64,000 nucleotides of DNA from Candidatus Altimarinota bacterium (GTDB taxonomy: Bacteria > Patescibacteriota > Gracilibacteria > BD1-5 > UBA2023), in NCBI GenBank assembly GCA_043739785.1, contig JAYUDN010000001.1:37392-101391 (forward strand). Reading direction: 5' to 3'. The notes beneath the pieces are model-generated. The model was not told the DNA's origin, did no database searches, and saw nothing but the letters and a program-made list of their open reading frames with translations. The position numbers and the translations under genes were made by a program. Positions 1 through 64,000 of the stretch are shown here, in pieces; the first letter of the stretch is position 1, and the number at the start of each line of letters is the position of its first letter.

Positions 1-1
1 G

Positions 2-298
2 ACCAGCGACTTGCCGGTCGGCATCAGCGGCCCCGTGCTTCGGGAGCGCAGGAGCGGCCGCACGCGTGACTGCAGCCTGTCGGTGCTGATCCCGCGCTTC
101 GGCCAAAAGGCCCGTCGGCGTACCGTGTACATCGGTACCGAGAACACCTATACCCAAGCACGGCTTGATGCCGCTCTGGCCAAGGCCATTCGGATGCGTA
201 CCGACGCCGAAGAGGCCTACGAGGTGGCTACCACCCGTGCACGCCGTGCTGGTGCCCGTGAATACAAGGCGGCACTGAAGGCGGCGAAAGCCGCCTGA
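2..298 (+). CDS. 5'-truncated ORF of foreign, very GC-rich composition; Arg/Ala-rich product of unknown function
   Basis: Open from the window edge in the frame of track ORF 11..298. The first 60 nt are 45/60 G+C by direct count, while sequence after ~340 is AT-rich. It stops at TGA 296-298 under the standard code but would read on to TAG 380-382 under the code used by the rest of the window. Confidence 0.3.
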   Translation, partial: TSDLPVGISGPVLRERRSGRTRDCSLSVLIPRFGQKARRRTVYIGTENTYTQARLDAALAKAIRMRTDAEEAYEVATTRARRAGAREYKAALKAAKAA

Positions 299-424
299 GG
301 CAAGAAATGGCTTTCCCTCGGGAGAGGAAAGAGCCAATACGAATATAGATATAAAAATAAAAACTATAGAAATCATCCATAGATCCGTTCCTACAAGGAA
401 TGGTATCTGGGGAGACCCGATTTC

Positions 425-455
425 AGTCCGCCATACCGGCGGACTTTCGTTTTTT
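425..455 (+). terminator. Rho-independent terminator-like hairpin
   Basis: agtccgcc / ggcggact stem with a 5-nt loop, followed by a T-run (tttttt). Confidence 0.4.
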
Positions 456-568
456 AGCCACAAATTCTGTACCAGACTCATTGAAAAATACTATTGCATT
501 TTCCGAAATCGTATATATACTCCGCGAGAGTTCGGTATAATAGCATATCGAAGTACAATCAAACAAAG

Positions 569-626
569 GGTACACGACGAAATCTTCTAGATAGAACATA
601 CTTGCCCAGGTGGTGGAATTGGTAGA
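569..626 (+). repeat. 58-nt direct repeat, copy 1 (35-nt leader plus first 23 nt of tRNA-Leu)
   Basis: ggtacacgacgaaatcttctagatagaacatacttgcccaggtggtggaattggtaga is identical to 691..748. Confidence 0.9.
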
Positions 627-665
627 TGTGCGAAGACCTGGAGCGTAAGCGACTTGGTTAAAGCC
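604..665 (+). pseudogene. tRNA-Leu 5' fragment (acceptor 5' strand plus D-arm only)
   Basis: The first 23 nt match the intact tRNA-Leu at 726, then the sequence diverges. I could find no anticodon stem, T-arm or CCTGGGC 3' acceptor strand. Confidence 0.55.
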
Positions 666-690
666 ATACCCCCGAAGTGTAACGGAGAGG

Positions 691-748
691 GGTACACGAC
701 GAAATCTTCTAGATAGAACATACTTGCCCAGGTGGTGGAATTGGTAGA
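691..748 (+). repeat. 58-nt direct repeat, copy 2 (overlaps the 5' part of the intact tRNA-Leu)
   Basis: Identical to 569..626. Confidence 0.9.
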
Positions 749-810
749 CACGACGGTCTTAGAAGCCGTTGCCGTACGGTGTAAGAGTTCAAGTCTCTTC
801 CTGGGCACCA
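726..810 (+). tRNA. tRNA-Leu (anticodon TAG), type II, CCA encoded
   Basis: Cloverleaf read by eye: acceptor GCCCAGG/CCTGGGC, anticodon stem ACGGT/GCCGT with loop CTTAGAA, long variable arm, T-arm AAGAG-TTCAAGT-CTCTT, then ACCA. Confidence 0.85.
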
Positions 811-1019
811 CTAGAGTAATAAAGAATTGAAAATTAATAATGAATAATAAATAAGGAAAAGTTAATAATTGAAAATTATAAATTGAGAAAGTTTATAATC
901 TTGAGTTCTTAACACTCATGGTTTTCTTCTTCGCCACTAAAAAGCAGAAAGAGGCACTCGTACCCTTCTTCAATCCTGAAGATTGAGCGATTCGCACCTA
1001 CTCTTAACCCATTCTTTTT

Positions 1020-1238
1020 ATGAAGAAATCGATACACCCTGGTTTTAAAATGGTCAAAGTGACCTGCTCATGTGGAAACACTTTCGAAACCGGAAGCTCC
1101 GTCAAAGGAGAAGAAATACGTGTAGAAACCTGCTCTATGTGTCATCCGTACTATACCGGAAAAAAGACCCTTCTCAAAACGAGTTCCGTGGACAAGTTCT
1201 ACGCTCGCCAGAAAAAGACAGATTCCATCGGAAAATAA
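1020..1238 (+). CDS. rpmE: 50S ribosomal protein L31
   Basis: 72 aa with CSC...[11 protein letters not shown], the bL31 zinc-ribbon signature. Confidence 0.9.
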
Positions 1239-1241
1239 TCG

Positions 1242-1270
1242 AAAAATCCTCCAGAAATGGGGGATTTTTT
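1242..1270 (+). terminator. Rho-independent terminator after rpmE
   Basis: aaaatcctcc / ggggggatttt hairpin followed by a T-run. Confidence 0.6.
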
Positions 1271-1323
1271 ATAACTTTAGAAATTCTATCTTACAAAAGA
1301 TTGGAGTTCCTGCTTGAGGTGTA

Positions 1324-2319
1324 CTAATCTTTATTCGCGCTCTGTGCATTCATCACCTTATAAAAGAGCTGAGAAATCGGGTTGAGAACATTTCGAAGGT
1401 TTTCTCTGAGATCCAGGTAGTCACTCTGGATAAACTGGAGTAGGAGGTGGACCGAGTAGGTTCGCTCCATTTCGACGAAGGCCGTGATAGCGACGGGATA
1501 GGTACGTTTTGCGGAAGTGACTTCGCTCGCAATGTCTCGATTCATCTGGTCGAGCTGAAAGGCGACCTGAGCGGTATCCTTGGGACTCAGTGGCGCGGTG
1601 GAACTGATCGCTCGGAAGTCATTCATCTCTTTTTGCACCTTAGAAAAGTCGAGGTTTACATTTTTCTGGAGGTATTCGAGGTAGTATCGATAGTTGCAGT
1701 ACTGGTAAGAAGCCGTATCGAGGAGGCGAAGGCGCATCGGGATCGGGTTATTATTACTATCGACGACTTCGGTATTGCCATTGCAGGTCTGAAGCAGCTT
1801 ACGTTGATTCTCGAGCTTCGTGTTGAGTCCCTTGATTTTTGTAATAATCTCTGAATTTTTGTTTCCGAAGGTTTCATTGACCTGTACTACTTTCTCCGCT
1901 ATCCGTATCCTCGAAGAGAGCATCGCACAAGCAAAAACCGAGTTCATCTGAGAATTGTAGATCCCACGAGAAAGGCTCAATATATCGAGGGAGTAGTTAC
2001 TAGTTGGTGGTTGGTAGACTGGTTTTCCAGTTTTCTGGACATACTGTTCAAGGGCGATCTTCTTTTCTTCGACGGATGCAGAACTCATCTGGGGGTAGAC
2101 GACATTTGGACTATCGATGATCGCCGTCGAGAGCATCGAACCATTCGATATATTCCATGGAGCGAGTCCTTCTGGATCTTGCTTCATGCAGTAGTAATTC
2201 ACATTTTTCTGATAACAACCATAGGTGATATTCGCTTCATCAGTACAAGGCTCCGCGGCGAAAATACTCCTCGGGAGGAGTGCTACAATTATGAGGATGA
2301 AGGGGAGGAGGTACTTCAT
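1324..2319 (-). CDS. Secreted hypothetical protein, last gene of the T4SS-like block
   Basis: 331 aa with N-terminal signal peptide MKYLLPFILIIVALLPRSIFAAEP. Its start lies 2 nt downstream of the stop of the ATPase gene. Confidence 0.6.
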   Translation of the reverse strand: MKYLLPFILIIVALLPRSIFAAEPCTDEANITYGCYQKNVNYYCMKQDPEGLAPWNISNGSMLSTAIIDSPNVVYPQMSSASVEEKKIALEQYVQKTGKPVYQPPTSNYSLDILSLSRGIYNSQMNSVFACAMLSSRIRIAEKVVQVNETFGNKNSEIITKIKGLNTKLENQRKLLQTCNGNTEVVDSNNNPIPMRLRLLDTASYQYCNYRYYLEYLQKNVNLDFSKVQKEMNDFRAISSTAPLSPKDTAQVAFQLDQMNRDIASEVTSAKRTYPVAITAFVEMERTYSVHLLLQFIQSDYLDLRENLRNVLNPISQLFYKVMNAQSANKD

Positions 2320-2320
2320 A

Positions 2321-4744
2321 CTAGACGGCTCAGATACGGTAAATAATCTCTTTTTCTACAAATTCTCGTTCCCGACCATACTTCAGTCGAGAGAGTTCCT
2401 TGAGGGCGGCACCGATGGTTGGATCTCCTTTCTCGAGCCATGGACGAGGGACCGAGAGGCTAAATCCCTGGGATGGTTGTTCGTCGATAGAGAGGCGCAT
2501 CGCCGCATTGAACTTATCCATATTGAGAAAGTCCTGTTCAGAATAGAGAGGGGCAAACTGCTTCGCCATAAACTCGGCATCTTCTGGACCGATCTTGTAG
2601 CTCATCATCGTCCCGACGTTTCCGAAGATGGCATCCTTGAGGTTTAGCTGAGACTTCGTGAGGGCGTCAGATTTCTGAAGCTGACCGAGGTACTGGTGGG
2701 CTATGACGAGACCGAGTCGATACTTTCGAGCTTCTGAAAGGATAGACTCGATACTGTCGGTGACATAGTTCTGGAACTCATCGATATAGAGGAAAAAATC
2801 CTTTCGGAGCGTCTTGTCCATATTTTGTCGACGCATGGCGGCTATCTGTATCTTCGAGACGAGGACGAGTCCGAGCAGGGTCGAATTGAGGTCTCCGATA
2901 ATACCCTTCGAAAGCGAAACGAGGAGGATTTTTTCGTTATTCATGATATCTTCGATGTCGAAGGCACTTTTCGTCTGTCCGACAATATTTCGCATCATCG
3001 TGTTCGTGATGAACTGACCAAACTTCGCGGCAAAGTAGGGGATAATCTCCGCTTTTTCACGGTCTCCCATCTTCGCATAGGTATAATCCCACCAAGAACG
3101 AACAATCGGGTTTTTGAGAGTGGTGCGTCGTTCTCGCTGGAAGTTCTCATCAGTAAAGAGTCGTATGAGGTCAGTGATGGCTCATCCTTGAGGATAGTCG
3201 AGGAGGGTAAGGCATCCATTTCGGAAGTAGTCCTGGATTCGAGGACCGAATATCTCATTTCCGAAGAGTTTGATCATGATATTGGTAGCGTCGCCGACGA
3301 CCATCTGTTTCTCATCTTCACTTTTTGCCTCGAGGAGGTTGAGTCCCATAGGACGGCTCAGGTCTCCAGGATCGAAGTAGACGAGGTCCTCAGCTCGTTC
3401 GCGAGGGATGAAGTCGACAAGTCCTTTGGCGAAGTCACCATGGGGATCCATGACCGCGATACCTCGACCAGTGCGAATGTCTTGGCGAGCCATCACCGAG
3501 AGGATAGATGACTTTCCCGTACCGGTTTGTCCGATGACGTAGAAGTGTCGAAACCGATCTTCATTTTTCATATAGATCGCCTTTCGTTCGCCACGAAAGA
3601 TATTTTCTCCGAGGTAGAGACCTTCCTTCCCGACATTGATCGGCGCCTTGAGCACTTTGAACCGTTGCCAACGAATCTCAGGTTGCTTGTTGTACTTCGA
3701 GTGCGGAAAGTGAAAGAGGGTGGCGATTTCTTCACTATTGAGAACCGGAGATCCCTGCCACCAAGCGAATTGTCGGAAGATATAGTGTCTTATAAGGAGG
3801 GAAAGGGACTTTCGTTTGACGGGCTTGAACCGATTATAGGCCGGAGAGGCAAACTGAGAAAATGACGAAATAATATTGCCAAGCTGTCCATCGACATCGA
3901 CAGGATCATTGCCCGTGGTGACAATACGGATCACCATCGTGTATCCTGTTTTTTTTACTTTTTCTTTCATAAGGCCATCATCATCGATCGGTTCGGCTTC
4001 ATTTTCTTCTGGCTTGGATCCTCCTTTTTCCTCGTCTTGTGAACCAAATATCTCGATAAAACTCATAAGCCACTCGAGTGGATTCCATGAAATATACGAG
4101 TGGTGTCATTTCTCAGATTTTTTGATCTTTTTCTTAATACGCTCTTGCCAGTCATCATCGACGGGGCGCAAAAGGATCTGGATGGCACTGGATTCATCGC
4201 TTGAGAGCTTCGACAGCGCCGAAAGAATTCCATTCATACTATCCGTTTCGAGTTTCTGATAGGTACGTATCGGGAATGCGTAGGGTTTCTTGAGCTTCAT
4301 CATCTCTCCTCTGACGACGGATCGAGATTCGAAAATATTGACCTCTTCCGTCTCTTCGACGAACGCATCTGGATAGAACCCGACAATTTGTTTTTCTACG
4401 AGGTTCCGCGAGTGCTTCGGCACGACAATATAGAAGTAGATCTCACTCCCATGAGCGACATATTCGAGCGAAATATACTCTTGCCCGAGTATCCATCCCT
4501 TGATATTTCATGCATAGAGGTACTTCAGAGAGGCAAGGAGTTGTTCCATAATCGAGATCTGTTCACGAAAGTCCTTGATCGTTTCTTTTTTCTCATCAAG
4601 ATCACTATCCTTTCTGGCCATTGTGACACGGAGAAAGACCATATTGAGGGATCGCTTCAGATTCACCTTCCGACGTAAGTAGATAAATCAGAGGGTTAGC
4701 GCTATGACGGTCGAGATGATATAAAAAAGGAGTTCCGAGAGCAT
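2321..4744 (-). CDS. VirD4/TraD-like (T4SS coupling-protein-like) P-loop ATPase, membrane anchored, 807 aa
   Basis: Track ORFs 2330..3070, 3182..4066 and 4106..4423 share one frame and join through TGA codons at 2330, 3182, 4106, 4508 and 4688. N-terminal TM segment MLSELLFYIISTVIALTLGFIYL; Walker A GQTGTGKS; DPHGD; Walker B-like LYIDEFQN. True stop is TAG 2321-2323. Confidence 0.75.
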
Positions 4745-4777
4745 TCGAGACGAAGGTAATATAGGGGAGAAGGTACT

Positions 4778-5746
4778 TTAGCCCTTGAGGATAAAGAATC
4801 GAAAAATAGCATGACTTCCGACGAGGAGGATCAGACCGAGTGCGATATAGATAATCGTTCCCTTTGCTTTTTTGAGTTTTTCCTCATCTCCGGCAGATAT
4901 GAGGACGAGCCATCCTGCGTAGATAATAAGAATCACGGAAAGAAGCGCTAGAAACCCATTGAGGTAGTTCACAAAGTTTCCAAATATTCCGAGTGAGGCT
5001 TGCACATTGGGATCCTTGATCGCACAGTCACCAATAGTGACGAGGTTAAACGGTCCTACATTTTTACAGTCGGGCTGACCATAGACGAGTCGTATGAGCG
5101 TTTCTGGGATGCGTATGAGGATGAATCAGATGATACTGTAGATGAGGGTATTTTTTCATTTTTTGAATTTCTCCTCATCTCCACCACCGGTGACCATCGT
5201 GTAAAAAGCAAGAATCGACATCGCGATAAAGCCAAAGGCCGCGAGCATCTGGAGTACCTGTACAAATGGAGAAAAGATATTTCTCCAGAGTTTTCCCCCG
5301 AGTCCAGACCCGATGACTTCCGTAACGTCTCCGAGGATAAGCGTCGTCCATACCGTGTAGGCCACCTGCATCAACAGGATCCCGAGGGATACCCAGAGGA
5401 TATTTTGCCGCCATACCTTCACCTTCTCTTCGCTCGCATCGGAAAGGAGGAGCTTCATCACTCAGACGAGGAGAAATACCAGCGCGATAAAGATAAAGAA
5501 ATTCTTCACATTGTAGGCTATCACGACGACGAGGTCAGTGATCCCCTCGCCACCACCATTTCCAGGTCTGATAAAGGAAGCCAGGAGGGGACCGACAAAT
5601 TGTTCGAGGGTATCATTTCCCTTCCCGCTGTTGTTGACGACTCATCCACGAACATTGAGGGTGGCGTCATCGAGCGCCCAGACAGAGGGCGAAAAAATAG
5701 AAAAAAGTGAAACCAAGAATAACAATACGAGGAGAAGTTTTCGCAT
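4778..5746 (-). CDS. Triple tandem T4SS-pilin-like (TrbC/VirB2-type) fusion protein with signal peptide, 322 aa
   Basis: Track ORFs 4778..5005 and 5156..5461 are in frame and join through TGAs at 5126, 5156, 5462 and 5645. Signal peptide MRKLLLVLLFLVSLFSIFSPSVWA. Three repeats of TM - (S/G)(D/G)(A/D)(S/E)EEK.K(K/V) - TM. Confidence 0.7.
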
Positions 5747-5846
5747 AGAGGGAATTTACATAGATTCATTATATCTGAAGCCGGCGCGGAACGCAAATAT
5801 ACTGCAAAAAATTGTTGAACCTCAGGAGTTTTCCCGGCTGAATTTT

Positions 5847-8465
5847 CTATTTTTTTGTTGTAGGGATATTTTTCTTCTCATCTAATGGTTTTTTCTGAGA
5901 TCAAGAAGCACCGATTTCTCGCTCTTGGGCTCGTTTTTCTTTCATTTTTTCTTTGTACTCCATCTGCTCGGTATGGTAGCTTTTTTCTTCTTCAGAAATC
6001 TTGTGGGCGAAGTCGAAGATTTTTTTCTCGACAAATTTTCGATCTTTGGTGTATTTTTCCCGACTGACCCGCAGGAGGGTTTCTTTCGATTGTTCTTCCT
6101 TCACCTCGGTACGCTCATGCAGTGGACCAAACGTCGTCGCCGAGTAAACGGGAGAAGGCATCCCGTCGATCAGGAGCTTCGTATAGATATCGTACTTTCG
6201 AAGGTTGGTCAGGTCATGTGGGGTGATAATATCCTCTCCACCATACACTTCCGAAAGGGTCACCGCATCATGGTGTCAGACCTGAAAGGAGACCAGGGTT
6301 CCCACATTTCCAAATACCGCATCCTGAACCGTCTCCGGCATCTGAGCGATGTATTGGTTCGCCATCGTCAGAGAGAGCTTATACTTCCGAGCCTCTGAGA
6401 GGATGGTCGCAAAAGAATCGGTCGCAAAGTTCTGGAACTCATCGACATAGAGCCCGAAGTCACGTCGATCCTTCTCGGGAATATCCGCTCTGGTCATCGC
6501 TTCGATCTGGAATTTCGTGACCATCATCGCTCCGAGGAGAGCACTCGCATCTTCCCCAATTCGCCCTTTTGAGAGGTTCACGATAAATATCTTCCCATTG
6601 TCCATAATCCAGCGGAGGGAAAATGGATTTTTGGGCTGACCGAGGATATTGCGAAGGAGGGGCGAAGAAAGAAACTGTCAGACTTTGTTGAGAATCGGAT
6701 TGACGGCTTCACTCATCATGCTCGGACTCATAGCTGCAAATTCTCGTTCCCAGAATTGCACAAGGATAGGATCTGGAAGCTTTGCTACTATTTTTTTCCG
6801 GTACGATTCATGGGTGAGAATAAGTGGGATCGAGATAAGGGTCGTATCAGGGATGAATAGGAGCGTGAGGATCGTATTGCGGAGGATATACTCGAGTCGT
6901 GGTCCCCAGCTTTCCGCAAACATCTTCTTGAAGATAGACACGAGTCCACTCGCGACAATCGACCGAAGTTCGGGATCTGGATTATCGAGCATATTGAATC
7001 CAATCGGAAACTCTTTGTCAGATGGATCAAAGAGGACAATGTCATTGGTCCGAGATTTTGGAATATGCGCGAGGATGGTATCCGCGAGATCTCCATGGGG
7101 ATCGATAAGACCCACACCTCGACCCGAGAGGATATCGGAGTAGATCATATTTTCGAGGAGGGTTGACTTCCCCATACCGGTTTTTCCGATGATGTAGACA
7201 TGGCGGGCACGATCTATCGGCTTGATACCGAAGGGGATATCGGCCCCTCGAAAATTGGTATGACCCAGGGGGGTATGTGGGATCGAAGCATCGGGAAGGT
7301 TGTGAGGAGGCTCGAACCGACGGGTGAGGACCCAGTTAATCCCAGGAGTTTTCACATAGAGGGTCGGCATATGGACGAGACCCGCAAGCTCTACGGTATT
7401 GAGAATATGGGTTGGTCTTGGCTTCTGAGCTCGAAGGTGTTCATAACTCATCGAGGTCACTCATGATTTCATCGAAAAAGCATTTCCACCAGAATGGGAA
7501 AATATATTCATAGCTCCGGAGAGCTCCCTGAGGAGGAGACGGTCTTTGATTTCTTCCTTCTTTTCGATAGCGATAGCGACAGAGGTAGCGTATCCATACG
7601 TATCATTCTTTTTATCGATCGGTATTTTTTTATCACTGTGGTTGTTTGACTCCAAAGATTCCTCACTTTTGACTGTCAAAAACGAAAATATCCAACCGAT
7701 AACGAGGAGGGGAAAGAGGATGACTCTCAACCACCACCAGTTTCAGAGGATCCATTTCTTCACAAAGTCGGGGAAGATATGCGATGATCGAATACTGAGC
7801 ATGAGTGATTCTCTCCAAGAGTCTTTCACGGGGACAAAACCTATCTGAAGGAATGCAACCTCCTGTTTGGGAAGTTTGGTGAGTGCAGAAGTGATGCTCG
7901 AAAGGGGATCGATGGCGTCTTTTTCACTTCGATCCTTGAGTCCTCCATAGAGTTTGATCGTCGTGTTATCGGTATGTTCGAGGCGAACTGGCTGAACGAG
8001 GAGGATACTTTTGGTATCTATCAGGGGCTCGGTTCGAGAGATTTCAATATCTGGATAGTGGGCATAGAGCTGGCTTTCGAGAAATCCTGCAAATTCCGCA
8101 GGGGTATGCATAAGGAAACGAATGCGACCATCGCGGTGTATAATCTCGAACTGAAAGAGAGGAAACGGGCTTTTTTTCCAGAACTGCCACCACGGGTGTT
8201 TTAGAGAGGCTACATGATGGAGCGTCGAAAGCATCTGGGAAGCGACAAAGACTCACTTCTCATTCATACGATCAACCGCAATCTCGAGGGTAATGGGAGT
8301 TCCATCAGGTATGGTCGAAGCACCCAGTGTATGTTGTTTGAGATCTTCCCCGAGACTTCCCCCGCCAGAAGATTCCTCATGCCTCTGATACTTTCTCTGT
8401 GCCGAAAAATGATGTGGTTTCATGGAAATAACAAAAAAAGCAATATCTTCCGATGATACTATCAT
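5847..8465 (-). CDS. Second VirD4/TraD-like P-loop ATPase, 872 aa (paralog of 2321..4744)
   Basis: Six track ORFs (5901.., 6276.., 6678.., 7461.., 7743.., 8253..) share one frame and join through TGAs. Walker A GKTGMGKS; DPHGD; LYVDEFQN. N-terminal FQFEIIHRDGRIRFLMHTP...YAHYPD domain, then TM segment WWWLRVILFPLLVIGWIFSFL. Stop is TAG 5847-5849. Confidence 0.75.
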
Positions 8466-8616
8466 ATTTTAGAAAAAAATACAACGAATCTTGGTTGTCA
8501 TTTATCCCTTCATAGATATACTAGGATTCACAAACATTGATAAGAGTGAAGACCGAGTTATTTCCTGACAAAGAAAGCCAGAGCTGAGAGCACAAGACCT
8601 CCTATAAACATCAACC

Positions 8617-9285
8617 ATGAATCCTATACAAATCCCATCAGAGTGCGATACTATTACCCTTCAGTCTGCGGTTTATATCGATACCTCACCATCAGAATCT
8701 ATCGATATCACCATTGGCGACGGGATAGCATGCTCCTATTTTTTATATAATACTGGAGGCGCTAAGAAGCGGACCTTTTCGCTCGCTTCCGGATCTCGGA
8801 TCGAACTACGAGGCATTATTATATGAACAAATGTTGAATCACAATTGTCATTTATCATAGAATGAACAAATATTAAAGCCCATATGGATATCCTTGCTTT
8901 TGCCAAAAACGATGCAAAACTCGTGGTAAAAGGAAATGCCACTGTCCTCCCAGGATCTCGAGAGGTCGATGTCCGTGTAGATCAGACGAATATCCTAGTC
9001 GGGACGAATGCACAGGTTCGTGGTTTGCCCATCCTCGAAGTGGCTACTGATGACGTCATCGGGGGGCATAGCTGTAAGATGCATCGAATTTCATGAGAAG
9101 GACTTTTCTACCTCGAATCGCACGGGATCGATACGAAGCATGCGGAGATTATGCTCATACAGAGTGAAATCTGGAAACGACTCCAGATTCTCCAAGGCAC
9201 GGAAGAGGCAGCCCAGTTCTGTGCCGAGATTTTTGATCAGCTTCGAGAGGGAAGTAGTATTATGACACCAGTTTGAGGAGTATAG
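8617..9285 (+). CDS. Short SufB/SufD-family (FeS assembly) protein, 222 aa
   Basis: 8617..8826 and 8884..9096 join through TGAs. ILEVATDDV.GGHSCKMHRISGEGLFYLESHGID...AE.ML resembles the SufBD C-terminal motif. Confidence 0.55.
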
Positions 9286-9390
9286 TGAGCTTGCTTTTCC
9301 GGAGAAAATACGTATTTTTGTATCCAATCAAATACGACTCTAAACAATGATCGTTTCCCATTTGCCCCATTATCTAGCGTAATTTTGCCT

Positions 9391-9651
9391 ATGAAAGTCC
9401 AAGTCTGCCGAGGAAAATCCTGTACGGAACGACACTCCGCCTATATCACGACTCGGCTTCAGGCTGACCGAGGATTTTATAAATATCCCGAGTCTCTCGA
9501 AATCGAAGATTGTTTCTGCCAGGGACGCTGCAAGGAAGGATCGACCGTCGTGTTTGATGGAGATGTCCAGATCCATATGAATCCCATCAAGGCAAGTGAA
9601 ATGCTTCGAAAAAAGGTCGAAGAGTGGAAGCGACAAAATAAGTTTAAATAG
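9391..9651 (+). CDS. Thioredoxin-like [2Fe-2S] ferredoxin-like protein
   Basis: Cys pattern CRGKSC ... CFCQGRC followed by GSTVVFDG, resembling NuoE-type 2Fe-2S ferredoxins. Confidence 0.45.
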   Translation: MKVQVCRGKSCTERHSAYITTRLQADRGFYKYPESLEIEDCFCQGRCKEGSTVVFDGDVQIHMNPIKASEMLRKKVEEWKRQNKFK

Positions 9652-9652
9652 A

Positions 9653-9826
9653 ATGGAATCACCACATATTCCTATAGATTTGAATAGGGAACATCCTAAT
9701 CCGACAGCGGACTGGCTTATCCGTATCATTGAATCAATCCCTACTCCCAGAGGTTATCGGAGAGCTCGGGAGTTGCTTGAGTATATTTGACCGAAAATTT
9801 CGGAACTTCTTAAAAAAAATCACTAA
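9653..9826 (+). CDS. Small hypothetical protein (57 aa)
   Basis: ATG-initiated ORF with one in-frame TGA, packed tightly between the ferredoxin gene and era. Confidence 0.3.
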
Positions 9827-9830
9827 TACC

Positions 9831-10715
9831 ATGCCAAAAGTCTGATATGTCGCCATCGTCGGTCGACCCAATGCCGGAAAATCTACGCTTCTCAATGCCC
9901 TGATCGGTGAAAAGATTAGTGCGATTTCACACCGTCCCCAGACCACCCAGCGAAGTATCCCTGGGATTTATACGGACGCAGAAGAAACCCTGCAGATCAT
10001 ATTCCTCGATACTCCGGGAATCCATAACTACTCCGGAGAACAGTTCGGTAGCCCGAAGTCGCACGATATCAACGAACGTATCAATTCGCAGGCATTTGCC
10101 TCACTGAGAGAAGCGGATGTGATCCTGAGGCTCCTTGACCCCACTCGACCCTATGGTGAAGAAGATACCCGGATTGATGCGATGCTTGAGACGATATCGA
10201 AGCCAATTCTGAGAATCGAGACCAAACAAGACCTCGAGACGAAGAGCTATCCCCAGAAGGGAGTTGACCTCCGTATAGACTCGGTAGCGAAGCTCGGATT
10301 TCGGGAACTTCTTGAGCGCGTATCGTCCCTCCTTCCTGAGTGACCACTCCTCTACGGTTCGGACTATTATACGGATCAGGCGATGGATCTCCGGATCGCA
10401 GAAGTCATACGCGAACAGCTCTTTCTCGAACTCGGTGATGAAATCCCATATGCCTGTTATGTCGAAGTATCCCAGATCGAAAATGAACAATCAGACCTCC
10501 TCAAGATGCAAGTCTATATCAATGTGGAATCGGATTCACAAAAGATAATCGTCATCGGGAAGTGAGGGAAGAAGATACAAACCATCGGAACCAACGCCCG
10601 TCTTCTTCTCGAAGAAATTTTCGAAAAAAAGGTATTTCTCGCCCTTCGTGTCAAAGTTATGAAAAACTGGCGAAAGAATGAGAAGGTCCTAGATAAGGTA
10701 TTCCCGAAGCGATAA
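9831..10715 (+). CDS. era: GTPase Era
   Basis: MPKV(G)YVAIVGRPNAGKSTLLN, DTPG and a KH-domain C-terminus IGK(G)GKKIQTIG. Three in-frame TGAs, each at a Gly position of the family. Confidence 0.9.
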
Positions 10716-10720
10716 AAACT

Positions 10721-11119
10721 ATGAATAATATCTCTAATATAGGGTATCGATGGAGTTTCTGATGAGATAAAGACCTCGCAGAAATACTTCTTAGACTTGT
10801 CTTATGTGGTATGAAAACGGCTACCACATGACTCTATTTGGAAGATGAGCCCATATGAAAAATAGGGGAGTATGCAGTAGTATATGATGAATTCACGGGA
10901 AAAGATCTTTGCGTGATACAGTATACGAATGTCGAAGTACTGCCATTTCTCAGTGTCCCATATGAGTATATAAAAAAAGAATGAGAGTGAGATACAAGTG
11001 TAGAAAGTTGGAGAGTATCACATAGGGATTTCTATAAAAGAGAGTATTGAGATCAATTCGATGATACCTCACTGGTGTTATGCGAGGAATTCAGACTTGT
11101 AAAAAATTTAATAATTTAA
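10721..11119 (+). CDS. ASCH domain protein
   Basis: WSF(G)(G)D ... GMKTAT ... E(G)E(G)D motifs. Seven in-frame TGAs in 132 codons, including TGAs at 10982 and 10988 inside EGEGD. Confidence 0.8.
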
Positions 11120-11121
11120 CT

Positions 11122-11703
11122 ATGGAACGAGAACTCGTCTTTTCTATCCTGGCTTTTCTGATTACGCTATGGAGCACTATAGTAATGTGGAGGTGAATCT
11201 TTCGTGGGGAAATTATTCCGCACCCTTTTACTTTCTTCATCTGGGTTATCGTTCTATGAATCAGCTCAATGGAATTGATACAAAACCACGAAATTTTCTG
11301 ATCCCTCGGAATTCTACTTATGACAGTGAGTAATATATGAGCTTGCATATTTGGTGTATCTCAGTGGAAATCAATATCAATAAACTGGATGGATTGGTTT
11401 TTTCTTTTTTCTGGCATTTTCCTCATCACTTTCTGGAGACTAGAACCGAACTACGCTTATGTACTTGCAGTGATGCTCGCGATCGATGCCACTGCTTATG
11501 CCTCGAGTTTCAAGAAAACTTGGATACAACCCTTTACCGAGAAATCAGCTCCTTACTTTATCTCTGTCGGAAATAATATTTGTACGATTCTGGCAATCTT
11601 TGTCTGGAATTTCGAGAACCTCGGAATGTGGATATGGACGGCTTGTATCAACCTCATTTTCGCTTGTTTTATCCTCTGGAGGCAATATTATGTGAGGAAA
11701 TAA
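11122..11703 (+). CDS. Integral membrane protein, paralog A
   Basis: 193 aa, multi-TM, four in-frame TGAs. Shares R(G)..(I/L)PHPF(T/S)(F/Y)F(I/V)W and KK.W..P..E motifs with the next gene. Confidence 0.55.
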
Positions 11704-11705
11704 CT

Positions 11706-12305
11706 ATGGAAAAAGAACTTTTTTTTGCACTCATCAGTATATTTTTTTACATTATATGAACGGTTCCCTATTTCCGTGACGTTTTACGATGACGAACTCT
11801 TCCTCATCCATTCTCCTATTTTGTATGGTTTATCCTGACTGGATTTAATACTCTCGTACTTCTCTGGCAAAAGGAATATATCTCCCTCATTCCCGCGTTA
11901 CTCAATACACTATCAAATATTATTTTTACAATGTACGGCATAAAGAGCTTTCGAAAGATTCAGATAAACTATTTCGATTATATTTTTCTTGTCTGAGCAT
12001 TACTGCTCCTTCCTTTTTATTTTTACACACAAAATGTATTTTTGACGGTTATACTGAGTATAGGAATAGATTTTTTAGGTTTTTTATCTACCCTCAAGAA
12101 ATGATGGAATCAACCTTGGAGTGAGACACTTTTTACCTTCCTAGTTATTGGATTGTCTCAACTCCTTATATTATTTACGCAATGAACAGTAATTTTAGAA
12201 TCTTCAGCATTTTGGATATACGTCTTTTTTGTGAATATAATTTTTATTAGCATTGTCGGATTTCGTCGCTATTATCTCAAGGGATGGAAATCTATCTTCG
12301 AATAA
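11706..12305 (+). CDS. Integral membrane protein, paralog B
   Basis: 199 aa, multi-TM. Starts 2 nt after paralog A and has the same motif layout. Confidence 0.55.
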
Positions 12306-12351
12306 TTTTTACCCCATAAATTTTGAATTTGTTTCAGGAAGACACTTAATT

Positions 12352-13485
12352 ATGTCCTACGATCAGTTTGCTACCACATTCTCGAAGAGTCGGAAACACC
12401 ATCCTTGGCCAGAATTGGACGCTATTATTTCCGATATCCAATCCGAGGGATATATGAGGGTGCTTGATGTCGGGTGCGGTAACGGAAGGCTCCTCGAAGA
12501 GTGGTTCAAAAGAAGCGAAGCAAAACAAGGTTTGAATTGAGAACAAGAAAACCCCCCGTCGAAGGGGGGCAGGGGGATACGGGGTTGGTATGCTAACTCG
12601 AATCAAGCTATTCCGTATGATAGAAAACTCCTGGAAAAAGCGAAAGAAAATAGAAAATCTGGAAATCCAGTAGAAAATGCTTTTTGGTTTACTATTCTGA
12701 AATCTGAATCTCTTAAAAAATATAAGTTTACTCGACAGAAGCCACTTCTGACTTATGTAGTTGATTTTTATTGTTCCGAACTCTGATTGATTATCGAGCT
12801 CGATGGGGACTCTCATACTACTCAGATTTTATATGATCAAAAAAGAACCGAGGAACTAGAAAAGTACTGACTTTTTATCCTCAGATTTTCGAATCAAGAT
12901 GTGATGTTGCGGCCAGAGTGAGTATTAGAGAATCTACTTGAATGCATTCGACAGAGAGAAAGTTACCCCCCTCCCCCCCTTGGAAGGGGGGTATCACACC
13001 CATATACTTGAAATTGAAAAGAAGCTTTAGATATTACATATCTCTGAATCGATAATTCAGTCGGGATGATTAATGAAGCTAGAAAATGCCATCCTGGATA
13101 TGATTTCCGAGTTATTGAAATGGCTCAACTTGAAAACTTGAAAACTTGAAAACTTGAAAACTATGACGCTATAGTCTTGTTGGCATCTTTCCATCACCTC
13201 GAAACCGAAGCAGAGCGACTGACCGTATTGTCATCGCTTCGGAAAATGCTTTCACCACACGGACGAATCTATATGACGAACTGGAACCTGCTCGGGCAGC
13301 CTCGATATGAAAAAAGTCACCGAGGAAATGGCGACTTCGATATCAAGATCGGGGAATACATTCGATACTACCATAGTTTCCAGATCGAAGAGCTCCAGAC
13401 ACTTTTCGAAAAATCTGGATTCAGTATTCGAGAACATAGAATATTTGAAGGAGGAAAAAATATTTTCTCTATCGTAGGATTATAG
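12352..13485 (+). CDS. Class I SAM-dependent methyltransferase carrying an in-frame DUF559 endonuclease cassette
   Basis: Motif I VLDVGCGNGRLL lies upstream and LGIDNSVGMINEARK plus LLASFHHL downstream. One uninterrupted code-25 frame covers 377 codons. 12253..12540 and 13177..13485 are in the same frame (924 nt apart). Confidence 0.7.
12541..12995 (+). mobile_element. DUF559 (Vsr-like endonuclease fold) cassette with GC-rich hairpin ends, inserted in frame
   Basis: IPYDRKLLEKAKENRK...AFW..L......YKFTRQKPLLTYVVDFYCSEL(G)LIIELDGDSH...YDQKRTEELEKY(G)LFILRFSNQDV. Flanked by cccccc-gtcgaa-gggggg (12552..12569) and cccccc-ttggaa-gggggg (12974..12991). Confidence 0.7.
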
Positions 13486-14838
13486 ATCCAGAAGCTCACA
13501 CTCTACCTTTTCGATGACGGTATCATCGACCTCCATTACCCGAAGGACGAGTTTGATTTCCGCTCCAGCAAAGACGACTTCCGTTCCCACCATAGGGAAT
13601 TCTTCTTGTTCCGCCATGATGATATACGAAATAGGCTCTCCGATGTAGTCACTGGCGACATTTGCATCTTCGGCTGTGATATTGTACTCTTCGAGGATAT
13701 CGTCGATGAGCATATTCCCGACGGCTTCTATTTTTCCATTGGCGCGTTTTTTGATATAGATTTCTTCCTTATCCTTCTCATCTTTGATATCACCGAATAC
13801 TTCTTCAAGGATATCTTCCATCGTGACGACCCCTGCAGTTCCTCAGTGTTCGTCGAGGACAACGGCGATATGGCGGTGCGACTTCTGGAATTTCTCGAAG
13901 AGATCATCGAGGGGTTGGGTAACCGGCACCTTCATAATCTTCTCGAGATCAAGCGTACTGAGGAGAGATTTCCCATGTCCTTCTCGAGAGAGTTTGAACG
14001 CCTCTCGAAAGGTGATCACATTTTCGACGTCATCACTATTTTCCCCACAGACGGGAAGTCTCGAGTGAGAAGAACTCATGAGGAATTCGCAAGCCTCATC
14101 GATCGTCATATCGAGGTCGAGGAATTCGACATTGACCCGAGGCGTCATAACCGATTCGGCATCAATATCAGAAAGAGCGAGGAGGTTCTTGATCTGGCGT
14201 CGTTCATCCGCTTCGACGGCTCATCCCGTGTGGGACATATCGATAAAGGCATTAAATTCCTCACCACTCACTTTTTTCGAATGCATTTCGAGGGGTTTCC
14301 CTGATATGACGGAAACGAGCTTCATAAGGCCATCGACGAGGAGCGAAATTGGTCGAAAGAGAAAAAAGATACCTCGATAGAGCGGAGCGACGAGGAGAGC
14401 AATGTTCTCAGGAATCGTAATCCCGACGATTTTAGGCCCGATTTCCCCGAGAAAGAGAATTAATAAACTTGAAGCTATTTCCATAAGCGTAATCACCTGT
14501 TCGTGGTCATAGGCAGATTTTTCCGCAAAGTGAATCGCCAGGAAGGTCGCGATCGAAGAGGCTCAGATCGTCGTAAGGGTTGTACCGATGAGGTTGGTTA
14601 CGAGGAGGGCTTCCCCTTTTTTACGGAGGATGGAGAGTGACTTTGCCCCAAATCTTTTTTGTTTGAGAAAAGCCTGTATCTTATATTCACTCACCGAAAG
14701 GAGTGGAAACTCCGTACCTGCAAAAAAAGCAAGGAGACTCAGAAGCAGTAAAAATCAAAGCAGTAAGGGAATCGGATCCACAGGGTGCGAATTAAGGATT
14801 AGGAATGAAGATGGAAGAACTGCGATACGTTCAAGCAT
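13480..14838 (-). CDS. DUF21-CBS-CorC_HlyC family protein (CorC/TlyC-like transporter-associated)
   Basis: 13480.., 13843.. and 14221.. are in frame. VVLDEH(G)GTAGVVTMEDILEEVFGDI, a CBS pair and N-terminal TM helices. The start is ATG 14838, or possibly GTG 14781. Confidence 0.8.
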
Positions 14839-15195
14839 GCTTCATCCCGTAGTTTCAACATGGATTCATTTCTATAGGAGTGAAATGAATCTCTATCTGA
14901 GCCGGATTATATGAATATGTCACAAAAAATCAAAACTATGTCATTCTACTCCTGAGCTGAGGAACCATTCTAAAAAGAGAACAGATAAGCCGAGAAAGTC
15001 GAAAAATCTATCTTTGTTTTAGTCTATCAGATTCTAGGAAGGAAAGCAAGATAATTAGGAAGGATAGAGTAGAACAAGGCTTGATCCTTCCCATGAAACA
15101 AGTTTAGAGTCAGAATGTCAAAGCATTCATCTTATTCAGGTGGGTAGACTATATCGGTAAGTATTTTGGGATTTGGAATATGCGCAAGAAATCAC

Positions 15196-18100
15196 CTATT
15201 TCCCTATGGTGATCGATTTCCCTGCAGTGCGACCGAATACCTCTGGGTGGTAGAATTCTCCGATACGAGAAGGTCGAAGTTCGTAGGTTCAGACATGTGT
15301 GGGTCGGTAAATATACGTGAAGGTATAAATACCCGCATCGAGCCGTGCGACGGTACCGAAGTATCGATCATCCTGCCACTCCTCATGGTCGAAGAGAGGA
15401 TTCATCGTTTTACGAGAAGTGGGTGCACCATCAGAATACATACCATCGCTTGATGGAGTTGTATTTGCGGTCGAAGTATTCACTACATCTTGAGACTCCG
15501 TCTTGAGATTCGGATTCACGAGCTCAGCCCCAGCTGGGATAAATCCTTCAAACGCGACCTGATCACGAGGCTCTGCAGCGATCATACGGTTATACACGAT
15601 GACGAGTTTTCCAACCTTCGGGGAGGTGAGAGGAGTGAGGTAGGTGGTGATATCTTTCGGATATTTGAGTTCAGTAAAGAGGATATCTCCTTTGAGGTAT
15701 TGAGCCCATTCTGTAGCCTTAGCCTTCTCTATAGCCTGATACTCAGCATAGTCATAGGAGGTTGATTCGAGAAAGAATCCTTCATCTCGGGCAGGAATCC
15801 CGCTCGCCTTCAGCGCATAGGTCATGGAAATATCGTAGTAAATCCGACCCGTTCCTGTTTTCTGGAATTGGAACTGTGAGACATCCTGGAGATTCGAAAG
15901 TAAGAATCCAGTGGAGAAGGTTTCGAGTCGATTCGAACCATCGATAGTCTTTTTCTCGAGCAGGTTTCCGTCGAGAGAAAGTGTAGATTCAAGCTTCGTA
16001 TTCCGAATATCCCCAGTTGCTCGTTCCATCGTAGTTATCGATCGGATGACGTCCATCGTATCGAGGGTAGACCCAAAACTTCCGTCTTTTTTCTTCTGAC
16101 TCATAACCCACCGACTCATCTGGTCGAGTACGGTTCGATTTTCGGAGAGGGTATCACCACCCAAGAGGGTCACGAGCTCGACAAAGCTCAGGGTATTGGT
16201 CAGTCGAGAAGAACTATCAGATCGTCCGATAAAGGATCCTCGAGGATTGATAACAACTCCTTCGCTGCTGATTTTTTTGACCGTATCTTTTGCTTGATTG
16301 AGAAGCGATTTTTTATCCTTCTCAGCCACCGCATTGAGTGTGGTCAGCTTCACCAGGAGGTGGGCATGGGCGAGCGAGAAATCGACCCCCCGATCATAGA
16401 CCTCCTGAGTGTTCGTGAGGTACCATCCATTTGCCATATTTTTGGTATCGCTTACAAGGAGTTGGTACATCTTGTAGGCTTCATAGTCATCTGGTGTGGC
16501 ATCGAGGACTCAGGCAATCATCTCGAGCCGCTCAGGGACTGAGTAACCACAGTTGGTGATACAATACGGTCGATTATTCTCATAAAATGTATCCTTGATA
16601 TACTTCGCAGCCTTTGGTAAAACATCTGGTGGAAGCGTGAATCCAACTCGTTTGAGGTCCTGGAGCCGAGATACGACCGTAAGGGTGAGAGGGAGGGATG
16701 ATATTTCAGAGTCTGTCCAGTAACCGAATCCCCCGTCATATCGCTGGTAGGAAGTCACTCCTCCTATCACTTCTTGTATCACATCTTTGAGAGAAACCTC
16801 GGTGTATCAGTCTTCTTTTGAGTTATAGCGCTTCAGCATCTTCGTCGAGAGATCATAGGGGATCCCGATGCTGTCGTAGAGCTCCTTCATATAGACCTGT
16901 GGCATAATAGCGGCGAGTTTCTGCTCGATGCAACCATACGGATAGCTTGCAAGAAAATCCATCCCTGAGAGGAGTCCAGGAAGGAGGGTTCCAGCATAAG
17001 AAATAGCGAGGGATCATCCATTCTCACGGATGGCACGCTCGAGCTCTATGAGTTCAGCTGCTTTGGGGTCGGCTCGACCACTCGTCGCAACCGTTTCACT
17101 GGTTGTTGTCTCGATAATCGGGATTGTCATTTCTATAGTATCTTGATCGCCGGTCGTACGAGAAACGGCTTTGATCGTGATCTTCGAGGCCCAAGTCGAG
17201 AGATTTCGCACTTTTTCGATGGAGTCAACTACGAGTTCAAATGGCACCACGACTTGAGCTCAGGCCTTGATTTCGACTGATTTTTTTGGGCTCTGAATTG
17301 TGACATGGTTAGCCTCGACCGTGATATCAAAGGTGGCATCTTTTTCTGTCTTATTGAATACAACCGGAGCTATTACTACAGTGTCTGCGGTCCCGAGGAA
17401 TCTCGGAAGGTTATCATTGATAAGGACACTTTTCGAAGTCTGGATCTGAGTAGTACCAACACCGAACTGATTCTTTTTGGTATTGATCAAGGCTTCGATC
17501 ACCCACGTCGTGAGGTTATCTGGAAGGACGGGCGTCGTGATAGTGAAATTTCCACTCTGATCCGTCGTGAAGTCCGATTGCCAGAACGCTGTATCCTTGA
17601 ATACTCAACGTTTCTTTTTCGAGAGTCCTCATTTTTGTCCATCACCGGCTCCTCATTTTTCTCCGAGTGATGTATCCTTTACTTCGAGTTTTTCGACGAG
17701 GTTGAGGAGAGAAGTATAGGTGATGACTCCGAGGTACCGCTTCATGTCGTAGAAGTAGGCAAATGGATTCTTGAGTGGATTCCCAGCGAGCGCGAGGAGG
17801 CTCTCATCGACGATCGAGAGACTTCCATTGGCTCATGCGAGTACTTTCCCTGCCGCATCTTTCACATTCACGGTAATCTTCACGGGTTCTCCAGGAAGAT
17901 ATTTTGACTTCGAAGCACTTACGGTTACAGCGAGTTTTTTCGGATCCGGGAGTACTTTGACGACGGCGAGTGCCCGCTTGTAGATCGGGAGTTTTTCTCA
18001 TGGATTCTGCCCAAGAGCAAAGACTTTGACATAGACATTTGGGATATAGGTATCGAGTATCGGGAACTCGATGCGTACGGTCGTGCCGGTGATATCCTGG

Positions 18101-21100
18101 ATATAGGAGTTCAGGATTCCATCATCTTTTTCGATACTGACGAGCATTTTCCCCGACTGAATTGGAGTTTTGAGAGTAAACCCAGCTCGATCTCCGACGG
18201 AGAGGAGAGTGGCATCAGCGGTGAGATCAGCGATCGCATTGTTTCACTCATACCAATACGTCTCATCATTTCCAGAGACATAGATGTACGTACTCGAAGT
18301 GAAGCCGACATGATTTGATCCGGTGTAGGTGGCTTGTATCTCATACTCTCCCCCGGTAGCTGAGAGAAAGGTAGAGCTAAACTCCCCCCGAGCGTCCGAG
18401 GTAGCAGTATCGGTCGATATCACTGTTTCCTCGAGTGCTCATTCGTTGTAGAAGACCCCGTCGACCCCTTCCTTCTTCACATTTTTCCATTCCCGTTTTA
18501 TGAGCGTGAGTCATACAGTTTTTCCAGCGAGTCACTTCGCAGCAGGGTCGAGGACGACTCCACTGAGTTTCACGCCTTTTTTCCCACTGCTCCAGTACGG
18601 AGCCATAATCCCTACGTATCCATCGGTGGCGTGGACGATCTGACTCACGGAGGTATTGACCGTTTTCTTGGTGTCTGGATCGGTCACTTCGAGCGAGTAG
18701 GTATAGATACGCTCACCGGTCGTCGATCCTACATCGTACTCGTGGTGGATGATCGTATTTCCGAGCATATCGAGCGTTCCGGTTCCACTCGATTCCATCA
18801 CATCTTGGTAGTTGCACGAACCCCAATAGAGACAATCCGAATAGGCAGAGCCCTGAGAAAAGGTATAGTTGCTATAGCCCTGAGGATTGAAGTAATAATT
18901 CTGTGATAAAAGCGAATACTGATATTCCGCTCCACCGAGGGCACCACCGAAGTAGTATTCCGCGTGTCCTGGGATATCGACACTATCCCCCACAAAGACA
19001 TCAGACTTTGGCACCTCACTCGATACTTTGAAGACTGGTTTTTTGTAGGCATCGATGAAGAATTCCCCATTATTATAGACAGTGTAGGAGTTCCCATATT
19101 CATCAGGAATATCGAGTTCGAAGGTATATCGTCCGAGTGGGGCGGTCTTTGGGAGGATGAACTCGCCATGGAAGTTCGAATTGGCATCGATGGTGATATC
19201 CATATCGGCAATAGTTACCGGTCCCGATTCACTTCACTCTGCTCAGAGGATCTTGATCTTTCACTTTCGAACTGCTGATGGAGCGAATCCGTCAAAGTGA
19301 AAATTACGGAGGATCCCCTTGAAGTACACCGTGTCAGCGGGCTTATAGAGCGGTCGATCCGGATATATATAGAGGTAGTCACGGTCTGAGGCATCCTGAC
19401 CAGAAATATACTTGAAGTCATAGTTTGAGGTCTGATCTTGGTTTATGTTTAGGACTCCATAATAGGTAGCGTTTTTCGCGACGATAATATCGAGGAGCGC
19501 ACCCGTACTAGTTATTTTGTACACCCTTTTGCCGCTATCGTAGACTATCGGAGGCTTGGCCATGGTGTCATAACTATTTTTTTCAGAACTCCAGCGATAG
19601 GCCGTGAAGGTAAGATCTGATGGTATCGTCTTCCCATCATAACTCGACGCGAAGATGATGCGACTATTATTCCCATCCTCGAGCGTGAGGGAGAGATTCG
19701 ATCGGATAAACGTGTGGTAAAATGACTGTTGAATTTGTGGGTCGGCCCCATCGAGGTATCCATGGATATAGACATAGGGCTCGGTAAATGTTTCTCAGAG
19801 GACTTCTTTCTCGAGGTCTACCTGCGTCGGAGTCACGGTCCAGTATCGATTTTTGAGGGGTATTTTCTTGGATACCTCTTTGATACAACGTGGATTTGGC
19901 GGAGAATTATAAGAATTTGGTAGGTTTTTTTGTCTGAGAAGGTCAATATATCCCGCTTCATCCATCTCACAGACATCGATATTGGTCATATCGGTATTGA
20001 CCGAGAGGAGGCCGAGCACGATCGGTAGTGAAGAAGGGATAACCTCTGTTTGATGTCACTCGGCACTACCGTAGAGGTATCGATCATTCGGTGCAGTCGG
20101 TCCGGTCTTCACGGTAAATGAACCCTTTTTCGAAAGCTCTTGACCGTACTCGTCAGTCAGTGATGGGAGAAAATCTATCCGATAGGAGAGTGATGGATTC
20201 AGCCTTAGATCGACGATATACGCATTTTTTCCGCCTATCTGAGGACAGGTGTAGGTTTTGGTATAGTTTTGTCCAGCGGCATTCCATATGTCGTCACCTC
20301 GGTCATAACGAAGCGTCGGTGCTTTCGAGGCAGGAAGCGTCACTATACTTGACCCCGATCAAAGTCTGGTATCAGGCGTATAGCTATAGTCATAGTATTC
20401 GTCGCGGCCGAGGATCTTATTGTTCGTATAGACACATCCGAGTGTATTCGAGAGAAGGCTCAATCCAGAAACGACCAAAGCGGATGCCGTTCGGAATCCG
20501 TAGGTCTCATCTTGAATGAGGGCGGAATTTGCCTTTTTGGATATGATCACTTCGTAGGCTGTATCCTGTTTGAGCGGGTACTTCGGAGTGATCTTGAGTT
20601 GTTGTTTATTGTCCTCTTCTCAGGTAATATTCCCTTTCGCATCGTACGTACTCATCTTCGCATAGGCTATACTCGACTCGATCGGAGTATGATCTTTCTC
20701 CGTTCGCACCGTGAGAAGCGTGGGGTCAAGTGGGACGACTTGGTCGAAGGAAACGAGGAAAAAGAGCTGCTCACTCGGGAGGAGTCATGCAATCATATCG
20801 TAGCTTCTGGTATCAGTGAGCATCCCCGAACTATCTTTGATATTCTGATAGGCTCCAACAGTTGCATACGCTGAGGTATGCATTGATTTTTGCACCTCTT
20901 GACCGAGGGATTCGGTTCCATATTTGGGATGTAGAGTGGTATGAACGACGAGCGAATAGTCGGTACTATATATAAAAGGGTGGTCTTTCGGTGTGATCGT
21001 AAAATGGGTCTCGCTCGAGCTTCCATCTTCGTTTTTTACTGGAGTAACCATGATCCCTATACGACTGATGGTTCCACTAGCTCCACTATTCCCACCTGAT

Positions 21101-21969
21101 AATTCAATAGCTCCGGACAAGCTCTCAGCGGTTACTGGGAAATTGGTCGAGAGAGGTATCCCTGTATATGGAGAAAATGTATCCGGGATTCGAACCTGAA
21201 GTGCGGTCGTCATGATCTCACTCGTTAGTACCTGAGTCAGTCCATGAAGGAGGCCTGAAATATCTGCCACTTGCATCTGGTATCGTGTGGCTCACTGGAG
21301 CGGTGTCGTCGGGATGAATTCGAGGATACTCGTGTTGGTCCAGACACATCTTCCTTCGATATGAGGAGTGATGGTGAGCGGACAAGGAAGCGTATCTCGC
21401 TTATCGAGATTGGTGAGCGGTACCATCGGCGTATTGAAAACGACGGTGATATTTTGACTCAAGGTATCAAGTGATCCAGTCGGGAATATTTTCACGGCTT
21501 GAGCTCCTGGCGTTGCCACGAATGTCACGGTTTTATCCTTTCCGAGAGGAGTACCATCTGATTTCTGTACGGTCGAAGCGACGGTGAGATCGTAGGTTTC
21601 GCCCGTTTCGAGGGATTTCGAGAGCGTGTATGATATCGTCTTCGCATCAGCACCGACACTAACTTTCCCATCGACGTGAGGGGAAAGGGTGACGGTCTCG
21701 GGAGTGATCGATCCGGGAGTGACGCCCGAGTCGAGGGTCAGCGTCAGGACCTTCGTATTATACGGGATCTTCCCAGTATCCTCAGAAATCTCCTGACTCG
21801 CTCATGTCGGACCTTCCTTCCCTATGCCTCCGAGCGAGGGAAGTGATGGGGCATACATCCACCCTACGACTCCGACCATCCCGAGGAGAACGAGGAGTGA
21901 AATGATTTTCCAGTGGGCTCAGATACTTTCTAGAAATGATTTTTTCGGAGAGGGGGTTGCTTCTGTCAT
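15196..21969 (-). CDS. Alpha-2-macroglobulin family protein, membrane anchored, 2257 aa
   Basis: At least 11 track ORFs (15289.. to 21292..) all share one frame and join through TGAs. N-terminal TM segment WKIISLLVLLGMVGVVGW. Thioester-type motif YPYGCIEQ (CIEQ codons at 16921..16932). FKDTAFW and YQRYDGGFGYW. The C-terminus reads through TGA 15289 to TAG 15196. Confidence 0.8.
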
Positions 21970-22116
21970 AGAAAATAGAGTAAGAGAATAATCCTATTAT
22001 AGAGGTTTCTAAGAAATAGCAAAGGTTCTTACTCGCTATAAACGTGGAATTCTACAGAACGGGAATTGACTTTTTACCAAGATAAATTATTATCCTAATA
22101 ATATATACTTCCTAAA

Positions 22117-22716
22117 ATGAGAAACGAACTTAACAACCTTGTTGCTACACTCAGAGAAACAGCTTCTCATATTGAAGATCGTCTTAAGGCCACAGATCCA
22201 AATATCAACTTAGATATTTCTACTCCTACTCCTGAAACACTTGCAAGTGAAATTCGAGGTCAAGTTTTCAAGGTATTTCGCTTGACTGCAAACCTTCTCG
22301 GAAGATCTTGAGATGCAGCAGTACTCGCAGATACTAAGGCCAAAGTACAACAACTCTTTTTATGAGGTATTGTTAGTTACAAACCAGAACCCGGACGAAA
22401 AAAAGAAAAAACAGGCAATCCAGTGACCTGGGTGGAAGGAGTCCTTACAGAATATTTAGATCCTGATATGACTATCCCAGCTCAGGATGGAATAGTTCCA
22501 GCTTTGAATCCTGTTGTCTATCAGAATCCTTGAACGATTATAATATTGAAGAGATTCTATGAGTCACTACTCTACTGGTACCGTCATCGCTTACTTTTAG
22601 CTAAAATCTGACAAGAAGACATCGTTATACAAAGCACAAACCTGAGTGTAGAAGTACCTGCATACTTGGGGGTCAATCCATACGATACCTTAAATACTAT
22701 TAAAGTTACCTTTTAG
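22117..22716 (+). CDS. Hypothetical protein (199 aa)
   Basis: ATG ORF with four in-frame TGAs; no motif recognised. Confidence 0.4.
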
Positions 22717-22727
22717 GATAATTATTT

Positions 22728-24770
22728 CTACTCCTTCACCCTGAAGCTACTCTTTTCTCTTCCGACTTCTTTTCCTTTATTTGTGAGGATGATTTTGACG
22801 GTATGAGATCATGGGGTGAGTGAGAGGAGTGATTCCTTTACTGCGGTTCCATCCACTATCCACTCCACACTATCATATGGCACATTAGTTGAATATTTGA
22901 GTGCGATTTTCTGGATTTTTTCGGAAGTGACCGAGTCCTTCTGGTAGAGCGATCCATCGAGTGGACTCTCGATTTCGAGAAAAGGTTTCGAGGATTTATC
23001 GGTGCTCTGAACCAAAGGGGTACTCTCCTCTTTTTCGAGGGCGTAGACGATATGGGCGAATATTTCCCCGGCTCATGTCGCTCCACTTACTCCCTTCATA
23101 TTTTCCCCATTTTTGTTCCCGGTCCAGACTCCGATCATGTAGTGCTTGGTAAATCCGACGGTCCAGTTGTCTCGGAAGTTGCGAGAAGTTCCGGTCTTGA
23201 GAGCGACCCATCGGTCCGGAAAATCAAGGGAAGAACCGAGTGGGAATTCCGGAAGCTTCACATACCGGTCCGAGAGGATGGAGGTGATCTTGTCAGTATA
23301 TTTTTTGTCGACCTTTTGTACACAGGGTGGATGAGAATTCTCCAGGTAGGATATCGGACAGTAGAGACCATCATAGGCGAATATCGAGTAGGCTTGGAGG
23401 AGTTCAAAGAGGGTGACTTCTCCATCTCCAAGCGTGAGTGCGAGTCCATAGTGATCACTGGATTCCTGGAGCGAAGTAATCCCCACACTTCGTAGGAAGG
23501 AGAGGAGCCGATCCACACCGAGGAGTTCGAGGACTTTGATGGCCGGGATATTGATACTCTGAGAAAGGGCTTCTCGAAGGGTGACTTCACCCTGGTAGTC
23601 CTGGGAATAGTTCTTCGGCTCATAAGAGTATCCTTCCGCCGTTTCGTAGTGGACGGGAAGATCTGTGATAGTACTCTCTGGAGTGAGTCCGAGTTCTGAA
23701 AAGGCGAGGAGGTACGTAAAGGGCTTGATAGTGGAACCCGGCTGCCGTGGAGATATGGTCGTATTGACCTGTCCTTCCTCTGACTCGAGGTAGTTCTTCC
23801 CGCCGATCATGACTCGAAGTACGGGCCCTCCTGGAGTTCGTTCGGCGATGAGGATTCCATAGTCGGAGACATTTCTCCACGAGAGGGCGTCGAGGATAGA
23901 CTGAGCAATCGTATCGATACGAGACGTGAGTCCTATATCGATCGTCGTTTCTAGGGTTCCCGAGAGGGCTGAAGTATGACTTTTACTATCCTGCTTGATA
24001 TAGTCGGTAACGAAAGGAAGACTTGCTTTATGGTCATCTCTGAAAGTCAGTTTTTCGGAAGCTATGACCTTTGCTTCTTCCGGATCGATGATCCCCCCTC
24101 ATTCTAATGTCTTGAGAATCTGCTGATACCGTTCATTAAACGCTTTGGGATGGGTATATGGATTGTAGGTATTCGGGTTTTTCGGGATGACGAGGAGTCC
24201 GATTTGTTCGGCGGGAGTGAGGTTTTTCGGTTCTTTGGCGAAATAGTAAAGTGAGGCTGACCGCAGTCCGAAGTTCAGATATCCGAATCCGATACGATTG
24301 ACGTAGGTAGTAAGTATTTCCTCCTTACTCATTATATGGTTGAGCCGTATCGCGTAGAGCGACTCCAGGATTTTGTGGGTGAGATCTCGCCGTTCATTGA
24401 TCCAGAATATATTCCTGATGAGCTGAGCAGAGAGGGTCGATGCTCCCTCTACGATCCTCCCTGCCTGTATATTATGAAGGGTACTTCTCATGATTCACTT
24501 TATACTCAGTCCATTATTACTCCAGAAGTCTCGATCTTCGAGCCACACTATCCCACTGAGATACAGGATCGGGATATCTCTATACGCTATATCCCTGTGT
24601 CGGATACGGTCATCCGCCACGATTTCCCCGATTTCTTCTTGATGGACGTCTTCGATCACGGTAGACGAGGAAAGCCCAGGGATATCAATCGGAAGAAGTT
24701 CTACAACATAAAGAGAAGCACCGAAAAGAACGATACAAATCAGAAAGATGGAAGCACGAAGTTTTCACAT
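22728..24770 (-). CDS. pbpC: Bifunctional class A penicillin-binding protein of PBP1C type
   Basis: GT51 motifs EDRDFW and GASTLSAQLIRN; transpeptidase motifs QPGSTIKPF and KTGTS. The C-terminal W.VDG...L.L.P(G)SHTVKI segment resembles the PBP1C C-terminal domain. 22809.., 23073.. and 24099.. are in frame. Confidence 0.75.
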
Positions 24771-24837
24771 AGAGGGGAGTTCTTTGTTCTAATGGTATTG
24801 ATTTTTATCGAAGGCGAAAGAAATTCTATTTTTTGTA

Positions 24838-24868
24838 CGAAAAAAGAGCTAAAAGTAAAGCTCTTTGG
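24838..24868 (-). terminator. Rho-independent terminator downstream of tRNA-Arg
   Basis: Minus-strand stem aagagct/agctctt followed by a T-run. Confidence 0.5.
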
Positions 24869-24892
24869 TGGTTGATGAGTGTGTTTTCTTGG

Positions 24893-24966
24893 ATGGTGAC
24901 CCCGACAAGAATCGAACTTGTGTCTAAGCCTTAGGAGTGCCTTGTTCTTCCACTAAACTACGGGAT
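24893..24966 (-). tRNA. tRNA-Arg (anticodon CCT), CCA encoded
   Basis: Acceptor GATCCCG/CGGGGTC, D-arm GTT-AGTGGAAG-AAC, anticodon loop CTCCTAA, T-arm ACAAG-TTCGATT-CTTGT. One A.G mismatch closes the anticodon stem. Confidence 0.7.
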
Positions 24967-25081
24967 CGGAGTCTCCTCTATCAGCCTCGAGAGGGTGCGA
25001 ACAGGATATGAAAAAAGCGTATTTATGCAAACTTTGTTATGATGGCTTTGATTTTCCTCGTGATTTCTCTATACTTTCCTC

Positions 25082-25492
25082 ATGCCAAGAACCCCGAAAC
25101 TTCCTCCTTCAGATGAAGGGAAAATCATTTCTGAAAAAGATGTCGAGCACCTCGAGCACCTCGTGAATGCCATCCAAGCGCTTGGACTCGAAGAATTTAT
25201 CGAGTATATCCAGTCACCTTGGAAGCTCCTCTGGCCAAATTTTATCGCTGGGGTCGCTCGATGATTCGGAGCCCTTGTCGGTGCGGCGATCGTCATCTGA
25301 GTGATATGATGGGTTCTCTCGAGCCTGATCGACCTTCCCCTGATCGGGAAACGTCTTGAACCCTATGTCCAAAATGTCCAGTCGGAACTCAAGCAGTATA
25401 CCGAAGCGACCAACTATCGACCCTACTTCGAAAGTATGAATCAGACACTCCGAAAGATAGAAACTAATACCCAACCATGACTACTAAAGTAG
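25082..25492 (+). CDS. Small membrane protein (DUF5665-like)
   Basis: 136 aa. The PNFIAGVAR(G)FGALVGAAIVI(G)VI(G)WVL hydrophobic core contains TGA-Gly codons. Overlaps the fmt start. Confidence 0.45.
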
Positions 25493-26427
25493 GTTTTTTT
25501 GGAACTCCTTCTTTATCTGCCTCAGTCCTGGCAGATCTTTTCGAGGCCTCAGATATAGAGGTGACCTTTGTGGTGACCAATCCAGATAAGGCGGTCGGAC
25601 GATCCGAAGTCCTCGTGCCAACTCCGGTGAAAGAGCTCGCTCTCCTTCACAAGATTCCCGTATTTACCCCGACCAGAATCCGAGATAATACCGACCTCTT
25701 CGACACGCTTCGATCATTTGATGTGGAGTACTTCATCGTTGTCGCCTATGGCCGCATCCTCCCCCAGGAAGTCCTCGATATTCCGAAGAAACTCTGCATC
25801 AATATCCATGGCTCTATCCTTCCGAAATACCGAGGGGCTTCCCCGATTCAATCAGCTCTCCTTCATGGAGAGACCGAGACGGGCGTAACGATTATGAAAA
25901 TGAGCCTCGGGATGGATGAGGGTGATATTTTGAAAATTCGTACGATTCCTATCGCGGCCCATGAAACCAGTGAAACTCTGTTTGAGAAGTTTGCGGAGGT
26001 ATCGGGACCGACCCTCATCGCGACTCTTCATGAACTCGAGATGGGAGGGATTACATCACTTCCACAGAACTATATCGAGGCGACGTACTGTACAAAAATA
26101 GAAAAAGAAGATGGACTCGTGGATTGGAATCTTCCGGCGCGTGAAATCTATCATCGATGGCAGGCCTATACGCCTTGGCCTGGGATCTACACGATGTATG
26201 AGGGGAAACGCCTCCTTCTGGAGGGCGTTTCCAGTTGAAAGTTAAATGTTGAAAGTTGAAAGTTCGGAGAAACGTGACAAGTGATCAAACTGGAAGATGG
26301 TTCAATCTGAGTTCAATGTGGAGAATGAATCTTGACACTTGAGCAAGTAAAGCTAGAATGAAAAAAAACTCAATCCATACGGGATTTTGTAAATGGGAAT
26401 CGGAAGTTTTTAGAGTATAGGTTTTAG
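25477..26427 (+). CDS. fmt: Methionyl-tRNA formyltransferase
   Basis: FFGTP.....L..L, NIHGSILPKYRGASPIQ and a C-terminal domain read through five TGAs (VQCGEGILTLEQVKLEGKK). Confidence 0.9.
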
Positions 26428-26444
26428 CACTTATTTTTTAGGGT

Positions 26445-26660
26445 ATGAGTATAACAAGGAATACAGATTCAAGAGATACTACTCCTCTTCGTGAAAACGT
26501 GGCCGTTCTATTCGTATTTGGGATTTTTGCGGCGCATGATCAGGTTAAAAAAGTAAAGGCAAAAGCAGCTGAAATACAAAGAGATACATGATATATGAGA
26601 TTCTTATGACAAAAAGTGAAGTCATCAGTATCCCGATTTCTCCCTAAGAATGGTAAATAA
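26445..26660 (+). CDS. Small hypothetical protein (71 aa)
   Basis: ATG ORF with two in-frame TGAs; weak support. Confidence 0.25.
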
Positions 26661-26692
26661 CATGGATTTTTTAGCCTTTTATCATTAGAAAT

Positions 26693-26887
26693 ATGAATCA
26701 ACCTTCAGAATCTCTTCCTGAAAGTGAGCAACCTGCTTTTAGCCCGTTCCAACAATTCTCAGATTTTTCTAATGATCTTGAAGGAGCTATGAGATGATTA
26801 GGTGATTGAGTAGCATGACTTACAAACTATATTTTAATGCGTTTTCGAAAACTGTGTCAAACCTGAAAGTGAGAAAAACTTCAATAG
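26693..26887 (+). CDS. Small hypothetical protein (64 aa)
   Basis: ATG ORF with in-frame TGAs; weak support. Confidence 0.25.
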
Positions 26888-26965
26888 AATTATTTGTAAA
26901 CTTCCTAGCAATCGTTCAAATTTATTATTATATTCTCATATTATTTTCTAAGAATTAACCTTAAC

Positions 26966-27319
26966 ATGCCACTCCTATCTTCACCCACACCCATGATCGA
27001 TGAAGGGAATTCAATACACTATGATGGGCTTCCTTTAGAACAAATTCCACATAACGTTGGAACAGTTTATGAACTTATTCGTTTTGAAAGAATGGTTTCG
27101 GGATGAATCCCAACCACGAGTGTTTATCGTAGTGACTTGCATAAGAACTGAATGGAAACAATCGTTGCTATTTTCGGGCAGAGAGCTCAAAAGTTACTTT
27201 CACCAAAAATTGTACAAAACGTAGTGAGTAGTGTTTCTAAGCAAATGGAAACACTCTTTGCTTTTGCTAGTGAATACTTATCTAAAGGTCAAAACCCCCC
27301 AATCTCCTCTCTAAAATAG
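26966..27319 (+). CDS. Hypothetical protein (117 aa)
   Basis: ATG ORF with two in-frame TGAs; ends 4 nt before the HIT gene. Confidence 0.35.
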
Positions 27320-27323
27320 AAAT

Positions 27324-27722
27324 ATGCCTACTATTTTTTCCTTTCTCATCTCGTGAGAAATCCCTTCGTTCAAGATCTATGAAGATGACTATGTTTTCGC
27401 ATTTCTCGATATCAGGCCACATACACCGGGTCATACGCTCATTGTTCCGAAGATCGAAGTAGATCACTTCTTCGAAGTTCCAGAACCGTACTACTCAGCG
27501 GTATTTCAGGCAGCACGTATGATCGCTCCTGCCCTCAAGAAAGCGATGAATGTGCCGAGAATCGGATCCCTCATCATGGGATTCGAAATCCCGCACTTTC
27601 ATCTCCACCTTATCCCCATGTCGGATCCGAAACATCTCGATCCGAATTCTGCTAAACCCGCTGATTTCGGAGAGCTCAAGGTCATCCAGGAAAGTATTAT
27701 CAAATGCTTGCAGGAAGGATAA
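27324..27722 (+). CDS. HIT (histidine triad) family protein
   Basis: IS(G)EIPSFKIYEDDYVFAFLDIRPHTPGHTLIVPK and the histidine triad HFHLHLIP. Confidence 0.85.
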
Positions 27723-27734
27723 AAAGTATATAAT

Positions 27735-28187
27735 GTATTAGTTTATTAGTTTATTAGTTTATTAGAGCATGAGAGCACTGGTGAACGGATGTACCGGACA
27801 AGAACTTTTTTACAGTTTTCGAAACTTCAAGAGTAGATTCTCGTTTTCTCGGGAATGACAGTAGTAAAATTCCCCTTTCAACCTGCTAACTCCCAGAATC
27901 TACTTTTCTCCGTCTCCGTCGCTTCCACCCCTCCTTTTTTACCCCCTAGTCCCCCTTGGAAGGGGGATTCGGAATCCCCTTATTCGTCGTCCAAAGCCTT
28001 TCCACTTTCCGACTTTCTAACCAGCCAATCAGCTTACCGACTCCTTTCCCCATCCCAGCTTACCTGCACCTAGCTATCTCCTCTTCCTCGTCTATTTCGT
28101 CTCTATAGTTTCTACCCTTCACTCCTTCCACCAACCAGCATACCAGCTAATCAGCCAATCTACCTCACTTCTAATCCCCCCTTTATT
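27735..28187. repeat. Intergenic mosaic repeat array A
   Basis: gtttatta x3 (27741..27764); GC hairpin accccctagtcccccttggaagggggattcggaatcccc (27941..27979); reverse-orientation word tracts (ccagccaatcagcttacc, tctaccc). Confidence 0.8.
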
Positions 28188-28952
28188 ATGTGGAATATCG
28201 CCCTCAATACCTTCCGTGAGATCATACGCAATAAGTTTTTCTCCTTGATTGTCTTCTTCGGAGTTGTATTTCTCCTGATTTCTCTCCTCCTGAGAACCCT
28301 GGCCCTTGGGGAAATCGAGCGAATGCTCTATGACTTCGGGCTTTCCTTCATCGAACTCACCGGGCTCTTCGTCGTCCTGTTTCTTGGAGGCGGGATGCTC
28401 TACCGAGAGATCGAAGGACGCACGATCTATCTCCTCCTTTCGAAACCGATTCGTCGGTCGTCGATCCTCATCGGGAAATTTTTCGGGTTTGCGATGATTC
28501 TCGGGCTCATCACCCTCTTTCTCTTCGCTATATTCTACGGACTCATCGTCGGGAACGGATTCACCTTCGACTCGATGGCATATATGGCGGTACTCGGGAT
28601 CTACCTGAAGCTTCTCTCGCTCCTCGCCGTGATTCTCTTTTTCTCGACGGTGGCGTCTCCGATCCTCTCGATGTTTTGTACGATAGCCACCTACTTTATC
28701 GGACACAATGCATACGCGATTCTTGACTTCTCCGCTCGAAAGGGGAGTGTATTTTTCGAATGGATGGGTCGTATTACGATCACCCTCTTTCCGAATCTCG
28801 AAGCCCTCAACCTGAAGAACTATGTTGCGACGGGGATACCATTTGATATAAGGTATTGGTCTCTCGGATATGCAACCGCAGTCCTCTATATCATCGTGAT
28901 CCTCTACCTCGGAGTGCTTCTCTTCAATAAGAAATCATTCGATACGGTGTAG
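28188..28952 (+). CDS. ABC-2 type transporter permease-like membrane protein
   Basis: 254 aa with six predicted TM helices and a NosY/ABC-2-like N-terminus MWNIALNTFREIIRNKFF. No cognate ATPase lies nearby. Confidence 0.55.
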   Translation: MWNIALNTFREIIRNKFFSLIVFFGVVFLLISLLLRTLALGEIERMLYDFGLSFIELTGLFVVLFLGGGMLYREIEGRTIYLLLSKPIRRSSILIGKFFGFAMILGLITLFLFAIFYGLIVGNGFTFDSMAYMAVLGIYLKLLSLLAVILFFSTVASPILSMFCTIATYFIGHNAYAILDFSARKGSVFFEWMGRITITLFPNLEALNLKNYVATGIPFDIRYWSLGYATAVLYIIVILYLGVLLFNKKSFDTV

Positions 28953-29074
28953 TTTGCGAGTTTAGTAAGAATAGGAAGAACAGAAAGGGCATTGGGAAAG
29001 CCACCTAATGGATTTTTTTGACCACGATTTCCACATGACCGAATAATTATTAAGCTATCAGGTACCACTTCATT

Positions 29075-29755
29075 ATGCATTCCACAGATCCTCATTATCC
29101 CATCGAATACACGCTCTGAGAGGTCGAGTTTTTTGGACGGAAATTCCGAGTGACGCCTGATGTATTGATTCCTCGTCTCGAGACCGAGTGACTCGTTCGA
29201 CGAGCTCGCACCCTCCTCCAAAAATCCAATAATCTAAGCACTCAAAAAACCACCATTATTGATATTGGCACCGGTTCATGAATCATCGGGGTGAGTCTTG
29301 CTGATCTCGCGGAGGAAGTGATATTTCTCGATATTTCCGAAAAGGCCCTTGAAGTAGCTCGAAAAAACTTTCGTACTCATTTTCCGAATAAAAAAGCAAA
29401 GTTTCTCCTATCAGACCTCCTTTCCAATATACCAATATACCAATATACCAATATTCTCCTTGTCGCCAACCTCCCCTATATCAAAGCCGATGACTGGGAA
29501 CATATGAGCGAAGACACTCGATATGAACCGGAACTCGCCCTCTTCGGCGGAGAACACACCGGATTCGAACTCTACGAGAGGCTCTTCGAGCAACTTTCAA
29601 CTTTCAACTTGCAACCTGTAACGGTTATGATCGAATTCGGGTTTGATCAACGAGTCATAGCAGAAGAAACCCTAAAGAAATATGGTTGGAAGTATGCATT
29701 TTTTACTGACTATGCAGGCATAGAACGATTCGCGGAAATTAATATTGACTTATAA
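29075..29755 (+). CDS. prmC: Release-factor glutamine methyltransferase (HemK/PrmC-like), short form
   Basis: FRVTPDVLIPRLETE(G)LV, GTGS(G)IIG and VANLPYI (NLPY in place of NPPY), with a TGA at 29279 inside the GxGxG SAM motif. The N-terminal helical domain is absent. Confidence 0.75.
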
Positions 29756-29795
29756 GTATTTTTACCTAATATAAATTATATTATTTTTTAAGAAA

Positions 29796-30314
29796 ATGGC
29801 TACCGAGTTTCAAAACGTTTATACAGATATATCACTTGATCTTTGTAGGAGTTATAGTGAATCAATGATACGAGATATTAATAGTCTTATAGAGGAAGTT
29901 TCAGTGATTGAAACATTTGTTAAATTTTCGAAACAAGAACCTTTACAATGGCTAACTGTACAGAGAGTATTTGAGATTCTCAATACCTCTAGATTTCAAA
30001 GTTTATTCAGTCTTTTGTCTCGGTGAACTGAATCTGAAATATACCAATTTCTCCCGAGTCTCGCAACAAGTATACAAGCAAGTAATGAAACCCTAGATGA
30101 GGATGTAAATAGAGGTTACCTTTTGAGAGAGATAGGTTATTTTCTTAAAGTACTAAATACCGCCACACTTATTTCCCTTAGAGAAAAGGTCGAGCAATGA
30201 AGCATTTCAGATGAAGACATGCGGATCTACCTCGAGTGATCTCGCCAAAGAACAGCAAGATTAAGAAAACAAGTGACATGGAAAGTAGATAAATATAGTT
30301 TTAAATTGAGTTAA
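29796..30314 (+). CDS. Hypothetical protein (172 aa)
   Basis: ATG ORF with three in-frame TGAs, followed by a strong terminator. Confidence 0.4.
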
Positions 30315-30347
30315 AAAAATCCCTTCCAAACTGGAAGGGATTTTTTT
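30314..30347. terminator. Bidirectional rho-independent terminator
   Basis: aaaaaatcccttcc-aaact-ggaagggatttttt. Confidence 0.7.
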
Positions 30348-30350
30348 GAA

Positions 30351-30455
30351 ATCCACTTGAATACTACTCTCACGACCTTCGACGGATCAACTGCAGTTCC
30401 TTCGATGGTCGTGAGAGAGATGTGGTAGCCAAGGAGGTTTTTGTTTGTGACTCAC
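30351..30455 (-). pseudogene. Diverged duplicate of the nusA 3' end
   Basis: The minus strand reads ..LLGYHISLTTIEGTAVDPSK.., compared with the nusA C-terminus ..LLGYRISLTTIEGTEVDPTK.. at 33207..33290. Roughly 80 percent nt identity by eye. Confidence 0.65.
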
Positions 30456-30574
30456 ATCAATCAAGGACAGAACGAAGAATTCCCGGTTATGAAACAACAG
30501 TCTATGAGGAGCGTGAGTTTGTGCGGATTCAGTACTACACAATGGCTACCAGAAATCCACCTGATTCAGAGAGA

Positions 30575-32908
30575 CTACCGATATTGGGAAGCAAGTTCTT
30601 CAAGGGCTTCTAGTTTTAGAAGAACATATGTTTTTTTATTCATTGTCGCTCGTTTCGTGTTTTCTTGTAGCCAAGCTTTTGAGCTATTTTTTAAAGTGGT
30701 TCTTTTGAGAACTTCGTATTTAAGTGGAGCATATTTTGACTCGATTAAGGCTCGGTATTCTTCACCAATAGCCTGGTAAGGTATCCCGGATATTGTTATA
30801 ATACCATTTTCGTTTATTTCCTCATCGATTAGAGAAACTTTTGTATTGATTTCAGCAAGTAACTCTCCAATCTTGCTTACACGTATGGCTCTTCATTTTA
30901 TTCCAGTTTGGGTGTTAAAAAATGGAATACTAAGTTTATCTTTCAGACCCGCTCTCATTGAATGATTCAGATATTGATTATTCTTTCCGTACGTATTTTC
31001 AATATAGTGAATATACCTATTGTCTAATACGTAATACCGTTCTCCTTTAAACGCAAATAATCCGTTTTCATCGATTGCATCAGCATGTACTAAAGACTTT
31101 ACACTCATTTTATCTATTAGAACACTTATAGAGCAAAACTGATACCTTTCTCATTCTTGGGACTGTCATACTTTTAGGTGGTCTTGAGATGCCTTTAGGT
31201 GGTTTTGTAGTCTTTGGAGTCACTCCAACTCAATACTAGCATATCATCTTCAGAGAAGTTCTATCAGTTCTCTGTCGAAGTCCGGATGAATTGCCTGAAA
31301 AGGTACTCATCATATAGTGCCAACACCATTTTTATTTATTTCTACAGATACAATATCTTCCATTACCTCATAACCAGAGAGTGTAAGATTATTAAGCATA
31401 ACCTCTCCTAGCTCATGCATCATCTCAAATGCATTCATTATACCACCTACTCGCTTACTACCATCTCAAGATACTTTAGTATTCGTAGAACCACTATTGG
31501 GGCTGGTTCATCTACTCTGTGCATCTGGTGGAGGAGTCAGTACATCCCATGACCGAGGAGCCATATAGAGTGTATTACTTGTATTTTTTGGAGGATATTT
31601 TTTTAGGTCTTGGGCACTCAAGGAACGCATAATTCGTCACATCAGCTGTATACTCTTGGCCGGAGACATAATCGCACATCACTGCAAATAACATCGAAGG
31701 GTCCTGACATCCCATCACTCTGCGACTTGTTGTACCGTTATAACCAGATCAATACTTCTATCCTGTATTCCTTTTTTTGCTTCGCGTGCGTCCATACCTT
31801 TTTTATACTTTCCATTTCCACTTGTCACGCGTACGGCTTTTACTCACTTTGATAGAGCAAGCTGAGTCACACTCTCAGCGTGTTCTATACTTCTACAAGC
31901 GTATATGCCAAGAAGATAATTATCTTGAGCCTTTTTCTCCTCAACGTACTCATCTATAAGCACTTCATCGAAAACCTTACCATCTTCATCAAAGTATCGA
32001 TATTTTTCATAGTCTTTTGTCGTGTCGTCATCATTGGGGCGGGTAGCATACGCATGACCGAGCAGCCGAGCCGTCGGAAGTATCAGAGTTCCATCATTGA
32101 CCGCGTCTTGAATTTTTCCCATATAAAATGGACGGGCGTATTCGAGTACATTTTTATTGGTAAGTCCAGGAGTAGCCGTAAAGTAAAGGTGAAGTTTTTT
32201 CTTGGCAATTTCTGAGATAATGGCTTCAGCTTTATCAATCTCAGATCCATCTTCAGACTCGGTGTCTTCCTCGGAAAGTGAAGTAAAGTGAGATTGAGTT
32301 TTTTCTCATAAACTCTTATGTCACTCATCAGATATGATACAATTTACCTGAGCAAAGATACTTTTAAGTACACCAAAATGAGACTTCGCAAGCTGATTGA
32401 ATCCATGGTAGGTAAGTATGATTACACCATTTGTATTCGATTGCATAAAATGGGGTATTCACTGAATCTGTTCTCATAGACTCCCATCACTTTCAGATGA
32501 TAGGCAAAATACCTCTCATTCGCTATACCCGACACCTGACTTCTCTTCGTTTCCTACGAGTTCATCTCGAGTATTACTTATAAGAGGAATATTGGGAACG
32601 AGAATGACATTGTTTCATCCGAGGGCTCTAAGTATTTTTCAGAAGAGATAGGTTTTTCCTACTCAGATGGCCAACTTCGCCAGTCCTGTACGATATCAAG
32701 ATTGTACTCAATCTATGATTCCACCAAGAGCATCATTTTGCTGTCCACGAAAAGAAATATCCTCATCACTCAGTTTCTGTAACTTCGCCACTTCTGATGG
32801 TATATCAGGCTGGGAAAGAATATCTGTAACTTTTCCACTATTGTCATTTGTGGGTAATCATAGGGCGGGGGGTGCATCAGGGCTGACCGATGGTTCTTCA
32901 GTATGCAT
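30575..32908 (-). CDS. SF2 (DEAD/DEAH-box, type III restriction res-like) helicase, 777 aa
   Basis: Motif I LAI(G)VGKTY, motif II IISDE(G)H, motif III TATPG, motif VI QLM(G)RIMR. More than 30 in-frame TGAs, so only 2 fragments (30893.., 31844..) appear in the standard-code track. Confidence 0.7.
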
Positions 32909-33156
32909 GGAAATAATTAAGTTACCTATATATAATAATATTATTATAACATATATATGTAAATATACAAATACTTCTAGTCACATCTAATTTCTACTTC
33001 TGCAGTTAGTCTACATTTTTGAAGTATCAAAAGGTTCTGTACTCATCTAAAGCCGGAGAATAATATCTTGTGACAAGCACAGAATAGGAGTCTATTAACT
33101 CTAAACAACATGAGTAAAATCAGTTTTCCTTGCCTTCAGTGATGAGTGTACATTAT

Positions 33157-33190
33157 AAAATCTCCTTCCAGATTAGAAGGGGATTTTTTT
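33157..33190 (-). terminator. Terminator downstream of nusA
   Basis: aaaatctccttc / gaaggggatttt hairpin with flanking A/T runs; homologous to the hairpin at 30314..30347. Confidence 0.55.
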
Positions 33191-33206
33191 GAAATCTATT
33201 TGTTTA

Positions 33207-34289
33207 CTACTCTCCTTCTTTCGTCGGATCCACTTCAGTTCCTTCGATGGTGGTGAGGGAGATGCGGTACCCGAGGAGGTCACCCGCGATGTTAATATTG
33301 GTCCCGCCTCGTCCAAGGACTTTCGCCTTTTCTTCATCCTTCACCGTTGCGCGGATGATATTATTCTCTTCATCGATTTCGATCTTTTCGACCGTTCCTG
33401 GGATGAGGGCTCGGCGAACCATTTCTTCTTGATTCGTCGTATAGTTGATGATATCGATCTTTTCCCCGAAGAGTTCATCGACGATATTGCGTACGCGCAT
33501 CCCCTTCGGTCCGATGAGACATCCAGCTGGGTCGACATCTTCCTCATCACTCGCGACGATGATCTTCGTCTTCACTCCCGGCATGCGGGCGATCGAGACA
33601 ATCTCGACGGTCCCTTCCTCGAGTTCTGGGGTATTCATCTCGAAGAGCTTCACGACGAGTTCCTTGTCTTTGCGAGAGAGGATGACGCGAGGTCCATTGA
33701 TTGGATCATTCTCTACCTTGCGTACATAGAGGTGCATACGCTGTCCAGGAGCGTATTTGTCTTTCGAGATCTGCTCACTCTTCGGGAGGATGACCTGGTT
33801 GCCATTGTATTCGAATACGACACGATTCTTCTCGACAAGCTCGACTCGGAGTGAGATAATCGTATCTTCCTTATCCTTGAAGAGGTGGTAGATTTTCTCT
33901 TTTTCAGTTTCTTGGATTTTCTGGACGATCACCTGTTTCGCGGCCTGCGCGGCGATACGACCGAATCCTTCCGAAGCGAGGACTTCGTCAGAGACGTCGA
34001 TTTCGACGGTATCTCCGATACTAAATCCGCTATCTTCACCGATATCTTCGAGGGATATTTCGACATCTGGATTTTCGACGGTTTCGACTACGGTTTTTTC
34101 GACCGATATTTCGAAGGTCCCAGCAGCAATATCCATATGGACACTGACATTGGCTTCTTTACTCGCGTAGTCTTTCTTATATGCGGTTTCGATCGCACGC
34201 TCGATGATGTCGAGGAGGCGTTCTTTCGGGATTTTCTTTTCAGCCGATATTTGGTTGATCGCGGCTTCGATCTTCTGGAGGTCAAACAT
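33207..34289 (-). CDS. nusA: Transcription termination/antitermination factor NusA
   Basis: N-terminal domain MFDLQKIEAAINQISAEKKIPKE, then S1 and two KH domains. The start is placed at Met59 of track ORF 33207..34463 because the upstream part is a translated repeat array. Confidence 0.85.
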   Translation of the reverse strand: MFDLQKIEAAINQISAEKKIPKERLLDIIERAIETAYKKDYASKEANVSVHMDIAAGTFEISVEKTVVETVENPDVEISLEDIGEDSGFSIGDTVEIDVSDEVLASEGFGRIAAQAAKQVIVQKIQETEKEKIYHLFKDKEDTIISLRVELVEKNRVVFEYNGNQVILPKSEQISKDKYAPGQRMHLYVRKVENDPINGPRVILSRKDKELVVKLFEMNTPELEEGTVEIVSIARMPGVKTKIIVASDEEDVDPAGCLIGPKGMRVRNIVDELFGEKIDIINYTTNQEEMVRRALIPGTVEKIEIDEENNIIRATVKDEEKAKVLGRGGTNINIAGDLLGYRISLTTIEGTEVDPTKEGE

Positions 34290-34560
34290 AGAGGGGGAGG
34301 GGTTAAGAATTAGCTGGTTAGCAGGTTTGTTGGGAGGTTGGGATGGGAGAAGGGTAGAGACGGTAGAAACGATCGAACGGTAGAGACGGGGGGCTGGTTT
34401 GCTGATTAGCTGGGAAGGAGAGAAGCTGGTTGGTGGGGAGAGGAGTTTCCATCCCCCTTCCAAGGGGGGCAGGGGGTAAAAAAAGAAGAGTAGAAAAGTA
34501 AAGAGAGAAACCTTATAGTACGGTCATTCCCGTGAAAACGGGAATCTAAATGAAACTTCA
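34290..34560. repeat. Intergenic mosaic repeat array B
   Basis: gctggt/ggtagag words, GC hairpin tccatcccccttccaaggggggcagggggt (34447..34480) and gtcattcccgtgaaaacgggaatc (34523..34546). Confidence 0.8.
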
Positions 34561-34657
34561 CGACGTTTCTGTTTTAAAAAAAGATTCGCCCGAGGGCCAA
34601 TCTTTTTACTATTCCTCCTGAGTATATCGATAGTTTATGAATTGTAAAATTTATTTT

Positions 34658-34685
34658 TTGACATTCATCATATTTTCTATAGAAT
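34658..34685 (+). promoter_or_regulatory. Sigma70-like promoter for rpmH-rnpA-yidC
   Basis: TTGACA (34658..34663), 16-nt spacer, TAGAAT (34680..34685), 25 nt upstream of the rpmH ATG. Confidence 0.5.
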
Positions 34686-34709
34686 TCGCGTACTTTTTAT
34701 GTACAACTT

Positions 34710-34952
34710 ATGATAGGAAAACTCAAGAAAAGAAAGCGACTCCGTGTTCATGGCTTTCTGAAGCGTATATCTACGGTGGATGGACAAAAGGTTCTCCGAT
34801 CTCGCCGCCGAAAGGGACGACATGTTCTCGCGGTCAGCTACCCAAACCGAGTGAAAAACATTCGAGGAAAGAGCCGACACCATATCGTAGCCGGAGGAAC
34901 AGCGCGGATTGTAACCTTCCCAGGTCTTACTGAGCGTTTTCGAGCTCGCTAG
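34710..34952 (+). CDS. rpmH: 50S ribosomal protein L34 with a C-terminal extension
   Basis: [37 protein letters not shown] core, followed by ~37 extra residues before TAG. Confidence 0.75.
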
Positions 34953-35032
34953 GCGTTGTATTCTGGACGTTTCATTAGTATCTATCTCGGCCTAGCAAGT
35001 CCATCCGATTTCCTAGGCCTTTTCTTTTCTCT

Positions 35033-35380
35033 ATGATCGCCTCACGATACCGACTATCCGAAAATGAAGTCAAAAAAGTACTCAAACAAAAGAAGCCATT
35101 TTTTTCACATACCTTCGTGGCCAATGTGATGAGAAATAACCTCGCAGTTTCGCGATTCGCTATCCTCCTCTCGGGGAAGCACGCGCCAGGAAGTGTGAAT
35201 CGAAACTACTGGAGGCGTCTCTACTATACTCGGTCAGAGCCCTATGTGGAGAGCCCAGGAGTCGATATCGTCCTCATTCCGAAGAAGTGAAAAATTTTTG
35301 ATAAAAATGACCAAACACATACAATAGAGGCCGTTCGAGATATCGATTACCTCCTCAGACAAATATTTCCAAGAAGATAG
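35033..35380 (+). CDS. rnpA: Ribonuclease P protein component
   Basis: Lies between rpmH and yidC. Basic 115-aa protein containing RLSENEVKKVLKQKKPFFS...FAILLSGK, with one in-frame TGA at 35288. Confidence 0.75.
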
Positions 35381-35485
35381 TATCCGATTTTGAAAGCAAA
35401 ATAGAGGAAGATACGTATTCCTTGTTTCCCGCATTATATTCCAAAGATACCTCAATACGCCAACCTCACCCTAAACCCCCTCCCC

Positions 35486-36685
35486 ATGGACTGGAATAAA
35501 TTTCTCAACATTCTCCTCTTTACGATCGCTTTTACCATCATCTTTCAGTGGGTCATGGGACCGAAAGCCAAGACCGATCTGGCGACGACCAATACGGTCT
35601 ACCTTCAGGTCAAGAAAAGTAGTACCGTCATCCCGAATATCCCGATTGTCGACATCGTCAATACGACGATGACCGGTACCATCATCGAAACCTGTCGAGA
35701 CGTGAAGATTTTCATCGACTCGAACCCACTCACGAACCTCGAGACCGAAGCACCAAAATTTTGTACTTCACTCACCGTGCCATCCGGTGGGCAGTCCCTT
35801 CTCCCGCTCGGTGCCCTGGCAAAAGCCTTCGCTGAGAGACCAGGAACCTATATCATCAGGCTTACGGTCGGAACTGAAGAAAAAATAGTGACGATCACTC
35901 ATTCATCTCCGAGTACGATACGATCACTCCTTTCCACGATCGTCTTCGAGCCGATCTACAATTTCTTCATCGCCCTCATCTCCTTCCTTCCGAGCCATAA
36001 CCTCGGGTGGGCGATTATCATTATCACCCTCATCATCCGCCTGATCCTTCTCTACCCACAGAACAAGATGCTCGTGAGTCAAAAGAAACTCCAAGTCATC
36101 CAGCCAAAGATCAAAGCGCTTCAAGAAAAACACAAGGGAGACCAGACCACCCTCGGGATGGAAATGATGGCGCTCTATAAGAAAGAGGGAGTGAATCCTA
36201 TGGGTTCTTGCCTTCCCCTTCTTATCCAGATGCCGATCCTGATCGGACTCTATTGGGTCGTCTCCGGGGTCAATGATCCAGCGAATTTCTACCACCTCTA
36301 CTCGTATTTCAAAGACTTCGATATTTCTACTGTCAATTCGCATTTCTACGGACTCAATCTAACTACAGTAGGTGGCTTGGTCGGGGGAATATTTGCCATA
36401 ATACTTGGTCTCATTCAATGGGTGCAGGCGAAACTATCGTTTACCTACAATCCTCCTGCGAAAAAAGAAAGCGCAAAGGTCATCGAAAAGACTGAAGATG
36501 GAGCCTACCAGGCCCCAGATCTCGCTATGGATCCCGCTATGATGCAGAAGATGATGCTTTATATGCTTCCCGTCATGATTGCGACTTCTTCCTTCTTTTT
36601 CCCACTCGGGGTCGGACTCTACTGGTTTATCGGGACACTTTTCGTCATCGCCCAACAGGCGTATGTGAACCATAAGGGGAAGTAG
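35486..36685 (+). CDS. yidC: Membrane protein insertase YidC
   Basis: 399 aa with LYPQNKMLVSQKKLQVIQPKIKALQEKHKGD...MALYKKEGVNPMGSCLPLLIQMPI. Confidence 0.9.
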   Translation: MDWNKFLNILLFTIAFTIIFQWVMGPKAKTDLATTNTVYLQVKKSSTVIPNIPIVDIVNTTMTGTIIETCRDVKIFIDSNPLTNLETEAPKFCTSLTVPSGGQSLLPLGALAKAFAERPGTYIIRLTVGTEEKIVTITHSSPSTIRSLLSTIVFEPIYNFFIALISFLPSHNLGWAIIIITLIIRLILLYPQNKMLVSQKKLQVIQPKIKALQEKHKGDQTTLGMEMMALYKKEGVNPMGSCLPLLIQMPILIGLYWVVSGVNDPANFYHLYSYFKDFDISTVNSHFYGLNLTTVGGLVGGIFAIILGLIQWVQAKLSFTYNPPAKKESAKVIEKTEDGAYQAPDLAMDPAMMQKMMLYMLPVMIATSSFFFPLGVGLYWFIGTLFVIAQQAYVNHKGK

Positions 36686-37480
36686 AAAGTTAGAATAGGA
36701 GGTAGCTGGTAAGCTGGGATGGGAGAAAAAGGGAGAAGAGTGGAAAAGGAGAAAGCTGATTCGCTGGTAAGAAAGTTGGAAAGGAAAAATAGTAGGATAA
36801 CTCGAGAGGAGGAATGGGTAAGATGATGCAAGGGTAAAAGAAAAAAAACGAGTTTTTGTCATTCCGACCGAAACGACCATAGGAAGTGAAGTGGAGGAAT
36901 CCCTTTTCACATTAAGAAGATAAAATCATACTGAAACCAAGGGATCCCTCGATTCCGGCTATCTCCTCCACTCGGGATGACAACGGTGAGAGAAGAGTAG
37001 AAGAGCGTAAAAGTAGAAGAGTAGAAGAGCGAATGGGGGTCTCTATCCCCCTTCCAAGGGGGACAAGGGGGTAGGGTATAAGGAAGTTTGGTGTCATTCC
37101 GACCGAAGTGACAGAGGGGAAAGCGCCACGAGAATTCCATTGTTACTTTGTCATTCCCGTGAAAACGGGAATCCAGCAAATAAGAAACTGGATCCCCGCA
37201 TGCGCGAGGATGACAACCAAAAGAAGTAGAAAAGAGGAAAGGGAGAGAACTTAGAAACGATGGGAAGGTGGATGAGAGTTTTTTGAATCCCCCTTCCAAG
37301 AGGGACTAAGGGGAGTAGGGTATAAGGAAGTAAAAAAGGAGAAGAGTAGAAAAGTAGAATTGGATAAAGTAAGAACAGCAAGAGCCAAACACGGGAAAAC
37401 CCGAGCACTCCAACTCTCGGAGAGATGATCACATTGAAAAGAGAGAAGAAAGTCATATAATACGCCACTCATACACATCT
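36686..37480. repeat. Intergenic mosaic repeat array C (about 0.8 kb, largest in the window)
   Basis: Modules: M3 36858..36903, M5 36941..36982, GC hairpins 37031..37086 and 37280..37330, M3 37093..37138, M1-M2 composite 37150..37215, plus gtagaag and gctggt word tracts. Confidence 0.85.
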
Positions 37481-37730
37481 ATACCCCTCGCTTCCCCTAC
37501 GAAATATCCACTCCCAGATTATAAAACAACCCAATACTTAACCGTCAATACCTCTTTATTTGCTATCGTGTTTTGATATATGGTATACTGACCGTGTATC
37601 TTCAATATCAAAACATATGTTCTCGTCCTCACTCGGTTTCAATAAAAGTTCTCTCCTTGTCGTCAGTACTCGTGAAGAACTCAATATTATTTTTACCGGA
37701 GCCCGCATCAAGTATAACTCCATTCGACAA

Positions 37731-38792
37731 ATGAAACGTTGGCACGCTCGCGCATCAATCCTGACATTCTTCGTTACCTTCTTCGGTTTTCTCCCTTCGA
37801 GCTCCTATGCTCTGACCGAGGAAGATCATACATTCGTAGTCACCGCGTACTATTCGCCTTTACCGAATCAATCTTTCTACCTGAAGGGAAGCTACGAAGC
37901 TGAAGTCAAACTCAATGGTAATGGAACCAATGGCGCCAGTGGGAAGGGCGTATTCGCTGGGATGCTTGCCGCTCCGAAGTCTTATAGCTTCGGGACGAAG
38001 ATCTACCTCGATGGGGTGGGGCTCGGATCCGTCGAAGATCGAGGAGGCGCGATCGTCGCAGCTGGAGAAAAATGACAACCCATGGATCGAATAGATATCT
38101 GGATGGGAGAAGGTGAAGCTGGCCTCAAGCGTGCCCTCCTCTGGGGACGTCGACAGGTTCAAGGGAAAATCCTGACGGATACCTCAGGATATGAGGGTAT
38201 CGACCTCGCCAAGTTCGATCGTGGAGAGATTGATTTCTCGAAGTTGCCCTCCGTTCGAAGCTCGAAGAGTATGGTCACTGAGGAACTCACTGATCTCGGC
38301 TATGATGAATACGGACCAAGCCTCGAGGATATGATCTTTGCCTTCCAGAAAGACTACCAGATCGTCAGTTCGAGAAGTGAAGCCGGAGCGGGAACCTATG
38401 GTCCGAAAACCCAAGCCAAACTCGCCGAAGTCTACACCACCTATCAGAATATACGAACCAAGGAAGCCGCCCTGATCGAAGCCTCTCGCAATGAACTCCT
38501 CTCCGCTCGAGAAGCCTGGAAGGTCGAGCAAAAGAGCGCTCAGACCTATATCGATACCTTCGGAACGCCGAAGCTCGGTGATCGTGGAGATCATGTACGT
38601 GGACTTCAGGTATTTCTGATCTCGCTCGGATACTTCAAAGGAAAAGATACTGGGGTTATGGGAGCCAATACTATCGCCGCTCTCAAGAAGTATCAGAAAG
38701 ATCGTGGCCTCGCGCTCAGTGGTCGTCTCGATATGGTGACGAAACTCGCCCTCGCAAGTGATATGATATTTATATCGGAGAAACGGGCATAA
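37731..38792 (+). CDS. Secreted 3D-domain (MltA/RlpA-like barrel) protein with peptidoglycan-binding repeats
   Basis: Signal/TM segment ILTFFVTFFGFLPSSSYA; VTAYYSP...G.GTNGASG...FGTKIYLDGVG.G.VEDRGGAI...(G)...DIWMG; two PG_binding_1-like repeats (GTYGPKTQAKL, GANTIAALKKYQ). 37560.. and 38082.. are in frame via TGA 38073. Confidence 0.65.
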
Positions 38793-38847
38793 ATATATTG
38801 ACTTATACAATGAATTTATATAATAGCAAGTAATCACCTTTCTTATT

Positions 38848-39201
38848 ATGAATAAATTGTTATCGAATTTTTTGCTTGCTTCGGTAGTAGGGGTTGCTGG
38901 TTGTCAGCCGAGAAATGAAAGTGTCGGAATTTCAGTACAAACAAAAGTAGATCTTACTATCCAGTGATTTCCTGAGGTGTATCCAGGTGTATTTTTTCGA
39001 TCATGAACTTCAGCATCTTCTTATCTCAAGAAAAATACTGAGCATTCCATAAATCCAGACTACGGTGACGGATATGTAAGAGCAAAATATTATAAGAATC
39101 TCACCATAGTTCAGGAAGGGAGTAGAATAACAATTACAAATGAAGAAGGGAATGTAATATTTACTTATACTATAGAAAAACCTCCATCTACTAAAATATA
39201 G
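38848..39201 (+). CDS. Lipoprotein (117 aa)
   Basis: Lipobox LLASVVGVAGC; two in-frame TGAs. Confidence 0.5.
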
Positions 39202-39249
39202 CCATATATTGCTTTTCGAAACCTGATTGTCCAATTCTGATACTCCATC

Positions 39250-40578
39250 ATGCCATCTCTTACTCTTTCTCACAATCCACATCATGACCTAGTATGACAT
39301 ATAGAACTATATGGCGGAAAGCTGGGTTCTCTCGAGTTTATAAAAAAACTGTATTTGGATCATCCTGAAGAGTTCGATGAAACTGGTATTAAAGTCTGAC
39401 CACAATATACTCCCACTATCATACCAGGCGGATGAAGTATGACGGAGGATGACTTTGCAGCTTTCATGAATAAACATCATCTTGCTGAATGGTCTGAGAT
39501 TATGGTTCGCGTAAGTGTTCCTGGAGACTATAGGAGTCTTGTAGACACAATGCCGACCAAATCACTCAATATCTCCCCGATAGAGTACTGGAAAGATTTG
39601 CCTGACGGTTCTCGTGATTTACTCTTCGAGCCAGAGTGAGCCACACGCATAGTGACTCCTTGCGACAAAGTCAATGAAGTGTGCCGGCAAATAAGAGGTC
39701 GTGTGGAGGAAATAAAATGAGATATTCTGCAGTATGCGAATCTTGCCGGAGTACCATTTAGTATGGATACACTTACGTATGGGGTAGTCCCTCGATTCTC
39801 AAAAGGTCATATCACTGTCACCGAACATCCGAATCTCGATCAAACCTATATCGAGGAACATTTTCAAGAACACTGATATAGGCCTAGTTGAGTGAGGATA
39901 TGAAAACCTGAGGACTATTTCAAGAGTCCACTAGCAAAAGTACAGAAATTCCTCCAGTTTCTCAGAAAAAAATGAGTTCTAGATAAAGAAATTGCATATA
40001 GTTTTGAATTATGAAAAAACGATTCAGATGAACTTATTTTGTTTCAGATTCGTGAACTCTGTCGAAAAGTCCCCACACCATCCCCGGCACTTACTCTCAG
40101 AGGATACAATAATGATTATATAGGAACGATTCTTACGACCATCCCATCTGGAGGATCAAAAATTTTTGAACTTTGCTCCAAATCCAATGATTCTATACAA
40201 ACACCTGTATGAGTCCCACTCTTTGGAGAATTTCGAGGAGGTAGTCTTTCAAGTTTGGATAGCATAACTCTTGATCCGAACAAGTCCGGAATTCTTACTG
40301 AAAGTAATCGAAATCCTACTATTGGTGGTCATGATGTCATGCGACAGGCTCAATATGCACTTCAGAGTCCTGGATGAGGCATTGTAGTACTCTGAGAATT
40401 CTCAGACTGATGCGGCTCATATATCTCTGACATCGAGCGTGATTGTAAGCCAACCCCATCATACGATGAAAATTTATCTCGCGATTACCAAGAATGAAGT
40501 GCAAAACTGGAAGTGATGCACTTTTCGGATTGATATATTGAAATCAAAAAACTGTCCTCATTTAATGGGGAGGACTAG
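39250..40578 (+). CDS. Hypothetical protein (442 aa)
   Basis: A continuous code-25 frame with about 20 in-frame TGAs. Only a 66-aa piece (39439..39639) is visible in the standard-code track. Confidence 0.4.
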
Positions 40579-40644
40579 CAGAGTAATTTTCAAGAACTAT
40601 TCATCTTGTGAGCCCGAAGTTTTATATTTGTACCGTTATTCCCT

Positions 40645-41493
40645 TTATAACCCCACTCGTCTCACCTCATCCTGGTCTCCTCTTTTTTTCCACTCGTGTT
40701 CGATCACCCCGATGAAGAGGGAATCCATATGGTGGAAGATGCGACCGATATATCCGGGTATACTTTCCTTCGCACTGTGGTAGAGCGCGAGGTACCCATA
40801 GACCTCTTCGTCATCCTGTATCGGGAAGATGAAGGTGCATCCAGCTCGTCCATCGAACTCACGGACGCACGTTCCCTCCTTTCCCTGGAATGGCTTCATA
40901 TTGATGAGTTCATTGATCGGGAGGTTGTTTTCTGAGCTGTACCTGATGGCGAAGACATTTTCGAGGATTTCATGACGCTCGATCCAGTAGACGGCTTCCA
41001 TCGAGAAGAGTTCCTTCATGCTCTGGAGGAGCGGGATGATGTTTTTCTGATCATGGTTCTCGATATACTCATCCATCGTGTAGAGGAGCATACGTTCGAT
41101 ATTGGCTTCCCCGATACGCTTATTCGATGAGAAGAGACAGATAGTCGTGAGATCTTTATAAAATGAGGCATTTTTTTTGGATGCGGCTTCTACATCTTCT
41201 CGTGTGAGTCTATAGGCAATCCCACCATCGATCGACTCGATGCGTACGGCCTTGTGGTCATGACCGATGAGGATACCCTCACCGATGATATCCGGAGCAG
41301 CAATATTTCCGATCTCATAGTTGTCTCCCTGGAGGAGGTGGGCCTTCACTGAATAGTTCCCACTCTCGAAGATATAGAGGTAGGGGTTGGTTTCGTAGTC
41401 GATGACGATATCCCCAGGAAAATACTGCACCGGTGGGAGGTGCTTCTGGCAGTAGGTTAGGATCTGATGGAGGGATTTTTCAGTATGGAACAT
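40645..41493 (-). CDS. Cyclic-nucleotide-binding domain protein with a C-terminal GAF-like domain
   Basis: 282 aa with no TGA. CAP_ED-like segment GDNYEIGNIAAPDIIGEGILIGHDHKAVRIESIDGGIAYRL. Confidence 0.5.
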   Translation of the reverse strand: MFHTEKSLHQILTYCQKHLPPVQYFPGDIVIDYETNPYLYIFESGNYSVKAHLLQGDNYEIGNIAAPDIIGEGILIGHDHKAVRIESIDGGIAYRLTREDVEAASKKNASFYKDLTTICLFSSNKRIGEANIERMLLYTMDEYIENHDQKNIIPLLQSMKELFSMEAVYWIERHEILENVFAIRYSSENNLPINELINMKPFQGKEGTCVREFDGRAGCTFIFPIQDDEEVYGYLALYHSAKESIPGYIGRIFHHMDSLFIGVIEHEWKKRGDQDEVRRVGL

Positions 41494-41501
41494 AGGTTGT
41501 C

Positions 41502-42557
41502 TTAGAGGTCGAGAAGTTCAGTACGATCTTTGTCTCGCATATAGCGGAGGGCATCAGATTTTTCGACGATTCATCGTCGGTAGATGTCGATGATCGCGTC
41601 ATCCATGAGCATCATCCCATCCTTTTTCGAGATTTCGATCATCGAGTACATATGCTGGGTTTCTCCGCGGATGATGAGATTGCGTATGGAGTCGTTATTG
41701 ATGAGTACTTCTCTCGCGGCAATCTGCCCCGTCCCATCCCGCTTCGGGAGGAGGGCCTGAGAAATAACGCCGATCATCGAGAGGCCAAGCTGGATGCGAA
41801 TCTGTCCTTTGGATTGCTCGGGAAATGACTGGATGATACGATCGATCGACTGTACGGTATCATTTGTATGGAGGGTCGAGAGGACGAGATGCCCTGTTTC
41901 TGCGAGGGTGATGGCGGCTTCCATGGTCTGGATATCTCGCATTTCTCCGACGACGATCACATCTGGATCTTCTCGGAGGATACTCCTGATCCCGCCGAGG
42001 AAAGTATCGAAGTGCTTCCCATACTCTCGCTGATGGATGAGACACTCCTTATTCTCATAGGTGAACTCGATCGGGTCTTCGAGCGTGATGATGTGTCGAG
42101 GACTATTCTGGTTGATGTACTCGATCATCGCGGCCATTGTGGTGGACTTTCCACTTCCAGTCGGTCCCGTGATGAGGATGATTCATTTCTCCTTATTCGT
42201 GAGGTCGAGGAGGTGTTGAGAGAGGCCGATGGACTCCGGACTCGGGATCGTACTCGGAACCATACGAAGGGAGATACACCATCCCCGAAGGACTCGAGAA
42301 ATATTGACTCGAAACCTCGCATCTTCGAAAGCATAAGCGGTATCCACTGATTTCACATCGGAGGGTATTTCTTTCGGGTAGATAAATCGGATAATATCCT
42401 CGATATCCTCGAGAGTTAGTTTCCCGAAAGCAGCAATCGGTTTCAGTTTCCCATCATGAATCCGGATATACGGGAATCCGGTCGTCGTGATGTGGAGGTC
42501 TGAAATATTTTTTTTGATGAGTTCTCCTACGAGGGATTCAAACTTTCCGAGTTCCAT
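41502..42557 (-). CDS. pilT: Type IV pilus retraction ATPase PilT-like
   Basis: (G)IILITGPTGSGKSTT, ITLEDPIEF, VGEMRD and STLHTN. 41571.. and 42183.. are in frame. The start is placed at MELGKFESLV. Confidence 0.8.
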
Positions 42558-42645
42558 AGATAAAAAAATTACTCTTTCAGGATACCATATATCTCCAGGG
42601 AATGCAAAAAATTGACTTTCCGAATCTGCGCAATACACTTTTTCC

Positions 42646-43275
42646 ATGAAATGTATCATCTGACTCGGAAATCCAGGGAAAAACTATCAACATACTCGAC
42701 ACAATGTCGGGTTTATGATGATAGACCAGATTGCTGAAAGGTATGGCGATGGAGTATGGAAGGATTCGAAGTTCCAGGGAGTGGTTTCGAGTTGAGAGTT
42801 TCCTGTTTTCAGTTGAAAAAAACTTTTATTGGATTCTACAGGTGAATGAATGGAAAGAGCTGTGAATGGACAACCAACAGCTCAAAACTCAAAACCCAAA
42901 ACCGAAAACTGTCTCCTCCTGAAGCCTCTTACCTTTATGAACCTCTCAGGGCAGTCGGTCGCGAGCCTGGTACACTTCTACAAACTGGATCCGAAGACCG
43001 ATATTCTCGTCATCGCTGATGATATCGATATGGCATTCGGAAAGGTTCGATACCGGGCAAAGGGGAGTTCCGGAGGGCAAAATGGACTCAAGTCCATCAT
43101 CGAACATCTCGGGACGGACGAATTCGCTCGGATCAAAGTCGGGATTGGTCGGGATGATCGCTTCGCCGTGAGTGACTGGGTTCTCTCGAAGTTCACGAGT
43201 GAAGAAATGAAAATACTCAAAGAAGTCGTATTTCTGGAGGTTCAGTCAAAAATAGATGAATGGATGGAGGGGTAA
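42646..43275 (+). CDS. pth: Peptidyl-tRNA hydrolase with an internal insertion of about 32 codons
   Basis: MKCII(G)[39 protein letters not shown] and VGIGR. The N-terminal part is only recovered by reading TGAs at 42661, 42793, 42814 and 42847. Confidence 0.85.
42784..42910 (+). repeat. Heptad-array-bounded segment inside pth
   Basis: Left: gtttcga|gttgaga|gtttcct|gttttca|gttgaaa (42784..42818). Right: ctcaaaa|ctcaaaa|cccaaaa|ccgaaaa (42881..42908). The two arrays are in inverted sense. Confidence 0.7.
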
Positions 43276-43838
43276 TGAAAAGTGAAGAATGAATAACGAA
43301 GAATAGAGGGGAAATTACGAAATACGAATGAAGAATTAGTAGCAAAAAATGAAGAATATGAGCCCTTCGTCATTCTGAGGTCGCCCCTTTGCGAAGCATT
43401 GGAAGTACCCTTGGGGTACGAAGAATCCAGATTCCGAAAGACCGAACTTCTTCAGGACTATCCTGATCGGTGTACGGGAGTGAAAAATTGTTGTCATTCC
43501 CGTGAAAACGGGAATCCACTTCTCTTTACCCCCTTAGTCCCCCTTGGAAGGGGGATTCAAAATCCTCATTCGCTTTTCTTTTGTTGTCATCTCGAGTGGA
43601 GGCGATAGCCGGAATCGAGAGATCCCTTTGCTTCAGTATGATTTCAATCCCTTGAAGTGGAATAAGGGATTCCTCCGCTTCACTTCCAGCGGTCGTTTCG
43701 GTCGGAATGACAAAAAAATCAGTTCTACTCGTCTACCATCTTCTACCACACTCTACCATCTTCTACCACACTCTACCATCGTCTACCCAACCAGCACACT
43801 AGCAAACCAGCCAACCAGTTATTTCCTAACCTTCCCCT
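43276..43838. repeat. Intergenic mosaic repeat array D
   Basis: M6 43367..43429, M1 43493..43517, GC hairpin 43527..43565, M5 (reverse) 43586..43625, M3 (reverse) 43666..43711, and CTACC phased every 10 nt at 43733..43783. Confidence 0.85.
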
Positions 43839-44681
43839 ATGCGTCTTGATCTCGCCGTATCCTCGAAACTCAGTATTTCTCGCAACCGTGCCCAGCGTCT
43901 TATCGATGAGGGACTCGTTTCTGTCGACGGGAAAGTCTGTCGAAAACCGTCCCATGAAGTGGAAGGGGAGATTATCGAAGTATCCGAGGGTTCCAGTAAT
44001 CACTGGGTTGCTCGGTCAGCAGGGAAACTGGATGGTTTCTTGGATGAGTTGCAGGTTGAAGGTTGCAGGTTACAGGATGAAAAATGAGAAAATGTATGAG
44101 AGAAAAACTCCATTCTTGATCAATCCAGCTCGTTTTTATGAACCAAGATAGATGAAGTTCTAGTTTCAAAACCTTCAACTTGCAACTTGCAACTTGCAAC
44201 TGCCACCTGCCTCGACATCGGCTCTTCTACCGGAGGATTTACTCAGATCCTCCTCGAGCGGGGAGCGAGGCGAGTGGTTGCGGTCGATGTCGGGACGGAT
44301 CAGCTTCACCTTAGTCTGCGAGGCGATCCGCATATCGAGCTCTATGAAAATACGGATATTCGCACCTTTTCGAAAATAGAAAAATTCGACATTATCACCA
44401 TCGATGTTTCCTTTATCTCCCTTCGGGAAATCGTTCCCGAGCTACAGAGATTCATGAAAGAGGATACCGATATATTCCTTCTTTTTAAGCCTCAGTTTGA
44501 AGTCGGACGAGCGAACCTCCGTAAGACGGGAGTCCCGAAAAGTGAGGGAATCATAGATTTATCCCTTCATGATTTCCAGATATTTCTCGAACATGCCGGA
44601 TTCACCATAATGAAAGTATCGAAAGCTCAGGTCGTCGGGGAAGCTGGTAATCAGGAGTATATGATGTGGGTGAGGCGGTAG
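43839..44681 (+). CDS. tlyA: TlyA-family rRNA 2'-O-methyltransferase (S4 plus FtsJ domains) with an internal insertion
   Basis: The S4 domain is MRLDLAVSSKLSISRNRAQRLIDEGLVSVDGK. The SAM motif is CLDIGSSTGGFTQILLERGA..V.AVDVG. 43839..44087 and 44187..44681 are in frame. Confidence 0.8.
44048..44204 (+). repeat. Heptad-array-bounded segment inside tlyA
   Basis: Left: gttgcag|gttgaag|gttgcag|gttacag (44048..44075). Right: cttcaac|ttgcaac|ttgcaac|ttgcaac (44173..44200). The arrays are in inverted sense and bracket a ~95-nt core. Confidence 0.7.
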
Positions 44682-45030
44682 GGAGGTAGAAACGAGGGAA
44701 AGATAGAGACGGAAAAAGGCCGGTAAGCTGGTTTGCTGGTTAGAGGGTTGGAAAATTGGAAAGTGGATGAGTGGAAAAGGTAGAATAAATGAGCTTTTGT
44801 CATCCCGACCGAAATGGAACAAGTTGGAGTGTAATAGAGAAACCCCATTTCTATTTTGTCATTCCCGTGAAAACGGGAATCCAGCAAACAAGAATCTGGA
44901 TCCCCGCATACGCGAGGATGACAAACAAAGGAAGTGGCAGAAGTCTAGAAAGATAGAAAAAATTAGAATATATAACAAGAAAAAACTGAAAAATTTGCCA
45001 AATAAAAATAAATAGAGTATGATTAGTAGG
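44682..45030. repeat. Intergenic mosaic repeat array E
   Basis: ggtagaa/gctggt words, an M3 variant at 44799..44845 and the M1-M2 composite at 44858..44923. Confidence 0.8.
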
Positions 45031-45049
45031 TAATTCACCTTTGTTAGAT

Positions 45050-45865
45050 ATGAAAATAAAAATCTTCTTATTTTTTCTTGCTTTGTTCAGTATGTCCACT
45101 CTATTTGGCGCTACTCCGAATTGTGGGAGTAACTACTGTAATAGAATCGACAATCTTCCTAAAAACCTTACCCCTCTTACTCCAGCTGGAGAGGCTTATA
45201 TTAGAAGTCTAAAAGACGTAGTAAAACCAGATTGATCGATAGATGCCCAGGCATTACAAATTGCCCTACAAGCAAATGATAAAAGTATTATCGTCGACAA
45301 TAAATTCTGAGACAATACGATTACTGCTGCAAATGAAGCTGGAAAAACCTGAATTATAAACGGTACACTTAAGCCCCTTCCTAGCTGAGATACGAGTCCT
45401 CTTCCGTCCTCATGAGGGCCAATTACATTAGATCCAATTACCTGATCACCAGTTTCAGGATGAGGAGGAAATACTCCCAAAAAAGACTCGATGGTTATTG
45501 TTACAGAAATAATACCTGGAGCTGACTGTAGATGTGATGTAGATTGAGATCCAAATTATGCTCAAAAGTGAGCTTGTACTTCAAAAACTCCTGTACCTGA
45601 AAGAAAGTATCGTTGTTATATCCCACCTGGCTTTTCTAGCTTTCAGATGATTCTTGCCGAAATTATTCGCTATGTAGTATACACATCGATGCTTCTTGGA
45701 GTCCTCGCTCTTACGGTGATGGGAATCCTCTGGTCGATCGCTGGAGCTGATGAGCCGAAAGTGAAGGCTATGAAGGGATGGTTTATCAATATCATCATCG
45801 GACTCACGATACTCTTTTTCTTCCGAATCATCCTCTCCTTCCTCGCACCTTGGATATTCCAGTAG
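45050..45865 (+). CDS. Secreted Cys-containing protein with a C-terminal T4SS-pilin-like domain
   Basis: Signal peptide MKIKIFLFFLALFSMSTLFG. About ten in-frame TGAs. The C-terminus TM-AGADEPKVKAMKG-TM (track ORF 45647..45865) has the same motif layout as the triple pilin at 4778..5746. Confidence 0.6.
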
Positions 45866-46290
45866 GAGAAAGCTGGTTAGCTGGTTCGCTGGTAGGAGAG
45901 GAAGCCGGTAAGCTGGTTTGCAGATTAGCAGGTTGGTCGGTCGGGTAGAAAGGATAGAGATACTTCATATGGATAATTATAGAAGACAAAAAGAGTGAAA
46001 TTCCCCCTTGATAAAGGGGGTGAGGGGGATTTTGTTTCCCCTTTCTTACTTCCTAATCTGTCTATCTTGTCTATGCATTTCTCTTTCACCTTCACCTGCC
46101 TATATTGTGCTGTGTTCATACTCTCTCTACTCACCCCTCCCTCCTACCGACTTCCACCCTTCAACTTTCTAAAGAGCAAACCAGCCCTCCCCGTTTCTAC
46201 CATTTCTACCGACTCTATAGATACAGAGTCCCGAGTATTTGCCTTTTCACCCGATTTCACTATATTTCTCCTGACTAAGAACTAACTTTC
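45866..46290. repeat. Intergenic mosaic repeat array F
   Basis: 8-nt periodic words agctggtt|agctggtt|cgctggta ... gccggtaa|gctggttt|gcagatta|gcaggttg|gtcggtcg|ggtagaaa (45871..45959), and a GC hairpin at 45998..46034. Confidence 0.8.
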
Positions 46291-46296
46291 CAACTT

Positions 46297-47067
46297 ATGT
46301 GACGATGACCGACGGTTCAAGCCCAGAAAGAAGCCTCTGCTAAAATCAAATCCAAAGTGAACGCTATCCACGCCAAGCTCATCTCCCTCGCGGCCGAACG
46401 GGGAGCGGATCCGAAGGAAAATAATGCCCTTGCGGAAGTCATCACCAATGCGAAAAAGGCAGGAGTGACCATCGATGTCATCGACCGAGCCATCCGACGT
46501 GTGGCGGGGATTGATACTGGAGAGAAGAAAGTGGAAGAGATATTTTACGAAGGGTACCTTCCGGGAGGTGTCGCTATTATCGTACGAACTCTCACCGATA
46601 ACCGTAATCGCACCGCTCCGAGCATGCGTCATATCTTCTCGGCGTATGGTGGCAATCTCGGCGAGTCAGGATCCGTCTCGAACTACCTCTATGACTACAA
46701 AGGGCAGCTCACCCTCACGACGCCTCCTGATTTCGAAGCCTTCGAACTCGCGCTTCTCGAGACCGAAGCTGAGAACTATGAGAATATGGGCGAGACGACC
46801 AGCATCTGGACCGACCGGACCCACCTTGCGAGCGTGAAGAAGCCCCTCGAATGAGCCTGATACACCTTCGAATCAACCGGATTTACCTACATACCGAAGA
46901 ACTATAGCGAAGTGACTGATTTTGATACAGCCCTCCAGGTCTACTCCTTCCTCGAAGCCTGTGGAGAGGATGAAGACATCGAATCCGTCTGGAACAATGC
47001 GGATATCTCCGATACCCTCTGGCAGCAGGTGCGAGAAAAGGTTGAAGCGAGTCGGTTTCGGACGTAG
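46297..47067 (+). CDS. yebC: YebC/PmpR family DNA-binding transcriptional regulator
   Basis: M(G)R(G)PTVQAQKEASAKIKSK...DPKENNAL...AKKAGVTIDVIDRAI. The C-terminal part joins through TGAs at 46852 and 46858. Confidence 0.8.
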
Positions 47068-47096
47068 TATACTTTACTAAAATAAGATGAATAATC

Positions 47097-47123
47097 GTCA
47101 TTCTGAGGCACGAAGAATCCAGT
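47097..47123. repeat. Solo GTCATTC...GAATCC hairpin module (M6)
   Basis: cgtcattctgaggcacgaagaatccag, the same ends as 43367..43429. Confidence 0.7.
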
Positions 47124-47233
47124 TTTTTTACTCTAGATCCTATCTTCGTCAGAGGCTATCAATAGTGTCGCGTGGAGTGATAAGAACAAAAAACAAACTT
47201 ATTGAAGGGAACTTACTATAACGTTATGATTTA

Positions 47234-47806
47234 ATGACCACATATATTTTCCACGGTGGAAATACGTTTGCAGTTTCTTCAGAAAATACCTGATTTTTTG
47301 AGAAGATACTTCAGGCAGTTCCAAAAGCCAATATTCATATTCTCTTTATTCCCTTTGCTCGAGAGAAAGAGCGTTGGTCCGCGGGAGCAAAAAAAATTGA
47401 AGAACGATTTACTGAAGTCCGCTCAGAGAGAACCCTTATATTCGATATCGCCGACGAAGGTATCGATGCTCTGAGGATCCAGATACAAATTTCTGATATT
47501 GTTTTTATATGAGGTGGCGATACTCAGAAGCTCCAGAAGAATCTCGAAGAAATACCAGATCTCGAAACCCTTTTCGAAGGGAAGGTTGTCGCTGGAACCT
47601 CTGCTGGAGCCTTGGTGCTCACGAAATACTACTATGAAAATGACACGGATTCTTTCCACCCATGACTCGCTATCCTCCCTATCAAATGTATCTGTCATTG
47701 GAAGAACGAGAAATGAGGATTATTGGACGTACTGAAAACCCATGGAAATCCTGACGATGAGATATTGACACTTGCAGAATGAGAGTATGAAATAATGAAA
47801 AAATAA
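47234..47806 (+). CDS. Peptidase S51 / type 1 glutamine amidotransferase-like protein
   Basis: IFHGGN ... DIVFI(G)GGDTQKL ... VVAGTSAGALV; five in-frame TGAs. Confidence 0.6.
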
Positions 47807-47862
47807 AATTTCTTGAAAATCTTACTATTGTTCTTATACTCTATCATAATTAATTTTTCTCT

Positions 47863-48354
47863 ATGTCAGATCCTCAAACTGATGGAACGACTGGAACGAA
47901 TCCTGCTGATACTGGTATGATTCCCCCTGCTGATGGATGAGTCCCGATGCCTCCTCCGCCTCCTCCGCCTCCACCACGACCGAAGACGGCGAATACGATG
48001 ATCATGGAGCTCGCGCGAGTGCATCCACTCACGACGTTCGATGAGACCTATTTTATAGAACTCCTCGAACACTCCCTCTCACTCTCGACCTTCGAGAAGA
48101 AGCGTGTGATTGATGCCATCCCGACCCTTTCTCAGTTCCAGATCGATGAACTCGTGAAGGTCTTCGAAGACGAGCGAATCGAGTTCCGCAAACTGATGCC
48201 AACCGAAGGAGAGGTGATCAAGTGACTCCTCGTGAAAGCCCAAAACGAATGGGAACAACTCAAAGATATCTACGCCGAAGAGAAAAAGGCGCAGTCTGCC
48301 GCCAATGCGGATGCAGAGAAGGCAGATGCGCTCAAGAAGTCGCTCGGACTGTAG
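47863..48354 (+). CDS. Proline-rich hypothetical protein (163 aa)
   Basis: ATG ORF containing a PMPPPPPPPPPRP tract and two in-frame TGAs, followed by a terminator. Confidence 0.45.
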
Positions 48355-48382
48355 TATTATTCACATCAAGAATCTTCAACAT

Positions 48383-48408
48383 AAAATCCCGAGCGAATCG
48401 GGATTTTT
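48383..48408 (+). terminator. Rho-independent terminator
   Basis: aaaatcccga-gcgaa-tcgggatttt. Confidence 0.65.
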
Positions 48409-48481
48409 CGTGGAAGTATTTCTTTTTTCTATGAATCTTTGCGGCCTTTAGAATTCTAGCGTAGGAGTTGATTTTCGAATA

Positions 48482-49261
48482 TTAACACACTACAACTTTT
48501 TCCTTCTCTTTTTCATAGGCTCACTGTGGTTCAGACTCTAAAAAAATAAGAGGGGCAAATACCTCAATTCCAAGTGACATGATTGTATTATTACAATAAC
48601 TTGTCGACCAGACTTGTTTTCCATCGCTTCCTCTCTGTACTGGATAAATACTAAGTGTTCCGTGTCCATCTTCTACTGGAATTTTCCATGTTCCCGCTTT
48701 GGTCAGAAGCATTCAAGAAGTCGAGAATCACACTTCTGCAGGTCATAGATTTTTTTCTCCTACGTAGGTAACTTCCTGATGAATCGAAGGGGCGTAATAT
48801 TCAGCCAGTTGTATTATCGCACGTGGACTATAGAAAAATCTTCGAACTCCATGTTCATCAGTAAATTCGATACAGAATCATTCATCTCTCGTAATTTTTT
48901 CAAACCATCCGTTAGTATTTATAGCTCAACTGAATTGCAAAGCGTCATCAATAGTTACTTCAGAAACTGGCGTTAGATTTTTATCACGTCCTCAGGACGT
49001 ATAAATATATTTTGCAAACACGGCTCATCATTTATTTAGATCTTTAAGTTCCGGTGGTAGGGGTTGCCGAGAGAGCCAATCCGGAGAGATACACTTTCTT
49101 CACAGAAATGAAGTAAGTGCTTCCGGAGGAATTACTAATCATTCTCAGAGTCAAAGAACTTTATTAGATCATTTAGTAGTCGTTCAAATAACAGAACCTA
49201 AGCCAGATCAAGAATAGATTTTGCCTGCTTCATTTCTTGTTCATCGTAAACGATTATCCAT
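48482..49261 (-). CDS. Hypothetical protein (259 aa), very UGA-Gly rich
   Basis: A continuous code-25 frame with about 20 in-frame TGAs. Only 48521..48712 is visible in the standard track. Confidence 0.4.
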
Positions 49262-49300
49262 AATCAATAAGTTATAAATTAGTTGGACTATTTTATATTG

Positions 49301-50194
49301 TTACTCTCTAGATGTACCCAATTTTCCTACTTGTACTTGCACACTTCCAGTAACCTCTACCACATTTCTTTGGTTCGGGATTCAGAAAAGCTCGGCGATA
49401 TCGTCAGGCAAGTGTGGGGTTGTTTCGAAAGAACAGACGAGGGTGTTTTCCAAATGTACCTCGATATGTTGATCTCAGGAAACGATGTAAAATGTCGGTT
49501 TTACTTCTGGAACTGCAGGCGTGGTTTCTCTCGGGGCGTCTCCTTCTCTATGACCGGAATGATATCTGAAATCAAAAATAGTTTTTGAGGTTTCAGATAG
49601 ATCTTCGCCAGATTGTGCTATACTCCCATTTTCCAGAAACAACCAGTGGATATAGGTCGTAAATCATCATTCATCCTGCCCGTCTTTGAATACCTCTCCA
49701 GTAAGATTCAGTTGCAAATGTGAGTTAATTCATCGTTGTTTTACAAAAGAAAGGATTTTCACTTTCCCATCATGTCAAAACTCAGTAAAAGTTTCCGGTT
49801 TTATACGGAAAGAATTTCTTCATACATACTCATCTACTCAGTTATCAAATGTGACATTTTTTGATTTTTGTTTCATTTTAAATTCTGTCACTCCTCCATC
49901 TTCAATGTGGGCTACTATTTCAGTGGTTATAACCCCATCACGCTTTCTAAAAATTAGACTCTCTAGCTCTGCTCTCATAAATTTACTAACTACCTCCCAT
50001 TCTCAGTGTTTAAAATAAGAATAGGAAAAACCTTTTTCGATTCATGTCTCTGGCTCTCCAGCACTATCAATTCTATCTACTAGCTCTGCAGGGAATGGAG
50101 TGCTCGGGAGCCTTTCAAATGTACCAAATGGACTTTCAGCCACTCAAGTCAAAGGAGTGACCGAGGTAAAAGCAGGAACCAGAAAATTATCCAT
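49301..50194 (-). CDS. Hypothetical protein (297 aa)
   Basis: ATG at 50194 and TAA at 49301, with 11 in-frame TGAs. It is in the same frame as the downstream gene and is entirely absent from the standard-code track. Confidence 0.45.
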
Positions 50195-50306
50195 AAAATA
50201 AAGTAAATATATCTAGCATTATTTTGAATAAATATTATTTGTCAAATACTATTATCATTTTTCCAAATTCTTTGTCGTTTCTTACCATTTTCCATATATT
50301 GGTGCC

Positions 50307-51284
50307 ATGTATATCCTTGCAATTCCGACATCTCATACTATCGATACGGAGCCACTGATTTATTTCTGTCCCGAGAACTTCGAGTCGCAGATAGGACTCG
50401 GTTCGCTAGTCGAAATCCCCGTTCGTACGTCGATGACCTATGCGGTCATTTCGGATATTGATGTGGAAATACCAGTCGGGCTTGAGATTACTGATATCCG
50501 CTCGATCGTCCGAGTGGTCTGTACGACGCCACTATTGGGCGAGGATACCCTTCGCGTGATTCCAGAAATTGCTGAACTCTCTCTCGTCCCGATTCATAAG
50601 GTCCTCTCCCTCTTCCTTCCGAAGTCGACATTGACAGCTCTCGAGAAGAAGAATTTTGAGGTGTTGGATAGTTTGCCGGTAAGCTGGGATGCTGGTTTGC
50701 AGGTTGGGGAATTGGAAGTCAAATCTGAGAAAAGAAAACTTGAGAACTCAAAACTCAAAACTCAAAACTCAAAACTCGAACGTTCCATCGAATTCTTTCA
50801 TTCGACTCGAGTGACCCCGGCTGTCATCGAGACCTATATAACCCCCGATACGCTCGTTATCCTGCCTGACGATATCCTCCTTCGTTCGTGTGAACAGTAT
50901 TTTACGAGTCAGTCTTCCTTGAGGGAAGAGCATTCTCACGGAAAACAAGCATTATTTACCTATGGAGATACGACGATCACTCGAAAGATCCGGAGCTGGG
51001 TCGATGTGAGAAATCATAAATTTTCGATTTGTTTTTGAACTCGACGACTTCTTTACTATAATCTCTCGAAGTATCGACAGATCCTCTATATAGAAGATGG
51101 ATTCGCTCGTGAGTACTTCCAGCACCCGCTCCGATACAAGCATATCGATATTCTCAGAGCCCTTTCGAAGCACTCTTCTCTCGATATCCGTATCCTGACG
51201 AGCATCCCAGCGCTCGAAACCCTCTCAAAACTCCGAAACTTTTCCATCCACAATATCACATGAAAATCGACCCTCAACGAATAA
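50307..51284 (+). CDS. Degenerate, truncated PriA-like (primosomal protein N') protein
   Basis: The N-terminal 3'-DNA-binding-like domain is LIYFCPENF...GSLVEIPVRT. STRVTPAV occupies the Walker A position and IEDGF the DEEH position. The protein ends after 325 aa. Confidence 0.5.
50675..50781 (+). repeat. Word/heptad repeat block inside the PriA-like gene
   Basis: gccggtaagctgggatgctggtttgcaggttggggaattggaag (the same words as the intergenic arrays), then ctcaaaa x4 plus ctcgaac (50747..50781). Confidence 0.7.
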
Positions 51285-53584
51285 TCTATATCCTGCACCG
51301 ATACTTTACTCGACTCGACCGTATCGGTATTTTCTGGTACATGATCCTCGCATATACGCTGGTCGTAGTTTCGACGATTTTCGGATATACCGTCATCGAT
51401 CATAAATACTACAAAACACAGGCAGATAAACAACAGACGATGGAACTTCGGGATGCGAACTCACGCGGGACGATTTTTTCTCGTTCGACGGAGACGAGTC
51501 CGAAAGGAGTATTTGCCGTATCAACCAATCTCGGAACCCTCTCCATCGATCCAACCCAAACGGGATCGAAAGATAAACTCGTCTCCTTCCTCGCGGATAT
51601 CGTCTTCGATGAGTTCTGTCAGGATACGGGAAATGCCTGTATCACCTCCATGAGTTCGTATCTAAAACAACCCCTCTTTGATGAGAAAAATCTCACTGAT
51701 ACCAAGCTCAAAGAAAAAATAAAAACCTACCTCACGGATCGTATGTCGAGTCCGATAGATGCCGTCCAGGTCGCAGAAAAAATGACCGAAAGTCAGATGC
51801 AGACAATCGAGTCCTGGCAAGAGCCTTCACTCTATCAAGTCGTCGATAACCTCTACGTGAACCCGACCCTGATCGCAGATCCAGAGCTCCTCTCGAAGCG
51901 ACTCTCTGAAGTGCTCGGAGTACCATCGATGGTGATAATGCCGAGACTGACTATCAGAGAGCGACGACACCTCGAGATTATCAAGCGTATGAGCCTATCG
52001 ACCCGGGATACCGTCAACAAACGCATCCAAACTGAAAAAGAAGCAGTCAAACAAAAACTTCTTCTTCCTGCCGATGCTATCTATCCATTTATCAAGATCG
52101 AGGACAACTTCGTGCGGTTTTATCCGGAGCAATCGGTCGGAGGACAGATCGTCGGATTCGTCGACAATGATGGCCGTGGTGAGTACGGTATAGAGGGGTA
52201 TTTCAACTCAGATTTAGCTGGAAAGTCTCCCGTCCAGATCGTCAAAAAAGATAGTATCGGACGTCCGATCGGAGGATACATCCCAGACTCAGACGAGTCG
52301 AACAAAAATGGAGTCGACCTCACCCTCACGATCGATCGCAATATCCAGAAGGAGATCGCGACCAAGCTCGATAAAGCGGTCAAGGATTTCCGCGCGAACA
52401 AGGGAAGTGTCATCGTCATGGATCCGAAGACGGGGGCGATTATCGCGACGGTCAATACTCCAGACTTTGACCCCAATGCCTTTTCGAGTGTCTACGAAAT
52501 CGAGAAGGTGAACTATGGGAAGTATCCGAATCCTTCTTTTGACCTCCTTGGGATCCCGGTGTTTGTCGAGGATACGCTTTCGGGAACACTCACCCTCAAG
52601 TACGAAGGGAAACGAGTGACCGTGAGACGAGCCACTGATAATGAAGTCGGGAATGGCGCCATCCCGAAGTACAAATACCTCAATAACTTTGGCCCCGGAG
52701 TCTATGTCAACGATGTCGTATGATCCCTCTATGAACCAGGGTCCGTCTTCAAGGCGGTCACCGTCGCTATCGGTCTTGATTCCGGAGAAATCAATCCCAA
52801 CGATACCTACTATGATAAGGGATATGTCGAGATCGACTATGGGGGCGGAGTGAAACAAAAAATCTCGAATGTCTCAAAGAGTTGTATCGGACTCCATAGC
52901 TATATCCATGGACTCGACTGGTCGTGTAATGTGGCGATGATAGACGTCGTCCAGAAGATCGGAAAGAGCCTCTTCTACAAATACCTTCGTGACTTTGGAT
53001 TTTCGAGTAAAACCGATATCACGCTCGATGGCGAAGTCTATGCGACCATCAATCCGTATGAAAAATGGTCACGAACCCAGCTCTTTACTATGTCATTCGG
53101 TCAAGGAATCAATGTGAGCCTCCTTCAGATGGCGGCAGCCTACTCCGTCCTCGCGAATGGGGGCGTCTATATGAAGCCATATATCGTCGATACGGTCACT
53201 TATCCGGATGGTCGAAGTGTGAAAACTATACCCACTCCGCTTCGTCGAGTGATCAAGGAGGAGACTTCAGAGAAGATTACTGCCATGCTCGTCGATAGTG
53301 TACGCAATGGGTTTGCTGCGAAGTGAGGAGTCGCCGGATATACGATCGCGGGGAAAACGGGAACCTCACAGATCGCGAGTCGGGGCGGATACGAAGTCGG
53401 AGAGGCGGGTCATACGATCACTTCCTATGGTGGATTCGCTCCAGCCAATAATCCCAAATTTGTCCTGATCGTCCGTATCGATCGTCCAAGATCAGCCATC
53501 TTCTCGGAAACCACTTCATCCGCCCTCTTTTCGGAGATTGCGGGCTACCTCCTCGAGTACTATAAGGTACCGAAAAACAACTAG
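51260..53584 (+). CDS. Class B penicillin-binding protein (PBP2/FtsI-type transpeptidase)
   Basis: N-terminal TM segment, dimerisation domain, and motifs SVFK (YEPGSVFK), SCN and KTGTS. 51260.. and 52850.. are in frame via TGAs at 52721 and 53324. Confidence 0.8.
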
Positions 53585-53609
53585 AATCATCAGTTATAGT
53601 CTATACATC

Positions 53610-53638
53610 AAAACGAGCAACCGTCATGCTCGTTTTTT
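53610..53638 (+). terminator. Rho-independent terminator
   Basis: acgagca-accgtca-tgctcgt followed by tttttt. Confidence 0.6.
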
Positions 53639-53688
53639 GATTTTCAGCGAGAGATATGATAGCATAGAAGAAACCAATATACATATCT

Positions 53689-54603
53689 ATGAAATTCTTC
53701 CGAACCACATCTCGAATCTATGATCCTCTTGCTGAACTCGAACAAATCCAAAAGCCTCGTTCCAAGCGAAAGCATCCCCTCGTTTTCCTCGTTCACTACC
53801 TCCTCCTGTCGTCGACCGTGTTTGCAGTTCTCTTCTTTTCGACCAATTTTTCTGCTTACTCGGCTCGAATCAGCTACTGGATGGATCAGGACGGATACTC
53901 GGCTGAAGAAGCTTCTCTCAACTCTATGGTCCTCTCGAGTGTGACCGAGGTACAGGCTTCGACTCCGGATACGACACGCGATGAATCTCTCGAAACGATC
54001 AAGGGAAAAATTTCAGAAAAGATGCCCAATCTCCTCTATGAAAATACTACGGACCCCTCTCGACTCCTCACACATATCGATAACTCGACCGAGAAAGTAT
54101 CATTCCGTATTGCACCCTATGAGAACCGTATTATTATCCCGAAAATCGGGAAAAATATCCCTCTCGTAAACGTTGAACTTGGTGGAAATTTCGACTTCGA
54201 CCATATGGAAAATATCTTTATGGATGAGCTCCAGAAAGGTGTAGTTCGATACCCTGGGACCGCCCTTCCAGGTCAAGTAGGGAATGCATTTATCTTCGGT
54301 CACTCTTCGAACTACCCGTGGATCGAGGGAAAATACAATGATGTCTTTGCCCTCCTGGATAATCTCACCTATGGAGATGATATCATCGTCTACTACAACC
54401 AGATGAAGTACACTTATCGAGTAGAGGAGAAGACGATCGTGAAACCTGGAGATGTGAAGGCTCTCCAGTGACGAGATCCTGAGAAGAAAGAGCTCTCCCT
54501 CATGACCTGCTGGCCAATCGGAACGGATCTCAAACGCATGATCGTATTTACTCAGCTGGTCGAAAGTACTCCTGATACTGAGTCCATAGCTGCTAACCTT
54601 TAG
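53689..54603 (+). CDS. Sortase family transpeptidase
   Basis: N-terminal TM segment, AFIFGHSS, and LSLMTCWP (TLxTC-type catalytic Cys) reached by reading TGA 54469. Confidence 0.75.
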
Positions 54604-54607
54604 AAAC

Positions 54608-54892
54608 ATGAATATCTCCACAGAATTTCTCTACACGATCAGTAATCTCTACCTCTATCACGTCGGAAGTGTTGGAGTGGCTATTGCTATTATTATCGTA
54701 TGTATTCTTTTTGTGGTGGTATGTCATTTTGCATTTGTCTTTACTTATGGGGATCTCCTCCTTCGAAAAGAGGCACAACTCCTCGAACATAAGAAATCCG
54801 TCCTGCAAGAACTGATCCTGATGAAGGATATCCAGACCGAGATCGAAAAAGAGATCGAAAAAGCCATGCTGAATCAGACGTTTAGTGGGTAG
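54608..54892 (+). CDS. Small membrane protein (94 aa)
   Basis: A TM helix VGVAIAIIIVCILFVVVCHFAFVF followed by a charged coiled-coil-like tail. Confidence 0.45.
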   Translation: MNISTEFLYTISNLYLYHVGSVGVAIAIIIVCILFVVVCHFAFVFTYGDLLLRKEAQLLEHKKSVLQELILMKDIQTEIEKEIEKAMLNQTFSG

Positions 54893-55520
54893 GAAGCAGG
54901 TAGATCTTGGTAGATAACAGGTAGAAACGGCAGTAGGTAGAAAGCGAGGAAAATAAGATGAGAAAAGGCTGGTATGCCGTTAGGCTGGTAAGCTGGTATG
55001 GGAGAAACGAATGGAAAAAGGAATAGTAGAGAGATGATAGCAGATAGAATATGGGAAAATGGTAGAAACGGTAGAAGAGGAGAAAAGTAGAAAAGGGAGG
55101 AACGATAGGATTGGTAAAAAATGGATGGGATTTTTTGAATCCCCCTTTCAAGGGCGACTAAGAGGGTAACGGTTCGGAAAGACGATGGGGAGGTAGAAAT
55201 GATGGAATGGTAGAAAAGGTAGAAGCGAAAGAAGTATTTTTTGCGTTATTCCGACCTTAGTGGAATAAAGTAAAATCAAGAGAAGGAATCGTATCCTCAT
55301 TTCGTCATTCCCGTGAAAACGGGAATCCAGCAAATAAGGAACTGGATCCCCGCATACGCGAGGATGACAAAGAGACGAAGGAATGCCTCTCCCGAGTCCT
55401 ATGGATCGGCATGACACAGTATTGTCATTCCGACCGAAACGACCAGAGGAAGTGAAGTGGAGAAATCCCTTTTATTCTCATCCGTCTTGTTCGATAGTTT
55501 TTATCGATTTTCCTTCTATT
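54893..55520. repeat. Intergenic mosaic repeat array G
   Basis: GGTAG at 54888, 54899, 54909, 54920 and 54936; GC hairpin 55141..55182; M1-M2 composite 55304..55369; M3 55424..55468. Confidence 0.85.
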
Positions 55521-55522
55521 GT

Positions 55523-56020
55523 TACCTCTCATTTTATTCCTTCCCATCATGAACCTTCTTTGACGAACGAAAGCCCTTTGGCGAGGAGATACGGAGCTAT
55601 GCTCTCTTCGGTATGTATCTTTCGGATAGCCTTTTCGAGAAGTAACGTATTCATAGCATGCACCCCGAGTATTTGGATCAGTCCATGGTTGTAGGCGGAT
55701 CTCAGGGCATGTGACACCTCAGTACTGACGAGATTCATCCCGATGAGGTCACGGTCGTTGCGATCCTGTCGACAAAAGGCGATATCGAAGAGCGAACAGG
55801 CAGTCATATCCACTCATTTTGTTACCGAGAAGGCATTTTTCTCAGCATCGTAGTATTCAAGCGTTTCATAGTGAGTACGCAGGCACGCCAATTCTTCTTT
55901 GGTGTTTGCCGAGGACTGGAGTACTTCTCACTCGAACACTCGGTAACATTTCCCACGACTTGATTCCTGGAAGACTGGATAGCAAAATCCATCTACTCAT
56001 ACCTCGTAAAATATCCCACG
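55523..56020 (-). CDS. Hypothetical protein (165 aa, GTG start)
   Basis: Track ORF 55547..55813 extended in both directions through TGAs at 55529, 55547, 55814, 55928 and 55997. It directly follows the FtsB-like gene. Confidence 0.35.
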
Positions 56021-56021
56021 A

Positions 56022-56447
56022 TTAGTTATCTGATGCATCGGTAGTAGTGCGTATTTTAAAGAGGAGGTACATCCATTTTTCTCGGTTTGACATCCCCTTC
56101 ATCGGAGAGGATTCTTGTTTTTCGGCTTTACTGATACGGTCATTCACATTGAGCGCTTCGTTGCTCGCGACGTCCTCTTCAGTGACGATATTGATTACTT
56201 TTTCTCCCGGGAGTTTCTTATTGAGACTCGATTTCGCTATACGCGACATATAGGCTTCGGTATTGATGTAGGTTAGGTAGGTCTTCTTGGCTTCGATACT
56301 GTTTTCGGACTTGATATTGTTCGCTTCGACATTTCGCATATGGGTGCTGATCTGGAGATCCTGATACTTATAAAATCCGATGAGGTAGAGCTCATAGATA
56401 ATCAAGGACACAAGTCCGATCAGGATGTAGCGAAATCGAGGATTCAT
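56022..56447 (-). CDS. Septum formation initiator (FtsB/DivIC-like) protein
   Basis: N-terminal TM segment, coiled coil, and YMSRIAKSSLNKKLPGEKVINI resembling the family C-terminal motif. Confidence 0.55.
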   Translation of the reverse strand: MNPRFRYILIGLVSLIIYELYLIGFYKYQDLQISTHMRNVEANNIKSENSIEAKKTYLTYINTEAYMSRIAKSSLNKKLPGEKVINIVTEEDVASNEALNVNDRISKAEKQESSPMKGMSNREKWMYLLFKIRTTTDASDN

Positions 56448-56700
56448 AGGGGACGAGAGTTCGAGAGTATAAGAGTTTTACAGTTTAAGAGGAGAAGGGC
56501 GCGGAAGCTTGGAAGCTAGTTAGCCGGTAAGCTGGGACGGTAGAAATGATGGGATGGAGGCGGTAGAAACGGCAGAAACGATTTCTGTGTCATTCCGACC
56601 GAAGCGGAGGAATCTCTTTTCTCGTTTTGTCATTCCCTTGAAAACGGGAAGCCAGAAAACGATGGGATGGTAGAGGAGCTAGACATGGGAAAATGTAGGC
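56448..56700. repeat. Intergenic mosaic repeat array H
   Basis: gctggt/ggtagaa words, M3 at 56589..56614 and an M1 variant at 56629..56655. Confidence 0.8.
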
Positions 56701-56762
56701 ATTCTACCGAAAGAGCATGGTTATTTGCTTTTTCATAGGCTTTTGTGATACAATAATGATAA

Positions 56763-57968
56763 ATGATTTTTTTCCCAATCTTTATGTACAAAAAACCCAT
56801 CTTTCTTCTGAGCGTGGCGATTATAGGACTCTTTTTTGCGATGATCGGTTGGAGCGTGTACCGGTACTATGCGCTTCTCTCGACCGACAACGCCCAGAGT
56901 CCGACCGTGATGGTTTCTTCGGGAACCCTGACGGTGGTACGATGAGAAGTGGCGTATGATATGAAGAGCGGAGAATCTTTCGAAATCCAAGCCCTCGACC
57001 GTATCATTTCCGGATCAGATTCGCTGGCTAGCATCACTTGGCCAGATGGAAGCCTTTCTCGTATCGGAGGCGTGACGGAACTCAGTATCCGAGAACTCTC
57101 CGTCAAGCGAGATCTCTCAACCTCTCGTATCGTGGTCGACCTCGAAAAATGAAAGATCTGGACGAATATCGTCCGAGCGTTCTTCGGAGACTCCTACTTC
57201 GATACTCGCATCCCTGGGCAGAGCGTGACAGCCGCGGTCCGAGGGACAATCTTTGAGATCAACCTGGATCAAGACTATATCCACAGTGTGAATCATGCGG
57301 TCAATCTGACGGATAAAGACGGGAAATCAGTCGATCTCCTTCCTGGAGAAGTCGTCAAGATTACCAATATCTTCGACCGACTTACTCAGGCAGTGCTCGA
57401 CTCGGCATGGAATGCTCTCAATCAAGTAGCGGACACTGAGTTTATTGCAGCTCGAACCAAGGAAATCCAAGCACAGATAACTTCACTCTCGGGGACCGAT
57501 TCCATTTGGGATCGATTTATCCGATGGATCCTCTCCTATGTGCCATCGTTTGACCGGATCAAGGTCGCGAAAATGCTCGATATGGGAACGGAGAATTTCG
57601 ATGCCATTACGTCCCATGTCTCGACGGTATCGCTCGTCCGCTGGTACCAGGATATTGCCAATACTGACTTCTCTGCTGACCTTCGCCAGACGCTGCGTGA
57701 GAAAATCCTCTCGACCGCGACCCCCGATGAGAAGAAGACCCTAGAACCCACCCTCGTTTATGGAGCGATCTGGGATCGATTCTCCGCGACGAGCAGTGGC
57801 CTCTCGACGTCTCTCGATACTTTCATCTCAAAGATGGGGGCGACTGCGACTCCCGAGATTCGCAAGCTCTATGATGGCCTCAATAAGCAGTTCAAAGTCG
57901 AAGACACCATACAGCAAGGCATCGATACCCTCAAAAACTCGATACAAGATATAGTGAAGCCAAACTAA
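56763..57968 (+). CDS. FecR-domain membrane protein
   Basis: N-terminal TM segment, then VRGTIFEINLD. 56763.., 56949.. and 57225.. are in frame via TGAs at 56943 and 57150. Confidence 0.6.
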
Positions 57969-58245
57969 GAGAGAGACGGTAGAAATGGTAGGAGCAGGTA
58001 GATTCTAGCAAATAGAAGATAGAAAGGGCAGAGAGGTTAGAAACGGTAGAAACTAAGTATAATTGGTAATTCCATCCCCCTTCTAAGGGGGATTGGGGGG
58101 TAAGGTATGAGAGAGCGAAATGGTAGAAGGGTAGAAAAGTAGAAAAGGGAGAAGTTGAATAGGATGAGTAGTTCAATTACAGTATAGCTTCTATTCAGCT
58201 CTTTTTTGGTTTGGAGAATGAGGTTTTTTTCCATAAAATCCCACT
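57969..58245. repeat. Intergenic mosaic repeat array I
   Basis: GGTAG at 57978, 57987 and 57997; GC hairpin 58070..58109; gtagaaaag words. Confidence 0.8.
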
Positions 58246-61200
58246 ATGTACCACATCCAGAACTATCTTTCGAAAATCCAATCTTCTCTTGCTTCTGGTC
58301 ATGCGACAGAGCATACCTATCGACCCGCGCTGAAAGAATTATTTGAGTGTATCACCACTTTTACGGTCCACAATGAACCGAAACGCAGTGAACATGGCGC
58401 TCCTGACTTTATTTTTCTCGATGGGATGATCCCGATGATGTATGCCGAAGCCAAAGATATCCATATCTCCCTCGATAAGATAGAAAAGTCAGAACAGCTC
58501 GATCGGTACTTCGGGTACCCGAAACTTATCCTGACCAATGGTATCGAGTTTCGATTTTACAACAACGGTATCCGCTATAGAGAACCGATCGTCATCGCGA
58601 AAAAGTCGTGAAATATGCTCGACAGTTTCCCAGAAAAATTCGAAGTTCTCGGAAAGGAGATGCAGGCATTTATATCTGACTATATAGATACGATTCGCTC
58701 TGCCCGACACCTTGCTAAGATCATGTGAGGAAAGGCACAGCGAATTCGTGATAACCTCCGAGATATGATGTGGAACACCGAACGTTTCCCTGATATCTGG
58801 AAGCTCTATCACACCTTCAAATCAGAGATCCTTCATGACCTGTCACATGACGACTTCGCGGATCTCTATGCTCAGACGCTTGTCTATGGTCTTTTTGTCG
58901 CCCGCTATCACGACCAGACTCCTGAGGACTTTACTCGTTCTGAGGCTCGCGATCTGGTCCCGAAGTCGAATCCGCTTCTTCGAAGATTTTTCGACCATAT
59001 CGCCGGTGAAGGATATGAGAAACGCCTCGAGTATATCGTCGATGAGCTCTGTCGGGTTTTTGTACACGCGGATGTGCACTCGCTGATGCATGGGATGTAC
59101 CAGAAAGAAACGCATGACCCCGTCATCCACTTCTATGAAGACTTCCTCGGCGAGTATGATAGTAAGCTCCGTATGCAACGTGGAGTCTTCTACACGCCTG
59201 CTCCCGTCGTGAAGTTTATTATACGAGCGGTGGATGATGTGCTGAAAACCCACTTCCACCTCCCGAAGTGACTCGCGGATACGAGCAAGATCAAGATCGA
59301 ACGAGAGATCCAGAAATATGATAAGAAATGAGAGCGGAAGACGGAAATCATCGAAACACATCGGGTCCAGATCCTCGACCCTGCGACGGGTACGGGGACA
59401 TTTCTCGACGAGATCGTGCGACATATTCACGAGAAGATGAAAGGACAAGCGGGGATGTGGCCAAGCTATGTGAATGCTGACCTCCTCCCACGACTGCATG
59501 GATTCGAACTGATGATGGCGAGCTACACGATCGCTCACTTGAAACTCGGGCTCACGCTCGCAGAGACAGGAGTGACCGATATCGAAAAACGCCTCCAGAT
59601 CTACCTGACGAACTCCCTCGAAGAAGCCAAGTGAATGAAGGAAGACCAGTGAACCCTTTTCGGACTCCTCGAATCGATCACCGATGAGGCTCGACAGGCG
59701 GATGAGGTGAAGCGAGATAAACCTGTGATGATCGTCGTCGGGAATCCTCCGTATAGTGTGAGTAGTACGAACAAGGGGAAATGGATTCAAGACTTACTCA
59801 TTGATTATAAGAAGTGATTGTGAGAGAAGAAAATCAATCTCGACGATGACTATATCAAGTTTATCCGGTTCGGAGAGTCACTTATCGAGAAAAATGATGA
59901 ATGAATCCTCGCCTATATCTCGAATAATTCCTTTATCGATGGCATTACTCACCGACAGATGCGTAAGCACCTGATGGAATCCTTTGATGAGATTTATATC
60001 CTCGACCTCCATGGAAGCGCGAAGAAAAAAGAAATGTCACCAGATGGATGAACAGATGAAAATGTCTTCGATATTATGCAAGGCGTGAGTATCAATATTT
60101 TCATAAAGAAAAATAGAAATTCATCGAGCAAATTACTTGCAAAAGTTTATCACCGTGATCTCTTTGGAAAACGAGAGCTGAAATATGAGTGGCTCGAAAG
60201 TAATGGTCTGGAAAATTCCCCTCATTGAGGGGTGTCCGAAGGACGGGGTGGAGGTTTTCATGAACTTCAACCAGTTGAGCCATATTATTTTTTTGTTCCG
60301 AAGGATTTTTCTGAAGTAGCAGATTATGATATTTGATTTAAGCTGAATGATATCTTTGTAAACTCTAGTTGTTGAATTAAATCACATAGGGATGATTTTG
60401 TTATTGCTTTTAGGAAAGATGAAAATCACGCCAAAGTTTATGATTTGATAGATGAAAAATTGGCAGATTCAATGTTACTTAATAAATATTGATTAAAGGA
60501 GTCTGTAACATGGAATATATCTACTGCTAGAGTAAAGATTAAGGAAGAATCAAAAGTAAGTCTTTTATTAAGACAGATTGCTTATCGACCATTCGATACT
60601 CGTTCTATAATTTATACTAAGAGTTTAGTTGAGAGAGATAGGAGTGAAATCATGTGTAACTATTTTCAAGAAAATATTGGTATAGTCTGCACAAAGCAAG
60701 TAATGATTGAGAATTTTTCACATATACTAGTTTCAAAAGCACTAACAGATATTTGCTTTACTTCCGCAAATTCAAAAGAATCAGGATATAACTTTCCCCT
60801 CTACCTCTATCCTGACTGAAACAGTGCCACCCCGTCGCTACGCGCCACCCCTCAATGAGGGGAATTTCCGAATCGGGTTCCGAATCTCGATGCGACTATT
60901 TGGCAGAAGATTAATGAAAGTGTCGGTCGCGAGACAACTCCTGAAGAAGTCCTCGACTATATCTATGCCGTGCTTCACTCACCGAGTTATAGAGAGAAAT
61001 ATAAGGAATTTCTCAAGATAGATTTCCCACGAGTGCCGTATCCAGATTCATTGGTACCGTCCACCCCGAGCCCCTCAAGAGGGGAAGTGCGAGAGGTATT
61101 CGATAAGCTTGTCGCACTCGGATGAGAACTTCGAGGTTTACATTTGCTCGAGTCGCCGAAAGTCGAAGAGTATATCACGACTTTTCCTATTGCAGGAAGT

Positions 61201-61494
61201 GGGGAAGTTGAGAAAGTCCGTTATGAGAGAATTCCCGTCATTGCGAGGGACGAAGCAATCCAGACTTCTGAAATCGGAACTGTCTGGATTAATGAAACAC
61301 AATATTTCGGTGATGTACCAGAAATTGCTTGGAATTTCCATATCGGTGGTTATCAGCCAGCACAGAAGTGGCTCAAGGATAGGAAATGACGCATGCTCAC
61401 TTGGGAAGATATCGCCCACTATCAGTCGATGATCGTGGCACTGACTGAGACTGCGAGGGTGATGGGTGAGGTGGATAAGGTTATGGAAGTTTAA
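58246..61494 (+). CDS. Single-chain restriction-modification enzyme (type IIG/IIL or type ISP-related), 1082 aa
   Basis: An N-terminal PD-(D/E)xK-like nuclease domain (GAPDF...YAEAKD) is followed by a gamma-class N6-adenine MTase (motif I ILDPATGTGTFL, motif IV VVGNPPYS at 59743). The C-terminal target-recognition region contains FPRVPYP and WNFHIGGYQPAQKWLKDRK(G)R. About 20 in-frame TGAs. Confidence 0.75.
60212..60251 (-). repeat. GC-hairpin element copy a (reverse orientation), in frame inside the R-M gene
   Basis: The reverse complement, ccaccccgtccttcggacacccctcaatgaggggaatttt, matches copy b. Confidence 0.8.
60827..60869 (+). repeat. GC-hairpin element copy b, in frame inside the R-M gene
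   Basis: ccaccccgtcgctacgcgccacccctcaatgaggggaatttcc; the palindrome cccctcaatgagggg is at 60847..60861. Confidence 0.8.
61061..61088 (+). repeat. GC-hairpin element copy c (short variant), in frame inside the R-M gene
   Basis: ccaccccgagcccctcaagaggggaagt. Confidence 0.65.
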
Positions 61495-61520
61495 AAAATC
61501 CCGCGTGAGCGGGATTTTTC
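61494..61520 (+). terminator. Rho-independent terminator after the R-M gene
   Basis: aaaaatcccgc-gtga-gcgggattttt. Confidence 0.7.
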
Positions 61521-61694
61521 TTATACTCTTCGTACCCCTTTAAAAGGAGCATCATCCGATGTTTTGACATCGATGATTCGATGAATGTTTGTATCGTATT
61601 TTACCCAGTGATCAATCTTTGGATTGAAAAACTGTATACGATCTGAGACGGCACCATTTCGGTGACCATCCCCAATTGGCGGATTTGTTGCCAT
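61521..61694 (-). CDS. Small conserved-looking hypothetical protein (57 aa)
   Basis: MATNPPIGDGHRNGAVSDRIQFFNPKIDHWVKYDTNIHRIIDVKTSDDAPFKGVRRV, with no TGA. Confidence 0.4.
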   Translation of the reverse strand: MATNPPIGDGHRNGAVSDRIQFFNPKIDHWVKYDTNIHRIIDVKTSDDAPFKGVRRV

Positions 61695-61930
61695 ACTAAC
61701 AGTTGGTTAAGAAGTAAACTTGATTTCTTAACCACTTTGAATAGCATGCCTTCGTCCGCAAAGACCGAATATTTGTATTCGTAAATGACCTAAGAAATAC
61801 TTGGGTCATTTTTGTTGATTGACCCATTAAAGCGAGTATATTGAAGAGCTAAGAAAATTCAAATGAATTTTTACATTGAATAATAAAATGTTTAAAAATG
61901 AACATTTATATATTAAATGTGTTTTTTTGT

Positions 61931-61979
61931 ATGCAAATGATAACATTTTATTTGCATTACTTAAGATTAAGTATATAAT
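61931..61979 (+). promoter_or_regulatory. Candidate operator palindrome plus -10 box upstream of the toxin-antitoxin operon
   Basis: Inverted repeat atgcaaat (61931..61938) / atttgcat (61950..61957), and TATAAT at 61974..61979. Confidence 0.35.
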
Positions 61980-62069
61980 TCCTTAGCAAAAATCACTCAT
62001 TACTTAACATTCGCATCTTTTTTCTTTTTCTCATTTTTTTCAAACCTTTTTCTACTATTTATTGTGATT

Positions 62070-62762
62070 ATGCTTATAAATCTTCGCTCTCTTCGTGAAT
62101 CCAGATGATTCACACAAGATCAGATGGCTATATCTCTTGGCATCTCACGTCCTACCTATGTTCGTATCGAAGCAGGTCGTACTGATCTCACCCTCAACCA
62201 AGCTCAGAAAGTCGCCGAAAAATTCCAAGTATCACTTGATGATCTTGCGAGCGATACCTTTATAGAAGGTCAGACTATCGATAAAGAGAAATACAAACAA
62301 ATTTTAACTACTTGTATTCACTATGGGGCGAGTGATGATGGTAAAATACCTAAAACAAAACTTGCTAAGCTTGTATATCTTGTGGATTTTGGTTGGTACT
62401 ATGATCACCTTGAATCTATGACGCAAGGTATTAAATATCGGCGTATTGCTCAGTGACCTGTTCCCGACGTATTTTTTAGCGTAGTTGATGAACTCCAGGA
62501 TGAGTCAGTCATTCATCTTGAATTGAAGTGAACTGCTCAACTTCTTGAAAATATTGAATGACCCTCTACAAGTAAACTTAGTAAAGAAGAAGTCGATTTT
62601 ATACAAAAAGTCTGTATCTCATGGAAATGAAAAAATACAAAAGAAATTGTTGATTTTACTCATGAACAACTTCCTTGGAAGATATGCTATCCCGATGAAG
62701 AAATACCATTTGTACTCATAACTCAAGAAGATCCTGACAATGTCTATCAACCAAAAATATAA
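62070..62762 (+). CDS. HTH (XRE-family) plus DUF4065/Panacea-domain antitoxin
   Basis: LRSLRESR(G)FTQDQMAISLGISRPTYVRIEAG, then KTKLAKLVYLVDFGWYYD...YRRIAQ(G)PVP. Overlaps the next ORF by 23 nt. Confidence 0.65.
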
Positions 62763-63150
62763 AGTATACATCCGAGATTACACCGATAGACACTATATAA
62801 AAGTCTTCGACAAAAAATATGGACGCCACTGGGATCTTACACTTGAGGCAATTATAGCATCACTTGAGCACGTGGATACTTTTCTTGGAACATCAAAAGC
62901 AGAGAAAATAATATCATGTCACGAAGAAAATAAACACTTAATCAAGTGTGAATTTCGAGTGGTTTGAACTACTGATTCAGCCCATGCATCCGGGAATCGC
63001 TATATCGTTTACCTCGATGAAGTTACACGCGAATGTCATATTCTCCTCGTATACTCGAAATGAGACTACAGCGGACAAGAGACAACTTGGTGGAAGCTAC
63101 AGATAAAAGAAAACTATCCTGAATTGAAAGATATATTTTCGAGTTTATAA
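62740..63150 (+). CDS. Putative toxin partner (RelE/ParE-like C-terminal layout)
   Basis: 136 aa. The KCEFRVV(G)...GNRYIVYLDEVTRECHILLVYSK(G) pattern resembles RelE-superfamily toxins. Translationally coupled to the antitoxin. Confidence 0.4.
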
Positions 63151-63159
63151 TTACGCTCT

Positions 63160-63978
63160 ATGACCTCCTCTCTCTTCAAATCCATCAAACATACCATTGA
63201 CTGAGTTGAAGTATGGTATGCCCGTGAACTCTATCCGATACTCGGATATACAAACTGGAACAAATTCCAGGATCTGATCTCGCGTGCTCGGGAGTCTATC
63301 CTGGTGAGCGGATCGAATCCAGATGACCATTTTTACCCTGAGGTAAAAATGGTTTCTACTGGAAGTGGAGCCAAAAGGTCAATAGAAGACATAAGACTGA
63401 CTCGCCGTGCTTGCTATCAGATTGCCATGAATGGAAATCCTCAGAAGGAGCCGATAGCCCTAGCTCAAATGTACTTCGCGACCCAGACTCGCAAACAAGA
63501 GCTCATGCAAGAATACCTTGCCGATAAGAGCCGTCTCGAAGAGCGAGAGAAGTATAGTGAGACTGATAAAAATCTCTCGAGTGCACTTTATAATAAATGA
63601 CTTTCTTCCCCAGAGATCGCGACCATGAAATCAAAAGGACAGAGAGTATTCTATGCGACTCCTCCAGAAGATATGCGCAAGAAATATGATATCTCAGCGA
63701 AAAAACCTATAGTTGATAGAGCTCATGACATCCTCATCACCGCTCAGTCTCTCGCGAATCAGATGACCGCGATGAATGTCAATAAGAATAAAGGCCTCAA
63801 AGACGAGTTCGGTATCTCTCGTGAACATATGACGAATAATAAATCTGTGCGAAGTACCCTGATCGAGAGGGGTATCGTCCCGGAAGAACTCCCACCGGCA
63901 GAAGATACGAAGAAACTCCCGAAGAAAATCCAAAAATTCGAAGAAGGACTCAGCCCAAGTGACCTTTTATCGAAATAA
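63160..63978 (+). CDS. dinD: DNA damage-inducible protein D (DinD, BRO-N-like N-terminus)
   Basis: VEVWYARELYPILGYTNWNKFQDLISRARES...GSGAKRSIEDIRLTRRACYQIAMNGNPQKEPIALAQMYFATQTRKQE. 63304.. and 63625.. are in frame. Confidence 0.7.
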
Positions 63979-64000
63979 ATATTTTCTTCTCAAAATCTTT

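What the first reader, a model, noticed from the sequence alone, without database searches (positions are those of the whole stretch)
50675..50781. The intergenic word vocabulary reappears inside the PriA-like ORF
gccggtaagctgg, gctggtttgcaggttgg and ggaattggaag are the same words that build the intergenic arrays at 44730..44760 and 45871..45940. Here they lie in a coding frame (LPVSWDAGLQVGELEV) and are followed by ctcaaaa x4 (KLENSKLKTQNSKLE). This shows that one DNA-level process deposits the same oligonucleotide words both between and within genes.
Basis: seen in the sequence. Interest (0 to 1): 0.65.

Follow-up and report, generated by a model that had tools for sequence, protein, structure and literature searches.

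The report
Spacer repeat words inside a gene linker
In this Gracilibacteria genome, the short 7- and 8-base tandem repeats that fill the gaps between genes also sit, in frame and translated, in a floppy linker of a shrunken PriA-like protein, one case of a lineage-wide habit that looks undescribed but resembles known "selfish repeats in genes".

Summary
The window is from a Candidatus Gracilibacteria genome that reads TGA as a sense codon (code 25). ORF1 (50307-51284, 325 aa) is a truncated, helicase-less PriA relative. At 50675-50722 it carries six octamers (GCCGGTAA GCTGGGAT GCTGGTTT GCAGGTTG GGGAATTG GAAGTCAA). They align unit for unit with about ten G-rich octamer arrays that otherwise lie only in spacers. 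The 13-mer GCCGGTAAGCTGG occurs exactly 4 times (about 0.5 expected even with 2 mismatches allowed). A perfect CTCAAAA x4.7 array follows at 50745-50777. The third word (ggaattggaag) is not significantly enriched. The block is a lineage-specific, in-frame expansion of a predicted disordered inter-domain linker: 67 aa against a family median of 44, and 97 aa in the closest relative. ORF1 is under purifying selection on both sides of the block. The same pattern appears elsewhere: 7/8-nt arrays of about 4 copies sit in loops or linkers of TlyA and PrmC and inside the Fmt and methyltransferase genes. Where relatives could be compared, units change in concert, are swapped, or come and go as frame-neutral indels. 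Best explanation: slippage-driven, homogenised short-period arrays that exchange words between loci and are filtered by selection in genes. Transposition is not supported (no inverted ends, no target duplication). This is a new variant of a known kind, of moderate interest.

The parts
50307..51284 (+). ORF1: 325-aa truncated PriA homologue (3'BD plus degenerate helicase lobe 1), read with TGA = Gly
   Evidence: Pfam PriA_3primeBD over aa 15-105, E 1e-7. Profile match to PriA residues 46-339. NCBIfam score 43.9 bits against a cutoff of 813. dN/dS of 0.06 and 0.15 either side of the block.
50675..50722 (+). Six G-rich octamers (GCCGGTAA GCTGGGAT GCTGGTTT GCAGGTTG GGGAATTG GAAGTCAA), the only copy of the spacer octamer family found inside a gene in this window
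   Evidence: Lag-8 segment 50663-50717. Alignment with the spacer copies in the same register. Word statistics.
50723..50744 (+). A-rich connector (ATCTGAGAAAAGAAAACTTGAG) holding the AAAACTTGAG seed shared with L001
   Evidence: Window versus L001 alignment.
50745..50777 (+). Perfect heptamer array AACTCAA/CTCAAAA x4.7
   Evidence: TRF 100% matches. One of only 5 perfect arrays of period 6 or more, with none in 100 shuffles.
50651..50660 (+). GAATTTTGAG in the conserved coding flank: the only complement of the heptamer array. The adjacent GAGGTG(T/C)TGG is a GCTGG-like possible seed.
44713..44780 (+). Spacer octamer array just 3' of TlyA, containing GCCGGTAAGCTGGTTTGCTGGTTAGAGGGTTGGAAAATTGGAAAG; conserved in L005
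45871..45946 (+). Spacer octamer array just 3' of the pilin-like gene. Its 48-nt core (6 units, including GCCGGTAAGCTGG) is absent from L005.
56496..56545 (+). Spacer octamer array holding the fourth exact GCCGGTAAGCTGG, followed by GCTGGGAC as in the ORF1 head
36700..36800 (+). Spacer array GCTGGTAA GCTGGGAT GGGAGAAA..., with the same head as the ORF1 copy
54965..55007 (+). Spacer octamer array (GCTGGTAA-type)
34306..34450 (+). Octamer arrays in the leader region of nusA (non-coding; the true NusA start lies downstream of them)
27997..28173 (-). Spacer octamer arrays, G-rich on the minus strand
43778..43829 (-). Spacer octamer array upstream of TlyA, G-rich on the minus strand; absent from L005
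42881..42910 (+). Second CTCAAAA array (x4.3, decayed) in a stretch with no Pfam match, taken as spacer; perfect x4.6 in L005
44047..44201 (+). TlyA linker insert bounded by inverted heptamer arrays: (GTTGCAG)n at 44047-44090 and (CAACTTG)n at 44158-44201
   Evidence: Arms of 44 nt at 73% complementarity, core of 18 nt at 94%, fold z -2.5. The units differ in L005.
29424..29454 (+). PrmC loop-1 perfect octamer array CCAATATA x3.9
29591..29615 (+). PrmC loop-2 heptamer array CAACTTT x3.6
26233..26264 (+). Fmt C-terminal-domain heptamer array AGTTGAA x4.6
13127..13162 (+). Methyltransferase perfect octamer array AACTTGAA x4.5 (the same unit as in L001's ORF1 block)

Best explanation
The block is a lineage-specific, translated expansion of a disordered inter-domain linker in a truncated PriA homologue. 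It is built from the short-period tandem arrays that are endemic to this Gracilibacteria clade. Arrays of 7-8-nt units arise, expand, contract and are kept homogeneous by replication slippage or intra-array recombination (concerted evolution). Words also move between loci by template switching or ectopic recombination at the short shared motifs; GCTGG in the conserved flank is a plausible entry point. In spacers the G-rich octamers pile up as long, stop-rich mosaics. In genes, selection keeps only events that preserve the frame, contain no stop, and fall in permissive loops or linkers. That would explain why the ORF1 copy is stop-free and why its length differences from the relative are multiples of three. 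Shown: the shared vocabulary and register; the insertion status; the disordered location; purifying selection on both sides; unit-scale, frame-neutral indels; concerted unit changes; and array replacement. Inferred: slippage and recombination as the engine, and transfer between loci.
For: Code and gene: TGA is a sense codon. ORF1 is a PriA 3'BD/lobe-1 homologue. Vocabulary: word enrichment. Periodicity peaks at lag 7 (10 segments), lag 8 (19) and lag 9 (7), against about 0.3 expected per lag. Perfect arrays occur only at periods 7 and 8. The ORF1 octamers align unit for unit with the spacer copies and look chimeric: the head matches 56523/36705/28067 and the body matches 44719/45904. Insertion: the linker is 67 aa against a median of 44, with P0003 at 41 and P0002 at 97. 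AlphaFold gives pLDDT below 50 and no secondary structure for residues 107-156. Translation: dN/dS is 0.06 and 0.15 on the two sides in one frame. The length differences from L001 are 39 and 51 nt. Slippage-type dynamics: a 48-nt (6-unit) indel in the spacer array at 45877, plus 8- and 24-nt spacer indels. Coding indels of 4 nt or more between annotated genes occur only at repeat sites and are frame-neutral. The window and L001 amplify different units from the shared AAAACTTGRGAACT seed. Units change in concert in PrmC loops 1 and 2. The PrmC array is 30/33 nt identical to a relative whose gene is otherwise 62% identical. Transfer between loci: the sister genome has the reverse complement of the GCTGGGAR words in PrmC loop 1 in place of the CCAATATA array, with only +1 codon. 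Unit types recur at unlinked loci: AACTTGAA at 13127 and in L001's ORF1, and CTGCAAC in TlyA and in L001's ORF1. Purging: spacer arrays carry 6.6 TAA/TAG per 100 nt, while the ORF1 copy has one out-of-frame TAA in 107 nt.
Against: Generic slippage does not explain three features: the narrow copy number (3.6-4.9 copies, 26-37 nt, in spacers as well as genes), the AACT/AGTT core in 11 of 14 units (P about 3e-11), or how 7/8-nt arrays in housekeeping genes change copy number without passing through frameshifted intermediates. No step of word transfer between loci was observed directly. Only 64 kb plus about 150 kb of relatives were examined. L001 and L005 are identical across the block, so there is no population-level evidence of copy-number change. 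Whether this lineage lacks mismatch repair was not tested.
Confidence: 0.6

Rival explanations
1. RPE/MITE-like mobile element: the block is a copy of a small non-autonomous element that transposed in frame into the ORF1 linker, as Rickettsia palindromic elements do.
For: The family is dispersed and multi-copy, and its copies share the same unit order. The insertion is in frame in a permissive linker. The TlyA insert at 44047-44201 is truly palindromic, with 44-nt arms and fold z -2.5, and L001's version of the block has weak inverted arms with z -1.7. RPEs are a documented precedent (PMC10969869).
Against: The window's ORF1 block has no inverted termini and is not structured (z +0.67). It has no target-site duplication. 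Copies share words and order but not full length or fixed ends. The distant ortholog L006 has unrelated arrays at the same site. Arrays are replaced with almost no length change in PrmC. No transposase search was done. A viral-contig scan found only chance hits.
Confidence: 0.17
2. Functional cis-elements: the roughly 4 x 7-8-nt arrays are binding sites or RNA signals read by a lineage-specific factor, kept at fixed positions in genes and next to genes. The ORF1 block persists because the DNA or RNA is needed.
For: Copy number is narrow, at about 4. The AACT core is shared. The PrmC array is conserved 30/33 nt at 62% background identity, with third positions 8/9 identical against 46% background. 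The 3' part of the TlyA-downstream array is about 85% conserved between window and L005. The distant ortholog L006 has arrays at the same ORF1 position. Spacer arrays are stop-rich in all three frames and often begin right after a stop codon.
Against: Units differ freely between close relatives at the same site. Whole arrays are present or absent between relatives. Spacer arrays occur in both orientations relative to genes (my reading of the gene map). There is no Rfam match. No candidate reader protein was identified.
Confidence: 0.1
3. Contingency locus: the perfect heptamer tract is a slipped-strand phase-variation switch that turns ORF1 on and off.
For: The tract is perfect, has a non-triplet unit, and lies inside an ORF. 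A change of one unit would shift the frame.
Against: Only 4.7 copies are present. The same kind of tract sits in housekeeping genes (Fmt, PrmC, TlyA), which are not typical phase-variable genes. Every observed difference between relatives preserves the frame. ORF1 is under purifying selection downstream of the tract. The two assemblies of the sister species show no copy-number difference, though they may not be independent.
Confidence: 0.05
4. Protein-level selection or coincidence: the linker was selected for a flexible Gly/Leu/Lys-rich peptide, and the resemblance to spacer words is a by-product of composition.
For: The block is in a disordered linker. An array-born peptide (SNIPxFQxSNIL) has become conserved in PrmC.
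Against: The word matches are exact 13-mers and near-exact 17-mers, with no shuffle reaching the observed count. The 8-nt register runs across codons. The close relative encodes a different peptide at the same site.
Confidence: 0.03

Closest known systems
Rickettsia palindromic elements (RPEs) and other intragenic MITE-like repeats (ERIC, BOX)
   Same: A dispersed family of small repeats found both between genes and, in frame, inside unrelated housekeeping genes at structurally permissive sites, adding a peptide segment without killing the protein (PMC10969869). The TlyA insert at 44047-44201 is also palindromic.
   Different: The ORF1 block has no inverted ends, no target-site duplication, no fixed length and no conserved element-encoded peptide. 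It is made of 7-8-nt tandem units that expand, homogenise and swap. Some intragenic arrays replace sequence and do not add any.
Simple-sequence repeats evolving by slipped-strand mispairing (cryptic simplicity; concerted evolution of micro/minisatellites)
   Same: Short-unit tandem arrays, unit-scale indels, concerted base changes across units, and different units amplified from a shared seed.
   Different: Non-triplet (7/8-nt) perfect arrays lie inside housekeeping ORFs. Copy number is narrow, at about 4. An AACT core and a restricted vocabulary recur at unlinked loci. From general knowledge, bacterial SSRs of this kind are normally confined to contingency genes.
Mosaic intergenic repeats (E. 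coli BIMEs, neisserial NIMEs)
   Same: Spacer regions are built from a small set of motifs combined in variable order and number. This comparison rests on my own knowledge of those families.
   Different: Those families are built on palindromic REP/dRS3 units and are essentially extragenic. Here the units are non-palindromic purine-rich octamers, and one copy is translated.
PriA (primosomal protein N')
   Same: An N-terminal 3'-DNA-binding domain and a region alignable to helicase lobe 1. The in-frame TGA aligns with PriA's conserved Gly in the GTRS motif.
   Different: The protein is 325 aa against about 730. It has no winged helix, no Walker A, no Cys-rich region and no C-terminal domain. 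It scores 44 bits against an 813-bit equivalog cutoff. It is always followed by a PBP transpeptidase gene.

Membership tests
RPE / MITE-like intragenic mobile element | Terminal inverted repeats or an overall palindromic, hairpin-forming sequence | tested here: not met
   Window block: only 10-11-nt chance-level arms, RNA fold z +0.67. The feature is met for the separate TlyA insert (44-nt arms, z -2.5) and weakly for L001's block (z -1.7).
RPE / MITE-like intragenic mobile element | Target-site duplication flanking the insert | tested here: not met
   There are no direct repeats at the block edges, only internal repeats. The boundaries are blurred by linker divergence, so this is a weak test.
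RPE / MITE-like intragenic mobile element | Many full-length copies with common ends | tested here: not met
   About 10 loci share words and unit order, but they differ in length, in ends and in what follows.
RPE / MITE-like intragenic mobile element | In-frame insertion into unrelated genes at permissive sites | tested here: met
   The ORF1 linker. The same vocabulary in antisense in PrmC loop 1 of the sister genome.
Slippage-driven simple-sequence array (concerted evolution) | Head-to-tail short units well above chance | tested here: met
Slippage-driven simple-sequence array (concerted evolution) | Length changes in whole units between relatives | tested here: met
   Spacer indels of 48 nt (6 x 8), 8 and 24 nt. 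In ORF1 the changes are composite (31+8, 20+31), summing to multiples of 3.
Slippage-driven simple-sequence array (concerted evolution) | Concerted change of the same position in all units | tested here: met
   PrmC loop 1 has ACCAATAT against TCCAATAT in every unit. Loop 2 has CAACTTT against CAACTTG.
Slippage-driven simple-sequence array (concerted evolution) | Copy-number polymorphism within populations | not testable with these tools
   No read data are available. L001 and L005 are identical and may be the same population.
Phase-variable contingency locus | Non-triplet perfect repeat tract within an ORF | tested here: met
   Heptamer x4.7, 100% matches.
Phase-variable contingency locus | Out-of-frame alleles among strains, in surface, restriction-modification or virulence genes | tested here: not met
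   All differences preserve the frame. The host genes are housekeeping genes. dN/dS downstream of the tract is 0.15.
PriA (primosomal protein N') | 3' DNA-binding domain | tested here: met
   PF17764 over aa 15-105, E 1e-7, above the gathering score.
PriA (primosomal protein N') | Two-lobed SF2 helicase core with Walker A/B, a Cys-rich Zn region and a C-terminal domain | tested here: not met
   Only lobe 1 is alignable (PriA 237-377). The Walker A segment is missing from this subfamily, and the protein ends after lobe 1. NCBIfam gives 43.9 bits against an 813-bit cutoff.

The most novel reading that the evidence does not exclude
Generic slippage may not be the whole story. This Gracilibacteria lineage may have a dedicated, sequence-biased process, or a factor that reads the result. 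Such a process would write roughly 30-nt tracts of about four 7-8-nt units (AACT-core or GCTGG-type) at permissive sites in spacers and in housekeeping genes, keep them perfectly homogeneous over long divergence, and swap one unit type for another without changing the length. That would be a new class of bacterial repeat system that also creates protein segments, such as the PrmC SNIPxFQxSNIL loop.
Probability: 0.18. Interest if true: 0.8.

Novelty: new variant of a known kind. Interest (0 to 1): 0.52.

Why it matters
If the pattern holds genome-wide, code-25 Gracilibacteria would be a second clear example, after Rickettsia RPEs, of repeat DNA routinely being translated inside essential genes. 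The repeat type differs: non-triplet tandem arrays, not palindromes. This matters in three ways:
1. **Annotation.** Gene callers and homology tools will mis-handle these loci, especially if TGA is read as a stop.
2. **Genome evolution in reduced, host-dependent bacteria.** It raises the question of how frame-breaking repeats are tolerated in housekeeping genes, and what that says about replication and repair fidelity.
3. **Protein evolution.** Array-born peptides can become fixed loops next to active sites, as in PrmC.

Tried and rejected
- **Palindrome or hairpin reading of the ORF1 block.** Rejected for the window: fold z +0.67 and only 10-nt arms. It does hold for the TlyA insert.
- **Known RNA families.** Rfam finds only two tRNAs in the window.
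- **Phage or mobile origin of the words.** A viral-contig scan gave two unrelated hits at 55% GC with no array context.
- **Target-site duplication.** None was found.
- **More orthologs from metagenome contigs.** Only one distant relative turned up.
- **Array-split gene at 49243-49281.** Rejected. The two window ORFs are not homologous to L001's 601-aa gene, and the lag-7 hit there is AT-rich spacer.
- **L001 versus L005 as independent samples for copy-number stability.** They are 100% identical across the block and probably the same population.
- **ORF1 as two genes separated by a spacer.** Rejected. Block-free orthologs are continuous, both sides share one frame under purifying selection, and the length differences are 39 and 51 nt.
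- **Literature.** No description of these arrays in Gracilibacteria or Absconditabacteria was found.
- **Resemblance of GCTGGTGA/GCTGGTTN to the E. coli Chi octamer GCTGGTGG.** This is recalled from memory only, was not tested, and is not relied on.
Full report
**1. Genetic code and gene context**

Under table 11 the region is a patchwork of short ORFs. Reading TGA as sense raises the number of ORFs of at least 300 aa in the window from 8 to 44. Relatives found later are annotated as Candidatus Gracilibacteria, a lineage known to use code 25 (TGA = Gly). Direct support comes from ORF1 itself: its in-frame TGA at 51036 aligns with the conserved Gly of PriA's GTRS motif.

With that code the 'PriA-like ORF' is 50307-51284 and encodes 325 aa. 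A PBP2/FtsI-type transpeptidase gene follows it, and this gene order is kept in all relatives.

ORF1 is only partly PriA-like:
- Its only Pfam hit is the PriA 3' DNA-binding domain (aa 15-105, E 1e-7).
- A profile of the family aligns to PriA residues 46-339, covering the 3'BD and helicase lobe 1 but skipping the winged-helix/Walker A segment.
- NCBIfam gives 43.9 bits against an equivalog cutoff of 813.

It is therefore a truncated PriA homologue that is probably not a helicase. The family has at least 65 cluster representatives at E < 1e-30, and most full-length members are 277-298 aa.

**2. The observation**

- GCCGGTAAGCTGG occurs exactly at 44719, 45904, 50675 and 56523. With up to 2 mismatches there are 12 matches against 0.46 expected, and no shuffle reaches 12.
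- GGAATTGGAAG is not convincingly enriched: 6 matches against 2.04 expected, and none of the other matches is in an array.
- CTCAAAA forms a perfect array of 4.7 copies at 50745-50777. A second, decayed CTCAAAA array lies at 42881.
- The two peptides are ORF1 residues 123-138 and 144-158.

**3. What the words are**

Laid out in blocks of eight, the spacer 'arrays' are degenerate octamer arrays. A lag scan shows local self-similarity peaking sharply at lag 7 (10 segments), lag 8 (19) and lag 9 (7), against about 0.3 expected per lag. Perfect arrays of at least 3 copies exist only at periods 7 and 8. There are five, and no array of period 6 or more appears in 100 third-order Markov shuffles.

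The ORF1 block registers as a lag-8 segment (50663-50717) plus a lag-7 segment (50725-50793). In register, the copies run in parallel:

| Copy | Units |
|---|---|
| 44719 | GCCGGTAA GCTGGTTT GCTGGTTA GAGGGTTG GAAAATTG GAAAGTGG |
| 45904 | GCCGGTAA GCTGGTTT GCAGATTA GCAGGTTG ... |
| ORF1 (50675) | GCCGGTAA GCTGGGAT GCTGGTTT GCAGGTTG GGGAATTG GAAGTCAA |
| 56523 | GCCGGTAA GCTGGGAC ... |
| 36705 | GCTGGTAA GCTGGGAT ... |

The ORF1 copy therefore looks chimeric. Its head matches the copies at 56523, 36705 and 28067(-), and its body matches those at 44719 and 45904.

Of about ten loci with this G-rich vocabulary in the window, nine are in spacers. NusA's true start places the 34306 array in its leader. 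ORF1 holds the only copy inside a gene. The vocabulary is limited to the window's clade: it is present in L001/L005 and in one spacer of L002, and absent from the more distant Gracilibacteria loci.

**4. The block is a translated insertion in a disordered linker**
- The four distant orthologs among the first six relatives lack the block, and the closest (P0002, 75% identity) has a longer, different one.
- Across 49 family members, the stretch between the conserved KKNF and ILPDD motifs has a median of 44 aa. It is 41 aa in P0003, 67 aa in the window and 97 aa in P0002.
- Some longer members still have a Walker A motif in that stretch, which this subfamily has lost.
- AlphaFold predicts residues 107-156 with pLDDT below 50 and no secondary structure. 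The model as a whole is modest (mean pLDDT 59), so this supports the reading but does not prove it.
- Against L001, dN/dS is 0.06 for the part N-terminal to the block and 0.15 for the C-terminal part, in the same frame. The neighbouring PBP and YebC genes give 0.02 and 0.03.
- The two relatives differ in block length by 39 nt in the octamer part and 51 nt in the 3' part, and each is a multiple of three.
- Spacer arrays carry 6.6 TAA/TAG per 100 nt on the G-rich strand, whereas the ORF1 copy has a single out-of-frame TAA in 107 nt.

Together these results show a live gene that is read through the block, and a copy cleared of stop-bearing unit variants.

**5. How the arrays behave**

*ORF1.* At nucleotide level the window and L001 are collinear and 84% identical, but inside the block they differ by unit-scale indels. 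The 3' array has also been exchanged: the window has CTCAAAA x4.7, and L001 has AACTTGAA x4.6 plus CCTGCAA x4.4. Both sets start from a shared AAAACTTGRGAACT stretch. The two L001 units occur in other genes of the window, at 13127 in a methyltransferase and at 44048 in TlyA.

*Indels across about 17 kb of synteny with L005.*
- Spacer arrays gain or lose multi-unit blocks. A 48-nt block of six octamers, which includes the 45904 copy of the 13-mer, is absent from L005. So is a 69-nt array upstream of TlyA. Indels of 8 and 24 nt also occur.
- Inside genes, indels of 4 nt or more occur only at repeat sites and are frame-neutral.

*Other intragenic arrays.* They sit in the TlyA S4-FtsJ linker and in two PrmC loops, and also within the Fmt C-terminal domain and a methyltransferase gene.

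*TlyA.* The two heptamer arrays are inverted copies of each other (44-nt arms at 73%, an 18-nt core at 94%, fold z -2.5), which makes a palindromic insert of about 155 nt. L005 has different units in the same place.

*PrmC loop 1.*
- The window's perfect (ACCAATAT) x3.9 array is not a net insertion.
- A relative at 62% protein identity (L016) has a perfect (TCCAATAT) x4 at the same position. The arrays are 30/33 nt identical, and all three differences fall at the same unit position. The rest of the gene is 62% identical, and third positions of conserved residues only 46%.
- The sister genome (L015) has CTTCCCAG CCTCCCAG CTTCCACT in this loop. That is the reverse complement of the GCTGGGAR octamer words, with only one extra codon. 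It is a second intragenic case of the spacer vocabulary, and it arose by replacement, not by addition.
- Many Gracilibacteria PrmCs carry SNIPxFQxSNIL at this loop, which is essentially the translation of (TCCAATAT) x4. An array-born peptide has become a conserved loop next to the NPPY motif.

*PrmC loop 2.* The units change in concert: CAACTTT x2 in the window against CAACTTG x3 in L015.

*Distant ORF1 ortholog.* L006 has its own GTTACAAG x3.9 and CGAAACC x3.9 arrays at the same linker position.

**6. Features that plain slippage does not explain**
- All arrays of the non-G-rich class have 3.6-4.9 copies (26-37 nt), in spacers as well as in genes.
- An AACT/AGTT core is present in 11 of 14 independent units, against about 6% per unit by chance (P about 3e-11).
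- It is unclear how 7/8-nt arrays in housekeeping genes change copy number without passing through frameshifted intermediates.

These points keep open a more specific process, or a functional reading (see the novel case).

**7. Explanation and rivals**

*Best explanation (about 0.6).* The block is a linker expansion made of endemic short-period arrays. The arrays are generated and homogenised by slippage or intra-array recombination. Words are exchanged between loci at short shared motifs; the conserved flank GAGGTG(C/T)TGG is a plausible entry point. Selection then filters events for frame, for absence of stops and for permissive location.

*Transposition of an RPE/MITE-like element.* This is the main rival. 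For this block, however, there are no inverted ends, no target-site duplication and no common termini.

*Functional cis-element.* This has some support from the PrmC conservation and the narrow copy number. Free unit swapping and presence/absence differences between close relatives argue against it.

*Phase variation.* This is unlikely, given the housekeeping host genes and the consistently frame-preserving differences.

*Chance or composition.* The shuffle tests exclude this.

**8. Comparison with known systems, and novelty**

The closest known systems are:
- Rickettsia palindromic elements and other intragenic MITE-like repeats (in-frame insertion into unrelated genes; PMC10969869);
- slippage-driven simple-sequence repeats showing concerted evolution;
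- mosaic intergenic repeats of the BIME/NIME type (this comparison rests on my own knowledge).

The present case differs from all three. It uses non-triplet tandem units inside housekeeping ORFs, it draws on a restricted vocabulary shared between spacers and genes, and arrays are replaced with little or no change in length. I found no description of this in Gracilibacteria or Absconditabacteria.

This is a new variant of a known kind, of moderate interest.

Noticed in passing
window 12253-13485: A class-I methyltransferase ORF carries an in-frame insert of about 155 aa that contains a DUF559 (Vsr-like endonuclease) domain (aa 126-232, E 1e-27). The insert is flanked by PPSKGGRG and PPPLGRG peptides, which are readings of the CCCCC..GGGGG hairpin repeat. 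It looks like an endonuclease gene embedded in frame in a host gene.
   Followed up: partly
window 44840-44925, 37140-37215, 55278-55385, 56588-56660; 45995-46030, 34450-34480, 37040-37075, 58070-58105: Two further dispersed spacer repeat classes are present: GTCATTCCCGTGAAAACGGGAATCCAG...GGATGACA elements and CCCCCTTGATAAAGGGGG-type hairpins. Their peptide readings (GLTRNPAQPEST, LIRGGGGF, EKGGVTNEMSDGG) occur in frame in PrmC loops of other Gracilibacteria, and SPHGGVSEGRGGGF occurs in the window's RM-like gene at 58246-61494.
   Followed up: partly
window spacer arrays (e.g. 44655-44790, 45866-45960, 36700-36800, 54965-55110, 58010-58163): The purine-rich period-8 arrays carry 6.6 TAA/TAG per 100 nt on the G-rich strand (2.0 window-wide; 91 observed against 65.5 +/- 6.3 in shuffles). 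Stops fall in all three frames in 9 of 12 arrays, and the arrays often start right after a same-strand stop codon. A period of 8 (2 mod 3) cycles an embedded stop through all three frames, so these could act as a three-frame stop trap in an organism with only two stop codons. Three of nine loci do not fit that orientation.
   Followed up: partly
window 44047-44201: The TlyA S4-FtsJ linker holds a palindromic in-frame insert of about 155 nt whose arms are inverted heptamer arrays (44-nt arms at 73%, 18-nt core at 94%, fold z -2.5). Of everything seen here it is the most RPE-like object.
   Followed up: partly
window 29424-29454; L016 1262-1294; L015 about 1716-1750: The conserved PrmC loop peptide SNIPxFQxSNIL, next to the NPPY motif, equals the translation of (TCCAATAT)x4. 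Perfect arrays survive in two lineages that are 62% identical, differing only by one concerted base per unit. The sister genome has the antisense GCTGGGAR octamer words at that position.
   Followed up: yes
window 48408-50238 vs L005 8023-9933 / L001 3983-5788: At the same syntenic slot the window has two minus-strand ORFs (261 and 297 aa) that are not homologous to the relatives' single 601-aa PPDK_N-like gene. This is a gene replacement between close relatives.
   Followed up: partly
window 51036-51038: The in-frame TGA of ORF1 aligns with the invariant Gly of PriA's GTRS motif, a clean single-site confirmation that TGA codes for Gly (code 25).
   Followed up: yes
window 43787-43812 and 44727-44737: The C-rich array upstream of TlyA contains AGCAAACCAGC, the exact complement of GCTGGTTTGCT in the G-rich array downstream of TlyA, so the gene is bracketed by inverted octamer arrays. 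The upstream array is absent from L005, so the arrangement is not conserved.
   Followed up: no
L001 6256-6285 (= L005 10357-10386): The relative's ORF1 block begins with GAGCTGGT GAGCTGGT GAACTGGT, so it contains GCTGGTGA twice. That is 7/8 identical to the E. coli Chi octamer GCTGGTGG (recalled from memory). The resemblance was not tested and may be coincidence.
   Followed up: no

What the first reader, a model, noticed from the sequence alone, without database searches (positions are those of the whole stretch)
60212..61088. The same GC-hairpin element inserted three times, in both orientations and always in frame, inside the R-M gene
60827..60869 (ccaccccgtc...cccctcaatgaggggaatttcc) and the reverse complement of 60212..60251 are the same ~40-nt element. 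61061..61088 is a short variant. All three are translated as Gly/Pro/Ser-rich loops (LENSPH-G-GVSEGRGGG, SATPSLRATPQ-G-GEFPN, STPSPSRGEV) without breaking the 1082-codon frame. As I recall it, the peptide PSLRATP..EG(N/E)F is the typical N-terminal leader of free-standing DUF559 genes in CPR genomes, so these look like solo ends of the DUF559 cassette family. The behaviour parallels Rickettsia palindromic elements (RPEs), which insert in frame into coding genes.
Basis: partly seen in the sequence, partly recalled or inferred. Interest (0 to 1): 0.8.

Follow-up and report, generated by a model that had tools for sequence, protein, structure and literature searches.

The report
Hairpin repeats inside a restriction gene
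A restriction-modification gene of a TGA-recoded (Gracilibacteria-type) bacterium carries four short GC-rich hairpin DNA repeats inserted in frame at surface loops; three belong to a double-hairpin repeat family found in many phyla, which also forms the inverted ends of DUF559 endonuclease cassettes that sit in frame inside many other genes.

Summary
E1 (60213-60254, minus), E2 (60824-60867, plus) and E3 (61058-61089, plus) are copies of one element. They lie in a single 1082-codon gene (58246-61494), which is open only if TGA is read as Gly (code 25).

All four are insertions of 11-15 codons, absent from nearly all of 47 homologs and patchily distributed. They map to loops of a predicted structure.

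The element is a conserved double hairpin: CCACCCCG, a covarying stem-loop, then invariant CCCCTCAAnGAGGGGAAT. It occurs in Ignavibacteria, Kapabacteria, CPR, a Bacillota MAG and other groups. Most copies are solo and intergenic, like REP elements.

The DUF559 link is real but partial. Inverted copies of the element bound DUF559 cassettes in an orthologous Gracilibacteria R-M gene and in a Cloacimonadota methylase. Related hairpins bound a DUF559 cassette nested in a methyltransferase in this same window.

About 30 of the 150 best DUF559 relatives are nested in frame in larger proteins, many of them housekeeping enzymes. "Always in frame" follows mostly from composition, recoding and selection.

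Verdict: a new variant of intragenic REP/RPE-like repeats. Mobilisation by DUF559 is inferred, not shown.

The parts
58246..61494 (+). Host gene: single-polypeptide R-M enzyme with an N-terminal PD..EAK nuclease motif, a gamma-type N6-adenine methyltransferase (NPPY) and a Type ISP C-terminal specificity domain. 1082 codons including 18 TGA=Gly.
   Evidence: (Type_ISP_C E 3e-80; N6_Mtase, Eco57I, MmeI_Mtase).
60213..60254 (-). E1: complete double-hairpin element in reverse orientation. It is a 39-nt (13-codon) insertion relative to the empty site in P0001 and is read as NSPHGGVSEGRGG, with TGA=Gly in the hairpin-2 loop.
   Evidence: 55.2 bits. Absent from all 47 homologs. The site is a turn between a helix and a strand.
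60824..60867 (+). E2: complete double-hairpin element in forward orientation, read as ATPSLRATPQGGEF with TGA=Gly in the loop. Net insertion of about 11 codons in a length-variable loop.
   Evidence: 52.1 bits. Absent from homologs. The site is a 12-residue coil with low pLDDT.
61058..61089 (+). E3: variant element (TCCACCCC, GAG, CCCCTCAAGAGGGGAA) without the inner hairpin. It lies within a 39-nt (13-codon) insertion LVPSTPSPSRGEV.
   Evidence: 23.2 bits, E 1.5e-4. Shared only with P0009 at 87% nt identity, although closer homologs lack it.
61231..61275 (+). E4: in-frame insertion (15 codons, IPVIARDEAIQTSEI) of a different hairpin family (GTCATT-stem-loop-stem-AATC), at the tip of a beta-hairpin. 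This site is an insertion hotspot: P0009 carries its DUF559 cassette here.
   Evidence: Shared only with P0003 at 87% nt identity.
61494..61519 (.). Perfect 11-bp hairpin flanked by A and T runs (AAAAATCCCGCGTGAGCGGGATTTTT), directly after the stop codon. Probable bidirectional intrinsic terminator of the gene.
12352..13485 (+). Related system in the same window: a class I SAM methyltransferase gene with a DUF559 cassette nested in frame between motif I and motif II.
   Evidence: With the cassette removed, the Methyltransf_12 profile matches contiguously at positions 1-98.
12550..12579 (+). 5' terminal repeat of that cassette: hairpin CCCCCCGTCGAAGGGGGG, 3 nt, then a G-run. Read as NPPSKGGRGI.
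12607..12960 (+). DUF559 (Vsr-like PD-(D/E)xK) endonuclease core of the cassette, with the ...VDFYC..ELDGDSH motifs intact.
   Evidence: tblastn E 1.6e-18; PF04480 E 1.1e-27.
12964..12993 (+). 3' terminal repeat of that cassette, inverted relative to the 5' one: C-run, 3 nt, then hairpin CCCCCCTTGGAAGGGGGG. Read as YPPPPLGRGV.

Best explanation
E1, E2 and E3 are in-frame insertions of a small (about 32-48 nt), GC-rich, REP/MITE-like double-hairpin DNA element. E4 is an insertion of a second such family. The enzyme tolerates them for four reasons. (a) They landed in surface loops. (b) Their net length is a multiple of three (39, about 33, 39 and 45 nt). (c) Their composition gives almost no stop codons, and in this organism none, because TGA is Gly. 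(d) They encode Gly/Pro/Ser-rich flexible peptides. The element has a defined anatomy: CCACCCCG, then an inner stem-loop whose stem sequence varies but stays paired (T-N-C triloop, CCA tail), then an invariant outer hairpin CCCCTC-AAN-GAGGGG followed by AAT(T). The same element, in inverted pairs with the outer hairpin outermost, bounds DUF559 (Vsr-like PD-(D/E)xK nuclease) cassettes. These cassettes are themselves inserted in frame in genes. The most likely mechanism is that the short elements are non-autonomous relatives of these cassettes, recognised as hairpin or cruciform DNA by a DUF559 nuclease acting in trans, and copied into new sites by nicking and repair or recombination. This would be analogous to REPINs and their RAYT transposase. 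Shown: the identity of the elements, their status as insertions, the loop location, covariation, the cross-phylum distribution, and the physical association with DUF559 cassette ends. Inferred: mobility itself, the role of DUF559 as mobiliser, and neutrality for the enzyme.
For: Insertions: all four segments are absent from almost all of 47 homologs, with clean empty sites at nucleotide level. Patchiness: Q's nearest relatives (P0001 78%, P0002 75%) lack E3 and E4. P0009 (65%) has E3 and P0003 (68%) has E4, while their own nearest relatives lack them. Nucleotide identity inside E3 and E4 is 87%, against 65% gene-wide and 46% at third codon positions. Loops: all four sites are coil or turn in the AlphaFold model of insert-free P0001 (pLDDT 83). 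Family: 77 full-architecture copies were found in many phyla. There are 58 distinct inner spacers; 50% have stems of at least 5 bp, against 9% of shuffles. Compensatory changes fill 22 cells against 7.9 +/- 2.1 in shuffles (0 of 500), and the signal vanishes when partners are slid. A model built without window sequences recovers E1, E2 and E3. E1 and E2 each differ by 1 nt, in the triloop, from copies in Ignavibacteria-like contigs. Frame tolerance: 5.65 of 6 frames are open under code 25, against 4.0 under code 11 and 3.8 for random code-25 segments. DUF559 link: the P0009 cassette is bounded by inverted complete copies at L001 12865-12908(-), 12979-13019(-) and 13437-13483(+). The same orientation rule holds at L054, L045 and L121. 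Related inverted terminal hairpins bound the window's own cassette and those in hisA, recG and miaA. The hairpin-encoded peptide motif is 13-fold enriched in the flanks of 25 nested cassettes. Three identical DUF559 genes are co-amplified with CCACCCC-hairpin units in Kapabacteria.
Against: No transposition event, target-site duplication or very recent empty/filled pair was seen. The closest homolog is only 70-78% identical, so exact junctions are uncertain. 71 of 77 copies have no DUF559 within 8 kb. The association could therefore be secondary: hairpin elements may accumulate next to, or target, DUF559 genes. PD-(D/E)xK nucleases are not known to act alone as transposases (general knowledge). 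Most nested cassettes are bounded by the simpler 'hairpin plus G-run' relatives rather than the exact double-hairpin family. The source genome was not recovered, so there is no genome-wide census. All three copies in the 64 kb lie in one gene, which is unexplained.
Confidence: 0.7

Rival explanations
1. The elements are ordinary REP-type repeats of the CGTC-tagged kind, spread by some other machinery: a RAYT or other transposase, replication slippage, or recombination at hairpins. DUF559 genes would merely be frequent neighbours or preferred targets of such hairpins. The copies in the R-M gene would have nothing mechanistic to do with DUF559.
For: Most copies are solo and intergenic, typically just downstream of ordinary genes. 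The inner hairpin has the CGTC tag and CCA tail that define CGTC REPs. Intragenic and multiple insertions in DNA-metabolism genes are described for that superfamily (PMC3733652). Hairpin islands with several different families exist in the window without any DUF559.
Against: PMC3733652 reports no transposase associated with CGTC REPs. Here the elements show a consistent inverted, outer-hairpin-outward orientation around DUF559 in every case examined, plus 13-fold enrichment of hairpin peptides at cassette borders. That pattern is what a cognate partner would show. No RAYT was looked for genome-wide because the genomes were not available.
Confidence: 0.2
2. The segments are selected functional modules of this enzyme or its mRNA. 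Possibilities are flexible linkers that tune domain movement, RNA structures that regulate translation, or an E1/E2 inverted-repeat switch that inverts 569 nt of the gene to turn the R-M system off (phase variation).
For: E1 and E2 are inverted repeats in the same relative arrangement as cassette ends. R-M genes are classic phase-variable loci (general knowledge). E1 and E2 are nearly undecayed (55 and 52 bits). Nucleotide conservation of E3 and E4 exceeds that of the gene.
Against: The segments are absent from almost all homologs, so they are not needed for function. Inversion of 60255-60823 gives 7-12 stops per reverse frame and truncates the protein at residue 697, so only an OFF state is possible and no alternative coding segment exists. 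No invertase was examined. The local folds are not unusually stable. The same elements are mostly intergenic in other phyla.
Confidence: 0.07
3. The segments are ancestral loops lost elsewhere, convergent low-complexity peptides, or an assembly artefact.
For: Gly/Pro/Ser-rich loops are common in proteins, and two of the segments are shared with one homolog each.
Against: Nucleotide-level matches to a structured element in unrelated phyla and in intergenic DNA. Patchy, non-phylogenetic distribution. Orthologous copies in independent assemblies (L001, L002, L091).
Confidence: 0.03

Closest known systems
Rickettsia palindromic elements (RPEs)
   Same: Short palindromic repeats inserted in frame in unrelated protein-coding genes, sometimes more than once per gene, and apparently compatible with protein fold (review PMC10969869). 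RPE-4 and RPE-6 are classed as CGTC-tagged REPs (PMC3733652).
   Different: The classic RPE-1 type is about 100-150 bp and restricted to Rickettsia. This element is about 32-48 nt, has an invariant second hairpin, occurs in many phyla, is mostly intergenic, and is physically linked to DUF559 cassettes. Two of the copies here are readable only because TGA is Gly.
CGTC-tagged REP superfamily (Di Nocera et al. 2013, PMC3733652)
   Same: An unpaired CGTC tag 5' of a stem-loop and a CCA tail. Variable stems within a family. Overlapping host phyla (Chlorobi/Ignavibacteria, Bacteroidetes, Spirochaetes, Thermotogae). Intragenic copies enriched in DNA-metabolism genes. No known transposase.
   Different: Described families have 8-9 bp stems starting with A-T pairs and 4-5 nt loops. 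Here stems are 3-8 bp with a 3-nt T-N-C loop. The module is always sandwiched between CCACCC and the invariant CCCCTCAAnGAGGGGAAT hairpin. The CPR variants have CCGG in place of CGTC. The element's sequence was not found in the paper or its supplements.
REPIN / RAYT systems
   Same: Dispersed hairpin repeats, with one enzyme gene flanked by inverted copies of the same repeats. The short repeats far outnumber the enzyme gene (abstracts listed).
   Different: RAYT is an HUH tyrosine transposase of the IS200/IS605 type. DUF559 is a Vsr-like PD-(D/E)xK nuclease. RAYTs are single-copy and extragenic, whereas DUF559 cassettes are multi-copy in some genomes and are found nested in frame inside genes.
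Inteins, and 'fractured genes' with Vsr-like free-standing endonucleases (Dassa et al. 2009, PMC2677866)
   Same: An endonuclease-encoding insertion in frame in conserved, often DNA- or RNA-metabolism, genes. The same insertion site recurs in diverged homologs (RecG, iPGM). A Vsr-type fold serves as a homing nuclease in the 2009 family.
   Different: There is no Hint or splicing domain and no room for one: in hisA the host domain ends at residue 168 and DUF559 starts at 170. There are no Cys/Ser/Thr...His-Asn junctions. The borders are hairpin DNA repeats. The short elements of the finding encode no protein domain at all.
Mitochondrial GC clusters (yeast) and double-hairpin elements (Allomyces)
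   Same: GC-rich one- or two-hairpin mobile elements in an AT-richer genome. Some are inserted in frame in coding genes (var1) and some are associated with mobile endonuclease ORFs. This rests on my own knowledge; PMC4478555 (seen) describes GC clusters as a mobile DNA family.
   Different: These are organellar, unrelated in sequence, and no DUF559 is involved.

Membership tests
Double-hairpin element family defined here (model R1) | CCACCCC(G) run, inner covarying stem-loop, CA, invariant CCCCTC-AAN-GAGGGG hairpin, AAT(T) | tested here: met
   E1 55.2 bits, E2 52.1 bits, and E3 23.2 bits (lacks the inner hairpin), with a model built only from other phyla.
CGTC-tagged REPs (PMC3733652) | Unpaired CGTC (or TGTC/CCTC) tag at one end of the palindrome | tested here: met
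   E1, E2 and most copies read CCCCGTC immediately 5' of the inner stem. CPR variants read CCGG/CCGC.
CGTC-tagged REPs (PMC3733652) | Stem of 8-9 bp beginning with A-T pairs; loop of 4-5 nt | tested here: not met
   Stems are 3-8 bp (E1 4 bp, E2 3 bp), mostly G/C-started, with a 3-nt T-N-C loop.
CGTC-tagged REPs (PMC3733652) | Short unpaired tail fitting CCA | tested here: met
   The spacer ends in ...CCA or ...ACA in nearly all 58 variants.
Rickettsia palindromic elements | Sequence membership in one of the RPE families; Rickettsia or close relatives | tested here: not met
   Different sequence and hosts. No Rfam family matched. No direct sequence comparison with RPE consensus sequences was possible.
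Rickettsia palindromic elements | Behaviour: palindromic repeat inserted in frame in functional genes at structurally permissive sites | tested here: met
MITE | Terminal inverted repeats and target-site duplication | tested here: inconclusive
   The element consists of hairpins rather than TIRs around a core. No target-site duplication could be defined because the nearest empty site is 78% identical. A 9-nt direct repeat TTCCGAATC lies next to E2, but both copies are on the same side.
MITE | A related autonomous element whose ends match the short element | tested here: met
   DUF559 cassettes are bounded by inverted copies of the same element. That DUF559 acts as the mobilising enzyme is not shown.
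REPIN/RAYT | Association with an IS200/IS605-type tyrosine transposase (RAYT) | not tested
   No whole genome was available. No RAYT was seen next to any copy inspected, but this was not searched systematically.
Intein (for the DUF559 cassettes) | Hint/splicing domain blocks and nucleophilic junction residues | tested here: not met
   Pfam finds only DUF559/MTES_1575 between the host halves. Flanks are 0-75 aa of hairpin-encoded peptide, and the junctions lack C/S/T...HN.
Type ISP / Type IIG-like R-M enzyme (host gene) | N6-adenine MTase motifs and the Type ISP C-terminal specificity domain in one polypeptide | tested here: met
   (PF18135 E 3e-80; PF02384, PF07669, PF20473); NPPY and DPATGTG motifs. 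The helicase-like ATPase of true Type ISP enzymes is absent, so the architecture is closer to Type IIG/MmeI-like.
Genetic code 25 | TGA translated as Gly | tested here: met
   Related loci are labelled Candidatus Gracilibacteria.

The most novel reading that the evidence does not exclude
DUF559 (Vsr-like) endonuclease cassettes bounded by inverted GC-hairpin repeats would be a previously undescribed class of mobile element. [quoted passage not shown] They lack any splicing domain, so they persist as nested domains translated with the host protein. The 40-nt double-hairpin elements of this finding would be their non-autonomous derivatives. That would make DUF559 the long-missing mobilising nuclease of CGTC-type REP/RPE-like repeats.
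Probability: 0.3. Interest if true: 0.85.

Novelty: new variant of a known kind. Interest (0 to 1): 0.62.

Why it matters
In-frame palindromic repeats (RPEs, intragenic REPs) have been known since 2000, but what spreads the CGTC-type repeats is an open question. The 2013 survey states that they lack a dedicated transposase. This locus, together with the orthologous Gracilibacteria gene that carries a whole DUF559 cassette with the same element as inverted ends, gives a concrete and testable candidate partner enzyme. It also shows how codon reassignment (TGA=Gly) removes the main coding barrier to such insertions. Finally, it leads to a broader observation: DUF559 endonuclease cassettes are nested in frame in many housekeeping genes of CPR and other bacteria. 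If these are mobile, they would be an intein-like lifestyle without protein splicing. Practically, these repeats and cassettes inflate and distort protein predictions in CPR genomes and should be recognised in annotation.

Tried and rejected
(1) Local thermodynamic stability of each segment: z-scores were about 0 against shuffles, so this is not informative for elements this short. Covariation across copies was used instead.

(2) Rfam: no family matches the element in the window or in seven element-rich loci. Two weak RsmY hits at 61362-61615 reflect the terminator hairpin.

(3) Spanning-ORF test inside the window: useless under code 25, because almost any GC-rich stretch is open. It was informative only in standard-code genomes.

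P0121 was used instead.

(5) Looking for the source genome or close strains: the best homolog is 70% identical. The metagenome scan returned only Ignavibacteria-like contigs. No presence/absence polymorphism could therefore be tested.

(6) Coding-preserving inversion between E1 and E2: rejected, because it creates stops in all reverse frames.

(7) Intein hypothesis for the cassettes: rejected, because there is no Hint domain and no space for one.

(8) Length bias towards multiples of three across all copies: 45 of 79 copies have lengths divisible by three over an arbitrarily chosen span. This is dominated by one 18-nt-spacer lineage and the true ends are unknown, so it was not used.

(9) Literature searches for DUF559 with in-frame insertion, CPR or inteins found no description. 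The library holds only open-access papers.
Full report
**Genetic code and host gene.** With the standard bacterial code the region is fragmented. If TGA is not a stop, long-ORF content in the window rises from 12,856 to 47,597 codons and one frame spans 58237-61491. The gene starts at ATG 58246 and has 1082 codons, 18 of them TGA. In an alignment with standard-code homologs these TGAs fall on Gly, never on Trp, and five of them fall on invariant Gly columns. TGG falls on Trp. The organism therefore uses code 25. The two public loci most closely tied to this system are labelled Candidatus Gracilibacteria (L045 and L091). The protein has an N6-adenine methyltransferase core and a Type ISP C-terminal specificity domain (PF18135, E 3e-80). 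It also has a PD..EAK nuclease motif near the N-terminus and intact DPATGTG and NPPY motifs. A perfect 11-bp terminator-like hairpin follows the stop codon.

**The observation.** E2 and the reverse complement of E1 share CCACCCCGTC...CACCCCTCAATGAGGGGAATTT. A 23-mer from it, with up to 3 mismatches, finds only these two sites in the window, with none expected by chance. E1 and E2 use the frame that places TGA in the loop of the outer hairpin. I found a fourth in-frame element of another family at 61231-61275: GTCATTGCGAGGGACGAAGCAATC followed by a second small palindrome, read as IPVIARDEAIQTSEI.

**Insertions at loops.** In a MAFFT alignment with 47 homologs at 48-70% identity, the only query-specific insertions of 7 or more residues are these four, of 11, 11, 13 and 15 residues. 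At nucleotide level, E1 is exactly 39 nt (AATTCCCCTCATTGAGGGGTGTCCGAAGGACGGGGTGGA) relative to the empty site in P0001. E3 is 39 nt and E4 is 45 nt. An AlphaFold model of insert-free P0001 (mean pLDDT 83) places all four sites in coil or turn:
- E1 lies in the turn between helix 645-659 and strand 661-663.
- E2 lies in a 12-residue coil with pLDDT 66.
- E3 lies in the coil before helix 877-894.
- E4 lies at the D923-G924 tip of a beta-hairpin.

**Patchy distribution.** E3 is shared only with P0009 and E4 only with P0003. The query's closest relatives (P0001 78%, P0002 75% over conserved columns) lack both. The nearest relatives of P0009 and P0003 also lack them. Inside E3 and E4, nucleotide identity is 87%, against 65% gene-wide and 46% at third codon positions. 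The E4 site also holds unrelated insertions in P0002, P0031, P0033, P0079 and P0101. This is the behaviour of mobile DNA or of insertion hotspots, not of an inherited loop.

**What the element is.** A scan of one genome per species with the 17-base core gave 129 matches, where roughly 70 would be expected by chance (my estimate from 596 Gb, both strands, 17 specified bases). Of these, 77 share the full architecture TCCACCCCG, variable spacer, CACCCCTCAAnGAGGGGAAT(T). They come from Kapabacteria (at least 15 copies in one chromosome), Ignavibacteria, several MAGs labelled Hyphomicrobiales, a Bacillota MAG, Thermotogaceae, Cloacimonadota, Limisphaerales, Bacteroidota, and CPR groups (Paceibacteria, Nomurabacteria, Saccharibacteria, Gracilibacteria).
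- The spacer has 58 distinct sequences but is almost always a hairpin with a T-N-C triloop. Half have stems of at least 5 bp, against 9% of shuffled spacers.
- On an ungapped 16-sequence alignment, three inner-stem pairs show compensatory changes in 22 cells, against 7.9 +/- 2.1 in shuffles (0 of 500). The signal disappears when partners are slid. The outer hairpin is invariant.
- A covariance model built from these non-window copies scores E1 at 55.2 bits, E2 at 52.1 bits and E3 at 23.2 bits. No other hit in the 64 kb has an E-value below 0.01.
- E2 differs by 1 nt in 41, and E1 by 1 nt in 39, from copies in Ignavibacteria-like contigs. Both differences are in the triloop.
- Rfam has no matching family.

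**Typical genomic context.** In standard-code genomes only 10% of copies lie in an open frame of at least 150 codons, against 77% of random positions in the same loci. Copies usually sit between ordinary genes. Real intragenic cases exist: a TatD-type hydrolase in two Paceibacteria carries a solo copy read as IHPTPTKVGAPLNEGN (L032 and L059). The element is stop-free in 4.0 of 6 frames under the standard code and in 5.65 of 6 under code 25, where 45 of 63 distinct copies are open in all six frames. Random segments give 3.1 and 3.8. 'Never breaks the frame' is therefore largely a consequence of composition plus TGA reassignment. Only divisibility by three needs selection.

**The DUF559 link.** P0009, a 1248-aa Gracilibacteria orthologue, carries a complete DUF559 domain in frame at exactly the E4 site. 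Its DNA shows two reverse-orientation copies of the element upstream of DUF559 and one forward copy downstream, with the outer hairpin outermost. Model R1 scores them at 46.9, 36.3 and 44.5 bits. All R1 hits in that 23.7-kb locus are inside the R-M gene. The same orientation rule holds at a Cloacimonadota DNA methylase with a nested DUF559 (L054, standard code), at L045 and at L121.

The window has a cassette of its own. The methyltransferase gene 12352-13485 is interrupted in frame, between motif I and motif II, by DUF559 (PF04480, E 1.1e-27). The cassette is flanked by inverted 'hairpin, 3 nt, G-run' repeats. Removing it restores a contiguous match to Methyltransf_12 profile positions 1-98. 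Other copies of that hairpin family lie in the window's intergenic repeat islands.

Seen from the element's side, however, 71 of 77 copies have no DUF559 within 8 kb. The short element is therefore mainly solo.

**A wider phenomenon seen in passing.** An exhaustive search with a free-standing relative (P0121) found 14,248 DUF559 proteins. Among the best 150, about 30 are long proteins with DUF559 in the interior. Pfam identifies the following hosts:
- DNA repair and replication: RecG (three cases, DEAD domain split), RecJ, an SNF2 helicase.
- tRNA and translation: LeuRS and another class I synthetase, MiaA (split), a MiaB-type radical-SAM enzyme (split), TsaC, a tRNA U5-methyltransferase.
- Metabolism: iPGM (four cases, split), HisA (split), cysteine desulfurase (split), RNase HII, a Mur ligase, riboflavin kinase.
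- R-M systems: HsdS, an Eco57I-type methylase, and four Type ISP enzymes.

No Hint domain is present and the flanks are too short for one. 23 of 25 cassettes start with an (I/L)PYN motif. A hairpin-encoded peptide motif is 13-fold enriched in the 50-aa flanks. DNA of three standard-code cases (hisA, recG, miaA) confirms inverted terminal hairpin repeats.

In RecG, cassette and host diverge in step (43-47% against 41-47%) at one site. In iPGM (65% against 46%) and Type ISP (76% against 52%) the cassette is more conserved than the host. In Kapabacteria, three identical free-standing DUF559 genes are co-amplified with CCACCCC-hairpin units. Most DUF559 relatives are nevertheless small free-standing genes.

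**Comparison with the literature.** In-frame palindromic repeats are known: RPEs (review PMC10969869), and GTAG- and CGTC-tagged REPs. The latter are sometimes intragenic, sometimes inserted twice in one gene, and over-represented in DNA repair genes (PMC3733652). The inner hairpin of this element has the CGTC tag and CCA tail of that superfamily. Its stem is shorter, its loop has 3 nt, and it is always coupled to the invariant outer hairpin. Its sequence does not appear in that paper or its supplements. That paper stresses that CGTC repeats have no associated transposase. Vsr-like homing endonucleases are known from 'fractured genes' with split inteins (PMC2677866), but those need inteins. 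I found no paper that links DUF559 to repeats or to in-frame nesting. The library is open-access only.

**Interpretation.** The best-supported reading is that E1-E4 are tolerated in-frame insertions of REP/MITE-like hairpin elements at permissive loops. E1-E3 belong to a cross-phylum double-hairpin family that also serves as the inverted ends of DUF559 cassettes. Mobility and the role of DUF559 are inferred from patchiness, near-identical copies across phyla, and the consistent end architecture. No transposition event or target-site duplication was seen.

An E1/E2-mediated inversion could only switch the gene off, because it would introduce stops from residue 697 onward.

Three points remain unexplained:
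- Why all three copies in the 64 kb lie in one gene.
- Why E1 and E2 mimic cassette ends around 569 nt of host sequence.
- How housekeeping enzymes accommodate a nested nuclease domain of about 20 kDa.

Noticed in passing
window 12352-13485 (cassette 12550-12993): A class I SAM methyltransferase gene carries a DUF559 endonuclease cassette nested in frame between motif I and motif II. The cassette is bounded by inverted GC-hairpin repeats. Removing it restores a contiguous Pfam match.
   Followed up: yes
proteins P0244-P0384; loci L123 469-1629, L124 6001-7692, L125 6001-7392, L054 6531-7935: DUF559 cassettes are nested in frame in many unrelated genes: RecG, RecJ, LeuRS, MiaA, a MiaB-type enzyme, RNase HII, HisA, iPGM, cysteine desulfurase, a Mur ligase, TsaC, riboflavin kinase, HsdS and Type ISP enzymes. 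They have no intein domains and do have hairpin-encoded borders. I found no description of this in the literature searched.
   Followed up: partly
window 34300-34550, 36700-37370, 43480-43800, 44670-44940, 45860-46030, 54980-55480, 56500-56660, 57970-58176, 27830-27990: Intergenic 'repeat islands' built from several different hairpin modules. Examples are TGTCATTCCCGTGAAAACGGGAATCC, TGTCATTCCGACCGAAACGAC..., GGATCCCCGCATGCGCGAGGATGACAA, and CCCCCTTCCAAGGGGG plus a G-run, together with purine-rich 8-nt periodic tracts. One island lies directly upstream of the R-M gene.
   Followed up: partly
window 60213-60254 and 60824-60867 versus L082, L134, L137, L139 and L126-L141: E1 and E2 of this code-25 CPR bacterium each differ by a single loop nucleotide from copies in Ignavibacteria/Kapabacteria-like contigs. 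Such near-identity across phyla suggests horizontal spread or very strong constraint.
   Followed up: partly
window 60866-60874 and 60878-60886: A 9-nt direct repeat TTCCGAATC (peptides FPNR/VPNL) lies immediately 3' of E2. Both copies are on the same side of the element, so it is not a classical target-site duplication.
   Followed up: no
window 60213-60867: E1 (reverse) and E2 (forward) have the same relative orientation as the two ends of a DUF559 cassette, but they enclose 569 nt of genuine host coding sequence.
   Followed up: partly
L062 (Kapabacteria OY762428), reverse strand about 3050-6050: Three identical 134-codon DUF559 ORFs repeat with a period of about 840 nt, inside arrays of a roughly 105-nt unit that contains CCACCCC plus a TCCCCTCCTA...TAGGAGGGGA hairpin.
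   Followed up: partly
L124 5277-5924 and 6001-7692: In the contig with the DUF559-containing recG, the RecG wedge domain is called as a separate upstream ORF. The gene may be interrupted a second time.
   Followed up: no
protein P0300 (1334 aa) and P0290: iPGM homologs that carry other extra domains inside the same reading frame besides DUF559: GNAT acetyltransferase and a methyltransferase in P0300, and DUF218 and NUDIX in P0290. This suggests repeated nesting or read-through fusions.
   Followed up: no
window 568-626 and 690-748: An exact 59-nt direct repeat 122 nt apart, ending in GCCCAGGTGGTGGAATTGGTAGA. This looks like the 5' part of a tRNA gene, so it may be a tandem tRNA gene pair with identical upstream regions.
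   Followed up: no
window 30313-30438 and 33157-33280: A duplicated segment of about 125 nt (74-87% identity) that starts with a long A/T-flanked hairpin (16-bp stem at 30313-30347). The two copies bracket the gene at 30578-32986.
   Followed up: no
protein P0101 (Ignavibacterium album) at the E4 site: A cultured, standard-code organism has a different palindromic insertion (IQTSEVSKTSEVLIT, with repeated TSEV) at the same beta-hairpin tip of the homologous enzyme. This supports the site being a general insertion hotspot.
   Followed up: no
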